From positions 1,920,001 to 1,984,000 of the forward strand of contig CAXXVZ010000003.1 of assembly GCA_963678065.2 (NCBI GenBank): a stretch of DNA of 64,000 bases. The letters are read 5' to 3'. Position 1 is the first letter of the stretch; every line of letters begins with the position of its first letter. A program made the position numbers and the translations under genes. The notes under the pieces are model-generated. The model made no database searches. It saw nothing but the letters and a program-made list of their open reading frames with translations, and was not told the origin of the DNA. Below, piece by piece: positions 1 through 64,000 of the stretch. Source of the stretch: Treponemataceae bacterium. GTDB taxonomy: Bacteria; Spirochaetota; Spirochaetia; Treponematales; Rectinemataceae.

Positions 1-88
1 AAGCCTGGGCAGGCAGGGCGGAAATGCTCTGGGGCGAGGGCGCGGGGCAAAAGGAGGCGCATGAGGCATAGCGACATATTCGGAGGAA

Positions 89-418
89 TTCCGTTGTCAC
101 ATCCGAAAAGCTGCATCGGCAAAGGGCTCGGTCATAAACCATAAGGAGGGCATAATAATGAATAGCACAGTGGGTAAGTGGTTGGGCTGGATAGGAATTG
201 TGGTTGGCGCAGTCGGTTTTTTCTGGCTACATATCTGGATGGCAATCATCGCGGTCATCGCCGGCATCGTAGGCCTGTTCTCTCCTCAAAAACTCTTGAA
301 TGGGATCGCGGTGGCCGCTGGCGTAATAGCCTTGATAATCGGTCTCGTATAAACGTAGTGGTGCGAATTCGCATATGAAACCGGCCGAGCCCTTTGTCGA
401 TGCAGTTCCCCAACGGAA
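89..418 (+). repeat. Long-range inverted repeat enclosing the small membrane-protein gene (arms 109-133/383-407, outer arms 89-96/411-418)
   Basis: AGCTGCATCGGCAAAGGGCTCGGTC pairs with GGCCGAGCCCTTTGTCGATGCAGTT at 25/25 positions (3 G:U on the + strand); TTCCGTTG pairs with CAACGGAA. Confidence 0.85.
158..352 (+). CDS. Small hydrophobic membrane protein (64 aa)
   Basis: AAGGAGG SD upstream; Gly/Ile/Val/Ala-rich with 2-3 TM-like stretches. Confidence 0.85.
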   Translation: MNSTVGKWLGWIGIVVGAVGFFWLHIWMAIIAVIAGIVGLFSPQKLLNGIAVAAGVIALIIGLV

Positions 419-520
419 CAATAATCCCGTTTGCCACCCTCAGTGGCTGAACGGAACGGTGATTGGTGAATGAAAGAGAAAGCATATCGCCGCTGAACAT
501 ATTTCATTGCAAAACCAAGA

Positions 521-550
521 CGGCCGTATCCGGAAAACAGGATATGGCCG
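521..550. terminator. Hairpin between convergent genes, probable intrinsic terminator
   Basis: CGGCCGTATCC...GGATATGGCCG stem. Confidence 0.55.
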
Positions 551-577
551 CCCTTGAATGCGGGAAAAACTCAGGTA

Positions 578-976
578 TTACTTCGTTTCCGTCACGCTGA
601 CGGCTTCATTGCCGGCCGATGTAGTCTTGTAGGTGACTGCGACCTTGCCGCCCTTTGCGAGCGCGGCGAATTTCACGACAGTCCCTTTTGAGTTCTTGAT
701 CTGCGTGGTCGCGACGATCATGATCGTGTATTCCTTTTTGTCGGAGAGGACGACAATCTGTTCGGTGGTGTTTTTCGTCTTGTCGGCCTTTATGACTTTC
801 TGGATGACACCGCTGAGCTGGAGTTCAGTCGCGGCGGGCGTCGCGGTCATGGCGGCCGGAGCCACAGTCGTGATTGTGGCGGCCTCTTTTACGGTCGTGG
901 CCGTGCCGGCGGCAAATCCCGATGCGACGACGATCGCGAGCGCGATCAGTACTGCGATGCTCTTCTTCATGCTCAT
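578..976 (-). CDS. Secreted protein with Ala/Thr-rich linker and small beta (DUF5666/OB-like) domain
   Basis: SD CAGGAGG; signal peptide MSMKKSIAVLIALAIVVASGFAA; C-terminal 'SGVIQKV...YTIMIVATTQI...LAKGGKVAVTY' pattern. Confidence 0.75.
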   Translation of the reverse strand: MSMKKSIAVLIALAIVVASGFAAGTATTVKEAATITTVAPAAMTATPAATELQLSGVIQKVIKADKTKNTTEQIVVLSDKKEYTIMIVATTQIKNSKGTVVKFAALAKGGKVAVTYKTTSAGNEAVSVTETK

Positions 977-1093
977 CTTTCTTACCCTCCTGGGTTGGTG
1001 ATCTGTGACAAACATACAGGAGGGAACATTAGGGAAGAGACAGAACAGGATTAAAAAACTCCAATGAAGGCGGGGCGTGGCTCGTGCTCGCGA

Positions 1094-2593
1094 TCAATCG
1101 ACCGCAGCACCGGAGTCGGCCGCAGGGAAGCTCAGCGTGAATATGGCGCCGCCATCGTCGGCGTTCCGGGCCGTCGCATCTCCCGAGTGGAGCCGCATGA
1201 TCGATCGCGCCATGCTGAGGCCGATGCCAAAACCCTCCCCGACGGCCGTCGTGCCCCGGTAGAATCTGTCGAATATCTTCTCGCGCTCATCTTCCGGGAT
1301 GCCGGGACCATGATCGCGGACCTGAAGCCTCGCGGCGGCACCATCCTCTCCCGCCGCGATTTCGACCGTACCATTTTCCGGAGAATGATCGATCGCATTT
1401 TCGACGAGAGCCGCGAGGACCTGCGCCACCTTGTCGCGGTCGCATACCGTCCGGACTTCCTTCCCGGCGATGATCTCGACCCGCACATTTTTCGCCAGCG
1501 CCATCGCGCGGAAATCCTCCACGGCGGACTCGACGAAAGCGGAGAGGGAGAGTTCCTCCATCTTCAATTCCACCTGTCCGGCGTCGAAGCGGGCGAGGAC
1601 AAGCATCCTGTTGACGAGACGGGCCATGCGGTCGACTTCTTCGAGGTTGCTTTCGAGTGTCTGCTCATACTCCTCGCGGGACCGGACCCGTTTGAGAGTC
1701 GTTTCGAGCTCGCCCCTGAGCACGGCAAGAGGTGTCTTGAGCTGGTGCGACACGTCGTTGAAAAACCGGGCCTGGGTTTCGAACGAGGCCTCGACCCGAT
1801 CGAGCATGGAGTTGAAGGAAAACGCCAATTCGCGCAATTCCCTGCCAGACGCCGGTATATCGAGCCTCAGGCGGAGATCGTCCTCGCGCACACGGTGAAT
1901 GGCGTCGATCATCCGCTGGATCGGCAGGAGGGTCGATCGTGTCAGGTAATACACGATGCCGCTCGCGATGATGATCACAATGGGAACAAGGGAAAACAGC
2001 AGCAGCGACAGGTTGGAAAGGGATGAGTCGATCCGCCGGAGCGACGAAACTACTTGCACGATATACACGATCGATTCGCGATACCAGACGGGCTGGGTGA
2101 GGACGCGGTAGGACGCGATTGACTCGCCTTTGCCGGGTAACTTGACGGTCTCGAAGATCTTTTCTCCCCCGACGACCCGCTCCCAGGATTCCCGGGACAG
2201 CCTGATCCTCGCGTCTATCCGGGAAGACGCGGCTATGCTGCCGCCGTCGGGTCCGAATATCTGAACCGCCACGGACAGGAAGGGAGGCGTCTCTGCCTGG
2301 TCGTCTACCCACGTGCGCGCAATCCTGGCAAAGTCGTCGGCTTCGATCCGCTTTATCTGCGCTTCGCCGCCGGCCGCGGCCGCGCCCGCGGGCGATAATC
2401 CCTCCGTCTGCCAGTAAGTCTTGATCGATTCGATAATTCCGTCAGCGCGCAAACCGAGAAAGGCGTCGAGATCGTTGTAGAGACGGCGGCCAAAATATCC
2501 GTACAGGGCAAAGGCGAATACGAGGAAAGCGATCGACACGAGTATGAGGTAGAGGAGGGACAGCTTGAAGCGGATCGTCCAGTTTTTCATCAT
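1094..2593 (-). CDS. HAMP-domain sensor histidine kinase (CusS/heavy-metal-sensor-like)
   Basis: Two TMs, HAMP, H-box VSHQLKTPL, N-box ENAIDHS, G-boxes DHGPGI/GFGIGL. Confidence 0.93.
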   Translation of the reverse strand: MMKNWTIRFKLSLLYLILVSIAFLVFAFALYGYFGRRLYNDLDAFLGLRADGIIESIKTYWQTEGLSPAGAAAAGGEAQIKRIEADDFARIARTWVDDQAETPPFLSVAVQIFGPDGGSIAASSRIDARIRLSRESWERVVGGEKIFETVKLPGKGESIASYRVLTQPVWYRESIVYIVQVVSSLRRIDSSLSNLSLLLFSLVPIVIIIASGIVYYLTRSTLLPIQRMIDAIHRVREDDLRLRLDIPASGRELRELAFSFNSMLDRVEASFETQARFFNDVSHQLKTPLAVLRGELETTLKRVRSREEYEQTLESNLEEVDRMARLVNRMLVLARFDAGQVELKMEELSLSAFVESAVEDFRAMALAKNVRVEIIAGKEVRTVCDRDKVAQVLAALVENAIDHSPENGTVEIAAGEDGAAARLQVRDHGPGIPEDEREKIFDRFYRGTTAVGEGFGIGLSMARSIMRLHSGDATARNADDGGAIFTLSFPAADSGAAVD

Positions 2594-2603
2594 GGGATTT
2601 TCA

Positions 2604-3281
2604 TCATGGGATCGACTCGGAGAGACAGTAGCCCCGGCCCCTGACCGTGTGGATCAGGCGGAGAGTGAAACCGGCATCGATCTTGTCCCGGAGATAGCTT
2701 ATGTACACGTCGATGGTGTTGGTGAACGTATCGAAATCGATGCCCCAGACATGCTCGGCGATCATGGTCCGGGTGACGATGCCGCCCTTGTTCAGCATGA
2801 GGTATTCGAGGAGGGCGTATTCCCGGTTCGACAACCTGATCTCGGTTCCGCCCCGATCCACACGCCGGCGCTTCTGGTCGAGCGACAGATCCGCGACGGT
2901 GAGGATCGGGCCATTCCCTCCATTCGCCCTTCGCAGCAAGACACGGATCCGGGCGAGCAGCTCGTCGAAGGCGAAAGGTTTGGTGAGGTAATCGTCGGCG
3001 CCCGAATCGAGACCGGCGACCTTGTCGGCGACCGTATCCCTGGCAGTCAGCATCAGCACGGGGGTCGCGATCCCGCCGGCTCGCAATTCCCGTATGACGG
3101 CAAAGCCGTCCAGCCCCGGCAGCACGAGGTCGAGTAGAATGAGATCGAAGGTTTCCGAGAGAGCGAGAGCGAGGCCGTCATCTCCGCGCCGCGAGATGAC
3201 GGTTTCATAGGACTCCTCGCGCAAGCCGCGTGCGATGAACTCGGCGATTTTCGCCTCGTCTTCCACGGTCAGAACGCGCAT
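2604..3281 (-). CDS. OmpR-family response regulator (CusR-like)
   Basis: Receiver (VEDE, LLDLVLP, KPF) plus winged helix ending HTVRGRGY. Confidence 0.95.
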   Translation of the reverse strand: MRVLTVEDEAKIAEFIARGLREESYETVISRRGDDGLALALSETFDLILLDLVLPGLDGFAVIRELRAGGIATPVLMLTARDTVADKVAGLDSGADDYLTKPFAFDELLARIRVLLRRANGGNGPILTVADLSLDQKRRRVDRGGTEIRLSNREYALLEYLMLNKGGIVTRTMIAEHVWGIDFDTFTNTIDVYISYLRDKIDAGFTLRLIHTVRGRGYCLSESIP

Positions 3282-3287
3282 GAGATG

Positions 3288-3316
3288 ATCGTATCGGTAC
3301 GGGTGGGCAATGACAA
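3288..3316 (-). promoter_or_regulatory. sigma70-type promoter of the RR, probably leaderless
   Basis: TTGTCA-17-TACGAT, then 6 nt to ATG 3281; no SD. Confidence 0.55.
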
Positions 3317-3327
3317 TACGGGAGGGT

Positions 3328-3400
3328 CAACGCGTCGGGGCGCGGCGCTGATCGGGACAGAGGGCGCGACCTGTCGACAGATTTTCATTTTTTCCTATAT
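3328..3400 (+). repeat. Direct repeat copy 1 (left boundary of 8.46-kb cassette)
   Basis: 3349-3400 identical to 11810-11861 (52 bp); CAACGCGTCGGGG 3328-3340 = 11749-11761; contains palindrome CTGTCGACAG. Confidence 0.95.
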
Positions 3401-3443
3401 GATCCCTCAATTCGTTCTCCCGAAGTCAGGGGAAATAGTCAGA

Positions 3444-4919
3444 ATGTACAAAGTGATGCTGGTCGATGACGAACCATGGTCAGTCAAGGGGCTGAAAAAA
3501 ATCCTCCCCTGGCTTGAGTTGGGTTTCGAGGTGACAAGTCTCGAAACCGACTCGGTCGTCGCGTTGGAACATCTCATTGACTTCCCGCCCGACGTCGTTT
3601 TTACCGATATACGCATGCCCGAGATTTCGGGACTTGAGCTTTTGCAGCGCGCCCGGGAAAAAAATCCCGCTCTGCTCTTCGTCATAATAAGCGGGCACAA
3701 CGATTTCGAATACGCTCAGAAGGCTCTGCGCCTGGGAGCAATCGATTATGTGCTAAAACCCATCGATATCGACGAAGGGAAAAAACTGCTGGAACGGCTC
3801 CGCTCTCGTCTCGAAATGAACCGCAGGGAAGCCGACAGGGCGGTTTACGCTCTTCTTTTGGGCGAAGAACAGGAGGCAAGAACCTTCCTCGCCGAACGCG
3901 GTATCGACACTGATGCGGCTGGGTGGATGGTCATAGTCTTCGCCTCATCGAATGAAGAAATACCCGATGAGATGATCCTGCATATTTCGAAGATGCCGGA
4001 TTCGGTTGTGCTGCATCCTGAAACCGGGAAGGTCGTTTTATTGCTGCATGGCCTTATAAATGGATCGGAGATCGAAATGAACATTCGCTCTTGCGCTCTC
4101 CGGATTTCCGGCATTCATATCGGGCTGAGCAATCAGGGGCGCTCTGTCGCGGATATTCCCCATCTTCTCGTCCAGGCAGAACTGGCTTCGGGGGAATACT
4201 TTCTCGGAAGGATGGCAAGAGTTGTTCCTTTCTCGGCCGCTCCGAGTCAGGACCTCGAGAAACTCTTCATGGAAATCAGTTCAGCGCTGGTATCCTATAA
4301 TTATATCCGTGTGTCGCTCCTTATCGACCGGCTCCCGATCATCGTCCGGCGGGAGAAGCTCGGTGTCTACCATGTCGAACTTTTCTGGAATAGATTGTGC
4401 TCGCTCATGGAGGAATGGAAGATAGACACCGCCAAGGAAATCGCTTCCAGACACCTTGACGGAACGGCCATTGTCAAACGGTTCCGGGATATCGAGAATT
4501 TCTGCGCCTATATGAAGCGCCTGGTAGGCCGCGGCGTTACCGAATCACAACTACGAAATACATGCGCCGGTCGTGTCAATCCTCGATTCCTGGACCTCCT
4601 GGATTTCGTGAACGAAAACTATGCCAAGAAACTCAGCCTTGCGACGCTCGCCATGAAGTATCAGCTCAATAAAAGTTATTGCTGTGAATTGTTCAGCAAA
4701 TTTACCAACGGCACTTTCACCGATTATATTACGGAGTTGCGCATGAAGAAGGCCTGGCATCTTCTTCACTCCGGAGAATGCGACACTTCGGAGGTAGCGG
4801 AAATGGTCGGCTACGCCGATTACTTCTATTTCAGCAGAGTTTTCAAGCGCTATTTCCAGATGCCGCCGACTCATATGCGAACAAAGACGAAAAAAGCGAC
4901 CAGCGATGGGCAGGAATGA
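3444..4919 (+). CDS. YesN-like response regulator (receiver + AraC HTH)
   Basis: MYKVMLVDDE...DIRMP...KP receiver; C-terminal VAEMVGYADYFYFSRVFK AraC signature. Confidence 0.93.
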   Translation: MYKVMLVDDEPWSVKGLKKILPWLELGFEVTSLETDSVVALEHLIDFPPDVVFTDIRMPEISGLELLQRAREKNPALLFVIISGHNDFEYAQKALRLGAIDYVLKPIDIDEGKKLLERLRSRLEMNRREADRAVYALLLGEEQEARTFLAERGIDTDAAGWMVIVFASSNEEIPDEMILHISKMPDSVVLHPETGKVVLLLHGLINGSEIEMNIRSCALRISGIHIGLSNQGRSVADIPHLLVQAELASGEYFLGRMARVVPFSAAPSQDLEKLFMEISSALVSYNYIRVSLLIDRLPIIVRREKLGVYHVELFWNRLCSLMEEWKIDTAKEIASRHLDGTAIVKRFRDIENFCAYMKRLVGRGVTESQLRNTCAGRVNPRFLDLLDFVNENYAKKLSLATLAMKYQLNKSYCCELFSKFTNGTFTDYITELRMKKAWHLLHSGECDTSEVAEMVGYADYFYFSRVFKRYFQMPPTHMRTKTKKATSDGQE

Positions 4920-4940
4920 AATGGTGATGGCTTCCGTCCG

Positions 4941-6287
4941 TCACGATCGCGGGGCTTCGTCCTGGTTATACGAAACACGGCTTGCCGGTTTCAAACGTAT
5001 ATTCGCCTCCTCCATCCCCTGTCTCACGGCATCCAGATGTTCCATATGCGACCCATCATAATGCCCCAAGGAAAAGCCATCGACTCCTGTTTCACTCAGG
5101 ATCTTGATGCACCGTCGCAGAATCTCCGGTGTTGCGTTCGGACGTACGGCGAACGCCGCGAGAAGGTCCTTGTCAAAACCTATTCCCCTGCGAATCTTCA
5201 GGAGCGTGTTGCGCTTATATTTAAAATCGTCCTTTGCTCCGGTCTGCTCTGTGTAATCCGAATCACGAACTGAATCCACGTACGACCGTATCGCCCGATA
5301 GTCCAATCCTGCGAGCTCCGGATAGCGAATATAGTTATTGTAGCGGAATTCGACCTTTGGATTTGCTTCTTTGATGCTCTCGTAAATGGTTTTAAAAAGT
5401 TGAGTGATCGACTTCGCCCTGAACTCAAGAAACTGGAAAAGCGATGGGTTCTCAAGCAGGAGTCCGGTCTCCATCAGGTTGCTTCCCATGAGAAGGTGAT
5501 TATCCATCGCTGCGTCGATATTGAAGTGAGACGTTGCGTTGGCCTCGTACTCCAACGCTTTCAAGTCGGTGACGATCTTATCCCAATCATACCCCATCGA
5601 GAGAGCCTTTTTCCTGCAGTGTTCACAAAAACAACCGCCGCGCGTGACACCATAGAGATTCGCAAGTCTGTTTTCCGGATCATTCGTTTTCATCCAGGTA
5701 TCAAAGAACCAGGGAGCCTGAACCGGACTGCCTTCATTGAACAGCATCATACAGGTCTGTATGAAATCTATATCGTGATTCTTGACCGTGTCGTAGAAGA
5801 TGGCCCGCATATATTCGACAACCATCTCGTTGTTGCAGCAGAAAAACTTTTCGAGAATATCCCCATGAATGTTCTTCTGCAGTACTTCCGGGAATTGCCG
5901 CGCTGCGATACTCGTGTCGAAAAAGCTATGTGATATTTCCGCGCCCGTCTTCAGATTGTTTTTACGGGCATTCACGGTCAGCACATCAAGCCAATCTTTA
6001 TCCTTGAGAAATTCCCTCTCGGTGTACATTGGCTTGAGCGGAGTATTCTTGAAATTTCTCTCATCCATTTTGTAATAAATACGGCTGTTTTCAGGAATAT
6101 AGAATTTTCTCTTTTCATTGTGAGTATAGAACAGGCTCGTGAGCGGCCGCTTCTCGTGATGCATGATGCCCACAAGATAAACGCTGCTGACACCACTGCG
6201 TTGCACCAAATTTTCCGTGCATCTCTCGATGCCCTCGTCAGCGATATCCCACGGGTAGAGGCTCGCCGCGATCTCTTTGATTATCAT
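4941..6287 (-). CDS. Uncharacterised TIM-barrel glycoside-hydrolase-like protein
   Basis: 448-aa ORF at the end of a carbohydrate ABC operon; SLYPWD start motif and GCFCEHC Cys cluster typical of GH-like TIM barrels. Confidence 0.6.
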   Translation of the reverse strand: MIIKEIAASLYPWDIADEGIERCTENLVQRSGVSSVYLVGIMHHEKRPLTSLFYTHNEKRKFYIPENSRIYYKMDERNFKNTPLKPMYTEREFLKDKDWLDVLTVNARKNNLKTGAEISHSFFDTSIAARQFPEVLQKNIHGDILEKFFCCNNEMVVEYMRAIFYDTVKNHDIDFIQTCMMLFNEGSPVQAPWFFDTWMKTNDPENRLANLYGVTRGGCFCEHCRKKALSMGYDWDKIVTDLKALEYEANATSHFNIDAAMDNHLLMGSNLMETGLLLENPSLFQFLEFRAKSITQLFKTIYESIKEANPKVEFRYNNYIRYPELAGLDYRAIRSYVDSVRDSDYTEQTGAKDDFKYKRNTLLKIRRGIGFDKDLLAAFAVRPNATPEILRRCIKILSETGVDGFSLGHYDGSHMEHLDAVRQGMEEANIRLKPASRVSYNQDEAPRS

Positions 6288-6313
6288 AACGATGGACTCC
6301 GTCTGTGAAACAG

Positions 6314-6343
6314 GGCCGACGGAAATGATATATTCCGTCGGCC
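6314..6343 (-). other. Intercistronic hairpin after SBP gene (mRNA stabiliser or attenuator)
   Basis: GGCCGACGGAA...TTCCGTCGGCC perfect 11-bp stem. Confidence 0.6.
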
Positions 6344-6350
6344 TATTCTT

Positions 6351-7841
6351 TTACTTTTTTCCGTAGATTTGCTTGTAACTCTTGGCGAATTCGCCTAAAG
6401 ATACCTTGACTTCCGGGTTGCGAAGTAACTCCTGCTGATAGGCTCTGAACTGATTCATCGTGATTTTGCCAGTCACAGCGTCGGTCTCTTTCGCGATGAA
6501 CTCGTCGCCTGTCTTGGACCAGAACGACAACCACGCATCTGATTGTAGGGCATTGAACATGTCGGCCCTACTATTCTTGTTATACAAAACCTTCATTTCT
6601 TCGCGTGTACTCATATTGTAGGATACAGACGCCAGAGGGCTATCGACCTTGGCGAACTCCTGGGTCGCGAAGATGAAAGGTGCGTTGAATGAGGAGGTTA
6701 CTTCCTGCTTGCCTTTTTCGGTAAGAGAAGGGAATCCATCCTTCATTGTCCAATGAATCCCTTCTATGCCGAAGTTAACGAAGTTGTAACTGTCGACTGA
6801 AGCCGTAGCATCGAAAAACTTCAAAATGGCCGCCATCTTTTCGTCCGAAACCTTCGAGGAAATGACCATGCCTCCGAAATATCCCAAGTCGTAATAGTGG
6901 GCGAATCCCTTGGGGCCATCCAGGTAGGGAAGCAGCACTACGCGCGCCTTCGGATCGATCTTTTTAAGCTCCTGCTCAATGCGATACTTGTGCCAGGAAT
7001 TTTTTACCAAAGTCGCGCCCTGACCGCTCAAGAAAATAACTTCCTGCTGGGAACCTTTGATGAGGGCATACTCTTTGGCGATAAGCCCCTTCGCAAAAGA
7101 ATCGCGCAGGTACTCGACATACTGTGCATAATTATCGGTCAGGTACTTATGGATGAGACCGCCATCTTTCGTGTAAACTGGATCTCTGGTACCGAAGGCC
7201 GCTGAAAAATAGCCTTCGGAGGGGCTCATGGAAGGGATCATGCCGATGGTGTCTATCTTGCCGTTGCCGTCGAGATCCCGTTCGCAAACGAGTTTGAGGT
7301 AATTCGTGTACTCTTCCATGGTAGTCGGAGTCTTGAGCCCGAGTCTGTCGAGCCAATCGCCGCGGATAAATACAGCCAAGTCGAGATTGCCGCGAGTTCT
7401 CGGAATGAGATAATTATTGCCGTCTATCATGCTGTAACGCCACGCCATGGAATTGAGCTTTCCGAGATTCGGGTATTTCGAGAAGTCGCCAAGCTCGTCC
7501 GTAAGGTCTTTGAACGCTCCGGCCTTAATCGCCTTCAGAACGCTTGGCCGGGTCATCGACTGCACCTGCATGATATCGGGAAGATCTCCGGATGCAAGAA
7601 TGATATCGATCTTTTCGTTATACATATCCGCGGGTACCCAATCGACCGAGTAATCGACATTGTACATTTTTTCCATCTGCTTCCAGAAATCGCTGTTTTT
7701 GGGCAGAGCGTATTTATACTGGTTGGCAATGCCGCGAATCTTCACGGGGCTGCTTCCCGAATTGCCGACGGCCATGACGAACGCTGGCAGAAGCAGCATA
7801 ACTACAGAAGCCCAAATCGACGATCGAACCATTCTTTTCAT
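6351..7841 (-). CDS. Carbohydrate ABC transporter substrate-binding protein (LplA-like)
   Basis: Signal peptide; ILASGDLPDI, IRGDWLDRLGLKTPTT, DLDGNGKIDT motifs. Confidence 0.92.
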   Translation of the reverse strand: MKRMVRSSIWASVVMLLLPAFVMAVGNSGSSPVKIRGIANQYKYALPKNSDFWKQMEKMYNVDYSVDWVPADMYNEKIDIILASGDLPDIMQVQSMTRPSVLKAIKAGAFKDLTDELGDFSKYPNLGKLNSMAWRYSMIDGNNYLIPRTRGNLDLAVFIRGDWLDRLGLKTPTTMEEYTNYLKLVCERDLDGNGKIDTIGMIPSMSPSEGYFSAAFGTRDPVYTKDGGLIHKYLTDNYAQYVEYLRDSFAKGLIAKEYALIKGSQQEVIFLSGQGATLVKNSWHKYRIEQELKKIDPKARVVLLPYLDGPKGFAHYYDLGYFGGMVISSKVSDEKMAAILKFFDATASVDSYNFVNFGIEGIHWTMKDGFPSLTEKGKQEVTSSFNAPFIFATQEFAKVDSPLASVSYNMSTREEMKVLYNKNSRADMFNALQSDAWLSFWSKTGDEFIAKETDAVTGKITMNQFRAYQQELLRNPEVKVSLGEFAKSYKQIYGKK

Positions 7842-7876
7842 ACCCTTTCCTCCTTGGAAAAAATCATCATTTTAAC

Positions 7877-8755
7877 TCAGCCCTTGACTGAGCCAAGCAT
7901 CACACCTTTCATGAAATATCGTTGCAGGAACGGATACACGACCATGATCGGCAGCATGGCAAGGACGACGGTGGCCATCCTGATTGTTTCGGAAGGCAGA
8001 TCATCTTCCTGCAGGCCTACAGCCAAAGCATTGCCGGATCCTCCGATCGAACCATCGACGAGAAGAGATTTGACATAAACCTGCAGAGTTCTCATCCTGC
8101 TGTCGCTGAGATACATCATGGGCTTAATGTAGACGTTCCAGTGGCCGACCGCGAAGAAAAGGGCCAAAGTCGCGATCGCGGCCGTTGAGAGCGGAATAAT
8201 GACATAGAGAAATATTTTGATATCGGAGCATCCGTCAATCCTGGCGGAATCTTCGAGCTCGGCCGGAATACTGTCGAGGAAACTCCGCGCCACGATGAGG
8301 CTCCACGAGTTTGTCGCTACGGTAAGGATGATTGCCCAATACGTGTTCATGAGCCCGAGCTGCTTCACGAGGAGATAATTCGGGATAAGTCCCGCATCGA
8401 AGAGAAGACCGAAGATCACTATTCCCATTATGATTTTTCGATGCGGCAGGGCGCGTCTCGTCAGACCGTACGCCATCGTGAATGTTACCACTATGTTTAT
8501 GATCGTTCCGACGACAGTAATGTATATCGTACTTTTAAGAGCATCGAGAAAGGACGACGACGAGAGAATGTACCGATAGACGACAAAGGATATTTTTTTC
8601 GGGATGAGGGTAAGGGAAAGAGGGATATACGCCGAAGGATCAGTGAGCGAGACGCTGATTACATACAAAAGCGGAATGATTCCAATTACGGTGGAAAGCG
8701 TCACCACCGTATACGCGACCACATCGATGGGGGAAATCTTCTTTGACACTGTCAT
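7877..8755 (-). CDS. Carbohydrate ABC permease (LplC-like)
   Basis: EAA loop ELEDSARIDG; C-terminal YPFLQRYFMKGVMLGSVKG. Confidence 0.93.
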   Translation of the reverse strand: MTVSKKISPIDVVAYTVVTLSTVIGIIPLLYVISVSLTDPSAYIPLSLTLIPKKISFVVYRYILSSSSFLDALKSTIYITVVGTIINIVVTFTMAYGLTRRALPHRKIIMGIVIFGLLFDAGLIPNYLLVKQLGLMNTYWAIILTVATNSWSLIVARSFLDSIPAELEDSARIDGCSDIKIFLYVIIPLSTAAIATLALFFAVGHWNVYIKPMMYLSDSRMRTLQVYVKSLLVDGSIGGSGNALAVGLQEDDLPSETIRMATVVLAMLPIMVVYPFLQRYFMKGVMLGSVKG

Positions 8756-8756
8756 A

Positions 8757-9692
8757 TCAATAAATCCCTTCCTGACCAAGGCTTTTTATTATTCTGTTGG
8801 ACAGAACGACCATGATGAGGCCGACAATGCTTTTACAGATTCCCACGGCGACACCGATGCTGATATTGCCTTGGACAACGCCCTGAGTGTAGGCGTATGT
8901 GTCGAATATCTCCGAAACGGATTTTACATAAGGATTGCTCATCAGCAAAATCTGTTCAAAACTGACATCCATGATGCGACCCATGCGAAGGATGAACAGC
9001 ACGACGATAGTCGGAAAAAGCGAAGGCAGGGTTATCTTGAGCATTTGCTGCAGACGGGAAGCTCCGTCCATAATCGCGGCCTCATAGAGCGTCGGGTCGA
9101 TCTGCGAGATGGCGGCCAGAAAGATGATTGTGCCCCAACCGACTTCTTTCCAGATATTCTGAAGAAGCACGATCCACCAGAACAAGTGTGGATTCGAAAG
9201 GAACGACACAGCGTTGCCACCGGCATGAGTTATGATCTTATTGATCAGACCGATGTCGATGGATAATAAGAAGAAAGTAAGTCCGGTTATGACGACCCAC
9301 GACATGAAGTGGGGCATATACAGGAGCGTTTGATGAACTCGCCGCACTTTTTCGCTTTTGATCTCATTGAGCAAAAGCGCCAGAATAATCGGCGCCGGGA
9401 AAAAGAACACGATATTCATGAGGCTGATGGCTATCGTGTTCCTCAACATCGCGAAGAAGTATTTCCCCTGGAAGAATTCCATGAAATTCTTGAACCATAC
9501 GAATTTGCTTCCAAGCATGCCCTTATATGGATTGAAGTCTTGAAAAGCCAAAACCAAACCCCAAATAGGACCTATTTTGAAAATTAGAAAATAGACAAGA
9601 CCAGGAAGAATGAGAAAATATATCTGTCTATAATAAAAATATTTTCGCCACCTTGATTTCGATCCGATTACCGGTGTCAGTTGTGTCTGCAA
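8757..9692 (-). CDS. Carbohydrate ABC permease (LplB-like), TTG start
   Basis: LYEAAIMDGA EAA motif; PHFMSWV; SD GGGGAGG before TTG. Confidence 0.9.
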   Translation of the reverse strand: MQTQLTPVIGSKSRWRKYFYYRQIYFLILPGLVYFLIFKIGPIWGLVLAFQDFNPYKGMLGSKFVWFKNFMEFFQGKYFFAMLRNTIAISLMNIVFFFPAPIILALLLNEIKSEKVRRVHQTLLYMPHFMSWVVITGLTFFLLSIDIGLINKIITHAGGNAVSFLSNPHLFWWIVLLQNIWKEVGWGTIIFLAAISQIDPTLYEAAIMDGASRLQQMLKITLPSLFPTIVVLFILRMGRIMDVSFEQILLMSNPYVKSVSEIFDTYAYTQGVVQGNISIGVAVGICKSIVGLIMVVLSNRIIKSLGQEGIY

Positions 9693-9961
9693 ACCGTATC
9701 CTCCCCTTTCCCAAGTCACGATCTCTTGTAGGACGATTAACAATAGGTCCAGGATCACGGAATCGTACATGGACTGGGTTTGGAAAAAATGTGTGGGTTT
9801 TGGAAATGACTGTAAAACTGCCCCCGCGGCAAATCGCACTATCGCGTTTGAGGTCTCCTTGCCCTGGCAATTTGCAGAAAGAACTTTACATCGCCGGGGA
9901 AAAAAGCCATACTGAACAGAATCTGGCGTAAGAATGAGTCGGACCGGGAAGAAAACCTTTC

Positions 9962-11746
9962 ATGAAAACCATCCTTTCCCACCGCCCTCATACACTCAAG
10001 GGACAAATAATCCTGCTCTGTGCCACCTTTTCCGTAGCCATCATTCTGATGCAGGCTGTTTTCGTTCTTTCATTTATCAAAACCGCGACCAAAAACTACG
10101 AAATCTTGCTCAAGAGTACGGTGGAGCAGTTGTCCGAAAACATGAACTCCCTCGCGGGAAGGCTGCAGGACGTCGGGAACCTATTGACATTCAACAATTC
10201 CACCCAGCAGATTTTTCGCCCTGAAGCCCTTAGCACCAAAATGCAGATCCTCCGCACTACGGAGATCACCATCGATACGATCAAGTCGTCAAACACGAGC
10301 ATCGACGCAATTATTCTGACGGATTTCAAACAACTCTACTTGGGCGACGCGAGCAATGACAACTTCTGGATCCTGAACCGAGTACGGGACCTGTTAGTCA
10401 ATAAAAAGCTTAATACAGCCAACCTACGCAACCTTCATTTCATTGACCCTTCCGACGGAAGTATGCGTTTTGTCTATATAATTCCTTCAAATTCCGAAAA
10501 CGGCAATCAGCTACAATTCTATACTCTGATAATACATAACCTCAACTCCTTAAGGAAAGCCGCCGAAGGACTCGGAGATGCGGCCGGTACTTATATTCTG
10601 TACTACGGCATGAGCCGGGACTCTTACCTCCTGCGTAGTTGGCCTCACGGTGAAAAGTTGGACTCTGGATTCGATCCAGAGTCATTCAAATCCGGATTTA
10701 GCAGAGTCGGCGGCAACATCATCTATACCCAACTCGTCGATATGTATGGGCTGACAATAATTGGTATGGTACCTACTTCAGAGCTGCGGCGTGCTTTAGT
10801 TTCGGTTCAGCTTCCCAATACGATCATGGTCGTATTCTTCATTATTTTCATCATCGTCGAAGGATGGGTACTTATCCATAACATCACAGCGCCTATTTCC
10901 TATATGGTCGGCTTTATCGACTCTCTTAGCGCCAGCGACGCCAACGAAAAAAGGATACAGTTCCGCCATAAAAACGAAATCGGTCTCCTCGCAAACGACA
11001 TCAATAACTTGCTGGACAAGATCAAGATAATGACGAGCAACGTCGCCAGGACGAATCAGCAACTCTATCAAGCCAAGCTTGCCAGGCAACAGGCGGAACT
11101 CGCAGCCTTCCAGAGCCAAGTCAACCCACATTTCCTGTATAACACCTTGGATTGCGTTCGCAGCATGGCCATTAGCCAAGACATCCCGGAAATTGGTATG
11201 ATCGCTGCGGCGATGGTCAAAATTTTCCGCTATAGCATCAAAGAGGGAGACATTGTACTTCTCAGCGACGAACTCGCTTGCATCGAGCAGTATCTGACCA
11301 TCATGAAGATCAGGCATCCTGATCGATTTTCTTTCTTTTTTGAAGTCGATGATGCGATCCGATCCGCCCTCGTTCCCAAGATGGTACTTCAACCCCTTGT
11401 GGAAAACGCAATGCTCCACGGTCTCGAGCAGAAACGGGGAAAGGGGGCTCTTCACATACGAGGGCGTCTGGAAAAAGATGCATCCGTAGTTCTTGAGGTC
11501 GAGGACAATGGGAAAGGTATGTCTCCCGGGAGCCTCGAGAACTTGAGAAGCACGATTGCCGCACCGTTTGAAGAGGAATGGACTGATGCTTCTCATTCGG
11601 CGACGAAAAGCATAGGACTCATCAATATCGAAAAACGGATTAGGTTGACCTACGGCGCTGGTTACGGAATTTCCGTCTTCCCTGGGATCGAAGGGGGTTT
11701 ACGCGTTTCGTTTCGGATTCCCTACCGTAAGGCTGAAAGCGGTTAA
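9962..11746 (+). CDS. YesM/LytS-type sensor histidine kinase
   Basis: Two TMs; QSQVNPHFLYNTL; LQPLVENAMLHG; DNGKGM; IGLINI. Confidence 0.95.
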   Translation: MKTILSHRPHTLKGQIILLCATFSVAIILMQAVFVLSFIKTATKNYEILLKSTVEQLSENMNSLAGRLQDVGNLLTFNNSTQQIFRPEALSTKMQILRTTEITIDTIKSSNTSIDAIILTDFKQLYLGDASNDNFWILNRVRDLLVNKKLNTANLRNLHFIDPSDGSMRFVYIIPSNSENGNQLQFYTLIIHNLNSLRKAAEGLGDAAGTYILYYGMSRDSYLLRSWPHGEKLDSGFDPESFKSGFSRVGGNIIYTQLVDMYGLTIIGMVPTSELRRALVSVQLPNTIMVVFFIIFIIVEGWVLIHNITAPISYMVGFIDSLSASDANEKRIQFRHKNEIGLLANDINNLLDKIKIMTSNVARTNQQLYQAKLARQQAELAAFQSQVNPHFLYNTLDCVRSMAISQDIPEIGMIAAAMVKIFRYSIKEGDIVLLSDELACIEQYLTIMKIRHPDRFSFFFEVDDAIRSALVPKMVLQPLVENAMLHGLEQKRGKGALHIRGRLEKDASVVLEVEDNGKGMSPGSLENLRSTIAAPFEEEWTDASHSATKSIGLINIEKRIRLTYGAGYGISVFPGIEGGLRVSFRIPYRKAESG

Positions 11747-11748
11747 CA

Positions 11749-11861
11749 CAACGCGTCGGGGTGCAGTGCGGCGCGGCACGGCACGGCACGGCACGGCACG
11801 GCACGGCGATGATCGGGACAGAGGGCGCGACCTGTCGACAGATTTTCATTTTTTCCTATAT
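11749..11861 (+). repeat. Direct repeat copy 2 (right boundary), interrupted by a (GCACG)6 microsatellite at 11776-11805
   Basis: 52-bp identity with 3349-3400; six exact GCACG units preceded by degenerate GTGCA GTGCG GCGCG. Confidence 0.95.
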
Positions 11862-11864
11862 AAT
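11835..11864 (+). promoter_or_regulatory. sigma70-type promoter in the repeat, leaderless start of the H-domain gene
   Basis: TCGACA-18-TATAAT, then 6 nt to ATG 11871; copy 1 reads TCGACA-18-TATGAT (3374-3403). Confidence 0.65.
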
Positions 11865-11870
11865 TTTCTC

Positions 11871-12641
11871 ATGATATCCTATTCCGTCGGGGAAGCGGTC
11901 TCCGATATTCTCGCCTCGCTCACAGGCAAGGCGCTCTCCGGGGCCGGGTTCATCGTCGTCGTTTCGCCGGCGGTGAGAGTGCTGTACCGCGAGGGATGGA
12001 GAAGATTGACGGGCCTGTGCCGGGAGGCGGGAGCCCGATCGGTCATTCCGGTCGACTCGGGAATTCCGGCCTTCGCCAGCGCCTGCGCCGCATCGATCAG
12101 AGAGCGCGGCCGAGGGGTCCACATCCTTTCGGCCTGCCCTGCCGCGTCGGACTTTCTCGCCCTCGAATTTCCCGGCCTCGCTCCGTGCGTTCTCGGAGTC
12201 GCCTCGCCTATGACTATTTCCTCCCGCGCCGCGCTGTACTCGGCAGGCATTCCCGGGGGCACCGCCATCGCGATAAGCCCCTGCTCGCTCAAGAAGCGCG
12301 AAGAGGCCAGAGTCGATTTCGACATGAGGGTAGTCCAGGTTCATTCCTTCATCGAGCGGCTCGGAGCCGCCGGTCAGAGGCTCTCGGCATATCCGGAATC
12401 GGACTACGACCTGCCCTTTCCCCTCCGCAGCAGAGAGGATTGCGGTATCGCCTGCGCGGTCGCAAAGGAGCTTGCCGGGTCTGAGCGCCTGAACATCTCG
12501 ACACACAAGGCGGAGGGAGCAGCGGCCGCAAGAGCGGTGATGCAGGGCATCCTCGCACAGAGGCGGACGGGCAGGAATGATTCGACAGTCGTCGAGCTGA
12601 CCTTCTGCGAGGGCGGCTGCCTGCGCGACCCGGTATTGTAG
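11871..12641 (+). CDS. Stand-alone [FeFe]-hydrogenase large-subunit (H-domain)-like protein, 256 aa
   Basis: P1-like ILSACP, ASPM, P2-like ISPCSLKKRE, P3-like ELTFCEGGC in the correct order. Confidence 0.75.
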   Translation: MISYSVGEAVSDILASLTGKALSGAGFIVVVSPAVRVLYREGWRRLTGLCREAGARSVIPVDSGIPAFASACAASIRERGRGVHILSACPAASDFLALEFPGLAPCVLGVASPMTISSRAALYSAGIPGGTAIAISPCSLKKREEARVDFDMRVVQVHSFIERLGAAGQRLSAYPESDYDLPFPLRSREDCGIACAVAKELAGSERLNISTHKAEGAAAARAVMQGILAQRRTGRNDSTVVELTFCEGGCLRDPVL

Positions 12642-12650
12642 AAGTGCCGG

Positions 12651-13328
12651 TCAGATCCGCAGCGCGTCGCGGAGCCACGCGACAGCCTCGTCCATCCCTT
12701 CGCCCGTCTTTGCCGACACGAAGATGACGGGCGCGTCGGGATTCAGAGCCCGGACGCCGGCGGTGAAGTAGTCCCTGTCGAACTCCATAACCCCGGCGAG
12801 GTCCATCTTGTTGACGATAACGACGCTGGCGCTCTCAAAGGCCGGGGGATACTTGTAGGGTTTGTCGCTCCCCTCCGTGGTCGAAACGAGGAGGATGCGT
12901 TTTTTCTCCCCGAGATAGAAGGACGAGGGGCAGATCAGGTTCCCGACGTTCTCCACGAAGACCAGCGTCGCGTCGCCGGGCAACCCGGGGAGGACAGCCT
13001 CGATCTGCCCTGCGTCGATGTGGCACATGCCGTGAGTGTTGATCTGCAGGGCGGGTATCCCGAGCGAGCGAAGTCTGACCGCGTCGATGTCCGACTCGAG
13101 GTCAGCCTCGATTACGGCACAGGCCAGGGACGGGACGGATCGCGCGAGCATGCGTGCGAGTCCGGCGATGAACGTGGTCTTGCCCGCGCCGGGGCTGCCG
13201 AGCAGGTTCACGAGGGCGCGGCCGCGGGCCTCGAAACGGCCATACACGCGGGCGGCGATCTCGTTGTTGTCGCGGAAAATGTCCTTTCGAACCTCGACTC
13301 GGGTCCGCGCGGGCCTGTCTCCGATCAT
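12651..13328 (-). CDS. hypB: Hydrogenase nickel-incorporation GTPase HypB
   Basis: GSPGAGKTT, CHIDA, ENVGNLICP, TEGSDKPYKYP, NKMD, SAKTGEG. Confidence 0.95.
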   Translation of the reverse strand: MIGDRPARTRVEVRKDIFRDNNEIAARVYGRFEARGRALVNLLGSPGAGKTTFIAGLARMLARSVPSLACAVIEADLESDIDAVRLRSLGIPALQINTHGMCHIDAGQIEAVLPGLPGDATLVFVENVGNLICPSSFYLGEKKRILLVSTTEGSDKPYKYPPAFESASVVIVNKMDLAGVMEFDRDYFTAGVRALNPDAPVIFVSAKTGEGMDEAVAWLRDALRI

Positions 13329-13687
13329 GGTTTCTCCTCCGCCCCGTATTCTATGTCCATTGTATCGATGTAGAATTCGGTCCCGATTTTCGTGGCCCGC
13401 CCTTCACCGCCGCAGGAGGGACAGGTGAAACTGAAGGGCTTCCGCACAAAAAGGGCATCGCAGACTGTGCAACGCATCTTCGGTTGCACGTAGGTGAACT
13501 CGAGTTTCGCCCCCTCGGCTATCGTGCCCAGGGCGTACCGGTCGAAATAGAACTGGATGGAATCACCGCCATACCCGCTGTGCTCTCCGACGACAAGGGC
13601 GATTCGGCATATCCGGGCCGCACCCATGGCCTTTGCCCTCTGAAGCACCTGCCCGAGCATGGCTTCGGTGACCGAGGATTCGTGCAT
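13325..13687 (-). CDS. hypA: Hydrogenase maturation nickel metallochaperone HypA
   Basis: N-terminal MHE; two CxxC (CTVC, CPSC); ATGA overlap with hypB. Confidence 0.95.
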   Translation of the reverse strand: MHESSVTEAMLGQVLQRAKAMGAARICRIALVVGEHSGYGGDSIQFYFDRYALGTIAEGAKLEFTYVQPKMRCTVCDALFVRKPFSFTCPSCGGEGRATKIGTEFYIDTMDIEYGAEEKP

Positions 13688-13816
13688 CGCGCTTTTGCCT
13701 CAGGCCCCTGTCCCGGCGGACAGAACCAAGGAACGATATACGGGACCCATCATGCTCGCCGGTGTACCGGATCAGGTTTCGATTGTCAACTACAGAGATC
13801 GGCGGAAACAAGCCGA

Positions 13817-14554
13817 TCACCGCACATCGCCGGCGGGGAGAGCGGACGAGGGGAAAGGCTCAAGATCCGGACGAAAGGCTTTTTTCTGAAGGTGGGCAAA
13901 GATCTCCGGATTGGGATTGGCGCTGGCTGCCAGGAACCAGACTGTCCTTCCAGTCTCGTCGCGGTCGTCGATATCCGCGCCCGAGTCGAGGAGGATGTCG
14001 AGAACAGCGGGATCGGGATTGGATTCCGCTGCGAACATGAAAGCCGTCCATCCGTAGCTTGTCTTGTCTCCGATCCGCGCACCAGCCCTGACGAGCGAAG
14101 CGATGACTGCCGGATTGGCATTGTATCGGGCCGCGAGCATGAGCGGAGTCGTGCCGTATTCGTCGCTGCGGGAGAGGTCAGCGCCCCGCTTTGCGAGAAA
14201 CTCGAGGACCGCGGGGTTCTCATTCCAGCAGGCGAGCCTCGCAGCCGTCCAGCCAGAGCCTGGGCTGTAGTCGATGCGTGCGCCAGCATCGAGGAATACT
14301 TTGGTGACGGCCGGATCGGGGTTGAACCAGGCCGCGTACATGAGCGGAGTCAGTCCGTTCGGGTCGGGGCTGTCGGGGGAGTAACCTCTGGAGAGAAGGA
14401 ACATCGCCTGTTCGGGGCTGCCTCTTCGGGCGACATCGTGTATGTCGGGCGCGGGCTGCGCGTGCGCGAAACCGCCGGAACAGAGGCAAAGGACGATGGC
14501 CGCAGCGAGTGTGCGGATCACTCTGAAGTGTTTCAGATCGAATTGTCCCTTCAT
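13817..14554 (-). CDS. Secreted ankyrin-repeat protein
   Basis: Signal peptide ending AHA; repeated G-T-PLM-AA-N-NP-V-L-GA units. Confidence 0.88.
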   Translation of the reverse strand: MKGQFDLKHFRVIRTLAAAIVLCLCSGGFAHAQPAPDIHDVARRGSPEQAMFLLSRGYSPDSPDPNGLTPLMYAAWFNPDPAVTKVFLDAGARIDYSPGSGWTAARLACWNENPAVLEFLAKRGADLSRSDEYGTTPLMLAARYNANPAVIASLVRAGARIGDKTSYGWTAFMFAAESNPDPAVLDILLDSGADIDDRDETGRTVWFLAASANPNPEIFAHLQKKAFRPDLEPFPSSALPAGDVR

Positions 14555-14558
14555 GACT

Positions 14559-15482
14559 TCATTCGTATTCGTCGCCGCAGACCCTGTTCCGTCCCGTCTC
14601 TTTTGCGTGGTACATGGCTGAATCAGCCCGCCCGAGTAGGGACTCGATACTATCCCCAGGGCGCCCCATGGAGACCCCGACACTCACGGTGATGGCAAAG
14701 GCGATGCCGGCATAGATCACGGGAGAATTCTCGAGGGCCGAACGGAGTCTCTCGGCTGTGGCAAAGGCGACATCTATCCCGGAATGAGGAAGGACAAGGG
14801 CAAATTCCTCGCCGCCGAGTCTTCCCCAATAGTCCATATCGCGAAGCTCGAGGGATGACAGCGCGCGGGCAACCATCCTCAGGGCCTCGTCGCCGGCCGC
14901 GTGGCTATAAGTGTCGTTCACTGCCTTGAAATGGTCCACATCGAACATGATCACCGCGACATCCTCGACATCCGCATCCCGGGAAGCCATGGTCTCCTCG
15001 AAAAGCTCGAAGAACCAGGTCCGGTTCTTCATACCGGTGAGAGAATCAGTGTGCGCCGCGAGCCAGAGGGCCTGTTCGCTGTTCTTCAGTTTGGTCACGG
15101 ACTCTTCGAGCTGCGCGACCATGGAATTGAATGAAGCGGAAAAATCCCCCATGAACTCGACCTTCTGGCTGAAATCGCCCGCGGCAATCGCCTGGGTCTG
15201 CCAGGTCAGATGCCGGAGAGAAGCCTGAAGGGCCTTGAGCGCACCGGGGAGGAAGCCTCTGAGAGCGATAGGATACGCGAGATCGCCGGAAGCGGTCGCC
15301 ATCACGGCGCCCCGGATCTCGACGATGGCTCTGCGAAGGAACAGATAGTCTTCGTTTCCCTCGAGACCCTCGGGGATCGTATCCTGCACTGTCCGGGAGG
15401 TCACAAGTTCGACGAGCGAAGCCAGCGCCGCGGTGATGCGCGCATCAACTCCTTCCCCGCCTCCAGTCTCGCTTTCGGGCAT
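14559..15482 (-). CDS. Diguanylate cyclase (HAMP-like + GGDEF domain)
   Basis: TDSLTG, DVDHFKAVND, RLGGEEF, RADSAMYHAKETGRN. Confidence 0.93.
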   Translation of the reverse strand: MPESETGGGEGVDARITAALASLVELVTSRTVQDTIPEGLEGNEDYLFLRRAIVEIRGAVMATASGDLAYPIALRGFLPGALKALQASLRHLTWQTQAIAAGDFSQKVEFMGDFSASFNSMVAQLEESVTKLKNSEQALWLAAHTDSLTGMKNRTWFFELFEETMASRDADVEDVAVIMFDVDHFKAVNDTYSHAAGDEALRMVARALSSLELRDMDYWGRLGGEEFALVLPHSGIDVAFATAERLRSALENSPVIYAGIAFAITVSVGVSMGRPGDSIESLLGRADSAMYHAKETGRNRVCGDEYE

Positions 15483-15484
15483 TG

Positions 15485-16006
15485 TCAGCAGCTCGCTTTC
15501 GCCTCAAAGCGACAGGTCCGGTCGCCCGTGCACCAGCAATCGATTTCCTTGACTTTGTACTTGGCGCCCGAGTAGCTTTCGAGCAGGGCTGCGATGAAGC
15601 CTTCGTCATAGGTGCAGATCTCGTAATCGAGTTCGGGCAGACCGGAACAGTCGAGATCTTCCGATACGGTCAACACGAACTCGCCCTTTTCGACGTCGGC
15701 TTTCTCGACCCTGAGGATGCCGATTCCAAGCTCTTTCAGGATCTGTTGGAGCTGACGGAGAAATTCGTTCAGATCCTTGGTCGGGGTGACGAGCTGTTTG
15801 TAGAACTCCGCGCCGGCGAGTTCTCCTGCTTCATAGAACACTTGGTCGGTCTTTTCGGTTCCAAAGTGCCGCTCCATGATATCCCGGAAGGCGAATTGCA
15901 TGAGGCGGTAGACTTCGAGCCGTGTCTGGTTTCCGAGATTCGGACGTCCTAGCTGAATATCCCCCAGGAGTCCCCAGAAAAATTTGTATTTCCTATTCTC
16001 TGTCAT
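15485..16006 (-). CDS. V4R (4-vinyl reductase) domain protein
   Basis: LGIGIL, EDLDCSG, ICTYDEG, EIDCWCTGDRTCRF Cys pattern. Confidence 0.88.
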   Translation of the reverse strand: MTENRKYKFFWGLLGDIQLGRPNLGNQTRLEVYRLMQFAFRDIMERHFGTEKTDQVFYEAGELAGAEFYKQLVTPTKDLNEFLRQLQQILKELGIGILRVEKADVEKGEFVLTVSEDLDCSGLPELDYEICTYDEGFIAALLESYSGAKYKVKEIDCWCTGDRTCRFEAKASC

Positions 16007-16200
16007 GGCCACCCCCTGGTATCCCATATATCGGCGGATGTTCCCGGAAACCTCTGCCCAATCACGGCCTGGGATGCTTGTGCGTCCGATGGACCAGGCG
16101 AGATTATCATTGTTTCTATCACGACCCGACACAGGCAGAATACCCCTTGAAATTTTCCCCGACCATGGTGTATTTTCATCTTCGTCTTTGAGAGCACATT

Positions 16201-16273
16201 GGGGAATTAGCTCAGTTGGTAGAGCGATAGGTTCGCAATCTATAGGTCGGGGGTTCGAATCCCCCATTCTCCA
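16201..16273 (+). tRNA. tRNA-Ala(CGC)
   Basis: Cloverleaf GGGGAAT/ATTCTCC-A with G3:U70; anticodon loop TT-CGC-AA; T-loop TTCGAAT; CCA not encoded. Confidence 0.96.
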
Positions 16274-16350
16274 CAATGAATTACGTGATAGAGTGCCCTT
16301 GGAAAGAGTACTATGACTTGACAGTGTGACTTTCCGGGGGCGTTCCATTT

Positions 16351-16556
16351 ATCGCCACGAAACCTGAATCTACAGGCGAGTTCTTCTCCTTCACCCTCTT
16401 CAAGCGTACGGGCAAGGACGGCAAGGTCGTCATCTATGCCCGTCTCATCGAAAAGGCGACGGGCACGATCCCCGCCCAGCGGTCCACCGGCACTGACGAC
16501 GAGCGCCTGGCCGCGGCCAGGGCGGGCCGATTCCTCGTCGAGCTTCCCCTCGCCAT
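16351..16556 (+). pseudogene. N-terminal remnant of probable tyrosine integrase (start codon ATG>ATC)
   Basis: FSFTLFKRTGKDGKVVIYARLIEKATGTIPAQRSTGTDDERLA resembles an arm-binding N-terminus; paralogous to 18067-18309; no catalytic domain. Confidence 0.55.
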
Positions 16557-16565
16557 AGCATGCGC

Positions 16566-17732
16566 CTATGATCTAAAAATTTCGCTAGCGGATCCCCATG
16601 GAACGAGAACCACATCCTTCCATTTCATGCCGCGCTCGCCGGCATACACTAACATGCAATCTGTAGGTGTAGCTCCCGAGTAACGCATCCACGACTCAAG
16701 TCCAGAAACGAGCTCAGGAGCGAAGGTCTTCCCCGACTTGATCTCCACGGCTTTCGCTCTCTGCCCATCCAGGAAGACTATATCGACCTCAACGCCCGTG
16801 CTGTCTCTCCAGAAATAGATGTCCGGATCGAGGCCCTGGCTGTAGCGTGCTTTTAATAGCTCCGCCACGATGAAGGACTCGAAGATATTTCCGCGGTTGG
16901 GATGAACGAAGAGTTCCTCGGCGCTTTTTATTCCAAGGAGCCGACTAGCCAGACCGGTATCCACGAAGTAGAGCTTCGGGCTCTTCACGAGGCGCTTGCC
17001 ATAGTTCTCATGGTAGGGTCTGAGCAGATAGACGATGCCGCTCGTCTCGAGCACCGAGAGCCAGGCTCTAGCCGTGTTATGGGTCAGCCCGCAATCGAGT
17101 GCCAAAGCGCTCAGGTTGAGAAGCTGCCCGACGCGCGACGCGCACATCTTCACGAAGGTCTGGAATTGTCCTAGATCTTTGACGTTGATGATGGATCGCA
17201 CATCGCGCTCGACGTAGGAAGCGATGTAGCTCGTATACCAATCGTAGGGGCTGACCTCGCGGTCGAAGAGAGGCGGATAGAAGCCTTTCACGATCGCCAC
17301 GAAGGGATCGGTGGCTAGTTTCTTCGAAGAGCGGAGCTCTTCTGTCGAGAATGGAAGGAGCGTAAGGAAGGCAGCCCGTCCGGCGAGGGACTCGGCGACT
17401 CCCGAGAGAAGTCCGAATTGCTGGGAACCCGTCACGATGTATTTTCCGGGCTTAGGATCGACATCGACAGCGGTCTTGAGATACGTGAATATCTCGGGCA
17501 CTGTTTGAGCCTCGTCGAGGATGAGGCCATCGCGATAGCTATCCAGAAGCCCTCGCGGGTCTTCCTTAGCGAGACGAGCGATATCGGGATCCTCCAGGGA
17601 TAGGTACGGCTTATCGGGGAAAGTAGCGCGCGCTAGCGTCGTTTTCCCGGATTGCCTGGGGCCGGTGATACAAAGGACCGGGAATCCCTTCTCGAGGCGC
17701 TTTAGGGTCTTGGCAGCTTGTCGAGCTATCAT
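16566..17732 (-). CDS. AAA+ ATP-binding protein (AAA_14 + DUF4143-type C-terminus)
   Basis: GPRQSGKTT, ILDEAQ, TGS, ESLAGR, KSPKLYFVDTGL, EVDIV...VEIKS PD-(D/E)xK-like end. Confidence 0.92.
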   Translation of the reverse strand: MIARQAAKTLKRLEKGFPVLCITGPRQSGKTTLARATFPDKPYLSLEDPDIARLAKEDPRGLLDSYRDGLILDEAQTVPEIFTYLKTAVDVDPKPGKYIVTGSQQFGLLSGVAESLAGRAAFLTLLPFSTEELRSSKKLATDPFVAIVKGFYPPLFDREVSPYDWYTSYIASYVERDVRSIINVKDLGQFQTFVKMCASRVGQLLNLSALALDCGLTHNTARAWLSVLETSGIVYLLRPYHENYGKRLVKSPKLYFVDTGLASRLLGIKSAEELFVHPNRGNIFESFIVAELLKARYSQGLDPDIYFWRDSTGVEVDIVFLDGQRAKAVEIKSGKTFAPELVSGLESWMRYSGATPTDCMLVYAGERGMKWKDVVLVPWGSASEIFRS

Positions 17733-17738
17733 CCCATC

Positions 17739-17792
17739 AGTATATCGTTGTTTTGCAAATTGTCAATTGTGCTGACAATTTGCAAAACAACG
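17739..17792 (-). promoter_or_regulatory. Promoter TTGACA-16-TATACT overlapped by a perfect 20-bp inverted repeat
   Basis: CGTTGTTTTGCAAATTGTCA (17746-17765), 7-nt loop, TGACAATTTGCAAAACAACG (17773-17792); -10 is 6 nt from ATG. Confidence 0.8.
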
Positions 17793-17961
17793 TACGCCCT
17801 GGGACCTCTGAACTGTAACTGAAACTGCGACTGGAAAGGTACTCCGAGTGTAACTAATAGAACCAACTCCAATCAAAAGTTGGGGCCACAAGTCCCGGCT
17901 ACACCAGCACTTCAAAACTACAATCTATTACATAATATAGACTTATACAATTTTGTAGTCC

Positions 17962-18222
17962 ATAGGTCGGGGTTCGAATCCCCATTCTCCACAAAAACTA
18001 CGTGATAGAATGCCCTTGGAAAGGGCACTGTGACTTGACAGTGCGACTGACCGGGGCGTTCCATATATGGCCACGGAACCTAAATCCGCAGGCGAGTTCT
18101 TCTCCTTCACCCTCTTCAAGCGTCCGGGCAAGGACGGCAAGGTCATCATCTATGCCCCTCTCATCGAAAAGTCGACGGGCACGATCCTCGCCCAGCGATC
18201 CACTGGCACTGACGATGAACGC
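17962..18222 (+). repeat. Diverged copy of 16242-16506 (tRNA 3' end + hairpin + integrase 5' end)
   Basis: Colinear similarity over about 260 bp with scattered substitutions. Confidence 0.92.
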
Positions 18223-18309
18223 AAGGCGGCAACCAAGGCGCCACTGCATTCTTCCATCTCAGCCCTCGCGTCCTACTGCGGCGTCGGACACCGCACGGAG
18301 AGGTTCTAG
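18067..18309 (+). pseudogene. Second integrase N-terminal remnant
   Basis: MATEPKSAGEFFSFTLFKRPGKDGKVIIYAPLIEK...QRSTGTDDER; similarity to copy 1 ends near 18222. Confidence 0.55.
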
Positions 18310-18476
18310 CCATGGCCAAGCTCACTATGACCACCAAGCGCGAGAAGGCCAACGGCTTCGATTCTTCCAATCACCCGCGCGATACCAGACATTCGCGCTC
18401 CTAAGTGTCGGTTTCCCGATATATGATAACGAACTGTCTGTTGTTTATTCACGACATAATATTTACATTCCTATCT

Positions 18477-18785
18477 ATGGAAAAACGACACGGCGCTCGA
18501 TTGAGTGGCGAGGAGGAGCTATGCCGACATCTGGGGCCATTCCCTATCGGGGCAAAGACCATGGCAGCTTCGAGGAAGAATGGGGTATCCATAAGGGTTG
18601 CTCGGAATCGTTATGTGGTCAAGCCGCTCATGGAAGGTCAGATGAATCTGGGTTATTACGAATTGTTGGCCGGTATCTGGGACGAAGCCGAAAAGCAGGT
18701 TGGGCTCTGCTTCGTCGAACTTTTACCTGGCGTCTACAACGAAAAGTTTCCGGATACGGTGTTCAAAAGGGGAGCAAAGGAATGA
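18477..18785 (+). pseudogene. Probable C-terminal gene fragment coupled to the SDR
   Basis: Protein-like end (NLGYYELLAGIWDEAEKQVGLCFVELLPG); stop overlaps SDR ATG (ATGA); no convincing start. Confidence 0.35.
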
Positions 18786-19609
18786 AGGCCGTCTTTTTCA
18801 CCGGCGCGACCGGAGGCCTCGGCGAATCCTGCGTCCGGGAGCTCGCCCAACGCGGATGGACAGTGTTCGCGGCCGGAACCAACGAAGGAAAACTGAGGGA
18901 GCTTGCCGTCAATCCGAACATAATCCCTATCAGGATGGATGTTGCGGACCTCGACAGCATAAAGGCCGCGCACGAGGTGGTGCTGAGCCGCACGGACAGA
19001 CTGGACGCCCTCGTCAATTTCGCGGGACTCACCGCGTTCACTTCGATGGTCGAGGGCGAAGCGATAGCAATGACGGAACGCTTGCTCGATGTGAACGTCA
19101 TGGGACCGGTGCGCGTCAACTATGTCTTCTTCGATATGATCGAAAAAGGCCATGGCAGGATCGTCAACTGTTCGTCCTCCGCCGGCTGGATGAAGGCGCA
19201 GCCCTTCGCGGGGCCCTATGTCCTGTCCAAATGGGCGCTCGAGGGTTACAACGACAGCCTTAGGCGGGAACTGATGTACCTCGACATCCCCGTCATAAAG
19301 ATACAGCCTGGTTCCTTCAGGACGAAGATTTCAGGGGTAGTAATGGAAGGTTTCGACCGGGCGCTCGCCGGGACGAAGCGCTACCGGTACGTGCTCAACA
19401 AGATGAAGCCGCTGATGGATGCGATACTGAGACGTTCAGGCGATCCTCAAAAACTCGCGATGGTCGTCGTGAAAGCGCTGGAAGCGAAAAGACCGCGACT
19501 TCAGTATCGCAAAGCCTCGGGCCTTCTTTCCTTGCTGGAAATCTTGCCCGAAAGAGGAGTCGATGGCGTGTACAAATTGTTCGGCAAGAAGAGGCGCAAA
19601 AATGGCTGA
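18782..19609 (+). CDS. SDR family oxidoreductase
   Basis: TGATGGLG, NFAG, NCSS, YVLSK; SD upstream. Confidence 0.93.
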   Translation: MKAVFFTGATGGLGESCVRELAQRGWTVFAAGTNEGKLRELAVNPNIIPIRMDVADLDSIKAAHEVVLSRTDRLDALVNFAGLTAFTSMVEGEAIAMTERLLDVNVMGPVRVNYVFFDMIEKGHGRIVNCSSSAGWMKAQPFAGPYVLSKWALEGYNDSLRRELMYLDIPVIKIQPGSFRTKISGVVMEGFDRALAGTKRYRYVLNKMKPLMDAILRRSGDPQKLAMVVVKALEAKRPRLQYRKASGLLSLLEILPERGVDGVYKLFGKKRRKNG

Positions 19610-19745
19610 GTTGTGTCTCCTGACGGGGGCGTCCGGAAACCTGGGCTCCAGCATATCCCGAAGGTTTTTCGCCGTGCCGGAGGGCTGCGCGCAAATCCAC
19701 CCGATCCGGCCTATCCAGCCGTAGGTCCGATATGGAGTGAGGAAG

Positions 19746-20621
19746 TCAGTCTTCCTCCTTTCTGTACGCTTTCCCGCCAGCCGACGGCGAACGCGTCCTT
19801 CCGACAAAGCCTGCGAGGACGATGACTGCGAGGACGTAGGGAATCATCTGGACGAACTGGGTAGGAATTGGAATGCTCGCACCGAAAAAGAACCGGATTG
19901 TGTCGGAGAAGCCGAAGAGCATCGAGGCGGCGACGGCGCCGATCGGATTCCATCTTCCGAAGACCATCGCCGCGATGGCGATGAAGCCGCGGCCGCCTGT
20001 CATGCCTGAGACCCACTGGCGAGGATACAGCACCGCGGCGGACAGACCGCACATCACACCCGAGAGAATGACGCCGGCGTATCGCATGAACACCACGTTT
20101 ATTCCCAGCGTATCCGCGGCCCCGGGGTTTTCGCCCACCGATCTCAGGCGGAGTCCGAATACCGTGCGGTACAGGATGAACCATACGAGAGCTGTGATCG
20201 GCAAGAGAAGCAGCCCGAAGGTGTTTATTCCATGCCATGTGGGAAAAGAAAATGGATTCATGGGGGACTGAGTCTCCTGCCCGAATAGGTACTGTGACAG
20301 GAACCTGGATATGCCCAGCGCGAATATGTTGATGGCGGTGCCGGAGATGATCTGGTTGACCTTGTAGGTGATAGTCACTACGCCATGTATGGCAGCGACT
20401 AGGGCGCCGAGGATGATCGCGAGGAGCAGGCCGGCTCCTATACTTCCGGAAAGCAGCGAACCCCAGACGATCCCGAAGGACGTCACGATCATGATACCCT
20501 CGAGCGCGATGTTGAAGACACCCGCTTTCTCCGTAAAAATCGCGCCCAGCGCGGCGAAGGCGATCGGCGCGGAGGTGTCCAGTCCGCGCAGAATGAATTC
20601 GAAGACCGCTGACGAATCCAT
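19746..20621 (-). CDS. Nucleoside/sugar ABC permease
   Basis: EKAGVFNIALEG, GLRLRSVGENP, GRGFIAIAA. Confidence 0.93.
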   Translation of the reverse strand: MDSSAVFEFILRGLDTSAPIAFAALGAIFTEKAGVFNIALEGIMIVTSFGIVWGSLLSGSIGAGLLLAIILGALVAAIHGVVTITYKVNQIISGTAINIFALGISRFLSQYLFGQETQSPMNPFSFPTWHGINTFGLLLLPITALVWFILYRTVFGLRLRSVGENPGAADTLGINVVFMRYAGVILSGVMCGLSAAVLYPRQWVSGMTGGRGFIAIAAMVFGRWNPIGAVAASMLFGFSDTIRFFFGASIPIPTQFVQMIPYVLAVIVLAGFVGRTRSPSAGGKAYRKEED

Positions 20622-21716
20622 CTATGCCGCCTCCCTTTTGAGCTTGTTGCGAATATATCCGCCCATGAGTTCGTTGCTGACGACGATTATTATGATCATC
20701 AGGCCGGTGACGACATCTATGACGGAATTCGGAACCAGAGTGTAGAGTTGCAAGCCATAGCCGGCTTGTTTGAGGAAGGCGAAGAGCAGCGCCGAGAAGA
20801 CTATCCCGACCGGCGAATTCCCCCCTAAGAGAGATACAGCGATTCCGTTGAGCCCCAATCCAGACGCCAGCGCGTAGGTGTACACCCCGCGGATCGCGAA
20901 TATCTCCTGAAGACCGATGAGACCCGCGAGCGCCCCCGATGCAAGAATGACGCCTATCTGGATTTTTTTGACTCTGATCCCGGTGTACATGGAGACATTG
21001 AGGCTCGTCCCGACCGCTCGAATGTCGAAACCCACGCGGAGGCGGAAAAGCAGAAACCAGACCACGATACCCGCGATCGCCGCGATTATCAGGCTGTAGT
21101 CGAGATAGACATTGTCCGGAACATTCCAGCCGATTGCGCGGAATACGGGATTGAGCTTATGGAACATCGCCGTCGATCTGATCGGTTTCGTCTGAGCCTC
21201 GAGGCTTGTCGTTCCGACTAGCCCGGAGAATGGCCCGTTCACCAGGTAGTTGACGAGGATGAGCGCAATATTGTTAAACATGATCGTAGTGATGACTTCG
21301 TGGATACCCTTCGTCGCCTTCATGATCGCCGGGACAAAGGACCACATCGCTCCGCCGAGCATCGCGCAGAGGACGACGACAGGCACATGAATCCACGCGG
21401 GGAGATTGAGGTATATTCCAGCCAGCGCGCCGGTGAAGCCGCCTATGAAATACTGTCCCTCGACGCCGATGTTGAAAACGCCGGCGCGGAACCCGAAAGC
21501 AACCGCGATGCCCGCGAGATAGAGGGGAATCGCGGTCGACAGAATGTTTGCTACGCGCGATGTCCTGGAAAAAGTCATCTTCCAGATAGCCTCGACGGCG
21601 TTGCCAGGACTCTCGCCGATGAGCACTACGATGACGAGAAGCATCGCCATCGATGCCAGGAAGCTGACAAAAGGGATCGCCAGCTTCAAAATCGAGTATT
21701 TGTTCATTCGCGGCAT
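20622..21716 (-). CDS. Nucleoside/sugar ABC permease
   Basis: FRAGVFNIGVEGQ, HEVITTIMFN. Confidence 0.93.
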   Translation of the reverse strand: MPRMNKYSILKLAIPFVSFLASMAMLLVIVVLIGESPGNAVEAIWKMTFSRTSRVANILSTAIPLYLAGIAVAFGFRAGVFNIGVEGQYFIGGFTGALAGIYLNLPAWIHVPVVVLCAMLGGAMWSFVPAIMKATKGIHEVITTIMFNNIALILVNYLVNGPFSGLVGTTSLEAQTKPIRSTAMFHKLNPVFRAIGWNVPDNVYLDYSLIIAAIAGIVVWFLLFRLRVGFDIRAVGTSLNVSMYTGIRVKKIQIGVILASGALAGLIGLQEIFAIRGVYTYALASGLGLNGIAVSLLGGNSPVGIVFSALLFAFLKQAGYGLQLYTLVPNSVIDVVTGLMIIIIVVSNELMGGYIRNKLKREAA

Positions 21717-23290
21717 TCATTGTCCCCCATCATGTAGAAGCCCACTTCTTCTTTCGTCGTGGCGGTACGGTCGAATTCTTTTACGAGACGGCCCTTGTAC
21801 ATGACGCCGATGCGATCCGAGAGGGACATGATCTCATCGAGGTCGGCCGATACGAGTAAGACTGCGGTCCCGGCGGTTTTGGCCAGGATCAATTGATTGT
21901 AGATGAATTCGGTCGCGCCGATATCGACGCCTCGCGTGGGTTGATTCGCGAGGAGGAGTCGCGGTTTAGAGTTCAGTTCGCGCGCGATGATGACCTTCTG
22001 CTGGTTTCCGCCCGAAAGGGCGTGGGCTGGCAGACTCACATCGTGCGGGCGGATGTCGAACTCGTCGATAAGCTTCTTCGCGTTGACCATTATCTGTTTG
22101 CTGTTCTGTATCCCGGCGCCGTTCACGTATGGCTTCTTGTGGTGCACGCCCAGCATGAGATTGTCCGAAAGCGGATAGGACAGGAATACTCCGTACTTGC
22201 GCCTGTCTTCCGGAATATGCGACATGCCGACGTCCCTTCGTCTGCGCACGTCGAGATCGACGATGTTTTTTCCATCCAGGAAAATGCTTCCGCTGAGCCT
22301 GTCCGCGCCGTAGGCGATGGCGTTCACGAGTTCGGATTGTCCGTTGCCTTCGACGCCGGCGATCCCGTAAATTTCTCCTTCGTGAACTTCGAGAGATATG
22401 CCGTGGAGTATTCTGTTCCTGACGCTATTGACCAGCGACAGACCTGATATCTCGAGGACAGTCTTTCCTGCGGATAGCCGCGGATTCTGTACATTCAGAA
22501 GGACTGGCCTGCCGACCATCATCTGGGCGATCATGGCTTTGGTAGCCCCGCTTCTTTGCAGAGTCTCGACGACCTTCCCCCTGCGGATGACTGTAATGCG
22601 GTCTGCGATGTCCAGCACTTCGTCGAGCTTGTGGCTTATAAAAATTATACTTTTCCCCTGACTGCACAGGAGGCGGAAGATTTTGAATAATTCCGCTGTC
22701 TCCTGTGGCGTCAGAACGGAGGTTGGCTCGTCGAATATCAGAATTTCCGCGCCCCGGTAGAGAGTTTTGAGGATTTCCACGCGCTGTTGCAGGCCCACGG
22801 GGAGCTCCTCCACAATCTGACCGGAATTCACGCACAAGTTGTTGCCGTCGATGAGTTCCTGAACGACTTCTCTGTCTTTTTTGTAATCCAGGATTCCGAA
22901 CCGCGATGTCTCCGCGCCGAGAATTATGTTCTCCAGCACGCTGAATGTCGGCACGAGCATGAAATGCTGATGCACCATCCCAATTCCATTGGCTATGGCT
23001 TCTCTGGGGCCCTTGATGTTTACGCGGTCCCCCCGGATGGATATATTCCCCCTGTCGGGAGAGTACAGTCCGTAGAGGATTTTCATGAGCGTGCTTTTTC
23101 CGGCTCCGTTTTCGCCTACCAGCGCCAGTATTTCACCCTCATATAGTTCGAGGTCGATATCGCTGTTGGCGACGACTCCGGCGAATTCTTTGGTAATGCC
23201 TTCCATTCTCAGGACTGCGGAGGTTGCCGTTGTCCGTTTCGACGCATGAACTGTCGGGGAATTCATATCTTTTGCAGAGGCCCCAGGCAT
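21704..23290 (-). CDS. ABC ATP-binding protein (two NBDs, CUT2/nucleoside type)
   Basis: GENGAGKST, GMVHQHFML, LSGGNQQK, QPTRGVD. Confidence 0.95.
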   Translation of the reverse strand: MPGASAKDMNSPTVHASKRTTATSAVLRMEGITKEFAGVVANSDIDLELYEGEILALVGENGAGKSTLMKILYGLYSPDRGNISIRGDRVNIKGPREAIANGIGMVHQHFMLVPTFSVLENIILGAETSRFGILDYKKDREVVQELIDGNNLCVNSGQIVEELPVGLQQRVEILKTLYRGAEILIFDEPTSVLTPQETAELFKIFRLLCSQGKSIIFISHKLDEVLDIADRITVIRRGKVVETLQRSGATKAMIAQMMVGRPVLLNVQNPRLSAGKTVLEISGLSLVNSVRNRILHGISLEVHEGEIYGIAGVEGNGQSELVNAIAYGADRLSGSIFLDGKNIVDLDVRRRRDVGMSHIPEDRRKYGVFLSYPLSDNLMLGVHHKKPYVNGAGIQNSKQIMVNAKKLIDEFDIRPHDVSLPAHALSGGNQQKVIIARELNSKPRLLLANQPTRGVDIGATEFIYNQLILAKTAGTAVLLVSADLDEIMSLSDRIGVMYKGRLVKEFDRTATTKEEVGFYMMGDNECRE

Positions 23291-23314
23291 CGTTCTCTCC
23301 TCATTATGAATAGA

Positions 23315-24457
23315 TCATTTCAACGCGTTTACGAATGCGGCCGTATCGGCGTCGTTGGATGGAACGACGATCTGCCCGGCGACGATCTTCGATTTGAGCG
23401 CTTCGATCTTCGCGGCGTAGGGGGAAAGCTTCGCCTGATTGAATTCGTTCACCGCAAGACCAACGCCATTGTCGGACAGACCAAATACTTTGTAGCCGCC
23501 TTTGACCCTGCCCTGTTCGATGAGATTCCTGGACAACACGAAGATGGATTGGTCCACACGCTTCAGCATCGAAGTGAGGATGTATTTCCCGACTTCCTTG
23601 GCGGTCGTATCTTTGTCGTTCGTCATATAGCTGTAGCCCTGATCGGTATCCACGCCTATGGCTTCTTTGCCGTAATACTTTGCCGCTTCGAAAAGCCCCG
23701 CCCCCGATCCGCCCGAGGCATGAAAGACTATTTCCGCGCCGGAATTGTACTGGGCGCTGGCGATCGCGGAAGCGGTCTTGGGATCGCGGAACGCTGTGGT
23801 ATCCTTCCCGACATACTGTGGAATTATCATGCCGGGTTTTCTCAGTCTGGAATTGACATATGTCGCGCCCGCGATGAATCCTGACTGGAATTTATGGACG
23901 AGGGGATTGTCCATTCCTCCCAAAAATCCCAATTTTGCGGCCGGCTTGTCGGATATCATAAGGCCGCATAACGCGCCGATGAGGAACGATCCTTCATGTT
24001 CGGCGAAGCTGATGCACGTGAGATTGGAGTCTTCGTTGAGACCCGCCACGGTACCGTCGATCAGTGCGAAATTCGTTTTCGGGAAATCCTTCGCGACCTT
24101 CTCTATGGAGCCCGTGAACGCGAAGCCGATCCCGAATACAAGGTTGTAGCCATCTTCCGCGAGCACGCGGAGAAGCTGTTCGCGGTCCTGGCCGCCTTGT
24201 TTGGGTTCGAGATACTTGAGCTCGATTTCCGTTCCGGAATTCACCTTGTCCGGATCACCCTTGATGTAGCCTTTGTAAGCCTGCGCCACAAGTTTCAGGC
24301 CGTTGTATGCGCCATCGTTGTACGACTTGTCACCTCTGCCCGCAATATCGAAGACGATGCCAATCCTGTATTTAGGCGGCTGCGCGCCTATCGCGGCGGG
24401 GATGCTCGCGAGAAAGACCAGAGAAATGGCGATCGCGATCATGACATTCTTCTTCAT
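23315..24457 (-). CDS. BMP-family (PnrA-like) nucleoside-binding protein
   Basis: GRGDKSYND, FAEHEGSFL, AIGVDTDQ, TSMLKRVD. Confidence 0.93.
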   Translation of the reverse strand: MKKNVMIAIAISLVFLASIPAAIGAQPPKYRIGIVFDIAGRGDKSYNDGAYNGLKLVAQAYKGYIKGDPDKVNSGTEIELKYLEPKQGGQDREQLLRVLAEDGYNLVFGIGFAFTGSIEKVAKDFPKTNFALIDGTVAGLNEDSNLTCISFAEHEGSFLIGALCGLMISDKPAAKLGFLGGMDNPLVHKFQSGFIAGATYVNSRLRKPGMIIPQYVGKDTTAFRDPKTASAIASAQYNSGAEIVFHASGGSGAGLFEAAKYYGKEAIGVDTDQGYSYMTNDKDTTAKEVGKYILTSMLKRVDQSIFVLSRNLIEQGRVKGGYKVFGLSDNGVGLAVNEFNQAKLSPYAAKIEALKSKIVAGQIVVPSNDADTAAFVNALK

Positions 24458-24594
24458 CGTAAGTCTCCTTTTTCCAGTTCTCTTTGAAAGATGGAAAACT
24501 CGGCAGAACGAAACGAGAATATGATCGAGCTATGAGGTATCCATAACTTTCCTCCTTATAGGGCCTGCAGCGATTTCGGCTGGCCAGATATATT

Positions 24595-25545
24595 TCAGAC
24601 GTTCATTCTGCCTACTCTTTGGCCGAAGAGCGTCAAGACCGAATCGCCCGAGACCTCCACGCAGACGCTTGCGACGCTGGAATCGCTCCAATAATGCTTG
24701 TCATCGCGGATAGTCATGCCCGCGGCGCTCGCCTCGGTCTGAACATGGATGGGTATTTTTTCCACCCTGAACAATCCTGGCTCGATGAGATATGCGATAA
24801 GTGTGGCGTCGTGGCAGTAGACCGAGTCGAGCATGCCGTGGTGCGAGGCGTACGCGCGTTGATAGAACGGTATGGTCTTCGCGATGAAATCCGTCGCCTT
24901 GTTCTTTTTCGAGCATAGTCGCTCCACGTAGGCGGCGGTCATTTCGATTCTGGTAGTGACATTCAACCCGACCAGCTCGACGTTCCATGACGCGCCGCAC
25001 ACGATTTTCGCGGATTCCGGGTCGTTGAAAAAATTTGCCTCGGCGATTGGCGTGGCGTTTCCGGGAATGGCGATGGCGCCGCCGAGCAAAATTATCCTCT
25101 GGGCGTATTTGGCGATGTCGGGATTGAGTCGCAGAGCGAGCGCGAGGTTCGTGACCGGTCCAAGACAGGCTACCGTGATCTCTCCAGGCTCCGCCATGAT
25201 CCGTTCGGCGATGAACTGGGCGGCTGGAATGGACGACGCGGTGGCATACGGTCTAGGCAACTGATCGGCTACGCCCCCCAATCCATCATCCCCGTGAAAC
25301 GCGCCGCTTCTTGGAGCGAGTGCGCGGGCGATCGGGCTGCCGCTTCCTTCGTAGACCTGGATGTCATGTCGGCCTGCCGCCGCGAGCACTGCCAGAATAT
25401 TCCTCGTCGAGTTTTTTACGTATGTGTTGCCGAATACGCTCGTAATCCCGAGGATGTCGAGTTCCTCCGACTCGAGGGCGAAGAAGAGAGCCATAGCATC
25501 ATCGATCCCGGCATCCGTATCGATGATCACCTTTTCTCGTTTCAT
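24595..25545 (-). CDS. Inosine/uridine-preferring nucleoside hydrolase
   Basis: IIDTDAGIDDA, HGDDGLG, LGPVTNLA, AEANFFNDP, HDA. Confidence 0.94.
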   Translation of the reverse strand: MKREKVIIDTDAGIDDAMALFFALESEELDILGITSVFGNTYVKNSTRNILAVLAAAGRHDIQVYEGSGSPIARALAPRSGAFHGDDGLGGVADQLPRPYATASSIPAAQFIAERIMAEPGEITVACLGPVTNLALALRLNPDIAKYAQRIILLGGAIAIPGNATPIAEANFFNDPESAKIVCGASWNVELVGLNVTTRIEMTAAYVERLCSKKNKATDFIAKTIPFYQRAYASHHGMLDSVYCHDATLIAYLIEPGLFRVEKIPIHVQTEASAAGMTIRDDKHYWSDSSVASVCVEVSGDSVLTLFGQRVGRMNV

Positions 25546-26915
25546 CTCCCTTCCTCGAGTGTGAATAGACCTGCATCGGTCAATCGCCTCTGAAGGCGCT
25601 TTACGTCGAGCCGACGCGGGGCTATTCCTTCCTGAACCGACATGGCGGCGGCGGTGCCGGCCGCCTGCCCCATCTGCATGCATATGGGAATGTTGATCCC
25701 CGGAATGCGCGCGTCTTTGGCGGTGGAAAAGCATCTTCCGGCGACGATGAGATTGTCGATGTCGAGAGGGATCAACGATCGGTACGGGATATCGAATTCT
25801 ATGGATTTGATGTGGAGTGTCCGATGATCCAGATTGGCGTGCGCCTTTACGACTACGTCCTCGAATCTCTTGCTGCCGTGGATATCCTCGGCGGAGAGCA
25901 CGTATTCTCCTATGGCCTTTCTGCTTCCCCAGATGGCGAGAGACGATCCCGAATAGACTATGTAGGCTTCTCCAAAGCCTGGAATGTACTTTCTCAGGAA
26001 ATCGAGGAGTATATTGTTCCGTCTCCTCGCTTCCCGCTCCCCCCTCGTCAGGGAAAAGACATCCGTCCCATCGCAGCTGACTGGCGCCCCATATCCGATC
26101 ATCGCGGTTCCTCTCTCGGGGAATATGCCGTCTATCCGCAGATAGCGGCGTTTCCCCTCCAGCGTACCCTCTGTCTCCAGCAAATTGTCGGGAACGCACA
26201 TCATGTCGTCTTCGAGATCGCCATTCACCATCGCCCGCTCCACGAGGTCGAAGAACCCCGCCATGCGAATCAGCGGCTTCGATAGGTCGGTCTCGCATAT
26301 CTGCGTCGGATTGGCCTTCATGTATCCTATGAGCTTTTCCATGTCGATATTCGCGACCCGCGCCCCGAGAATTCCTCCGACGGGAACGTTGATATATGGA
26401 GCCCCGGAGAGGGCGATTATGTCGGCGTCCCCCGTGGTGTCTATGACGATCCTGGCATGTACCCTGAAGATTCCCGACTTGTTGGCGATTATCAAACCGA
26501 CTATCTTCTTCGCGTCCACGATCGCGTCTATTACGTTCGTATAGAGGAGCACCTGGACTCCAGAATCGAATACTTTTTCCAAAGCGAGTTCTTTGAAGGT
26601 CTCGGGGTTGAAAGGAAAGGCTACATCGGGCTCGCCCAAGTCCGTCGCCTCGCCCAACCTCACCAAGTCATCAAGAATCTCCTTTTGGATTCCCGTCATG
26701 TATCTATAGCCCCCGCCGCCGAACTGGATGATGAGGCCCGAGGTCATCGTCCCGCCTAAACAATTGCCGCGTTCCACCAGGAGTGTCTTCATCCCGCTCC
26801 TGGCCGCCGCTATCGCCGCGACTATTCCCGCGGTGCCACCTCCCGCGACGACCACGTCGAACTCGAGGTTCTCCATTTTTGCCTCATTCATCGCAGAGCC
26901 CAGTTTAATCGTCAT
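25542..26915 (-). CDS. FAD-dependent oxidoreductase
   Basis: DVVVAGGGTAG, IDTTGDADI, IPYRSLIP, AGRCFS, GQAAG; SD AAGGAG. Confidence 0.9.
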   Translation of the reverse strand: MTIKLGSAMNEAKMENLEFDVVVAGGGTAGIVAAIAAARSGMKTLLVERGNCLGGTMTSGLIIQFGGGGYRYMTGIQKEILDDLVRLGEATDLGEPDVAFPFNPETFKELALEKVFDSGVQVLLYTNVIDAIVDAKKIVGLIIANKSGIFRVHARIVIDTTGDADIIALSGAPYINVPVGGILGARVANIDMEKLIGYMKANPTQICETDLSKPLIRMAGFFDLVERAMVNGDLEDDMMCVPDNLLETEGTLEGKRRYLRIDGIFPERGTAMIGYGAPVSCDGTDVFSLTRGEREARRRNNILLDFLRKYIPGFGEAYIVYSGSSLAIWGSRKAIGEYVLSAEDIHGSKRFEDVVVKAHANLDHRTLHIKSIEFDIPYRSLIPLDIDNLIVAGRCFSTAKDARIPGINIPICMQMGQAAGTAAAMSVQEGIAPRRLDVKRLQRRLTDAGLFTLEEGR

Positions 26916-26964
26916 CAAATACTCCTTGCAGTTGTTGGTTTTCAGAGAATCAGCGAAAAGGAAG

Positions 26965-27927
26965 TCACCATGCATAGGCTTCGGGCGCCGGCCCCCCGGG
27001 ACCTGGCCAGATTTCATCGACGCGTTCGAGCTCGTCTTGCTCCAGATGGACACCGACTGAGTCGAGAGAGCTTCTGAAATGGGATACTTTTGACGGTCCG
27101 ATGACTATCGAGGTGACGAGGGGATTGGCGAGCAGCCACGCTTGGGCCACGGACTCTGGAGATCGGCCCTTCTCCGCGCAGAACGAGAACCACCCGTCGA
27201 GTCTGGATTGTCTGTTCCGCCATTTCTCGTTTCCGGGATCATCGTTTCTGTCGTCGCTTGTGGTTCTCTTCGCGAGCGCGCCCCCATTGAGAGGGCTCCA
27301 GCAAAGGAAGCCGATGCCGTAATCTTCGCAGGCGGGAAGCAGCTCCAGCTCGACTGTCCTTTCGCAAAGATTGTAGATGCTCTGTTCGGAGACCAATCCC
27401 AGGAAATTGCGCCTTTTGGCGTTTTCGCTAGCCTTGGCGATTTGCCAAGCGGGAAAATTGCTGCTGCCTATATATAGGACTTTTCCATCCTGAACGAGTT
27501 TTTCCATAGCCTGCCAGATTTCGTCCCACGTAGTACCGCGGTCGATATGGTGCATCTGGTAGAGATCTATCCGATCGGTTCGCAGTCTTCGCAGGCTCTC
27601 TTCGCAGGCTCGTATCACGTGGTACGCGGACAATCGGGCATCGTTGGGCCTTGGCCCGGTGACCCCATAAACCTTGGTGGCGAGGATAGCCTTTTCCCTA
27701 TTGCCGGGAGACCGGGCAAACCACCGCCCTATCACCTGCTCCGAAAGGCCTTCGCAGTTCTTTCCGCCATAGACATCTGCCGTGTCGATGAGGTTGACAC
27801 CGCTGTCTACCGCGAGATCCAGGAGCTCATGACTCCCGTTTTCATCCAGCTTTTTCCCGAAATTCATCGTTCCCAGACAGAGTCTGCTTATTTTCAAACC
27901 GGACCTGCCGAGTTTCACATATTCCAT
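26965..27927 (-). CDS. Aldo/keto reductase
   Basis: LCLGTMNFG, DTADVYG, LATKV, DLYQMH, IGSSN, WSPL. Confidence 0.95.
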   Translation of the reverse strand: MEYVKLGRSGLKISRLCLGTMNFGKKLDENGSHELLDLAVDSGVNLIDTADVYGGKNCEGLSEQVIGRWFARSPGNREKAILATKVYGVTGPRPNDARLSAYHVIRACEESLRRLRTDRIDLYQMHHIDRGTTWDEIWQAMEKLVQDGKVLYIGSSNFPAWQIAKASENAKRRNFLGLVSEQSIYNLCERTVELELLPACEDYGIGFLCWSPLNGGALAKRTTSDDRNDDPGNEKWRNRQSRLDGWFSFCAEKGRSPESVAQAWLLANPLVTSIVIGPSKVSHFRSSLDSVGVHLEQDELERVDEIWPGPGGPAPEAYAW

Positions 27928-28151
27928 GGCCTGCCAACCTCTATGTTCTTGGCGTCGCGCCGCATCTCTGTCGAACCGCGATCTTGACGCTATCGTAGGG
28001 CGCCTGTGTCAAAGAAGCGTCATATGAGCGTCTATTGACCGTCGAATATGCAAGAGACAGCATATTTTTGGTCGGCTCTTCCTGGGAAAAACGAATTGTT
28101 GGCGGGGAAGAAGTGGAATACACTGGGCTCCACCTGGGAGGATGCACACAA

Positions 28152-31100
28152 ATGCCTGCTATTAGTCTGCATTGGCTCGGCAGCCCGATGGTAAAGGTTG
28201 ACGGCGAAGAGACACTTCCCAAGACTCGCAAGGCCCTCGCGTTGATCATCTATTTGAGCGTCACGAGGAGAGGCCATAGCCGGGATTCCCTGTCGACGCT
28301 TCTGTGGCCGGATTTCGATCGAAGGAGGGCGCACGCCAATCTTCGACAGACCCTATTGTACGTCAACAAGATTTTCGGGAAGGAATTCTGCGAGCTACAC
28401 CGCGACGTCGTCTCGATCGGCGCGGCGCCGGGCATATGGGTCGATACCGATGAACTGATGAAGACTCTGGGCAAAGTGGAAGCCCACCGCCACGGGAAAG
28501 GCGGCATGTGCGACGACTGCATGCGGTCGATGCAGGATCTGGCCGGGATATGCCGCGGCCATTTTCTGGATGGATTTCACCTGCCGGGATGTTCCGAGTA
28601 CGACATATGGCAGGAATCGCAAGGGCAGGAGTACAGTCAAAAATTGACGAACGTGTTCGAGAGATTGGTCAATGCGTCGATCATCGCGAAGGACCGCCAG
28701 AACGCCATCTATTACGCCCGGAGGTGGCTGCTGGAAGATTCCTGCAACGAGCTGGCCCACAGGACCCTCATGCGACTGTATTTCGAGATCGGCAAGAAAT
28801 ACGCGTCGTTGCGGCAATACCAAGACTGCATCAAGTCCCTGAAAGAGGAGCTCGGAATATCGCCGGAACCCAAAACACTCGAATTGTACAGTCAAATATG
28901 CAAGGACAATCTCGACGACGAACAGGAAATAAGCCATCATCAGTCCGTCATCCAGGCCCGCGCGGACAGCCAGGCATCCGGCCGCGCGCTGCCTATCAAG
29001 AACTCCATTCCGTTCATGCCAAACGACTATGTAGAAAGATCCCGCCTCGACTCGAAACTGAACGACGGCCTGCAGATACCGGTCACGCTGGTATCCGGGC
29101 CGGCAGGGTTCGGCAAGACGACGCTGTTGGCGCAGTGGGCGCAGTGTTTGATGAAGCGGCAGAGAGTGACCGTGGCTTGGTTCTCCGTCGATGGTTCCGA
29201 CAACGACGAGGTGCGCTTCCTCAACAATCTCAGCCACTCGCTCAGCAGCGCCAGATCGATGTCCCTGGAAAAGGAATATCTCTTTCTTCAGACGGCTCCT
29301 GCTCCCATGGCAAAAGCGACCATCGATTCATTCCTGTATGCGCTTGAAGCGAAAAGCGAACCGGTGGCCATCGTTCTGGACGACTTCCACTTCATCGAAA
29401 ACAAAAAAGTCCACGCCTTGCTGATGGAGTTGATAGAGAGGATGCCCTCGAATGTGCATGTATTCATTTCGACAAGATCGGACAGTCCTGTAGGAATATC
29501 GAGATTTCGCCTGAATAAAGGCATAATCGAGATAAGGATGGATGATCTCAGGTTCACCGCTCAGGAAATGGAAGCATATCTGAACACATGCAGAAGGCTT
29601 GATCTGTCCGATAGGGAGCTGGACTTGCTGGTAATCAAAACGGAAGGATGGATAGCCGGCCTGCAGATAGCCGCGAATTCGCTGAAAGGAGACCGCGGAG
29701 ATTCCGCCGCGATCGCGAATTTTTGCGGCAGCAAGAGCCAGATCATGGATTACATGGTGGAGGAAGTGCTGCATGGCCAGGATATGGGGGTCATGGATTT
29801 CCTTCTGCGGACGGCGATACTGGACAAGATGACGGATTCGCTTTGCAGGGCGATGACGGGAATGGACAGCTGTCAAGAGATACTCGAGAGACTCGTGAGT
29901 CTGAACTTGTTCATCCAGCAGCTCGACGAAGACCGGTTGTGGTACAGGTATCACCATCTGTTCAGGGACGTGCTGGAAACAAGGCTGAGACGGTCGTTGA
30001 CGGATGAGAAAATCAGAAGCATGCACATGACCGCGGCGAGGTGGTATCTGTCACAAGGGCTCTACGACGACGCGATAACCCACAGCCTGCACGCGCGCAA
30101 TTACGGGTTCATCGCTCGCCTGATCGACGCTGCGTTCATGGAGAAGCTGTCGCAGGGCGATCACGGAGCGGTGGTCGCATGGATAGACGCGATGCCGGAC
30201 GACGTCGTCCGGAAGTACCCCAATCTGTGCGTGGCGAAATCATGGGCCTTGCTGTTTTCAGGGCTGATCGCTCAGGCGGAAGTCTACCTTAAATGCGTCC
30301 AGGACAGCGTTCGCGACGCGTCGGGGAAAGAGGAATCGCGTATCCCTTCATATATCACCGCCATCCGCGCCTACGTCGCGGAATGCAGAGGCGATGAAAA
30401 GCTGGGCATGGAACTTGCGCTGGAAGCCAACGAGCAGCTGGCTGAAGACGATTTTTTCCCGCGGGGGGTGATGTTCTTCCTCCTCGGGAGGCTGTACAGA
30501 AAAATGGGCGATCTGGATTCCGCGGAGGGGACATTCCTGAAGATCGCGGAATTGGGGATATCCCACGGCAATCAGTGGATGCAGGCGATAAGCGTGTGCG
30601 ATATAGCGACTATCAGGCAGATGCAGGGGAGATTGTCGGAAGCATCGGAGATTTGCAGGAATTTCATACTGCGGACGATGACGAACAGCGAGTCGGACCA
30701 TGGCACCGCGGCCCGCGTGCTGTTCAGGTTCTCCGATATACTCTACGAGAAGAACAAGATAAAGGAGGCCAGGAAGAATATCGCGACTGGATTCAACTCG
30801 ATGCTCGAAGGGCAGAATCCGAACGATCTCGCCTTCGGCAATATCGAACTCGCGCAAATCTATCTTGCGGCGAGGAACGAAAGAGGCGCCAGGCATACAT
30901 TGAAGACGCTCGACGAATTGAAAACGAAATTCGATCTGCACCCGCACTTGGTGAGCTGGATGGAGATCTGCAGAATCAGATTCGAGCGGGAGTCGGGGAA
31001 CTGGTATGAGGCTGCGGCTCTAGCCCGAAGACTCGTCTCCAAAAAGGTGGATGGACCGCTGGTTAAGGAATTCGAGCTGATCGAGTATTGTCGAGTCCTC

Positions 31101-31460
31101 GTCCACTGCCCGGACGGCGCGACGAACAGGCAATTCATCCGGGAAGCCATGGGAATAATGGATGATTTATCGAAAACGACAAAGCTGGAGGGGCGACTCT
31201 ATCGCCATTACCAATTGGTCATTCTCCAGGCTGTCGCCACTAGCCTGATGGGAAACTCGGAGGAAGCTTTGATCCTCATCACCCGGGCCTTGGCCGCCTT
31301 GGAATCCGAGGGCTACCTGAGAACCTTCCTGGACGAAGGCGCGCTCGTCGCGGATCTTCTGAAGATGGGCCAAGAAAGAAGAACATGGGCGTCTCTGCCA
31401 TTGCGGTATTATGTGGACAGCATTCAAAGCGCGTTTGCCCGCGAGAGTCTCACAGTATGA
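28152..31460 (+). CDS. Transcriptional regulator: SARP/BTAD N-terminus fused to a MalT-like STAND ATPase/TPR region
   Basis: SRDSLSTLLWPD, ELAHRTLMRLY, EELGISPEP; then GPAGFGKTTLL, LDDFH, TEGWIAGLQ, WYRYHHLF; ends without a LuxR HTH. Confidence 0.85.
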   Translation: MPAISLHWLGSPMVKVDGEETLPKTRKALALIIYLSVTRRGHSRDSLSTLLWPDFDRRRAHANLRQTLLYVNKIFGKEFCELHRDVVSIGAAPGIWVDTDELMKTLGKVEAHRHGKGGMCDDCMRSMQDLAGICRGHFLDGFHLPGCSEYDIWQESQGQEYSQKLTNVFERLVNASIIAKDRQNAIYYARRWLLEDSCNELAHRTLMRLYFEIGKKYASLRQYQDCIKSLKEELGISPEPKTLELYSQICKDNLDDEQEISHHQSVIQARADSQASGRALPIKNSIPFMPNDYVERSRLDSKLNDGLQIPVTLVSGPAGFGKTTLLAQWAQCLMKRQRVTVAWFSVDGSDNDEVRFLNNLSHSLSSARSMSLEKEYLFLQTAPAPMAKATIDSFLYALEAKSEPVAIVLDDFHFIENKKVHALLMELIERMPSNVHVFISTRSDSPVGISRFRLNKGIIEIRMDDLRFTAQEMEAYLNTCRRLDLSDRELDLLVIKTEGWIAGLQIAANSLKGDRGDSAAIANFCGSKSQIMDYMVEEVLHGQDMGVMDFLLRTAILDKMTDSLCRAMTGMDSCQEILERLVSLNLFIQQLDEDRLWYRYHHLFRDVLETRLRRSLTDEKIRSMHMTAARWYLSQGLYDDAITHSLHARNYGFIARLIDAAFMEKLSQGDHGAVVAWIDAMPDDVVRKYPNLCVAKSWALLFSGLIAQAEVYLKCVQDSVRDASGKEESRIPSYITAIRAYVAECRGDEKLGMELALEANEQLAEDDFFPRGVMFFLLGRLYRKMGDLDSAEGTFLKIAELGISHGNQWMQAISVCDIATIRQMQGRLSEASEICRNFILRTMTNSESDHGTAARVLFRFSDILYEKNKIKEARKNIATGFNSMLEGQNPNDLAFGNIELAQIYLAARNERGARHTLKTLDELKTKFDLHPHLVSWMEICRIRFERESGNWYEAAALARRLVSKKVDGPLVKEFELIEYCRVLVHCPDGATNRQFIREAMGIMDDLSKTTKLEGRLYRHYQLVILQAVATSLMGNSEEALILITRALAALESEGYLRTFLDEGALVADLLKMGQERRTWASLPLRYYVDSIQSAFARESLTV

Positions 31461-31545
31461 CTCTCCCACCAGCGAACGCTCAGGGTGCCACTGCACCCCA
31501 ATCAGGGGAAGTTCCTCGTGGTCAAAGGCCTCCGCGCGGACTTTC
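31457..31545 (-). pseudogene. C-terminal remnant of class I glutamine amidotransferase (peptidase C26-like)
   Basis: EAFDHEELPLIGVQWHPER motif with no upstream catalytic Cys region. Confidence 0.55.
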
Positions 31546-31769
31546 GCAGCTATCGTGACACGATTCTCCCGAGGCGGCAGTGTGGAATAATCCAAGAAAG
31601 GTGGACAATCTTAAAAACTGCGGCTTCCCCCCACGTGTTCCGGAATCGACCGAATCGTTGAGCCGCACCTCGCGCGAGAGCCGCTAAGCGCGCCTCCGGG
31701 GCTATCGGAACGATCGTTCGCCTCGGGCATAGTCTCGCAATGCGGCACGATGCATGTTATAGTCGTGTC

Positions 31770-33122
31770 GTGAGACCTAACCCCTCGGCCGCGCGCTGCA
31801 GGCTCGCGACGTGGCTCCTGCTCCCGGCCCTGGCCTGCGCGGGCATGGCGTCATGCGGCGCCTGGAAGGGGGCCGAAACAGCCTCTCGTCCGTCCCGCAA
31901 GATCCAAGTCATGGCTTCTGACGGCTGGATATACGATGTACTCGGCGAGAACGCCAAGCTCTTCGAGAAGGAGACAGGCATCAAGGTCTCGTTCTCGATA
32001 TACGCCCCTCACGTCTACTTCCGGGCCCTCAAAACGACGCTCGACTCAGGAGAGGCCCCCGACGTCTTCCTCATGCAGTCGACGAGGTGGTACCTCGGCG
32101 GCGAGATCGATCCCCGCAAGTATTGCATCGACCTGACTGGCGAGGAATGGACCAAGCGACTCAAACCCGAGTGGCTCCCTACCGTCTCGCACGAGGGGCG
32201 CATTTACGGCCTGGTCCTGTGGGACGACTACACGGGCTGGGTCTACACCTACAACGACAAGATCTTCAAAAGACTGGGCCTTAGCCCGCCGAAAACCACC
32301 AAGGAATTCATGGCCGTATGCGAGAGGATCAAAGCGGCCGGCATCCTGCCTATCTACGAGCCGGGCGCGAGTCGATGGCACTCCTCGCTCACCTTTTTCG
32401 AGCTGGGGGCGGCTTTCGAGGAGCGCGAGAAGGGCCTATACAACCGCCTGAACGCGAACAGTCAGACCTTTGCGGGCTACAGGCCCTTCCTAAAGACGCT
32501 GGAACAGATCCTCGCTGCGATGCGCTCGGGGTACTTCGGCGGCGACTTCATGGCGAACACCATCGAGGGTGCGAAGAGCGCGCTGATCTCAGGCTCCGCC
32601 GCGATGACGCTCAACAAGATAGGCTTCGCGAGGAGCGTCCTCAAGACGAACCCCGATTCCGGGGCGGAGTCCTGGGGAATGTTCCCCATCCCCTGGCTCG
32701 ACAACCAGACCGTGAGTATCGAGCGCTCAGCGCCCGCATGGTTCGGCAACGCCAAGAGCCACGATCAGGAAGCCGTGCTGCAATTCTTCCGCTTCCTGAC
32801 GCGGGAGGACAATCTCTATCGCTACGCCGTGGAGCAGCCCGAGGGCCTGGGTCTTTCCTTCCCGACCAGGCCCGTGCCTCTCCTGCGGAACGAGCAGGCC
32901 TTCCTCGGCTTCGCACGACTCGGCGGGGAGCCCTTCCAGGGAGGGGTCAAGTACATCATGGCGCAATGGATGGAGATAGAAGCCGACTTCGAGCAGATGC
33001 TGGCCGGCGCGATGACGCCCGAGCGCTTCCTCGAGGGAGTCGACGCGCGCCGGGCCAACATGGCGATCGCGGCGGGCGACCCGGCCTGGCTAAAAGCTAA
33101 GTCCGGTTCATCGAGTCCCTGA
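31770..33122 (+). CDS. Orphan carbohydrate-binding lipoprotein (SBP family 1)
   Basis: Lipobox-like MASC; FEKETGIKV, SGEAPDVF, YNDKIFKRLGL; GTG start 6 nt after TATAGT (start uncertain). Confidence 0.85.
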   Translation: MRPNPSAARCRLATWLLLPALACAGMASCGAWKGAETASRPSRKIQVMASDGWIYDVLGENAKLFEKETGIKVSFSIYAPHVYFRALKTTLDSGEAPDVFLMQSTRWYLGGEIDPRKYCIDLTGEEWTKRLKPEWLPTVSHEGRIYGLVLWDDYTGWVYTYNDKIFKRLGLSPPKTTKEFMAVCERIKAAGILPIYEPGASRWHSSLTFFELGAAFEEREKGLYNRLNANSQTFAGYRPFLKTLEQILAAMRSGYFGGDFMANTIEGAKSALISGSAAMTLNKIGFARSVLKTNPDSGAESWGMFPIPWLDNQTVSIERSAPAWFGNAKSHDQEAVLQFFRFLTREDNLYRYAVEQPEGLGLSFPTRPVPLLRNEQAFLGFARLGGEPFQGGVKYIMAQWMEIEADFEQMLAGAMTPERFLEGVDARRANMAIAAGDPAWLKAKSGSSSP

Positions 33123-33864
33123 ACGCCGTGGGGGCGAGGCCCGTCTCTCTCTTGAAGAGGCGCGAAAAATATAGCGGATCCTCATAGCCCACGGCGGACG
33201 TGACCTGTTTTATCTCGAGGTTCGGGTGCCCCACGAGGAGCCGCTTCGCTTTCTCCACGCGGAGCTTTATGAGCTCCTGCGTTGGCGTGCTTCCCGTGAT
33301 CCTGTTGTACAGGCGGAGCAGATACGCGGTCTTGCAGCCGAAGGTAGCGGCGAGCTTCTCCAGGGAGTAGGGCTGGCGATAGTTCTCCTGAAGGTAGACC
33401 TTGATGGCTTTAACGAGATCCTCTTCCCTGGCGCCGATCCGGTCCAGGCCGTATTCTTTATCCACGATGCCCGTCGAGGACTCCAACCTGATTCGGATCC
33501 TCCTTAAAATCTCCTGCAAGCCTTCGGCGTCGATCGGCTTAAGTATATAATCGTCAACGCCGAGCTCGATTGCCCGGCGGGCGTACTCGAATTCACTGTA
33601 GCCTGAGATGATGACTATCCGGATGTCCGCGTTCGTCGCGCGGATCCGCTCGACGAGGTCGAGCCCGCCCAGCACTGGCATCTTGATGTCGGTAATGAGG
33701 AGGTCGGGTAAATAGCGCTCGACAAGCTCAACGGCCTCCTCTCCGTCCGCAGCGGACCCGACGCACTTGAAATACGGATCGAGCTCCGCAGTCTTTCGGG
33801 TCACGTAGTCCCTCATTCGCTCCTCGTCCTCGGCGACGACGTAGGTGAAACAGCGCTCAGCCAT
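33097..33864 (-). CDS. YesN-like response regulator (receiver + AraC)
   Basis: AEDE, TDIKMP, KP; VGYEDPLYFSRLFK. Confidence 0.93.
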   Translation of the reverse strand: MAERCFTYVVAEDEERMRDYVTRKTAELDPYFKCVGSAADGEEAVELVERYLPDLLITDIKMPVLGGLDLVERIRATNADIRIVIISGYSEFEYARRAIELGVDDYILKPIDAEGLQEILRRIRIRLESSTGIVDKEYGLDRIGAREEDLVKAIKVYLQENYRQPYSLEKLAATFGCKTAYLLRLYNRITGSTPTQELIKLRVEKAKRLLVGHPNLEIKQVTSAVGYEDPLYFSRLFKRETGLAPTAFRDSMNRT

Positions 33865-35674
33865 GTATTCGAGCCCCCATGGTGATCCTGGCTCCTCCCT
33901 CAGATCTGTTGCCAATCTCGAAGACGGACCCATCTCCGAACGCCAGCTTGAATCGTTCGTACGAATTCAATATCCCCATCCCGGATATCGAGAGGGTCGG
34001 GAGTCCCCTGCCCTCTCGCTCGCGGGCGGCGATTCTCTCGCTCACGCGCTTCAGGGTCTCGACCGAGAAGCCCGGGCCGTTGTCCAGTATCTCGACCTCC
34101 CAGCGCCCGTCCGAGAGGCGACCATGGAGTTCGACGCGCCATGGAGGTCGGTTGGAGGTCCCATACTTAAAACAGTTCTCGATGAAGGGCTGGAAGACGA
34201 GCCTGGGAACGATGATCCCCCTCATCGCGACGGGTATGTCGATGACGAATTCGAGACTGTCCCCGAACCTCGCGCGCATCGCGGCGAGATAGCTCTCAGC
34301 GTACTCGGCCTCCATGCCAAGCGTAGCGGTCGTCTCTTCCGTTGACGAAACGTAACGGAGCACCTTCGCCAGGTTGACGATCAGCCCCTGTATGGCGCGC
34401 GCGTCGCTCTCTTCAGCCATGATGGCGATGGTCTGCAGCATGTTGTGGAGGAAGTGCGGGTTGAGCTGCGATTGGAGTGCCACCAGCTGGGCCTCCTTCT
34501 CGTGGGCCCTAAGCGATACAGCCTCTTGAATGGACTCGTTGAGCTTCAGCCTCATTCTATGGAAGGCGAGCCTGAGCGCGTCTATCTCGCCGGGGTCTTG
34601 TCCGCGCCTTCCCACGGCGACATCGTCCAGGTTCGCCAAGTCCACCTCGTCTATCTCGGCGTGCAGGGCCTTGATCGGCACGGTGACGCGGCGGGCTATA
34701 AAGTAAGACGCGACGAGGGAGCAGAGGATCGCGCCCAGGGTGAGTAGGGCGATCCGCGCGGTGTACTGCATGATGCTCGTCGACAGCCCAGCCGAGGGCT
34801 CTCCGATAATAACGATCCAGCCCGTGTCCTTCGAGGAGGTCGACGCGAAGAGCTGCGGATCGAGCCTCCCGGGAAGCATGCCCGTCGCTATAGGTCGGGT
34901 CGCGGCCTTCTGGGAGAGCCGCAGGAGCTCCTCGCCGTCGACCCGAGCTCCATCGTATGGATAGAGGAGGCGCCCGCCGCCGTCCACTACAAAAATCGAG
35001 ACCGTCGAGTTGCCGAGGCTATCCAGCTCGCTGAACAACGAGTCGCAGTATTGCTTCACCTCGATGACTCCCTGCGTGGAGCGCATGGAGTCCTGGAAGC
35101 TCCGCAGAAGGGAGACGTAGCGCTTGCCCTTGACGATCACCGAAGTGTCCTCAAGTAGAGGATCGCTGTGAGGGGGAAGGATCACTCGCTCGCCGCCCTT
35201 CCGCATTACCTCGGGGTACCAGGGCTCACGCTTCGCGTCGCGCTCGATGAGCCGGCTGTAGTACCCAGCTCCGATCATCTCGCCCTGTGGATCGAAAAGG
35301 TTCATTTGGGGCGCGGACTGATTGGGCCCTAGGATGGTGTCGCAGATCTCTATCAGGGCCTCGGTGTTCTCGAGCTTGGCGATCCTCTGCTCCACGGAAG
35401 CCGGCATGCGCGGCAGGGCGAGGTGGCGCATATACAGGTCCTGGAAGACCTGCGAGTAGACCAGCGTCAGGCTCAGCCGGTTCATCTCCCCGACCTGGGA
35501 GTCGAGGTTGGTCAGCACCGACTTGGAGAGCGAAGTCAACGTGTCGGCAAAGCGCTCGCGGGCGACCGAGGAGGCGTAATCGTATATCACGAGCGAGAAG
35601 ACCAAGAGCACGCTCACGAGCAGGAGCGAAACGGAGAGAAATATGGACCCCTGGACGGTCCGATAGTGTGTCAC
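33857..35674 (-). CDS. YesM-type sensor histidine kinase
   Basis: LQSQLNPHFLHN, FQPFIENCFKYG, DNGPGF; GTG start inferred. Confidence 0.92.
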   Translation of the reverse strand: MTHYRTVQGSIFLSVSLLLVSVLLVFSLVIYDYASSVARERFADTLTSLSKSVLTNLDSQVGEMNRLSLTLVYSQVFQDLYMRHLALPRMPASVEQRIAKLENTEALIEICDTILGPNQSAPQMNLFDPQGEMIGAGYYSRLIERDAKREPWYPEVMRKGGERVILPPHSDPLLEDTSVIVKGKRYVSLLRSFQDSMRSTQGVIEVKQYCDSLFSELDSLGNSTVSIFVVDGGGRLLYPYDGARVDGEELLRLSQKAATRPIATGMLPGRLDPQLFASTSSKDTGWIVIIGEPSAGLSTSIMQYTARIALLTLGAILCSLVASYFIARRVTVPIKALHAEIDEVDLANLDDVAVGRRGQDPGEIDALRLAFHRMRLKLNESIQEAVSLRAHEKEAQLVALQSQLNPHFLHNMLQTIAIMAEESDARAIQGLIVNLAKVLRYVSSTEETTATLGMEAEYAESYLAAMRARFGDSLEFVIDIPVAMRGIIVPRLVFQPFIENCFKYGTSNRPPWRVELHGRLSDGRWEVEILDNGPGFSVETLKRVSERIAAREREGRGLPTLSISGMGILNSYERFKLAFGDGSVFEIGNRSEGGARITMGARIHG

Positions 35675-35810
35675 GCCAGAATAATACCATAAAGTCCGCC
35701 CGGCCGCGCATGGAATTTTGTCCATGATCCGGCGCATTCCAGTCCATTTACGGCTTCCGAATGTGGCCACATAGTGATTCGAGATTATTCCGCAACAGAA
35801 GGAGGATTTG

Positions 35811-37079
35811 ATGATGAGGAAAACTATCCTCGGTATCGGTCTCGTGCTGCTTTGCGCGTCGGCGGCGCTCTTCGCCCAGCAGAAGGTGACGCTCACCGTC
35901 TGGGACTTCAAGTACGGAGAGGTCAATGCCGGCGGCGCGCAGGCCCCCATGAAGCAGAACGACGCAGCCTTCGAGAAGGCGAATCCCGGCGTCAGGGTCA
36001 ACCACGTGTCGCAGCCTCTCGAGCCTCAGTACTACCAGATCATCCAGAGCGCGGCTACGGCTAACGACGGCCCGGACGTCGCGATGTTCCACCCCGGCGC
36101 CCGCGTGAACGGCTTCGCCGACATCATCGTCGACCTCGATCCGTACATCAAGGACGTAAAGGGCCAGTTTACCCAGGCGAGTATCGAGATGTGCTCCCTG
36201 AACCAGAAGCTCGACCAGCCCGTGAAGGTGCTTCCGCTGACTATGCAGGGATTCGGCATCTACTACAACAAGGACTACTTCAAGAAGGCTGGCCTCGACC
36301 CCGAGAAGGCCCCCAAGTCCTCCGCTGACTTCCTCGCCGCCTGCGAGAAGCTCAAGGCCGCCGGGGTCGTACCGATTACCTCCGGCCAGACCTACACCAT
36401 CGACTTTTTCCTCCGCTGCGCCGCAGCCAACGCTTACGGCCCGAACGTCGGCGGTCTCGTGGACGGATCCCAGAAGTTCGACAACCCGGTGTTCAAGGAG
36501 AGCGTCACCTTCCTTAAGACCATCATCGACAAGGGTTATGTCGAGAAGGACGGTTTCTCCCGCCCATACTTCATGGACGGCATCGACAAGTTCGCCGCGG
36601 GCGGTGGGGCCATGTTCGTGGGCCTGCTCTCCGACGTCGGCAACTGGAAGATTTTCTCCGACCAGCTCGGCGCGAAGAACGTTGGCTACTTCCCCGCGGT
36701 CAACTTCGCCGACGGTAAGTACAAGGACCAGCAGGTCATGCAGGGCGCTGGCATCGGCTACGGCGTCATGAAGTGGTCGAAGAACCAGAAACTCGCCGCG
36801 GCCTACGTCAAGTTCGTGACGACCGGCGAGGGAGCCAAGACCTATGCCGCAGCCACCGGCGCCCTCTCGCCGAACACGGCCGCCGGCGGTTCCGACAATT
36901 CCTACCCCTTGCTGAAGGTCATCCAGGGTTACCTCAAGAACGGTGCCAAGGACTACATCCCCCTGTTCTACAACGGGTACGAGGACGACGCGAACCGCCT
37001 CTGCGATCAGGCTTTCGTCACCGGTCAGATCAGCGTCGATCAGTTCATCGACGAGTACCAGAAGCTGATTACGAAGTAG
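35811..37079 (+). CDS. Carbohydrate ABC substrate-binding protein
   Basis: SD AAGGAGG; signal peptide; FEKANPGVRV, YYNKDYFKKAGLD. Confidence 0.93.
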   Translation: MMRKTILGIGLVLLCASAALFAQQKVTLTVWDFKYGEVNAGGAQAPMKQNDAAFEKANPGVRVNHVSQPLEPQYYQIIQSAATANDGPDVAMFHPGARVNGFADIIVDLDPYIKDVKGQFTQASIEMCSLNQKLDQPVKVLPLTMQGFGIYYNKDYFKKAGLDPEKAPKSSADFLAACEKLKAAGVVPITSGQTYTIDFFLRCAAANAYGPNVGGLVDGSQKFDNPVFKESVTFLKTIIDKGYVEKDGFSRPYFMDGIDKFAAGGGAMFVGLLSDVGNWKIFSDQLGAKNVGYFPAVNFADGKYKDQQVMQGAGIGYGVMKWSKNQKLAAAYVKFVTTGEGAKTYAAATGALSPNTAAGGSDNSYPLLKVIQGYLKNGAKDYIPLFYNGYEDDANRLCDQAFVTGQISVDQFIDEYQKLITK

Positions 37080-37168
37080 ATAAGTCCGTCTTTTCCCAAG
37101 TCCACAAAAACGAGGGCGGGGCGCGCGCATTGCGCATGTCCCGTCCTCGCGTTCGCGAGGTGCCAACT

Positions 37169-38044
37169 ATGCGTCATCGAAGTTTGGAAAGGGACGGCGT
37201 CGCTCCCTATGTTTTTTTGGCGCCGCTCTTGGTGTTGCTGTTCGCGTTCATCCTCTACCCGGTAGCTATGAACCTTTTCGCCAGCTTCACCGAATGGAAA
37301 GGCTACGGCCCGCAAAAGTGGATCGGCCTTGCGAACTACCGAAAGATGTTCAGTGACAAGTCCTTCTGGACATCGCTTAAAAACACCGCGATCCTGATCC
37401 TCTACATACCGGTCAGCACTATCTTCACGCTATTCGTCGCGGCCCTGATGCGCGAGGGCATCAAGGGCTGGCAGGCCTATCGCGCTATCCTGTATATCCC
37501 GAACCTCCTGGGATACGTCATCATGGGCGTCATCTTCTCGATCTACCTCAGAGACGACGGAGCGCTCAACCTCCTCGTCAAGTTGGTCGCGGGCTCCCCC
37601 TTGCACTTCCTCATAAACCCCATCCTGGCCATTAATACCGTCGGAATCACCCTCGTTGTGTGGCTCCATCTCGGTTTCGGGATCATCTACTTCCTGGCCG
37701 CGATGAATGGCATCGATAAATCGATATACGAGGCCGCCCTGATCGACGGCGCCAGTTTCTGGAAGACTTTCGTAAAAGTCACGGTCCCGAGCGTCCGTTT
37801 CGCAGTCGAGTTCTTCGTCGTGTTCAACTTCATCGAGGTCTTCGCGCGTATGTTCTCCTTCATCTACACGCTCACGCAAGGCGGGCCCGGATACAGTACT
37901 TTCACGCTCGAGTACGGCATCTTCGCCCAGGGATTCCAGAAGTTCCATGCCGGCTATGCCAGCGCCTGGGCCATGGTACTGTTCATGTTCTGCGCCATCA
38001 TCTCGACGGTCCAGATACGCCTGATGCAGAGGAGAGACGCGTGA
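37169..38044 (+). CDS. Carbohydrate ABC permease
   Basis: PYVFLAP, WIGLANY, IYEAALIDGA. Confidence 0.93.
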   Translation: MRHRSLERDGVAPYVFLAPLLVLLFAFILYPVAMNLFASFTEWKGYGPQKWIGLANYRKMFSDKSFWTSLKNTAILILYIPVSTIFTLFVAALMREGIKGWQAYRAILYIPNLLGYVIMGVIFSIYLRDDGALNLLVKLVAGSPLHFLINPILAINTVGITLVVWLHLGFGIIYFLAAMNGIDKSIYEAALIDGASFWKTFVKVTVPSVRFAVEFFVVFNFIEVFARMFSFIYTLTQGGPGYSTFTLEYGIFAQGFQKFHAGYASAWAMVLFMFCAIISTVQIRLMQRRDA

Positions 38045-38880
38045 AGAAAACATCGTCGTTCAGCCCGGTCGCTCGCGTCGCCGTCCAGGCTTTCATGATT
38101 ATTCTCGTCCTCGCCTCGCTCCTGCCGTTGTACAATATCATAAGCGCGAGCCTCAAGTCGAACGATGAGTTCGTCGTGAATCCGATCGCCCTGCCGAAGG
38201 CTCCCATCTGGGACAATTATCAATATGCGGCCTTCAGCGGCCGTCTCTTGCAGTACACGGTGAACAGCCTGCTGTACGTTCCTTTAGCGCTTGTCCTATA
38301 CATAATAGTATGCGTCACAGCGGGCTACGCCTTCGGCAAGATGCGTTTTGCCCTTCGTAGACCCCTCTTCCTCCTTGTGCTTTTCATGTCTATTTTCCCA
38401 CAACTCCTCTTGGCCACTCAGGTGTTCAAACTGATCTCCCTCATGCACCTGACGAACACGGGGTTCGGCGCGATACTCTCTTGGGTCGCGTACTTCGCCC
38501 CCTTCGGAACATATATAATGACGACGTACTTTTCGGACATGCCCATCGAGCTAGTCGAAGCGGCCCGCATAGACGGCGCCGGACCCTTCCGGATCCTCGT
38601 CAGCATCATGGCGCCGCTCGCCATACCAATGGTGGCGACCCTCGCGATCATCGGCTTCCAATCGATGTGGAACGAAATGCCCTTTTCGCTGCTCATCCTC
38701 CAGAGCCAAGAACATAGGACTCTTACCGTTGGCATAGCGATGATGAGGGGCGAGTTCGGGCTTCGTGTGCCAATACTGAGCGCGGCCTTAGTGATTGCCA
38801 TGGCCTTTCCGCTCGTCATATTCCTCCTTTTCCAGCGCTACGTCACGCTCGGCGTCACGGCCGGCGCCGTGAAGGGATAA
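38041..38880 (+). CDS. Carbohydrate ABC permease
   Basis: ELVEAARIDGA; FQRYVTLGVTAGAVKG. Confidence 0.93.
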   Translation: MKKTSSFSPVARVAVQAFMIILVLASLLPLYNIISASLKSNDEFVVNPIALPKAPIWDNYQYAAFSGRLLQYTVNSLLYVPLALVLYIIVCVTAGYAFGKMRFALRRPLFLLVLFMSIFPQLLLATQVFKLISLMHLTNTGFGAILSWVAYFAPFGTYIMTTYFSDMPIELVEAARIDGAGPFRILVSIMAPLAIPMVATLAIIGFQSMWNEMPFSLLILQSQEHRTLTVGIAMMRGEFGLRVPILSAALVIAMAFPLVIFLLFQRYVTLGVTAGAVKG

Positions 38881-38975
38881 TGTCCGCGACGCCGGGCGAT
38901 CACTACCGCGGGGTACGATCGCCCGGTTCCAGCAGCTATCGGACCGAAGAATAACAACCCCTTAAGGAGAAGAGT

Positions 38976-39860
38976 TTGAAGGAATTCGACATCACCTTCG
39001 TAGGGCATATGTGCTTTGATGAAATCACTCCCTACCAGGGACAGACCGTCGTCGCGCCAGGCAGCGCGGTGCTCTGCGGCGCCATCGCGGCGGCCCGCAT
39101 CGGTCAGCGGGTGGCCGTCGTCACGAAGATGGCACCGGCCGACGAGGGGATACTGAAGCCCTTCGAGGAGCTGGGCATTGAAACATTCACGGTGCCCGCC
39201 ACCGAAACGAGCTATTCCGTCGTAATCCATCCATCCGCGAACGTTGACGAGCGCATCCTGAGGCTCAAGAGGAGCGCCGGCCGCTTCGCCATCGAGGACA
39301 TGCCCGCGATCGCGACGCGCAACCTGCACTTGGCCGGGATATCGGACCAGGAGTTCACCTTAGACATCATCCGCGGACTGAAGGGCCGCGGCTACAAGCT
39401 CTCGACGGACATGCAGAGCTTTGTCCGACAGGTTGACCCGACTACACAGGACATCTTCTTCAAGGATGTCCCGCTAAAGCGGGACATCGCCGCCCTGATG
39501 AGCAAGCTCAAGCTGGACGTGGTGGAGGCGAAGGTCCTTACCGGTTCGGACGACCTTGAGGAGGCAGCCAAGCAGTTCGAGTCCTGGGGATGCCCTGAGA
39601 CGGTTATCACCCGTGCGGACGGAGTGCTGGCCCGCGTCCGCGGGAAGACCTACTTCGAGAAATTCACCAACCGAAGCGCCGTGGGACGCACTGGTCGCGG
39701 TGATACGACCTTCGCCGCCTATCTTGCCCGTCGGAACGATCACGATGTCTCGGAATCGTTGAAATTCGCCGCGGCCCTCGTCTCCATCAAGATGGAGACG
39801 CCCGGGCCGTTCCAGGGGACGTTGGCCGACGTTCTCGCACGCATGAATCAGGAGAAGTGA
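38976..39860 (+). CDS. PfkB/ribokinase-family carbohydrate kinase
   Basis: PGSA; C-terminal GRTGRGDTTFAAY; SD AAGGAG before TTG. Confidence 0.85.
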   Translation: MKEFDITFVGHMCFDEITPYQGQTVVAPGSAVLCGAIAAARIGQRVAVVTKMAPADEGILKPFEELGIETFTVPATETSYSVVIHPSANVDERILRLKRSAGRFAIEDMPAIATRNLHLAGISDQEFTLDIIRGLKGRGYKLSTDMQSFVRQVDPTTQDIFFKDVPLKRDIAALMSKLKLDVVEAKVLTGSDDLEEAAKQFESWGCPETVITRADGVLARVRGKTYFEKFTNRSAVGRTGRGDTTFAAYLARRNDHDVSESLKFAAALVSIKMETPGPFQGTLADVLARMNQEK

Positions 39861-39863
39861 AGG

Positions 39864-42209
39864 ATGCATCTCTTTAAAACTTCGGAAAAGTATTTCAAGG
39901 TCGATCCCTGGCTGGTAGTCGAGGATGGCTTCGATCCCCGGAAGCAGCGCCTCTCAGAATCGATTTTTTCTCTGGCGAACGAGTTCATGTGCGTCCGGGG
40001 CTACTTCGAGGAAGGCTACTCGGGTGATCACTTGCTGGGGAGCTATTTCAGCCAACTATACGAGATGCTGGATGTAAAATATCCCCAGGTCTTCAAGGGC
40101 TTCGTGACGGAAGTGGCGGCCATGATCACTGCGGTCGACTGGCTCTATATCCGCATTGCGATCGACGGCGAGACGCTCGACCTCGCCTCGGTGAAATTCT
40201 CGGATTTCAGGCGCACACTCGACATGCGCGAGGCTACCTTGACGCGGGAATTCGTCTGGACGACGCGCGGCGGGAAACGACTGAAGCTAAAGTTCATCCG
40301 GTTCACGGATATCAATACCACGGCGCTCGGGTGCCAACGCGTCGTCCTCGAGCCGCTCAATTTCTCGGGCGAGGTTCGAGTACTCTCTGGCCTCGACTTC
40401 AACACGATCTACGAGCTAGCGGCAGGCTGGGACCAAACGCAGGGCTCCGGCGCGAGCGAGAAACTATCGTCGGCGCAGACGAATTTCTGGGAGCCTGAGC
40501 GTAGCGAGCGCTCTGGTGATATTTGTGCCATCCAGGCCCGAACTCAAAAGAGCGGCTGCCGCCTCTTCTCGAGCTTCCGCGTCACGGCGAATCAACCCAT
40601 CGCCCCAGTCCTCGTCGAACGCGAGAAGTTCATCGGGGTCGAGGCGACGCTCAAGCTCACACAAGGGCTGTCGACTGTATTCGAAAAGATAGCGATCAAC
40701 CATTGGGAACAGACGGAGAACGTTGAGCGGGTCTGGACCGACGGCCTCTCGCTCGCGAAGCAGCTCGCCAGGATCGACTTCGACCAAGCGCTGGCAGAGC
40801 ATCGCCGCGGCTGGGTGCGCTTCTGGGATCGCATGGACATCGAGATCGACGGCGACCAGGAGCTGCAGCAGGGCGTACGCTATTCGCTGTTTGCGATGTA
40901 CATCAACTATCATGGCGAGAGCGACCATCGGAACGTCCTGTGCAAGCTCGGCGGCGAGGTCTACTCGGGCGTCAACTTCTGGGACACCGAGATCTACTGC
41001 CACCGGATGTATATGTTCTTCGATCCCAAGGTCGCTCGCAAGCTGCTCATGTACCGCTACCACTACCTTCCCAGGGCGCTCGAGAACGCCAAGAGGGTCG
41101 ACCTGGAAGGCGCACGCTACCCCTTCTCAACCATCACCGGCCACGAGGACTCGGGCACCTGGCAGCACGTCGACCTGGAGATACACCAAAACATGGCGAT
41201 CTACTACGCCATCTGGCATTACGCTCAGGTCTGCAGAGACAAGGAGTTCCTATACCGCGAGGGCGTCGAGATGCTGCTCCAGATGTGCCGCTGCATGGCA
41301 AGCTGGGGCGGCTGGAGCCCGAAGAGGGGTGATTTCGGCTTCTATGGCGTCATGGGACCGGACGAGTTCCACATGATGGTGAACAACAATTGCTACACGA
41401 ACTACCTCGGCAAGAAGATGTTCGAGTACACACTCGAAGTCCTCGCCGAGATGGAGCGGGAGGCTCTCCATCTGTACGCACAAGCGGTAGAGAAAGTGCA
41501 GCTGCGCCCCGAAGAACCGCAGGAATGGAAACGAATGGCGGAAAAGATGCGCATCCTCAAGGACGAGGAGAGCGGCATCTACGAGCAGCACGACGGGTAC
41601 TTCGACCTCCCGCACGTCGACGTGAAGAGCATTCCCATGTCGGAGGTCCCGATATATAAGCACTGGGCCTACATCAGGCTCTTCCGCATGAACATGCTCA
41701 AGCAGCCCGATTTCCTCAACCTGCCGTATTTCTTCAGCCAGGATTTCACGATGGAGGAAAAAAGGAAGAACTACGAGTTCTACGAGGCTCGCACCAGCCA
41801 CGAGTCGTCGCTGTCGCCTTCTTTGCACGCGATCCTGGCCGCGGAGCTCGGGAAATCGCAGGAGGCTTACGACTTCCTCGCTTACGCGTCGCGGCTGGAC
41901 CTCGACAACTACAACCGCAACACGGAGCAGGGCATCCATTCCTCCTCGGCGGCGGGGGTGTGGGCCAGCATGATCTCGGGCTTCGGAGGCTTAAGGACCG
42001 ACGCCAAGACGCTCATTTTCAATCCCTCAATACCGGCACAGTGGAAGGCCTATCGCTTCAAGATCTTCTACGCGGGCGCGCTCTTGTCGGTCGAGGTCTC
42101 CGACGACAGGGCCCGGTTCAAGGTCGTGGAGGGCGGCGACGTCACGGTGAGCATCTACGGCAGACTCCATCGAATTACGTCGATGGGACTTGATCTCGAG
42201 ATGCCATGA
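39864..42209 (+). CDS. Glycoside hydrolase family 65 (maltose/kojibiose phosphorylase-like)
   Basis: ESIFSLANE, FWDTE, VMGPDEF, KQPD, HESSLS. Confidence 0.93.
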   Translation: MHLFKTSEKYFKVDPWLVVEDGFDPRKQRLSESIFSLANEFMCVRGYFEEGYSGDHLLGSYFSQLYEMLDVKYPQVFKGFVTEVAAMITAVDWLYIRIAIDGETLDLASVKFSDFRRTLDMREATLTREFVWTTRGGKRLKLKFIRFTDINTTALGCQRVVLEPLNFSGEVRVLSGLDFNTIYELAAGWDQTQGSGASEKLSSAQTNFWEPERSERSGDICAIQARTQKSGCRLFSSFRVTANQPIAPVLVEREKFIGVEATLKLTQGLSTVFEKIAINHWEQTENVERVWTDGLSLAKQLARIDFDQALAEHRRGWVRFWDRMDIEIDGDQELQQGVRYSLFAMYINYHGESDHRNVLCKLGGEVYSGVNFWDTEIYCHRMYMFFDPKVARKLLMYRYHYLPRALENAKRVDLEGARYPFSTITGHEDSGTWQHVDLEIHQNMAIYYAIWHYAQVCRDKEFLYREGVEMLLQMCRCMASWGGWSPKRGDFGFYGVMGPDEFHMMVNNNCYTNYLGKKMFEYTLEVLAEMEREALHLYAQAVEKVQLRPEEPQEWKRMAEKMRILKDEESGIYEQHDGYFDLPHVDVKSIPMSEVPIYKHWAYIRLFRMNMLKQPDFLNLPYFFSQDFTMEEKRKNYEFYEARTSHESSLSPSLHAILAAELGKSQEAYDFLAYASRLDLDNYNRNTEQGIHSSSAAGVWASMISGFGGLRTDAKTLIFNPSIPAQWKAYRFKIFYAGALLSVEVSDDRARFKVVEGGDVTVSIYGRLHRITSMGLDLEMP

Positions 42210-42249
42210 CGGGAGACCGATGAGCATCGAGTATTCCTGGAGTGTACCG

Positions 42250-42858
42250 TCAGAGCGTCCGTCGCCAGTAGAAGATGGCCAGCTGGGTCCGATCGCGGAA
42301 CCCAAGCTTCTCGAGCACGGCGGAGAGTACATTGCGGGCCGTGCCTTCGCTGATGAAGAGACGGTCCGCGATTTCCTTGTTGGAACAGCCCTGGGCCACG
42401 AGTTCCATCACCTCGGTCTCCCGCAGGGTGAGGCCTTCCACGGGAACCTTTTCGGGCTCCGCGAGGCGCCGAAACACATCGGCGTCCATCACCGTGCTGC
42501 CCGACGCCAGGGCGCGCAGCTTCTCCGCCATGCCGGCGACAGGCGCGGATTTCAGCAGGTAACCCTCAGCGCCGGCCTGCAGTGCCAGGCGGACACTGCG
42601 GTCGTCCTGGAAGGTCGTGAGCATCATCACATGAATCCCCGGCCAGCGCTCCTTGATCCGCCGGGTGGCCTCGATGCCGTCCATGCCCGGCATGCGGATG
42701 TCCATGAGAACGGTGTCGACGTGGTTCCTCTCGCAGGCGGCAACCGCACGGGCTCCGTCGCAGGCCATGCCTACGACCTCCATGTCCGCCTCCGCGGAGA
42801 GGAGGACCTTGAGGCTCTTGGCCACCAGTGCGTCGTCGTCCACGATGAGGATTTTCAC
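42250..42858 (-). CDS. NarL/LuxR-family response regulator
   Basis: [18 protein letters not shown]...SNKEIA...DRTQLA. Confidence 0.95.
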
Positions 42859-44009
42859 GGGAGGAACTCCGATGGGACCTGTCCGGGAGGCGGGGCGAGG
42901 GACGGCAGGCCTTCGAGGGGCAGTACGCAGACCAGACGAAATCCGTCTGAATCGTCGACGCTGACGCTGCCACCGACGGCCCGTGCGCGCTGCCGCAGAT
43001 TCCGCAGTCCCAGGCCGCTTCCGCCTCCGGCGGCGTGGCTCCTGTCGCGGTCTCCATTGCGGACAGAGAGGCGCACGATGCGCGGCCCCACATCGAGGGA
43101 CACATCGATCCGCCCCGCCCCGACATGGCGCGCCCCATTGGCCAATGCCTCCTTCAGGCAGGGTTCCAGAACGCTCCAGACATGGATCGGTATCCTGTCC
43201 GTGTTCCCATGCACCTCAAAGCCGACGCGACAGACCGTGAAACGTCTGCATATCTCTTCGAAGCTCCCCAGTCCAAAGTCACGGGCAGGAGCGAGGCCAT
43301 GCACTGTAGTCCGGAGGCGCTCCAGACCGTCACCGACACGGCGCTGCGCCTCTCCCAGCATCTCCTTTGCCTGGGTATCCCCCGCGTCCCGCAGCTTCTC
43401 GTAGGCCTGAAGGGCCAAGTAGGCGGCGGTCAGCTCGTGGCCGACGTGGTCGTGGAGATCGCGAGCGATGCGCGCCCGCTCCGCAACTTCCGCCATGCGT
43501 GCGGAATGGATGTTGGCCGACAGAAGCTCCCCTTTCAGGCTTTCCAGGTCGTAGCGTTCCCGTCGGTCACGATCCGCATCGCGGCGGGCCTCATCCAGTC
43601 CAAGCGACCAGAGCCGGAGGGCCCACCCGGAGAGCAACGCGCAGAAGAAGACCGCGACAAGGGGGAAAGGCCAGGCGCCTTGGGCCGCGATGATCGCCAA
43701 CGCAGGGAGGGCGAGCCACGGGGCGCCTGCGGCCGATGCATCCAGGATGGGGATGGCCAGCCCGTAGACGCCATCGGGCCAGAGAAGCATGACGGCCCCG
43801 CAGACCGCTTGGTCGAACACTACCGTCCAGGTAGGCATACGCGGGAAACGCCACCGGGCGACGGCGGCGATGCCGAGGACTAGGACGAAGACAAGGCCTT
43901 CCGCGCCATACCGCCCCTGAAGCCACAGGACAACCAGGACAGACAGGTCCAAGAGACGCCATGCCAGCGCCATCGCGGGAGGCGAAAAGTTCCCAAAATT
44001 CTTCCTCAT
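42855..44009 (-). CDS. HisKA_3-type sensor histidine kinase
   Basis: Multi-TM N-terminus; [31 protein letters not shown]. Confidence 0.93.
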
Positions 44010-44692
44010 GCCATCCGGCGCCTGCTCCCGACGAGGAGAAAGGCGATGGCAAAGAGTAGCATGACCGCGATGGAGAGGGCAAACCGGGCTGGCGGCCCAT
44101 TCTGTTGGAGGAGCCTCATGGCTTCGACCAGCCAGTAGCAGGGCGTGACCATGGCGGCGCGGCGCAGGGAGGGCGGCATGATCTCCAGGGGCCAGAAAAA
44201 CCCGCCAACCATAGCCAGGACCATGAGGACGGCGGTGAGGGCTTGATAGGAGGTTTCGCGGTTCCGGAACAGAGCGCCGCCGGCAAGCGAGATGGCGAGA
44301 GACGTCATCGAGAACGCCGAATAGGCGACAAACAGCAGGAAAGGCGATGGGATCCGCTCACCGTGCACGAGAACTCCAAGGAAGATCATGACGGCGTTCT
44401 GGACGACGAGGACGACGGCGTAGGCGAGGAGGGTCTGCCAGAGGTATTGGAAGTGCGTGATCGGGGCCGCGCCTATCCTCTCGAGCACGCCGCTCGCGCC
44501 GTCCTCCACGACCGAGCGGAGCATCAGGAAGGCGGCGAAGAGGAGGATGGCACCGTACATGTGGAACCCGATGGGCACAACCCAGCCCTCCGCGGAAGGC
44601 AGGAAGGCCGCGCCAATCGGCAGCACGCAGACCAGCAGCAGGTTGAGCGGGCTGCGGAAGACGCGCTTCAGGGCAAAGCGGAAGATCGTCAC
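44006..44692 (-). CDS. ABC-2 type exporter permease
   Basis: Six hydrophobic segments, GGFFWPLEIMP; GTG start coupled to upstream stop. Confidence 0.88.
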   Translation of the reverse strand: MTIFRFALKRVFRSPLNLLLVCVLPIGAAFLPSAEGWVVPIGFHMYGAILLFAAFLMLRSVVEDGASGVLERIGAAPITHFQYLWQTLLAYAVVLVVQNAVMIFLGVLVHGERIPSPFLLFVAYSAFSMTSLAISLAGGALFRNRETSYQALTAVLMVLAMVGGFFWPLEIMPPSLRRAAMVTPCYWLVEAMRLLQQNGPPARFALSIAVMLLFAIAFLLVGSRRRMA

Positions 44693-45444
44693 GCGAGCTT
44701 CCTCCTTCCCAGCAGGGCCGCGATAAGAGCGAAGAGGGCCGCGCCGAGGAATAGGGCGGCGATACACAAGGCCGCCGTGGCTGGAGAGCCTCCCGCGGCG
44801 GATTGCCGTATCGCAGTCTGGGCCAGCGAGTAGGGGCCGCCATAGGTGACCAAGAAATGGAAGAACGGCTTCTCCGCGGGGAGGGGAAATATCAAACCGC
44901 CGAGTATGCAGCTGCCGTACGCGTAAAGCCAGCCGAAGCTATTGGCCGCCGACTGATTGTGGAAGGCCAGCAGCATGGTTAAGTACACGAGCTGGGAAAG
45001 GAGGGCGACGCCGAGGAGGACGGCAGCCAGGACCAGGAGGTTCCCCCAGTGCACACCGAGCGCGATACGGGAGACGGCGACTACGAGGAGGCCCTGAAAG
45101 AGGCTGACGAAGGTTGCGGCCGACACTACGCCGAGGACGATGTCGCCTGGAGCGCAAGGAAGGCTATGCAGACGCCATTTCATGGGGGAAAGGAGGGCGT
45201 TCTTGACGTAGGTGAGGCTGTAGCCGCCCCCGAACAGCTGAAACATGACGAGGATGCCGAATGCAAAGAACGACATGGGATTGGAGACGCCGCGCATATA
45301 CGGGATATCGGCGGGAATCCAGGAGAAGACCGCCCCGAGGATTGGTATGAGGAGGAGGGGCATGCCGAGGAGCATGATCAGACTGGGAAGGTCGCGGATC
45401 ATGCGCAGGAACATATAGCGAGTTACCGTGAAGACGCGACTCAC
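44689..45444 (-). CDS. ABC-2 type exporter permease
   Basis: Hydrophobic; LGGLIFPL; operon context. Confidence 0.88.
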   Translation of the reverse strand: MSRVFTVTRYMFLRMIRDLPSLIMLLGMPLLLIPILGAVFSWIPADIPYMRGVSNPMSFFAFGILVMFQLFGGGYSLTYVKNALLSPMKWRLHSLPCAPGDIVLGVVSAATFVSLFQGLLVVAVSRIALGVHWGNLLVLAAVLLGVALLSQLVYLTMLLAFHNQSAANSFGWLYAYGSCILGGLIFPLPAEKPFFHFLVTYGGPYSLAQTAIRQSAAGGSPATAALCIAALFLGAALFALIAALLGRRKLA

Positions 45445-46385
45445 GACTCGCCTCCATCCCGGAGGCTCTTTCCTGTCAGAGTGAGGAACACGTCCTCCAG
45501 CGAGGGCTTGTCCACCCGCACGGAATGCACACCTCCCGAGCCCTGCGCCGCCTGAAGGATCCGGTCCAGGTTGTTCGCACCGGCCTCGGAGACAACCATC
45601 AGGGCCTTTCCTTCCCTTCCGACCTGCTTCACGCCGGGAATGACCCGAATCTTCCCGAGGAACTCTTCCGTGGGATTTCCCACCTCCAGGCAGACGCGCT
45701 CCTCATACTGGATGCGCTCAACCAACTCATCCACGGTTCCTTGGGCGATCACATGACCCTGGTCCATGATCACCACCCGTGTGGCGATGGCCGCCACCTC
45801 CTCCATGTAGTGAGAGGTGTAGAGGATAGTCGTGCCTTTGTCACGCAGCGCGCGCGTCGATTCCAGGATATGATTGCGCGATTGCGGGTCGATGCCCACG
45901 GTGGGCTCGTCCATGACGAGGAATTCGGGACCGTGGGTCAGGGCGCAGGCGATGTTCAGGCGGCGCTTCATTCCACCTGAGTACTTCTTCGGCCTCTGGT
46001 CCGCGTGTTCCGTGAGACCGACGAATTCCAGGGTTTCCGCGATGCGGCGCCGCAGGTCCGCCCCTTTGAGGCCGTAGAGGCCGCCGAAGAACTCCAGGTT
46101 CTCCCGGGCGGTAAGATCCTCGAACACCGTTATTTCCTGGGTCACGAGGCCTATCCGGCGCTTCAGGTCCATGTCCCCCGGACGCTGCGCCCTGCCGAAC
46201 AGCTCGACAGCGCCTGAGTCGACGGGAAGAAGGCCTGCCAGAGCCCGGATGGCCGTGGTCTTCCCGGCCCCATTGGGGCCCAGGAGGCCCAGGATCTCCC
46301 CCTGCCCGATCTCGAAATCCACGTGGTCCAGCGCCAGGAGGGAGCCGTAGCGCTTCACTACGTCGTTTAACATGGCAATGCTCAT
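45441..46385 (-). CDS. ABC exporter ATP-binding protein
   Basis: GPNGAGKTT, YSGGMKRRL, DEPTVGIDPQSR, SLEDVFL. Confidence 0.95.
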   Translation of the reverse strand: MSIAMLNDVVKRYGSLLALDHVDFEIGQGEILGLLGPNGAGKTTAIRALAGLLPVDSGAVELFGRAQRPGDMDLKRRIGLVTQEITVFEDLTARENLEFFGGLYGLKGADLRRRIAETLEFVGLTEHADQRPKKYSGGMKRRLNIACALTHGPEFLVMDEPTVGIDPQSRNHILESTRALRDKGTTILYTSHYMEEVAAIATRVVIMDQGHVIAQGTVDELVERIQYEERVCLEVGNPTEEFLGKIRVIPGVKQVGREGKALMVVSEAGANNLDRILQAAQGSGGVHSVRVDKPSLEDVFLTLTGKSLRDGGES

Positions 46386-46421
46386 GGCGGTAATCTACAA
46401 CAGTCCGGAGGCCGCGAGGTA

Positions 46422-46435
46422 GTGACGAATGTCAC
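46422..46435. promoter_or_regulatory. Palindromic operator upstream of exporter operon (candidate NarL-family RR site)
   Basis: GTGAC-gaat-GTCAC just upstream of the -35 region; -10 TAGATT is 6 nt before ATG. Confidence 0.55.
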
Positions 46436-46593
46436 GAAATGAAGGAAGGCCGCGAGGGTGGCAGCTTAAGCCCTCTGCGGAGCGCAGGACCTCCTCAGCA
46501 TGACGGAAGGGATACCCTGCGCGATCTGGCCCGAGAACACTCCAAACGCTGTCATAGCCGTGATCGATTTACCAGCCCGAATTGATGAGACTA

Positions 46594-47367
46594 TTACAGG
46601 GTTTTAGCAACGGGACATACCCTCAACTTATCATCATATATGCCGAACGGCGCAAGCTGTTCTTCCGTTATCTGAGAGTCGGTAAAAATATAGGAGAACG
46701 CATCCAAAGCTGCTACCTGAATAAAATCCTGAATGCCAAATTTAGTCGAATCCATCATCAGATAAGAGACATCTGCGATTTCAATCATTTTTCGCTTGAC
46801 GATAACCGCAAGTTCATTGGGTTCACTGGCTCCCAATATGGGGTGTATGCCTCGACAGGAAATAAAGGATTTATTAACGTGGTAGTTGCTCAATTCAAGG
46901 GAGGTGGTATACCCCACAAAGCATAATGAACTTCGAAGCAACGTACCGCCGATTGAAATGACATCAATTTTATCTTTACCCGCCAACTCATTTTGTATGA
47001 GCAGGGAATTGGTCAAAATAGTAAGCGGCATGTTGGGAAGGGCTTGCGATACGCACAAAGAAGTTGAACTCGCATCGAGAATGATTTGATCGTTCAGTTC
47101 TATCTCTTCGATGATCTTCTTGGCAATTGCAGTTTTCAGCTCTTTATTCGTTAGTTCACGCTGCAGATGAGATGTCTCTTCATGAAGCGCCGACTTTATG
47201 GCTCCACCATGCTTGCGCGTAAGCAGGTTCATTTTTTCCAGCTTTTTCAAATCGCTGCGTATCGTTTCACTTGTCACATTGCATAGCGCAACCAGTTCGT
47301 TGACGGTAACTGAATGTTGTCGGTTTAAATAATTGATTATCAAGGACAAACGCTCTTCTTGCAGCAT
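46594..47367 (-). CDS. DeoR/GlpR-family transcriptional regulator
   Basis: VTSETIRSDL, RKHGGA, ILDASST, TNS, DSTKFG. Confidence 0.95.
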   Translation of the reverse strand: MLQEERLSLIINYLNRQHSVTVNELVALCNVTSETIRSDLKKLEKMNLLTRKHGGAIKSALHEETSHLQRELTNKELKTAIAKKIIEEIELNDQIILDASSTSLCVSQALPNMPLTILTNSLLIQNELAGKDKIDVISIGGTLLRSSLCFVGYTTSLELSNYHVNKSFISCRGIHPILGASEPNELAVIVKRKMIEIADVSYLMMDSTKFGIQDFIQVAALDAFSYIFTDSQITEEQLAPFGIYDDKLRVCPVAKTL

Positions 47368-47662
47368 GGTATTCCTCTTTTTGTCGTAGCGAAGCACCGG
47401 AACGACATTGCTTTAGATAGTGTCCGTTGATGTTCGCAGTCTGGACCGAAGGCAATCAGCTCCACCCCGCGCTGCAGATCGTAAACACGCCGCGAACTAT
47501 ACATAGTAAAATGACTCAAGTACCAGGGCAAGACATGATTGCCCTGCGATTCCCTCGATTCGCGACCCAGCCGAACTCGACTTGCGGTAAATGAGAAGGG
47601 TGCCCGATACAAACTCAGTATAAGGGCATGTTCTCGCAAAGTCTAGAATAATTTGGTAATTG

Positions 47663-47679
47663 TTTGTTTTCAAAACAAA
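47663..47679. promoter_or_regulatory. Candidate DeoR operator
   Basis: TTTGTTTT-C-AAAACAAA palindrome in the AT-rich divergent promoter region. Confidence 0.4.
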
Positions 47680-47787
47680 GTCGGCAATAACACTTTGATT
47701 TATTTTGTTTTTTGTTGTCAGATTTTGGAATTGATGATACAATCCCAAATATAAACAGAAACGAGCAGGAAACTTGGAGACGCAACC

Positions 47788-49317
47788 ATGTATACCTTGG
47801 GAATTGATATTGGCACAACAAATATCAAAAGCGTTCTCTTCAAAGAAAAGGCTTTAGCTGTCGCACAAGCGGTTTGCGAATACAATACGGATATTCCTCG
47901 CGCTTCCTGGGCTCAACAGCGGGCAGACGATTGGTGGGATGGTGTTGTTGGTACTATACGGAAGGTTTTGGCCGAGAGTCGTATCGATGCCTCGGAAATC
48001 GCCGCGATTGCCATCAGCTGTCAGGCGCCGACTATGTTGCCGATTGATGAATCCGGAGCCCCCCTGCACGATGCATTGATCTGGATGGACAGACGCAGCA
48101 GTGCTCAGTGCGACATGCTCTCGGACAAGGTAGGCGCTGGGCGCATTTTTGAAATAACGGGAAACCGCGTAGATCCATTCTATGTTCTCGGTAAGCTGAT
48201 ATGGTTCCGGGAAAATCACCCGTCCCTGTACGGGAAGATTTATAAAATACTCTCTCCTAACAGCTATATCAATTTGAAGTTGACAGGCGAATTTACACTG
48301 GATCCCGTACATGCATCTTTGACTCAGGCTTATGACGTGCGCTCGAATCGCTGGTCCGACGAACTGCTAAATGCCGCGGGCGTTGAATCGTCCCTGTTTC
48401 CTGTTGTGACGGAAGGGCATGTGCCCATTGGGCAAGTAAGCGCTGCCGCTGCCGCCCTTACGGGCTTGAAAGCGGGCACTATTGTCCTTACGGGTACAGT
48501 CGACGGCGCAGCCGCGGCGCTCGAAGCGGGAGTCGTCGGGAATGGAGCAGCCGTCGAAATGACTGGTACTTCTTCCGTATTGTTGATGAGCTCGACGAGG
48601 CCAATGCCTTCCTTAAATCTGACGTATATGTACAGCGCGGTGCCCGGCCAGCATCTAGCTCTGGGCGCTATGAGCTCGACGGGCGCGGCTCTCAAGTGGT
48701 TTCGGGATACGTTATACGAAGAGAAGAGTGTTGATGCCTACGCGTGCATGGATAAAGAAATCGGGCAGAATGCCGGGAGTCCCACCGGCATCGTTTTTCT
48801 TCCCTATATGGCGGGAGAGAGGGCTCCCATATGGGACAGCGACGCTCGCGGAACGTTCGTAGGCATGACACTGCGCACGAACCGTGGTCAGATAATGCGT
48901 TCGATCATGGAAGGTTCGGCATTCGCGCTCCGACATAATGTTGAAGAAGCCATGCATGCGGGCAATAGCCTGGATCGGATCCGCACTGTGGGCGGTCAGG
49001 CGAATAGCGACGTGTGGCTGAAAATCAAGTCATCAGTTCTCAACCAGGAAATCGAAGTGGTCGATGCCTCGCTTGGAGCGCCCGGAGGCTTGGCCTATAT
49101 GCTCGGCTCATACACAGGCGAGTTCAACTCCATCGAGGAAGCCGCACGGCAGTGCCTGCGCATCAAACAAACCATCCAACCTGTCAGGGAATGGGTTGAA
49201 CACTACAGCGAACTGTTTGGGCTCTACAAGAGTATTTACAGCCACCTTAAAAATGACTTCGCGGCGCTGGCAAGGATCGCCCAGCCAGCGTGTCGAAGCA
49301 TATCAACCGAGGGATAG
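47788..49317 (+). CDS. FGGY-family carbohydrate kinase (xylulokinase-like)
   Basis: GIDIGTT, IWMDRR, MTGTS, PYMAGERAP, EGSAF. Confidence 0.93.
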   Translation: MYTLGIDIGTTNIKSVLFKEKALAVAQAVCEYNTDIPRASWAQQRADDWWDGVVGTIRKVLAESRIDASEIAAIAISCQAPTMLPIDESGAPLHDALIWMDRRSSAQCDMLSDKVGAGRIFEITGNRVDPFYVLGKLIWFRENHPSLYGKIYKILSPNSYINLKLTGEFTLDPVHASLTQAYDVRSNRWSDELLNAAGVESSLFPVVTEGHVPIGQVSAAAAALTGLKAGTIVLTGTVDGAAAALEAGVVGNGAAVEMTGTSSVLLMSSTRPMPSLNLTYMYSAVPGQHLALGAMSSTGAALKWFRDTLYEEKSVDAYACMDKEIGQNAGSPTGIVFLPYMAGERAPIWDSDARGTFVGMTLRTNRGQIMRSIMEGSAFALRHNVEEAMHAGNSLDRIRTVGGQANSDVWLKIKSSVLNQEIEVVDASLGAPGGLAYMLGSYTGEFNSIEEAARQCLRIKQTIQPVREWVEHYSELFGLYKSIYSHLKNDFAALARIAQPACRSISTEG

Positions 49318-49325
49318 TACATAAC

Positions 49326-50069
49326 ATGGTAAACCATCGAGTAGCGCTCGTGACCGGCGGAAGCAAGGGAATCGGCAGGGGAATCTGCATGGCTCTTGCG
49401 CATGCCGGTATCTCCGTGGCGCTGAATTATAACGTGAGCGGCTCTTCTGCCGAAGAGGTGAAAAATTCGATTGAGGCTTTAGGCGGTAAGGCGTACATAG
49501 TCAAGGCCGATGTATGCGATGAAAATGCGGTCATAGATATGGTCAAGAAAACCGTTTTGCGTTTTGGAGGCCTGGATATATTGGTCAATTCCGCGGGAAT
49601 AATGCCCGCCGGTCCTATTGAAACCATGTCTGTTGAATCGTGGAGGAAGGTGCTCGATACCAACCTCACGAGTTGTTTTCTGACTATCCGCGAAGCGATC
49701 CCGTATCTCAAGAAAAGCGCATGTGCGCGAATAATCAATATTGCATCGCAGGCGGCTTATACAGGGTCGAGCCAGCACGCTCATTATTCGGCATCCAAGG
49801 CGGGCATTCTGGGGTTGACCTACTCGCTGGCCAAAGAGCTGGGACCGTTTGGGATAACTATAAATGCAGTTTCTCCCGGGCGGGTGGACACCGAGATTCT
49901 GGCCTACAGCTCAAACAAAAAAAGGCAGGAATGGCTGGCCAATACTCCGCTGAACAGGCTCGGAACAGTCGACGAAATTGCGAATGTGGTGGCATTCCTT
50001 GCATCGGAAGGCGCCAGCTACATCACCGGTGCAAACCTGAACGTGAATGGCGGAATGCTGATGGGGTAG
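49326..50069 (+). CDS. SDR family oxidoreductase (FabG-like)
   Basis: TGGSKGIG, NSAG, YSASK, ASYITG. Confidence 0.93.
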   Translation: MVNHRVALVTGGSKGIGRGICMALAHAGISVALNYNVSGSSAEEVKNSIEALGGKAYIVKADVCDENAVIDMVKKTVLRFGGLDILVNSAGIMPAGPIETMSVESWRKVLDTNLTSCFLTIREAIPYLKKSACARIINIASQAAYTGSSQHAHYSASKAGILGLTYSLAKELGPFGITINAVSPGRVDTEILAYSSNKKRQEWLANTPLNRLGTVDEIANVVAFLASEGASYITGANLNVNGGMLMG

Positions 50070-50071
50070 CA

Positions 50072-51121
50072 ATGAAAAGCATAAAGACCAGTAGCCTGTC
50101 TTGTTTAGCGATAGGTGATTTTTTACTGCCGTCGAAGGCGTTTGATAATGCGCTCAAAGGCGACGGATTGTTCACGCAGTACCGTTCCATTGATTGGCGA
50201 CAAGGGCTCGATGGTTCGCGGGCACAATTTCGGGATGTGGTACGTCGAATAGAAACCCATGGGTCCAGGGCCTACGACATCCAGAGCGATATCCTGGAAG
50301 GAATCGAAGAGGTAGAAGTGCTATTCATTCACCTGTGTCCGGTACCAGGTGAACTGCTCGATCGGGCCGGGAAGCTCAAGTACATTTTGACTGCGCGGGG
50401 CGGATTGGAAAACATCGACGTCGCTACAGCGAAGAAGAAGAATATCACCATCATCAATTGCCTTGAGCACAATGCGTTGGCGGTTGCTGAATATACTGTC
50501 GGCTTGATTATCAGCGAGATGAGGAATATTGCGCGTTCGTACCTTGCGCTCAAAAGAGGAACCTGGCAGGAGTATTATGATAATACGGCGGCTATACCGG
50601 AGTTGAGCGATTCGGCCGTCGGGCTGATCGGGTTCGGAACCATCGGTAAACTGGTGGCTAAGCGTATTCTGTCTTTTGAATCGAAGGTTCTGGTATGTGA
50701 TCCGTACGTCGACTCCGTATCTATCGAGGCAATGGGCTGCATCCCGGTCAACAAGGAAGAACTACTCAAGAATTGTGATGTTGTCAGTCTGCATGGGCGT
50801 TTACCCAAGGATGCACCGCCGCTCATAGGACCCGAAGAATTATCCTTGATGAAGCCCAATGCTTTGCTCATCAATACCGCAAGGGCCGCTTTGATCGACA
50901 TGAATGCGCTGTATGAGGCACTCAAGCGCAAACAGATCATGGGCGCAGCGTTGGATGTATTTCCTGTCGAGCCGCTGCCGGAAGACTACCGGTTTCTCAA
51001 ACTCGACAATGTCACACTCACCAACCATCGCGGAGGTGACACTTTGAATTCGTACGTAAAAGCGCCTGGTTTGTTGTTAAAAAAACTGCATGGCGAATTC
51101 TCTATGGTTACAGGACGGTAA
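50072..51121 (+). CDS. D-isomer-specific 2-hydroxyacid dehydrogenase
   Basis: NALAVAE, GLIGFGTIG, INTARA, ALDVFPVEP, LTNH. Confidence 0.92.
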   Translation: MKSIKTSSLSCLAIGDFLLPSKAFDNALKGDGLFTQYRSIDWRQGLDGSRAQFRDVVRRIETHGSRAYDIQSDILEGIEEVEVLFIHLCPVPGELLDRAGKLKYILTARGGLENIDVATAKKKNITIINCLEHNALAVAEYTVGLIISEMRNIARSYLALKRGTWQEYYDNTAAIPELSDSAVGLIGFGTIGKLVAKRILSFESKVLVCDPYVDSVSIEAMGCIPVNKEELLKNCDVVSLHGRLPKDAPPLIGPEELSLMKPNALLINTARAALIDMNALYEALKRKQIMGAALDVFPVEPLPEDYRFLKLDNVTLTNHRGGDTLNSYVKAPGLLLKKLHGEFSMVTGR

Positions 51122-51189
51122 ACCGTCTGGTAATAAATATCTCCGGTTGCTTGAAAAGGCCGGAAAATCTGAAGGGAGGGTAAAGAGAA

Positions 51190-52146
51190 ATGAAAAGAGC
51201 ATCAAAAATGATGGTCATCATGCTTGTGATGATATCCGCAGGCGGCCTCTTGTTCGCACAGGGGACCAATCAGAAATCGGCAACAGCAGGCAAAGGTGCA
51301 AAAGAAATCGCTTTCTTGCCTCCTGCCATGATCAGTCCGTATTATGCATCCTGTATAAAAGGAGCTGAACCGATCGCCCGGGCGTTGGGGTATAAGCTCG
51401 TCGTGGCATCTCCTGAAAAGGAAAGTGATTATGACGCACAGGTGCGTCTTGTCGAAGACATGATCACCCGTGGCGTATCCGGGGTAATTCTCTGTGCAAT
51501 TAACTCCGACGCCATCGTAACGGCCGTCAAGAAGTGCAATGCTGCCAAGATCCCCGTAGTCATGTTCAATACCCAAGACAAGCTCGCAGGGGGCAAAGTC
51601 GACAGCTATGTCCGCTACGACCAATATGTCGGCGGCGCGAAGATGGCCGATTACGTTGCGGAAAAGTTCAATGGAAAAGCGAATGTCGCGATCATCGAAG
51701 GTCTGCCGAGCGTACATACCACCTCTCGCATGGGTGGTTTCATTGACGAAGCCAAGAAAAAATTCCCCGGCATCAAAGTCGTAGCAACACAACCCGGTGA
51801 CTGGGAACGTGAAAAAGGCATGAACGCTGCGGCAAACATGCTTCAGGCGCACCCCGAAATCAATGTTTTCTTCTCTCTTTGCGACGAAATGGGTCTTGGT
51901 GCCGCAAAGGCGATCGAGCAGGCGGGCAGCAAGGCGAAGGTTGCATCCTTTGATGGCAACCCTAATGCAATTGAAGCGGTGAAGGCAGGAAAGATCCTTG
52001 GTACCTTGTCCATCAACGGTTTGGAGACCGGAAAGTTGTGCGTTCAGGCCATCGACAAGATCATAAAGGGCGAGAAGGTCGACGAGATCATTCAGGTCGA
52101 AACGGTTGTCGTGACCCCTGCGAATGCTGATCAATTCCTGAAATGA
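51190..52146 (+). CDS. Sugar ABC substrate-binding protein (RbsB-like)
   Basis: Signal peptide; QPGDWERE, DEMGLGA, FDG. Confidence 0.92.
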   Translation: MKRASKMMVIMLVMISAGGLLFAQGTNQKSATAGKGAKEIAFLPPAMISPYYASCIKGAEPIARALGYKLVVASPEKESDYDAQVRLVEDMITRGVSGVILCAINSDAIVTAVKKCNAAKIPVVMFNTQDKLAGGKVDSYVRYDQYVGGAKMADYVAEKFNGKANVAIIEGLPSVHTTSRMGGFIDEAKKKFPGIKVVATQPGDWEREKGMNAAANMLQAHPEINVFFSLCDEMGLGAAKAIEQAGSKAKVASFDGNPNAIEAVKAGKILGTLSINGLETGKLCVQAIDKIIKGEKVDEIIQVETVVVTPANADQFLK

Positions 52147-52167
52147 ATCCGTAATATCAAAGTATGA

Positions 52168-52201
52168 TGAAGGTGTGCGGCATAATAGTCGCACACCTTC
52201 A
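52168..52201 (+). other. Intercistronic hairpin after SBP gene
   Basis: TGAAGGTGTGCGGC...GTCGCACACCTTCA stem. Confidence 0.6.
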
Positions 52202-52228
52202 AAATTAAAATAGAGAAGAGAGAACCCC

Positions 52229-53728
52229 ATGACAGAAGACAACATTATCACCATGACGGGTATAACAAAGCGATTCCCAGGTGTTCTCGCTTTGGATAAT
52301 GCCAATCTGGAAGTGAAAAAAGGCGAAGTCCACGTGTTGCTGGGGGAGAACGGGGCCGGTAAGTCCACATTGATGAAAATATTGGCAGGAGCATACATCA
52401 AAGACAGCGGCACGATCATGTTCGACGGGGAACAAGTGGAGATAGGGTCTCCGAAACAAGCCGAAAAGATCGGGATCAGTATCATCTATCAGGAGCTCAA
52501 TCTCATCCCTGCGCTGACCGTAGCGGAAAACATATTCATGGGCCGACACAAGATGAAAGGGAATATCCAGATAAACTGGAACGAAATGTACTACAGCGCA
52601 AAAAAAATACTCGATGATCTTGAGATCAATATTGACCCAAACGTACAAGTAAATCGTCTTGGTATAGCCCAGCAGCAGATGGTCGAAGTGGCAAAGGCCT
52701 TGTCGATCAATGCGAAGATCATCGTCATGGATGAGCCGACCTCGGCGTTGACGACGCTGGAAATAGAACACTTATTCAAGGCTATTAAAAAACTGAAAAG
52801 CAATGGTGTTTCCATAATATATATCTCGCATAGACTCGAAGAAGTCAAAGAAATCGGTGACAGAAGCACCATCATGCGCGATGGAAAGACGATCGCACAT
52901 GTGGAGCTCAAAGATACGTCCATAGATGAAATCATCAAATTGATGGTCGGTCGTGAGTTGAAAGAAAAATTCCCCAAGATAAAGGTCAATATGGGTAAGG
53001 AGCGATTCCGGGTAGAAAATCTCAGTTGTGGCAAGTCCGTGCAAAACGTCAGTTTTTCTGTCAACGCTGGAGAAATATTTGGAATAGGCGGTCTCATCGG
53101 CGCCGGCCGCACTGAAACAGCGCGCGCCATTTTCGGTTTGGGAAAAAGCACTACCGGCAAGATTTTTGTCGACGGCATAGAATGCAAAATCAAATGTCCG
53201 CGTGATGCCATCGCAGCAGGAATCGGTTTTGTTACAGAAGATCGGAAGAGTGAAGGATTGGTGCTCAAAATGGACGTAGGCACCAATATATCTTTAGCAT
53301 CCCTGAATAAATTCGAGAAGGGTGGCGTTCATATCAATCTTTCGCAAGAGCGTGAGATGGTTGAGGACTATATAATAAAACTGAATATACGAACCCCCAA
53401 TTCTTTTCAAAAAGTGCGCAATCTGTCTGGTGGCAACCAACAAAAAGTAGTGCTGGCGAAATGGCTAGTGCAGAATTCAAGCGTGTTCATCTTCGATGAA
53501 CCGACGCGCGGCATCGACGTCAACGCCAAAATAGAGGTTTATAACCTTATCAACAATCTCATAAGCGCGGGCAAGGTCGTAGTGCTCATTTCGAGTGAAT
53601 TGCCTGAACTTTTAGGAATGTGTGACAGAATTGCCGTGATGTGCCTGGGGTCAATAACAGGCGAACTTTCGCGCGAAGAAGCGACACAGGAGCGGGTGCT
53701 TCATTATGCGATAGGAGGAGACAAGTAA
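52229..53728 (+). CDS. Sugar ABC ATP-binding protein (RbsA-like)
   Basis: GENGAGKST, DEPTSAL, LSGGNQQK, DEPTRGID. Confidence 0.95.
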   Translation: MTEDNIITMTGITKRFPGVLALDNANLEVKKGEVHVLLGENGAGKSTLMKILAGAYIKDSGTIMFDGEQVEIGSPKQAEKIGISIIYQELNLIPALTVAENIFMGRHKMKGNIQINWNEMYYSAKKILDDLEINIDPNVQVNRLGIAQQQMVEVAKALSINAKIIVMDEPTSALTTLEIEHLFKAIKKLKSNGVSIIYISHRLEEVKEIGDRSTIMRDGKTIAHVELKDTSIDEIIKLMVGRELKEKFPKIKVNMGKERFRVENLSCGKSVQNVSFSVNAGEIFGIGGLIGAGRTETARAIFGLGKSTTGKIFVDGIECKIKCPRDAIAAGIGFVTEDRKSEGLVLKMDVGTNISLASLNKFEKGGVHINLSQEREMVEDYIIKLNIRTPNSFQKVRNLSGGNQQKVVLAKWLVQNSSVFIFDEPTRGIDVNAKIEVYNLINNLISAGKVVVLISSELPELLGMCDRIAVMCLGSITGELSREEATQERVLHYAIGGDK

Positions 53729-53759
53729 TCCGCTAAAATCGGGAAAGGGGATACCAACA

Positions 53760-54722
53760 ATGGAACTGAAAAAAATGCGCATGAGCTCGAACAGCACTAC
53801 GCTGGGTATCACGTCAGCGTTCGTGGCGCTTTGCATCATCCTCGCCATTCTGAGCAGGAATTTCTTGAAACCAGTAAATCTTCTCAATATTCTGCAGCAG
53901 GTTTCCATTAATTTTACGATTGCCATAGGAATGACGTTCATCATTCTTCTCGGGTGCATCGATCTGTCAGTCGGATCGAATGTCGCATTTACAGGATTGG
54001 TCATGGCAATCATGATGAAAACCTTGTTGATGCCTGTCTGGGTGGCAGTATTGACGGGCTTGGTCGTCGCTTCGACAATCGGATTGATCAACGGCTTCTT
54101 GGTGACTTATTTTGATCTTCCGCCTTTTATTGCGACGCTGGGCACCATGTCGATTGCCCGCGGTGCGGCGTATACGATAACTGCGGGACAACCGATTTAT
54201 ACTTTCCCCCAGAATTTCCTGGTGATCAGCGACCGGATTGGAGGCATCCCTCTTTTCGCGATTTTGATCATGATCGTGTTGTTTGTGCTTGGCTGGTATG
54301 TGCTCAAGTACACCCGCCTCGGGCGATATACATACGCCATCGGCGGCAATGAGAATTGCGCAAAACTATCGGGCATCAGCGTGAAAACCGTAAAAACGGC
54401 AGCCTTTGCGATCATCGGATTATGCTGCGGTGTTGCGTCGATCCTGTTGACTTCGCGCCTTGATAGCGCGGTACCGACAAATGCGGACGGTTATGAAATG
54501 GATGCGATCGCCGCTGTCGTAATCGGCGGAACGAGCATGTCTGGCGGCGAAGGTTCGCTGCCCGGCACCTTGATCGGCGTACTGATCATAGGCGTAATTG
54601 GAAACGGTCTCAACCTCCTGAGTGTGCCTCAAGGGGCACAGCGCATGGTAAAGGGACTGATTATTGTCATCGCCGTCATCATCGATGTGATGCGGCGCAG
54701 AAGCGTGGCCAACGCGAAATAG
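53760..54722 (+). CDS. Sugar ABC permease (RbsC-like)
   Basis: IDLSVGS, PPFIATLG, DAIAAVVIGGTS. Confidence 0.94.
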   Translation: MELKKMRMSSNSTTLGITSAFVALCIILAILSRNFLKPVNLLNILQQVSINFTIAIGMTFIILLGCIDLSVGSNVAFTGLVMAIMMKTLLMPVWVAVLTGLVVASTIGLINGFLVTYFDLPPFIATLGTMSIARGAAYTITAGQPIYTFPQNFLVISDRIGGIPLFAILIMIVLFVLGWYVLKYTRLGRYTYAIGGNENCAKLSGISVKTVKTAAFAIIGLCCGVASILLTSRLDSAVPTNADGYEMDAIAAVVIGGTSMSGGEGSLPGTLIGVLIIGVIGNGLNLLSVPQGAQRMVKGLIIVIAVIIDVMRRRSVANAK

Positions 54723-54738
54723 AAAATTCTTAGTAATG

Positions 54739-55437
54739 CTATTCTCCGCCGAGCATAAATTCGACGGCAGCGGAGGCATGAAGAGTCATTGTATCCCAGA
54801 GGGGCAGATCGAGGTCGTCATTCTTCAGTATGAGGGGCAACTCAGTACAACCAAGAATGACTCCTTCGGCACCTCTTTCTCTCAATTTGCGGATAACAGT
54901 TACAAGTTTCTGTTTCGAGGACTCGAGAAAACGCCCACCACAAAGCTCGGAGAAAATGATCCTGTTTATCTCGAGGCGATCGGATTCTTCTGGCACCACA
55001 CTCTCGATCCCGAAGCGCTGGGCCAGCCGATCCTTGTAGAATCCCTTTTCCATCGAATAACGCGTGCCGAGAAGCCCGACGCGACGCACTCCCGAGCGGG
55101 CGATCTCTTTACCCACGGCGTCGGCTATGTGGATAACCGGCAATCCACTCCGCGTGGCTATCTGCCCGGCGAAGATGTGCATCGTATTCGTGGCTATGAG
55201 AAGCCCGTCGACGCGTGAGGCGATGAGTCGATCGGTCTCTTCGAGCAGACCACGCTCCACCGCGTCCCACCGGTCGGCGGCCATATCGTCCGAATAGCTC
55301 TGAAAATCGACGGAAGTGAGAACAATACGTCCGGAATGTACTCCACCGAGACGATCCCGGACAGCCTTATTGATGAGTCGATAGTACTCGATCGTCGATT
55401 CCCAACTCATGCCACCGATGATACCCAGCGTCTTCAT
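54739..55437 (-). CDS. Aspartate/glutamate racemase family protein (YgeA-like)
   Basis: GIIGGMSWEST, ATNTMH, LGCTELP. Confidence 0.93.
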   Translation of the reverse strand: MKTLGIIGGMSWESTIEYYRLINKAVRDRLGGVHSGRIVLTSVDFQSYSDDMAADRWDAVERGLLEETDRLIASRVDGLLIATNTMHIFAGQIATRSGLPVIHIADAVGKEIARSGVRRVGLLGTRYSMEKGFYKDRLAQRFGIESVVPEESDRLEINRIIFSELCGGRFLESSKQKLVTVIRKLRERGAEGVILGCTELPLILKNDDLDLPLWDTMTLHASAAVEFMLGGE

Positions 55438-56870
55438 TTCATCACTCCTCTGCGGGCCTCGTCCCGCGACTTTACGAATGCGCATATCGTTCGATCCACA
55501 TCTTCGTCGGTCGTCATATAGGAGCAGACGCTGATCCGTATCGCCGGCTCATGTTTCCAGGTCGTGGAGCCGCACCAAGCCTCCCCCGAAGCCTGCAGAG
55601 CTCCCAAGGTTTCGCGGGTGAGCGTCGCTTCACCGCAGGAAACGAGCACCTGGTTGAAGCGTACCTCGTTGAGAATTGAAAAACCTTCGCGCTCAAGCCC
55701 CGTCGCGAAGCGGGTCGCCTTGTCACACAGCGAGTCGACGAGATCGCCGACCCCGCGTCGTCCGAGGGCCTTCAGTGTGGCCCAGAGCTCAACCGATCGT
55801 GCCCGTCTCGACATCTCGGGGGAATACCGCATGCCATCCCTATCTTCGGAAAACGCGAAGTACGAGCCGGACATACTCATCGATCGGGCCAGGGCCTCGG
55901 GTTCTCTGCAGAAGATGATTCCGTTGTCGTAAGGGGCGTTCAGTGTCTTGTGCGCGTCGGTCGACCAGGAATCCGCGCCCTCGATGCCATCGACCAGGTA
56001 CTTCCGCGTCCCGGAGGCTGCGGCCCACAGGCCGAAGGCGCCGTCGACATGGACCCAGGAACCGGCCGCGCGGGCTTTTTCGCACAGCGGTCTGAACTGG
56101 TCGAAGGCGCCCGTGTTCACATTGCCCGCCTGCACGATGAGAAGCGTTGAGTTGTCGAATGGCGGCGCCATTTCGGGGATCATCCTCCCCTGATCGTCTA
56201 CGGGCACCACGATGACTCGCTCTCGCCCGAGGCCGAGGAGCGACAGGGCTTTGAATACGGTCGCGTGGGCCTGTCCGCCGACAACAACGCGCAGCTGCGG
56301 CGCGCCGAATAGTCCGCGGGCGCGCTGGTCCCAGCCGGACCGTGCGAGTAGCTCATCGCGGCCGACCGCGAGGCCGCAGAGTGTGGCAGTCGAGGTTCCG
56401 CCGACGAAACCTGCGGCTGTTCCCGGGGGCAGGCCGAGGAGATCGACGAGCCAAACCTCGCAGACAGTCTCGAGCACGGAAGCCACCGGCGATATGACAT
56501 ACAGTGCCGCATTCTGATCCCAGGAATCGGCCAGCCACTTCGCTGCAAGCGCGACCGGAAGCACTCCTCCATTGACGAAACCGAAATACCTGCCCCCCGT
56601 CTGCGCGACTGTCGCCGGCGAGCCGCGCCGGTGAAGAAGATCGAGGATGGCGCCCGGGTCGCCAGGGCCTTCGGGCAGAGCCTCGCGGAACTCCGAGAGA
56701 GCTTCCAGCGCCGTTTTCGAGGGAAACACGGCCCGATCCGCTACAGCGTTCATGTACGCGAGCGCGCTGCGCTGAGCGCGTTCGAAAAGCTCGGCGTTGC
56801 CGACCTGTCGTCTGAGTGTCGCCATCAGGGATTCGTCCTGTGATCGCACAGATAGGGTTTGTGGTTTCAT
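55434..56870 (-). CDS. PLP-dependent group II amino-acid decarboxylase
   Basis: RYFGFV, HVDGAFG, TDAHKTL. Confidence 0.92.
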   Translation of the reverse strand: MKPQTLSVRSQDESLMATLRRQVGNAELFERAQRSALAYMNAVADRAVFPSKTALEALSEFREALPEGPGDPGAILDLLHRRGSPATVAQTGGRYFGFVNGGVLPVALAAKWLADSWDQNAALYVISPVASVLETVCEVWLVDLLGLPPGTAAGFVGGTSTATLCGLAVGRDELLARSGWDQRARGLFGAPQLRVVVGGQAHATVFKALSLLGLGRERVIVVPVDDQGRMIPEMAPPFDNSTLLIVQAGNVNTGAFDQFRPLCEKARAAGSWVHVDGAFGLWAAASGTRKYLVDGIEGADSWSTDAHKTLNAPYDNGIIFCREPEALARSMSMSGSYFAFSEDRDGMRYSPEMSRRARSVELWATLKALGRRGVGDLVDSLCDKATRFATGLEREGFSILNEVRFNQVLVSCGEATLTRETLGALQASGEAWCGSTTWKHEPAIRISVCSYMTTDEDVDRTICAFVKSRDEARRGVMK

Positions 56871-56904
56871 ATGCGCCTCTCCTGGTTTTCGGGATCAGTA
56901 TAGA

Positions 56905-56948
56905 ATTGACATTATATGCAGTCAATAGTAGTTTTGTCTGCAAGACAA
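56905..56948. promoter_or_regulatory. Two inverted repeats, candidate MocR operators in a divergent promoter
   Basis: ATTGAC-N10-GTCAAT and TTGTCT-GCA-AGACAA. Confidence 0.45.
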
Positions 56949-56967
56949 TATCAATTTGGAGTCGCCG

Positions 56968-58344
56968 ATGTGGAGACCACAAGCGCTCGATGACAACAAA
57001 CCGCTCTACATAGCCATCGCCGATGCCTTGGAGCGGGATATCGCCGAGGGGAGACTCGGGCCAGGAGAGAGAATCCCCACCCAGCGCGAACTCGCGTCTG
57101 CCGTGGGCGTTGATCTGAGTACGGTAACGAGGGCTTACGCGGAGAGCGGGCGGCGGGGTCTCATCTCGGCGACGGTGGGGAGAGGGAGCTTCGTGTCTGC
57201 GGACATCGGCGTCTCCGTTCCCCTTGTACGCGGCGGTGCCGTCGATTCCGCCTTGCTCGAGATGGGCTTGGTTCTGCCGCTCTATTCGCTCGAGAAGGAG
57301 ACGACCGCAGCCGTCCGGGCGAGCATAGCCTCGGCCAATCTGGGGCAGTATCTCAGGTACTGCGACCCCCGAGGCCTGGCCGAACACCGCGAAGTCGGAG
57401 CCCAGTGGGTACGACGCTATGGTGTGGAGGCGAGTGCCGAGGACATCCTCGTCGCCTCGGGCACACAGAACGGCCTCGCCTGCGCTCTCATGTCTCTTCT
57501 GAAGCCGGGCGACCGCGTGGCGGTCGAGGCGCTCACCTACCCTGGATTGAAGACCGCAGCTTCCATGCTCGGCATCAAACTCGTCCCGATTCCTATGGAT
57601 TCAGCCGGCCTTTTGCCGGATGATCTGGAGGCTGCATGTCGGAGGGAAGCGGTGCGCGCCCTTTATCTCATGCCCGAGGTGCAGAATCCCACGACGGTGG
57701 CCCTGCCGGAGGACCGGCGCAGGGCGGTGGTCGATATTGTCCACCGCTACGGTCTCATTCTCTTGGAGGACGACGCGTACGGAGATACACGCGAGGACCG
57801 AAGACCCGCCCTGAGCGCAAGCGCGCCCGACAATGCGATTTTCTTCGGCGGCATATCCAAGGTCTTCGGCGCGGGTCTCCGGATTTCCTTCCTTGCCGCA
57901 CCGCATCGCTTCGTCGGCGCCATCGAGCGGGCCATCCTTTCCTCCGTGTGGATGGCGTCGCCGCTTTCCGCGATGATCGTCGCGCGCATTATCCAGAGCG
58001 GCGACGCAAAGACAATCATCGCAGCGAAAAAAACCGAGGCAAGGAGACGATCGGCCCTGGCCGCCAAGAGCCTCGCGACGCATCGCTTCCACTGTCCACC
58101 GGCTGGCTTCTTCGGCTGGCTGGAGCTCCCTTCCGGGTGGACAGGCAAGGAATTCGAACTTGAGGCGAGGGATGCCGGTGTGAGGCTCTTTTGTGCGGAG
58201 AAGTTCGCCGTTGGCGGGCAAAGCCCCGCCGCCGTGCGTCTGTCCCTCTCCGGGCCCGATACCATCGAGGATCTACAGCGAGGCCTGGAATGTGTGTCCC
58301 GGCTTCTGGCAGAAAGGCCTCGTCGGGAGGCAGCCATATTCTGA
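56968..58344 (+). CDS. MocR/GabR-family regulator (GntR HTH + PLP aminotransferase domain)
   Basis: PTQRELA...TVTRAY...GRGSFV; QNPT, EDDAY, SKVFGAGLR. Confidence 0.94.
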   Translation: MWRPQALDDNKPLYIAIADALERDIAEGRLGPGERIPTQRELASAVGVDLSTVTRAYAESGRRGLISATVGRGSFVSADIGVSVPLVRGGAVDSALLEMGLVLPLYSLEKETTAAVRASIASANLGQYLRYCDPRGLAEHREVGAQWVRRYGVEASAEDILVASGTQNGLACALMSLLKPGDRVAVEALTYPGLKTAASMLGIKLVPIPMDSAGLLPDDLEAACRREAVRALYLMPEVQNPTTVALPEDRRRAVVDIVHRYGLILLEDDAYGDTREDRRPALSASAPDNAIFFGGISKVFGAGLRISFLAAPHRFVGAIERAILSSVWMASPLSAMIVARIIQSGDAKTIIAAKKTEARRRSALAAKSLATHRFHCPPAGFFGWLELPSGWTGKEFELEARDAGVRLFCAEKFAVGGQSPAAVRLSLSGPDTIEDLQRGLECVSRLLAERPRREAAIF

Positions 58345-58354
58345 AGCCATACGA

Positions 58355-59092
58355 TCATTGTCCCGCTTGCGCGTCCTTCCCTTCGTTCCTCTCTGCGACT
58401 ATCCGGGCTATTCTCTCGTGGACCGCCTTCCAGCGGCCGAGCATCTTCGCACGCGCATCCGAGTCAGCGAGCCCCTCCTGGTGTATGGAGATCGTCGCCC
58501 TTCTTCCCGACGCGCGGAGAACGCGGATCTGCAGGATCGAACTCTTCGGCGAGGACGCAAGCCGGAAACGCATCCTCAAATGCGAGAGCGGCGAAAAGGT
58601 CGTGACCTCATAGGCTGTGCCCTTCCCGTCGTTCCATGAAGCGCCGGGGCCATCCCCTTCCAGGACCTCTTTCCGTCCCGTGATGAGCTCATTTCCCCGG
58701 GCCGAGACGAGGAGTTTCCACACCTCTTCGGGGGTGATGTCGTATGTCCTTCGCACTCCCATCTCGAAACCCGATTCCTTTGTGCGGCCAAGCTCTCTGC
58801 TCTCGCCCTCCGTTGCCCGCAATGCGAAGGCCACGGCGACGGCGTGCTTACAGAAATGCGTCTGGGCCTTCCGGCAGTTGCACCGCCAGGAGAGGGTCTC
58901 GCCGTTCCGCTCGAACTCCACGGTCCGCTTCGTTCCGCCCCCTACGCGCGCCGTGATTCCCGATCCGTCGCGCGCAAGGAATTCCACCTCTCCCGCCTCG
59001 AAGAGTTCCCGGCCGAGCCGCTCGTTCGATGGAGTGGCCTTGAAATCCTTACCGGAGTCCAGCAAGGAGACGATGTCCCCGGATGCGTTCAT
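58355..59092 (-). CDS. SWIM zinc finger fused to SRPBCC/AHSA1-like domain
   Basis: CNC...FCKHAVA; then VRRTYDITPEEVWKLL...ISIHQEGL. Confidence 0.75.
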   Translation of the reverse strand: MNASGDIVSLLDSGKDFKATPSNERLGRELFEAGEVEFLARDGSGITARVGGGTKRTVEFERNGETLSWRCNCRKAQTHFCKHAVAVAFALRATEGESRELGRTKESGFEMGVRRTYDITPEEVWKLLVSARGNELITGRKEVLEGDGPGASWNDGKGTAYEVTTFSPLSHLRMRFRLASSPKSSILQIRVLRASGRRATISIHQEGLADSDARAKMLGRWKAVHERIARIVAERNEGKDAQAGQ

Positions 59093-59745
59093 ATGCTTCC
59101 CTCATCGTCCCCTCCGATCGGAAGCGAATCGACAAGTTGAAAATAATACCGCGGTTCGTGGTCCCGATAGAGCCCGGTCCACCCATCCAGTGTGCCGGGA
59201 GAAAAGAGTTCGAGCTGCTCGATGACGAGGCGCGCGAATTCCAGGGGAGCCACACCCGACGCCGTGATCAATCCCCGATCGACGACGGCAGGCTCATTGC
59301 GATACAGAGACTCTCCCCGATACTCGGGCGCGAGGGCCTTGAGAAAATCGAGAGCGTTGCTCGTATGCTTCCGCTCATTCAGGAGACCGGCGCGCGCGAG
59401 GCCGAGAGTGGCCCCGCAGATGGCCGCAACCGGAATGCCGACCTCGAGAAAGCGCCTGGTCAGTCCGATTGCTCCTTCGTGGGCGGAGTTTGACCAGCTG
59501 TCCCCGCCCGGCAATAGAAGAACCACCGCTTCGGTGGGATCAACCTCATCGATTGTCATGTCGGGCACCAGTGTCAGCCCACCCATCGTAACGACCCGTT
59601 CCCTCGTGGTTGCGAAGGTCTTGACTTCGATTTTTCGCGTCCTATCCTTGAAATACCTTCCGCTCTGCAGCTCCGCAGTCAAAAAGCCGATCTCCCAATC
59701 GGCCAAGGTGTCGAAGACATAGAGATACGCGTTTTTCCTGCTCAT
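59089..59745 (-). CDS. DJ-1/PfpI family (type 1 glutamine amidotransferase-like) protein
   Basis: LADWE, LLLPGG, AAICGA, LITASG; SD GGGAGGGAG. Confidence 0.92.
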   Translation of the reverse strand: MSRKNAYLYVFDTLADWEIGFLTAELQSGRYFKDRTRKIEVKTFATTRERVVTMGGLTLVPDMTIDEVDPTEAVVLLLPGGDSWSNSAHEGAIGLTRRFLEVGIPVAAICGATLGLARAGLLNERKHTSNALDFLKALAPEYRGESLYRNEPAVVDRGLITASGVAPLEFARLVIEQLELFSPGTLDGWTGLYRDHEPRYYFQLVDSLPIGGDDEGSI

Positions 59746-59779
59746 ACTCCCTCCCTTCACGAAAGATACAGCAGGGTTG

Positions 59780-59794
59780 TGACAGAGTATGTCA
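59780..59794. promoter_or_regulatory. Candidate operator of the WYL regulator
   Basis: TGACA-gagta-TGTCA palindrome upstream of the DJ-1 gene. Confidence 0.55.
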
Positions 59795-59906
59795 TATTTT
59801 ATGCGGACACGCATCGTTTTCCGCAATTTCCAGGCATTGCTGAAGGTCCTGTCTTTCCCTGGATTGCCGGATCGCCACAACTTTGTCATACTTATGTCCG
59901 ACCGCC

Positions 59907-60929
59907 ATGAAAAGCCTCGATCGAACCCTCGGCATCCTCCTTCTCCTCCGCAGCGGGCGCGCGGTCTCCGCAGCCGAACTCGCTGCGCGCTTCGAAGTGA
60001 CCTCAAGGACGATCTACCGGGATATAGAGACATTGAGCTCTCTTGGGGTGCCTGTCGCCGCTGAGATGGGAAGAAAAGGCGGCTTCAGGCTCCACGACGG
60101 CTACTTCCTTCCCCCCGTCACCCTCGGCACGGAGGAGGCTGTCTCCCTCCTCCTCGGCCTCGTGCTCATGCGCCGGCTGAGAGTCATGCCCTTTCCCGCG
60201 GAAGCCGACTTCGCGGAGCGGAAACTCCTCGCGGCCCTTCCTGCCGAAACCAGGGCGACCATGGAGCGGGCTTCCCGATTCATCGGCTTCGAGCGTGTGC
60301 CGGCCGATCTCCTCCACCCCGAGTATGACGATCCCCTGGAGCTCCCCGAGTCGGCGAGCAGGAAGGAAGGGGTATTCGTGGGGCGATTCCTCAAAGCTCT
60401 CCTCTCCCGCGCGCGCGTCACCCTGACCTATCACTCTCCCTACCGCGAGCGGGAAGAACCTCGGGAGCTGGAGCCCCGCTGCCTGCTCTGGGACAGGGAC
60501 CGCTGGTACCTCGTCGGCGCTCCACCGACCAGTCCGGACGAATATCGCATGTTCAGGGCCGACAGGGTCCTCGAACTCGGTCCCGGCCGCTCGATGTCTC
60601 CTGTCCATTCGGCATTCGACGCCGACAGGATACTCGAGCGCAAATGGCTCAGGAAAGCGATGGACAGGTGGCGGACGGAATCGCCAGTGCGGATCGCCCT
60701 GCGGCCCGAGCAGGCCGAGCGCCTGAAACGCGACTGGTACTACGGGAACGCCCTTTTCGAGGCGGACGGGAAGGGAAGAATAGTGATGACCTATGGAGAG
60801 TCGTCGCCAGAAAACGCAGCGGAACTCGTGCGCTGGCTCGGCCCCGGAGCGGAGCTCCTCGAGCCGAAAGAATGGAGAAATCTCGTCGCTGCATCCCTCC
60901 TGGAACTTTTCAGGGCGCATGAAAATTGA
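59907..60929 (+). CDS. YafY-like HTH_11 + WYL-domain transcriptional regulator
   Basis: ELAARFEVTSRTIYRDIETL; RWYLVG; RMFRADRV; C-terminal WCX-like LLEPKEWR. Confidence 0.93.
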   Translation: MKSLDRTLGILLLLRSGRAVSAAELAARFEVTSRTIYRDIETLSSLGVPVAAEMGRKGGFRLHDGYFLPPVTLGTEEAVSLLLGLVLMRRLRVMPFPAEADFAERKLLAALPAETRATMERASRFIGFERVPADLLHPEYDDPLELPESASRKEGVFVGRFLKALLSRARVTLTYHSPYREREEPRELEPRCLLWDRDRWYLVGAPPTSPDEYRMFRADRVLELGPGRSMSPVHSAFDADRILERKWLRKAMDRWRTESPVRIALRPEQAERLKRDWYYGNALFEADGKGRIVMTYGESSPENAAELVRWLGPGAELLEPKEWRNLVAASLLELFRAHEN

Positions 60930-60993
60930 TTCAACTTCATAGTGCGGGCGGCCACTGATACAATGTCCGCTTTTCCCTCAAGACGTAAAAGAG

Positions 60994-61335
60994 ATGGCAA
61001 GAGAAGTCAACGGGATGCCGAAACTGGTCGCTTCACGAACCCTGAAAAACCTCTCGTGGGAGAATTCCCACCTGCTGAAAGGCGATCTCGTCCAAGAGGT
61101 AAGGCGGCTCAAACAAGAACGTGGTTCCGGCCTCCTCGTGCTGGACAGCGGCACGATTGTCCAGCAGCTTACCGAAGTCGGCCTCTTGGACGATTACGTG
61201 TTCATCCTGACGCCAACGATTCTGGGAAAGGGCAGAGCCCAGTTCAACCAGGAGAAAAAGGTCGACCTTGAACTTGTCGAATCGCGCGCTTTTGCTTCCG
61301 GCAACATCGTGCTGCACTACAAATTCGTGAAATGA
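60994..61335 (+). pseudogene. N-terminally truncated dihydrofolate reductase/RibD-C family protein
   Basis: MPKLVASRTL...WENSHLL...GLLDDY...PTILGKG...SGNIVLHY is only the C-terminal part of the fold. Confidence 0.65.
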
Positions 61336-61411
61336 TGCCTTGAGCCGCCGATCGCGCGTCATCCTGGCCGTCACTCTTCTCGCTACGCCGTTTCTTCAAG
61401 CGCAAGAGAGC

Positions 61412-61792
61412 TCAACTGCAGGCCGATGACGGCCATTTCCGTCCCCATTGCAGAATGGCGCTCACGACCTCCTGCAAATCACGTCCGGCTTCCGTCAGCT
61501 CATACTCCACCCTGACCGGCGAACCTTCCATCACACGGCGCAGGGCCAGCCCTCGTCCTTCGAGCTCCCTCAATCGCTGTGTCAGAAGCCGATCGGAAAG
61601 ACCAGGGATTGAGCCAAGGAGTTCGTTGAAGCGCCTCGGTCCAGGCATCAGCATATAGAGAATCGCCCCCATCCAGCGGCGACCGATAAACTCGATGGCC
61701 TCATGATATTCCCGGCAGAGAAGCTTATCCGCGTCTGGTTGGCTTTGTCCGAAAAGCGAAACCATGCCATCCCTTTGTGTTTGATTATCCAT
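61412..61792 (-). CDS. HxlR-family winged-helix regulator
   Basis: IGRRW, RRFNEL, LTQRLRELE, PVRVEYELT; N-terminal Cys. Confidence 0.93.
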   Translation of the reverse strand: MDNQTQRDGMVSLFGQSQPDADKLLCREYHEAIEFIGRRWMGAILYMLMPGPRRFNELLGSIPGLSDRLLTQRLRELEGRGLALRRVMEGSPVRVEYELTEAGRDLQEVVSAILQWGRKWPSSACS

Positions 61793-61936
61793 ACAATTCT
61801 CTCCTCCATAATCAGTTATTTTTTTTCGGTCGTCTGACGCCTGCCAGATTACCCAGCCCAGGAATGATCTGGAGCAATTTTATCTTGGTTCGGCAATATT
61901 TTATAGCCGGGCTGCTTGACAAATGAGCGTATACTT

Positions 61937-61959
61937 ATAGTATGTAGCCTACATACTAT
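61937..61959. promoter_or_regulatory. Perfect 11-bp inverted repeat, candidate HxlR operator
   Basis: ATAGTATGTAG-C-CTACATACTAT between divergent hxlR-like and SDR genes. Confidence 0.6.
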
Positions 61960-61993
61960 TTATAGCCATACAATCATCCCCAGGAGGTCTCTC

Positions 61994-62596
61994 ATGAAAA
62001 TCGTGGTCATCGGTGCGACAGGAACTATCGGCCGGGCTGCAGCTGATGCCTTCTCCAAACGGGAACATGAGGTCATACGCACGTCGCGAGGTTCGGATCC
62101 ACACGTAGACATCGACGACCCCGCGACGCTTCAGATGCTCTTCGAGCGGGTTAAGGACATCGATGCGGTAGTCTCATGCGCCGGGCACGGCAAATGGAAT
62201 CCGCTTGCGGCGCTTACAGACAATGACCTGGCGATCTCGATTCAGAATAAGCTGATGGGGCAGGTGAACCTGATCCGCATTGCAATGAATCGAGTGAAGG
62301 ATGGCGGGTCGATCACGGTGACAAGCGGCATGTTGGCGACCCGGCCGATGCCGGGAAGCGCCGCGATATCTCTCGCCAATGGAGGTCTCGATGGTTTTGT
62401 TCGCGCCGCGGCCCTCGAGATGCCGCGCGGCGTGCGGGTAAATGTCGTTAGTCCACACTGGGTGACGGAAACTCTCCGCTCACTGAAGATGGACGAGTCG
62501 CGCGGACTTGCCGCCACAGATGTAGCGAAAGCATATGTTGCAGCAGTCGAAGGGACGATGAACGGCGAGGTGCTGGAACCGGCCACGTTCGTCTGA
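61994..62596 (+). CDS. Short-chain dehydrogenase
   Basis: IGATGTIG, NKLMGQVNL, RVNVVSP; SD CAGGAGG. Confidence 0.92.
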   Translation: MKIVVIGATGTIGRAAADAFSKREHEVIRTSRGSDPHVDIDDPATLQMLFERVKDIDAVVSCAGHGKWNPLAALTDNDLAISIQNKLMGQVNLIRIAMNRVKDGGSITVTSGMLATRPMPGSAAISLANGGLDGFVRAAALEMPRGVRVNVVSPHWVTETLRSLKMDESRGLAATDVAKAYVAAVEGTMNGEVLEPATFV

Positions 62597-62635
62597 TGGA
62601 ACGATGCGGAAGCGGTTTTCAGGCCTGAACAAATA

Positions 62636-63106
62636 CTACTGTATCTTTTCCCACGAGAAGTTCAGTTTCCAGAAGGAAGAGGCCTTCCCCTGATTTTCGA
62701 AAGAGATGACCTTGATCAGGTAGAGACTTTGGCCATCTGCGCCCTGTACGACATACATGCCGGGCGATGGAGCGTTAACGTAGCTTTTCCATCCCGCAAC
62801 CGTTTCCGGACTCAAGTCTCTGGCTCCAGGGGTTTCAGTTCCGAATTCTTTTATCTTTGCGCCCCCAAGCGCACCGAGCGCGAAAGAATACGCTCCCTGG
62901 CGGCCCTGGTTCACGAAAAAAGAAAGATCAGCCTGTTTGTCGCCGTTTATCGTCACGGTCTGGTCAGAAAACTTGAAGCCCTGATACACCTTCAGCGTAA
63001 CTACAGTGGCGGCGGAAGCGGAGGCCGCGAAAATGCTCATGGCCGCCAGCAGCATGATGAACAGTGCATGTTTGGGACGACAGCGATTCACTATTGGCTT
63101 TTTCAC
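62636..63106 (-). CDS. Secreted hypothetical protein
   Basis: Signal peptide ending ASA; beta-rich mature part; SD AAGGA before GTG. Confidence 0.7.
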   Translation of the reverse strand: MKKPIVNRCRPKHALFIMLLAAMSIFAASASAATVVTLKVYQGFKFSDQTVTINGDKQADLSFFVNQGRQGAYSFALGALGGAKIKEFGTETPGARDLSPETVAGWKSYVNAPSPGMYVVQGADGQSLYLIKVISFENQGKASSFWKLNFSWEKIQ

Positions 63107-63424
63107 GAATTATTCCTTATGGGGTATCCGGAATGTTTGTACCATGAATCGACAGAGGGAAACAGGTGCGTTCTGACAAAAAAGGGAGTATAGATCGATG
63201 CGCGGCACGAAGGGCCGTGACGCCGATGCCTTGTCCCCCCTCCACGAGACCGTTATAGTTCTACGTCGTGACAGGATCCGACGAACTCCACCTCCGTGAA
63301 CATCGAGTTTTTCGACATTCTCTTCCCAGGCTGTACAGACTGTGCTGCGCCCCCTGCCTGTCCGGGAATCGGCGTCGATCGGCCGTAGAAACAAAGCGGC
63401 ATTCAGATGGAGGCGAAGTTCAGC

Positions 63425-64000
63425 ATGGCACCAGAATCGATGGAACCGCACCGGCGGCGCCCGCGCTATAGGGGAACGCATCCGCGTTCATTCGCAGAAA
63501 AATACAAGGAGCTGAATCCGGAACTCTATCCGGAGGATGTAGAAAAGGTTCTCGCGCGCGGAGACACGCCGGCGGGGAGTCACCGCAGCATCTTTCTGCG
63601 GGAAGTCCTTGAAGTTCTGGCGCCAAAACCGACAGAGATCGCGATCGATGCGACTCTGGGGCATGGAGGCCATGCCATGGAGATTCTGCGGGCGATCCAG
63701 CCCGAGGGTAAACTCTATGGCCTCGACAGGGATCCTCTTGAGATTTCAAGAACGGAGGCGAGGTTGCGCGCGTCGGGCTTTCCCGAAAGCGTCCTTTCCG
63801 TCCGGCAGATGAATTTCGCCGAACTGCCCGATCTTCTCGCGAACGAGAAACTGTCCGGCGTGGATATGATTCTCGCCGACCTCGGTGTCTCTTCGATGCA
63901 AATCGACAATCCGGACCGCGGCTTTACCTTCAAGCGCGAAGGCCCTCTCGACATGCGCATGGACCCGACTCGCGGCCCAAGCGCGGCGGATCTTCTGCTC
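63425..64000 (+). CDS. rsmH: 16S rRNA m4C1402 methyltransferase RsmH (partial, runs off the window)
   Basis: Translated by hand: ...DATLGHGGHA...GLDRDP...MNFAEL...DLGVSSMQIDNPDRGFTFKREGPLDMRMD. Confidence 0.9.
   Translation, partial: MAPESMEPHRRRPRYRGTHPRSFAEKYKELNPELYPEDVEKVLARGDTPAGSHRSIFLREVLEVLAPKPTEIAIDATLGHGGHAMEILRAIQPEGKLYGLDRDPLEISRTEARLRASGFPESVLSVRQMNFAELPDLLANEKLSGVDMILADLGVSSMQIDNPDRGFTFKREGPLDMRMDPTRGPSAADLLL

What the first reader, a model, noticed from the sequence alone, without database searches (positions are those of the whole stretch)
3328..11864. Integrase-free 8.46-kb carbohydrate cassette bounded by a promoter-bearing 52-bp direct repeat, with its two-component pair split across the ends
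Seen: 3349-3400 and 11810-11861 are identical, and a shared 13-mer lies upstream of each. The interior is visibly AT-richer than the flanks. The repeat holds the palindrome CTGTCGACAG and a sigma70-like promoter (TCGACA-18-TATAAT/TATGAT), so both the first cassette gene and the H-domain gene get a promoter. Removing one repeat plus the interior leaves a normal divergent cusR-like/H-domain pair. The YesN-like RR is at the left end and the YesM-like HK at the right end, on the same strand; circularising at the repeat places HK directly before RR, the usual yesM-yesN order. Inference: Campbell-type integration of a circular catabolic module at a promoter, with no recombinase in cis. It may be an excisable or amplifiable cassette type.
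Basis: partly seen in the sequence, partly recalled or inferred. Interest (0 to 1): 0.78.

Follow-up and report, generated by a model that had tools for sequence, protein, structure and literature searches.

The report
Sugar cassette inserted with duplicated promoter
A six-gene block, likely for sugar uptake and likely foreign, sits between two copies of a neighbouring host gene's predicted promoter with no mobility enzyme nearby, and it is most likely an old one-off insertion of a known kind rather than an active mobile cassette.

Summary
The repeat is real: 52 bp exact (about 76 bp imperfect), two copies in the genome, bracketing an AT-richer block (response regulator RR, glycoside-hydrolase-like gene GH, sugar ABC genes, YesM-type kinase HK). 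One strain's contig spans the block and its right junction, so misassembly is unlikely. The right copy looks like the native promoter of the H-domain gene (same boxes in two relatives); the left copy is a duplicate in front of RR. The mobility claims found no support: depth inside matches the flanks, none of 8 runs laid showed a credible empty site, and neither relative with a similarly oriented H-domain gene has cusR beside it. The split HK/RR is not diagnostic: 7 of 10 homologous loci with HK have HK-ABC-GH-RR without bracketing repeats; none has HK directly before RR. A circular donor stays possible (about 45%): both ends are trimmed to a 45-nt would-be spacer, and the nearest ordered homologue has HK on the RR side. 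Best reading: insertion with long target duplication plus promoter capture, a known kind. This scan reported such insertions before on other DNA.

The parts
3328..3403 (+). Left copy of the duplicated block (exact 52-mer at 3349-3400); promoter-like TCGACA-18-TATGAT; inferred derived copy that would drive RR
3404..3446 (+). 43-nt cassette-specific leader of RR with a purine-rich ribosome-binding-like stretch
3447..4919 (+). YesN-like response regulator (receiver + AraC HTH), 490 aa; convergent with GH here, co-oriented in 16 of 16 homologous loci where RR directly follows GH
4941..6287 (-). Unnamed protein with a predicted glycoside-hydrolase-like barrel fold, 448 aa; longest of 120 listed homologues (others 426-442 aa)
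6351..7841 (-). Likely sugar-binding protein of the ABC transporter (no Pfam or NCBIfam hit; assigned from position and from 43-66% homologues between permeases and GH)
7877..8779 (-). Carbohydrate ABC permease (UgpE/MalG-like)
8757..9839 (-). Carbohydrate ABC permease (UgpA/MalF-like); true start probably about 40-60 codons into this ORF
9962..11746 (+). YesM-like histidine kinase (PF06580 + HATPase), 594 aa; stop codon 2 nt before the right duplicated block
11749..11864 (+). Right copy of the duplicated block (exact 52-mer at 11810-11861; GGCAC microsatellite of strain-variable length); TCGACA-18-TATAAT ends 6 nt before the H-domain ATG; inferred original host promoter
11871..12641 (+). Host gene: short stand-alone [FeFe]-hydrogenase H-domain-like protein (256 aa), next to hypB/hypA
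2604..3281 (-). Left flank: CusR-like response regulator with its own promoter-like site (3316-3288); partly deleted in the strain of run X7

Best explanation
An 8.35-kb block of six genes, likely for sugar uptake and likely acquired from another lineage, lies between two copies of a roughly 76-bp stretch that is predicted to be the promoter of the neighbouring H-domain gene, and it most likely arrived once, without its own recombinase, by insertion with long target duplication. Shown: the repeat and its uniqueness, the base-composition contrast, no recombinase domain in the window, the block at near-identity in other strains, and the same promoter boxes before the H-domain gene in two relatives. 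Inferred: the insertion opened the chromosome just behind the -10 box and repair copied the promoter, so the H-domain gene kept its promoter and the outward-facing RR gained one; this would explain why the insertion was kept. Inferred: the kinase senses a sugar and RR switches on the permease-binding protein-hydrolase operon. Inferred: the block has since been inherited vertically and the two copies are drifting apart. Whether the donor DNA was a circle cut between HK and RR (about 45%) or a linear piece whose end genes had been flipped (about 55%) is not settled.
For: Unique 52-bp repeat, the size class of published cases (46-47 bp, unique in the genome; PMC2853133 passages). TCGAC(A/C)-17/18-(T/C)ATA(A/G)T lies 6-9 nt before the H-domain start in the window, G016 and G445, while the repeat regions found no meaningful blastn match in 42 cassette-homologue loci. 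GH was found in 0 of 68 other family genomes and 1 of 400 order genomes and 0 of 400 phylum genomes; many homologues that carry names are from Bacillota. All 8 runs laid have near-identical pieces of the interior, with divergence like the flanks (X5 31/7955 inside, 16/1509 and 20/1089 outside; X14 37/1433 inside, 13/485 outside). X3 depths: repeat 69.8, interior 36.6, flanks 41.2 and 35. One 37,485-bp X7 contig runs through 3339-15000, which implies that its two copies no longer share an exact 31-mer (inference). It is the only short non-tRNA two-copy repeat with a clearly AT-richer interior among the 48 isolated pairs listed of 258 blocks (my reading of the table).
Against: No empty site was found, so target duplication is inferred, not shown. 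In the two relatives the H-domain gene is preceded by pirin (G016) or trpB2 (G445), and the G016 cusR orthologue (78%) is preceded by another gene, so the left edge may be a rearrangement breakpoint rather than a clean insertion point. The promoters are consensus matches only; outside the boxes the relatives' upstream DNA aligns poorly. Contigs with 31-nt words cannot show circles or empty sites through a repeat longer than 31 nt and drop rare variants. X1 and X3 may be the window's own source. In X5 a joint 3144-to-11794 at depth 5.1 and an interior depth (10.3) below the right flank (about 16) could mean that a minority strain lacks the interior.
Confidence: 0.6

Rival explanations
1. The block was already in place, and the repeat arose during later local rearrangements (flipping of RR and HK, arrival of cusRS) that copied the H-domain promoter in front of RR. 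It is then a promoter duplication, not an insertion scar.
For: RR is inverted relative to 16 of 16 homologues and HK relative to the 7 upstream cases. GH and RR both carry longer C-termini than their nearest homologues, suggesting a new junction. The H-domain gene itself is inverted relative to hypAB compared with 3 more distant genomes. The left neighbour differs in every genome seen, and cusRS is partly deleted in X7.
Against: The copies sit exactly at both composition boundaries, 2 nt behind the HK stop and 43 nt before the RR start; a later duplication would not need to coincide with both edges.
Confidence: 0.15
2. One reading: a circular module carrying the promoter integrates by Campbell-type crossover and still excises or amplifies through the repeats, like the H47 island or UCSs.
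For: Joining the ends puts HK before RR: 161 nt apart with one repeat copy, 45 nt without. In a Spirochaetia MAG the accession order is GH (N-truncated), RR, one unknown gene, HK (HUZ18086/87/89), and this lineage is sister to the window's in both trees. The H47 island excises through imperfect direct repeats without a recombinase (PMC5426353, part 1 of 5 read).
Against: Interior depth equals the flanks and the repeat has twice their depth in X3. No credible empty site in 8 runs. 0 of 10 loci with HK have HK directly before RR. No GH relative in viral contigs and only hits below 26% identity in plasmids. Contig breakpoints suggest that the copies have diverged in other strains.
Confidence: 0.12
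3. The repeats are attL/attR of a site-specific integrative element that lost its integrase or used one in trans (genomic islet, CIME-like; CIME label recalled and from an earlier scan note).
For: 16 tyrosine recombinases in the genome. tRNA-linked islands with 36-64-bp repeats occur in this genome, and integrase-like stubs lie beside tRNA-Ala 4.5 kb away.
Against: The repeat is not in a tRNA or an Rfam family. No integrase remnant was seen among the cassette ORFs, which fill the interior. It has two copies only, so it is not the repeated site of the integron-like array reported elsewhere in this genome.
Confidence: 0.12
4. Assembly artefact at a collapsed repeat.
For: Short-read contigs of X1 and X3 break at the repeat.
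Against: A single X7 contig spans the left copy, the interior and the right junction. A second assembly has GH, RR and HK at 98-99% identity with the same longest-contig length of 838 kb.
Confidence: 0.01

Closest known systems
Insertion with long target duplication (Furuta, Abe and Kobayashi 2010, PMC2853133; passages read; the original Nobusato 2000 paper not seen)
   Same: Insert under 20 kb, duplication over 30 bp and unique in the genome, lower GC, no mobility genes.
   Different: Cargo is a sugar ABC/two-component module, not a restriction-modification system; the duplicated target is a predicted promoter that would serve a cargo gene; no empty-site genome found.
Microcin H47 genomic island of E. 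coli (PMC5426353; abstract, introduction and start of methods read)
   Same: Similar size (13 kb), no recombinase of its own, imperfect direct repeats made of several homology blocks.
   Different: H47 excision, circles and re-integration were detected by PCR; none is shown here, and the depth data argue against frequent events.
Unconventional circularizable structures (definition read in the review PMC8401462; the primary paper was not held)
   Same: No recombinase; direct repeats at both ends.
   Different: UCSs have extensive repeats, resistance cargo and demonstrated circles; this repeat is short and appears host-derived.
YesM/YesN-regulated carbohydrate ABC clusters of Bacillota (homologous loci L024, L026-L028, L042, L050)
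   Same: Same six gene families; HK next to the first permease and RR next to GH.
   Different: There all six genes are co-oriented and no repeat brackets them; here HK and RR each face against the operon.

Membership tests
Insertion with long target duplication | Insert shorter than 20 kb | tested here: met
   8345 bp between the duplicated blocks
Insertion with long target duplication | Direct repeat longer than 30 bp, not a dispersed repeat | tested here: met
   52 bp exact, 2 copies at up to 13 mismatches
Insertion with long target duplication | No mobility gene in or beside the insert | tested here: met
   only PF00589 and PF00239 were searched genome-wide, other families only through Pfam on 18 ORFs of 1-20,621
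Insertion with long target duplication | Empty-site genome with one copy of the target | tested here: inconclusive
   Not found in 8 runs or among 68 family genomes; no same-genus genome is held
Insertion with long target duplication | Restriction-modification cargo (selection criterion of the published sets) | tested here: not met
   Cargo is a sugar ABC/two-component module; filed as the same rearrangement type, not as an RM element
H47-like island / UCS | Recombinase-free, bounded by direct repeats | tested here: met
H47-like island / UCS | Detectable excised circle and empty site | not testable with these tools
   Only 31-mer contigs were laid; they cannot resolve junctions through the repeat
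H47-like island / UCS | Copy-number change or strain-to-strain presence/absence | tested here: inconclusive
   Depth inside equals flanks in X1, X3, X7; one ambiguous hint in X5
Site-specific integrative element / islet | Integrase in cis | tested here: not met
Site-specific integrative element / islet | att core in a tRNA or other conserved gene end | tested here: not met
   Repeat is intergenic; only tRNA-Ala in the window
Campbell-type integrated circle | Related loci with the un-permuted order (HK directly before RR) | tested here: inconclusive
   0 of 10 loci with HK, but the nearest homologue's contig could not be viewed and the next nearest has HK beyond RR

The most novel reading that the evidence does not exclude
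A catabolic module travelled as a recombinase-free circle, was opened in the 45-nt spacer between its kinase and regulator genes, and was fixed because the insertion duplicated a host promoter that replaced the regulator's lost read-through: circular permutation plus promoter capture in one event, still reversible through the repeats and tying sugar sensing to the control of a hydrogenase-related gene.
Probability: 0.2. Interest if true: 0.55.

Novelty: new member of a known kind. Interest (0 to 1): 0.3.

Why it matters
It is a clean example of how a foreign regulatory module could be wired into a host in a single step: the target duplication itself would supply the missing promoter. It extends insertion with long target duplication beyond the restriction-modification cargo for which it was described. 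It does not define a new mobile element, and it is a single case in this genome.

Tried and rejected
Dispersed repeat: rejected. Known RNA or tRNA site: none at the repeat. G005 and G024 first looked syntenic by spacing, but their cusR and hypB homologues are separated by unrelated genes, with no H-domain gene or repeat. The X5 joint 3144-to-11794 was considered as an empty site and set aside: its 17 intervening letters equal the first 17 of the 23 at the X7 left junction, and the interior contig only merges with it at 11810, so it is probably the left copy mis-placed (inference, not re-tested). Runs with small word shares (X17-X19) were laid as candidate empty-site strains; they proved to be low-coverage holders of interior pieces. 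Viral contigs and plasmids hold no close GH relative. No close HK orthologue in 400 class genomes or in the genomes behind L025, L029, G016, G445, G709. GH has no PDB sequence match, so its substrate is unknown; fold matches are GH42/GH35/PgaB-like barrels at 9-15% identity. The RR tree is the quick version. Rows dropped before counting: L030-L036 (22-27% identity) and L075, L076 (31-34%). Literature: 'circularly permuted' + 'gene cluster' + 'circular intermediate' + 'horizontal transfer' gave 0 papers; two searches gave listings only, none on this case. No supplements were read.
Full report
Observation. The two 52-mers at 3349-3400 and 11810-11861 are identical, and the genome (5.27 Mb, 5 contigs) has no other copy at up to 13 mismatches. 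The shared block is really longer: 3328-3403 against 11749-11864, the right one expanded by a GGCAC microsatellite that is 30 nt shorter in runs X5 and X7 and differently shortened in X14. The interior has GC 0.487 against a genome median of 0.604 and GC3 of 0.58-0.63 against 0.71-0.85. It holds a YesN-like RR, an unnamed 448-aa protein, a likely binding protein, two sugar-type permeases and a YesM-like HK. The unnamed protein models as a barrel (mean pLDDT 76) whose best structural matches are GH42/GH35 galactosidases and PgaB-like domains at 9-15% identity, so 'glycoside-hydrolase-like' is fair and the substrate is unknown. The host appears to be a spirochaete (inferred from the labels of nearest homologues and an earlier scan note). 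No tyrosine recombinase lies in the window and no serine resolvase domain was found in the genome.

Is it real and is it mobile? Eight of 24 listed runs were laid, all as assembled contigs. In X7, a strain with 175 differing letters over 11.7 kb, one 37,485-bp contig runs from the left copy to 15000, so misassembly is unlikely. In X3 the repeat has depth 69.8, the interior 36.6 and the flanks 41.2 and 35; in X1 the interior has 32.5 against 23.5 and 30.7. There is no amplification signal; X1 and X3 may be the source samples. All 8 runs hold interior pieces, diverged about as much as the flanks, so the block is shared across strains at one place where coverage allows a view. Contig breakpoints suggest about 38-39 exact shared bases in X5 and X14 and fewer than 31 in X7 (inference), i.e. 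independent drift of the copies. Against my reading: X5 shows a joint from 3144 to 11794 at depth 5.1, and an interior depth of 10.3 where the right flank reaches about 16. I read the joint as the X7-type left junction mis-placed, but the depth gap is unexplained. Contigs cannot reveal rare circles.

Where the repeat comes from. The H-domain gene has orthologues in 2 of 68 family genomes and 5 of 400 order genomes. In the two family members the same promoter-like boxes precede it: TCGACA-17-CATAGT 9 nt before the start in G016 and TCGACC-18-CATAAT 8 nt before it in G445, against TCGACA-18-TATAAT 6 nt before it here. A weak genome-wide excess of -10-like hexamers 6-7 nt before ATG (61 and 44 against 12-35 at most other distances, 45 at one) fits leaderless genes. 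So the right copy is most likely the host's own promoter and the left copy a duplicate, ending exactly at the -10 box in front of RR's 43-nt leader. The proposed empty site is not seen: pirin precedes the gene in G016 and trpB2 in G445, G016's cusR orthologue has another upstream neighbour, and cusRS is partly deleted in X7.

The split two-component pair. Of 40 loci with a GH homologue at 53% identity or more, 16 have RR directly after GH, all co-oriented, and 10 include HK. Seven have HK upstream of the permeases, giving HK-permease-permease-binding protein-GH-RR on one strand. These are about four independent lineages, since L042 equals L043 and L026, L028 and L050 are near-identical; they fall in two separate HK clades. 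No exact repeat of 16 nt or more brackets them. Three have HK downstream of RR (L055 facing it; L064 and L070 following it). None has HK directly before RR. So a split pair is the common state of this family and does not by itself show circular permutation. What is peculiar here is that both end genes are flipped. GH is the longest of 120 listed homologues and RR is 7 aa longer than its nearest relative, consistent with a new GH/RR tail-to-tail junction.

Evidence that keeps the circle alive. The cassette-specific DNA ends 2 nt after the HK stop and starts 43 nt before the RR start; joined, that is a 45-nt spacer. One cut in such a spacer explains both tight ends. In the sister lineage the accession order GH, RR, unknown, HK puts HK on the RR side (orientation not seen). 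From an L055-like order, one RR inversion plus a circular permutation gives the window; from the common order, two in-place inversions do. GH-to-RR spacers in homologues are often of similar length, which explains the 43-nt leader under either route. The nearest homologues (GH 80%, HK 60%, RR 57%) share a 19,755-bp contig length but could not be viewed. I put the circle at about 45%.

Mechanism. Most likely a one-off, recombinase-free insertion just behind the -10 box of the H-domain promoter, with copying of about 76 bp of target during repair (inferred). The H-domain gene keeps its promoter, RR gains one, and the module is retained (inferred). Low-frequency deletion between short direct repeats is expected in any such structure (recalled; shown for H47 in PMC5426353) but is not evidence of a dedicated cassette system. 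The pattern does not recur: among the 48 isolated two-copy pairs listed from 258 blocks, the other short repeats around AT-richer DNA that I could interpret are tRNA ends (the remaining pairs were not opened one by one).

Comparison. The anatomy meets the size, uniqueness and no-mobility-gene criteria of insertion with long target duplication (PMC2853133), lacks the restriction-modification cargo, and has no empty-site genome. It resembles H47 and UCSs without their demonstrated circles. Earlier scan notes describe the same kind of event in other genomes, one with a duplicated -10 box; I took the label from them and checked it against the paper, but did not check their cases. Verdict: real, a new member of a known kind, interest 0.3.

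Noticed in passing
window 16201-18240: tRNA-Ala(CGC) at 16201-16274 is followed by two 88%-identical 245-bp blocks (16279-16524, 17996-18240) around a DUF4143 ATPase. Each block reads like the N-terminus of an integrase (by eye it resembles the start of the tRNA-Thr island ORF at C3:1892843), and the second is preceded by a tRNA 3'-end-like sequence: probably a decayed tRNA-targeted islet. The blocks occur only here in the genome.
   Followed up: partly
window 11871-13687; L088-L090: The 256-aa H-domain-like protein keeps cysteines at positions resembling the three H-cluster motifs (motifs recalled) and lies directly after hypA-hypB on the same strand in 3 more distant genomes, 2 of them with an Ech-type subunit gene adjoining; here and in G445 it is inverted with its own promoter. 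A possible Fe-S helper for NiFe hydrogenase maturation.
   Followed up: partly
window 17746-17792: Perfect 20-bp inverted repeat with a 7-nt spacer behind the DUF4143 gene.
   Followed up: no
window 1000-3338 in run X7: The X7 strain has almost no cover over cusS and carries deletions in cusR (2786-2916, 3145-3338), so the left flank is labile while the cassette and hyp genes persist.
   Followed up: no
window 3850-11740 in run X5: Interior depth 10.3 against about 16 in the right flank and 15.1 over the start of RR: a minority strain may lack most of the interior.
   Followed up: partly
L041, L044, L048, L052, L067, L025, L029: The GH-like family often occurs as several paralogues per locus (up to five in L048) and has no Pfam family over cut-off: an uncharacterised barrel enzyme family shared by spirochaetes and Bacillota.
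   Followed up: partly
window 6313-6344: 12-bp hairpin with a T-rich tail between the binding-protein and GH genes, a possible attenuator within the operon.
   Followed up: no
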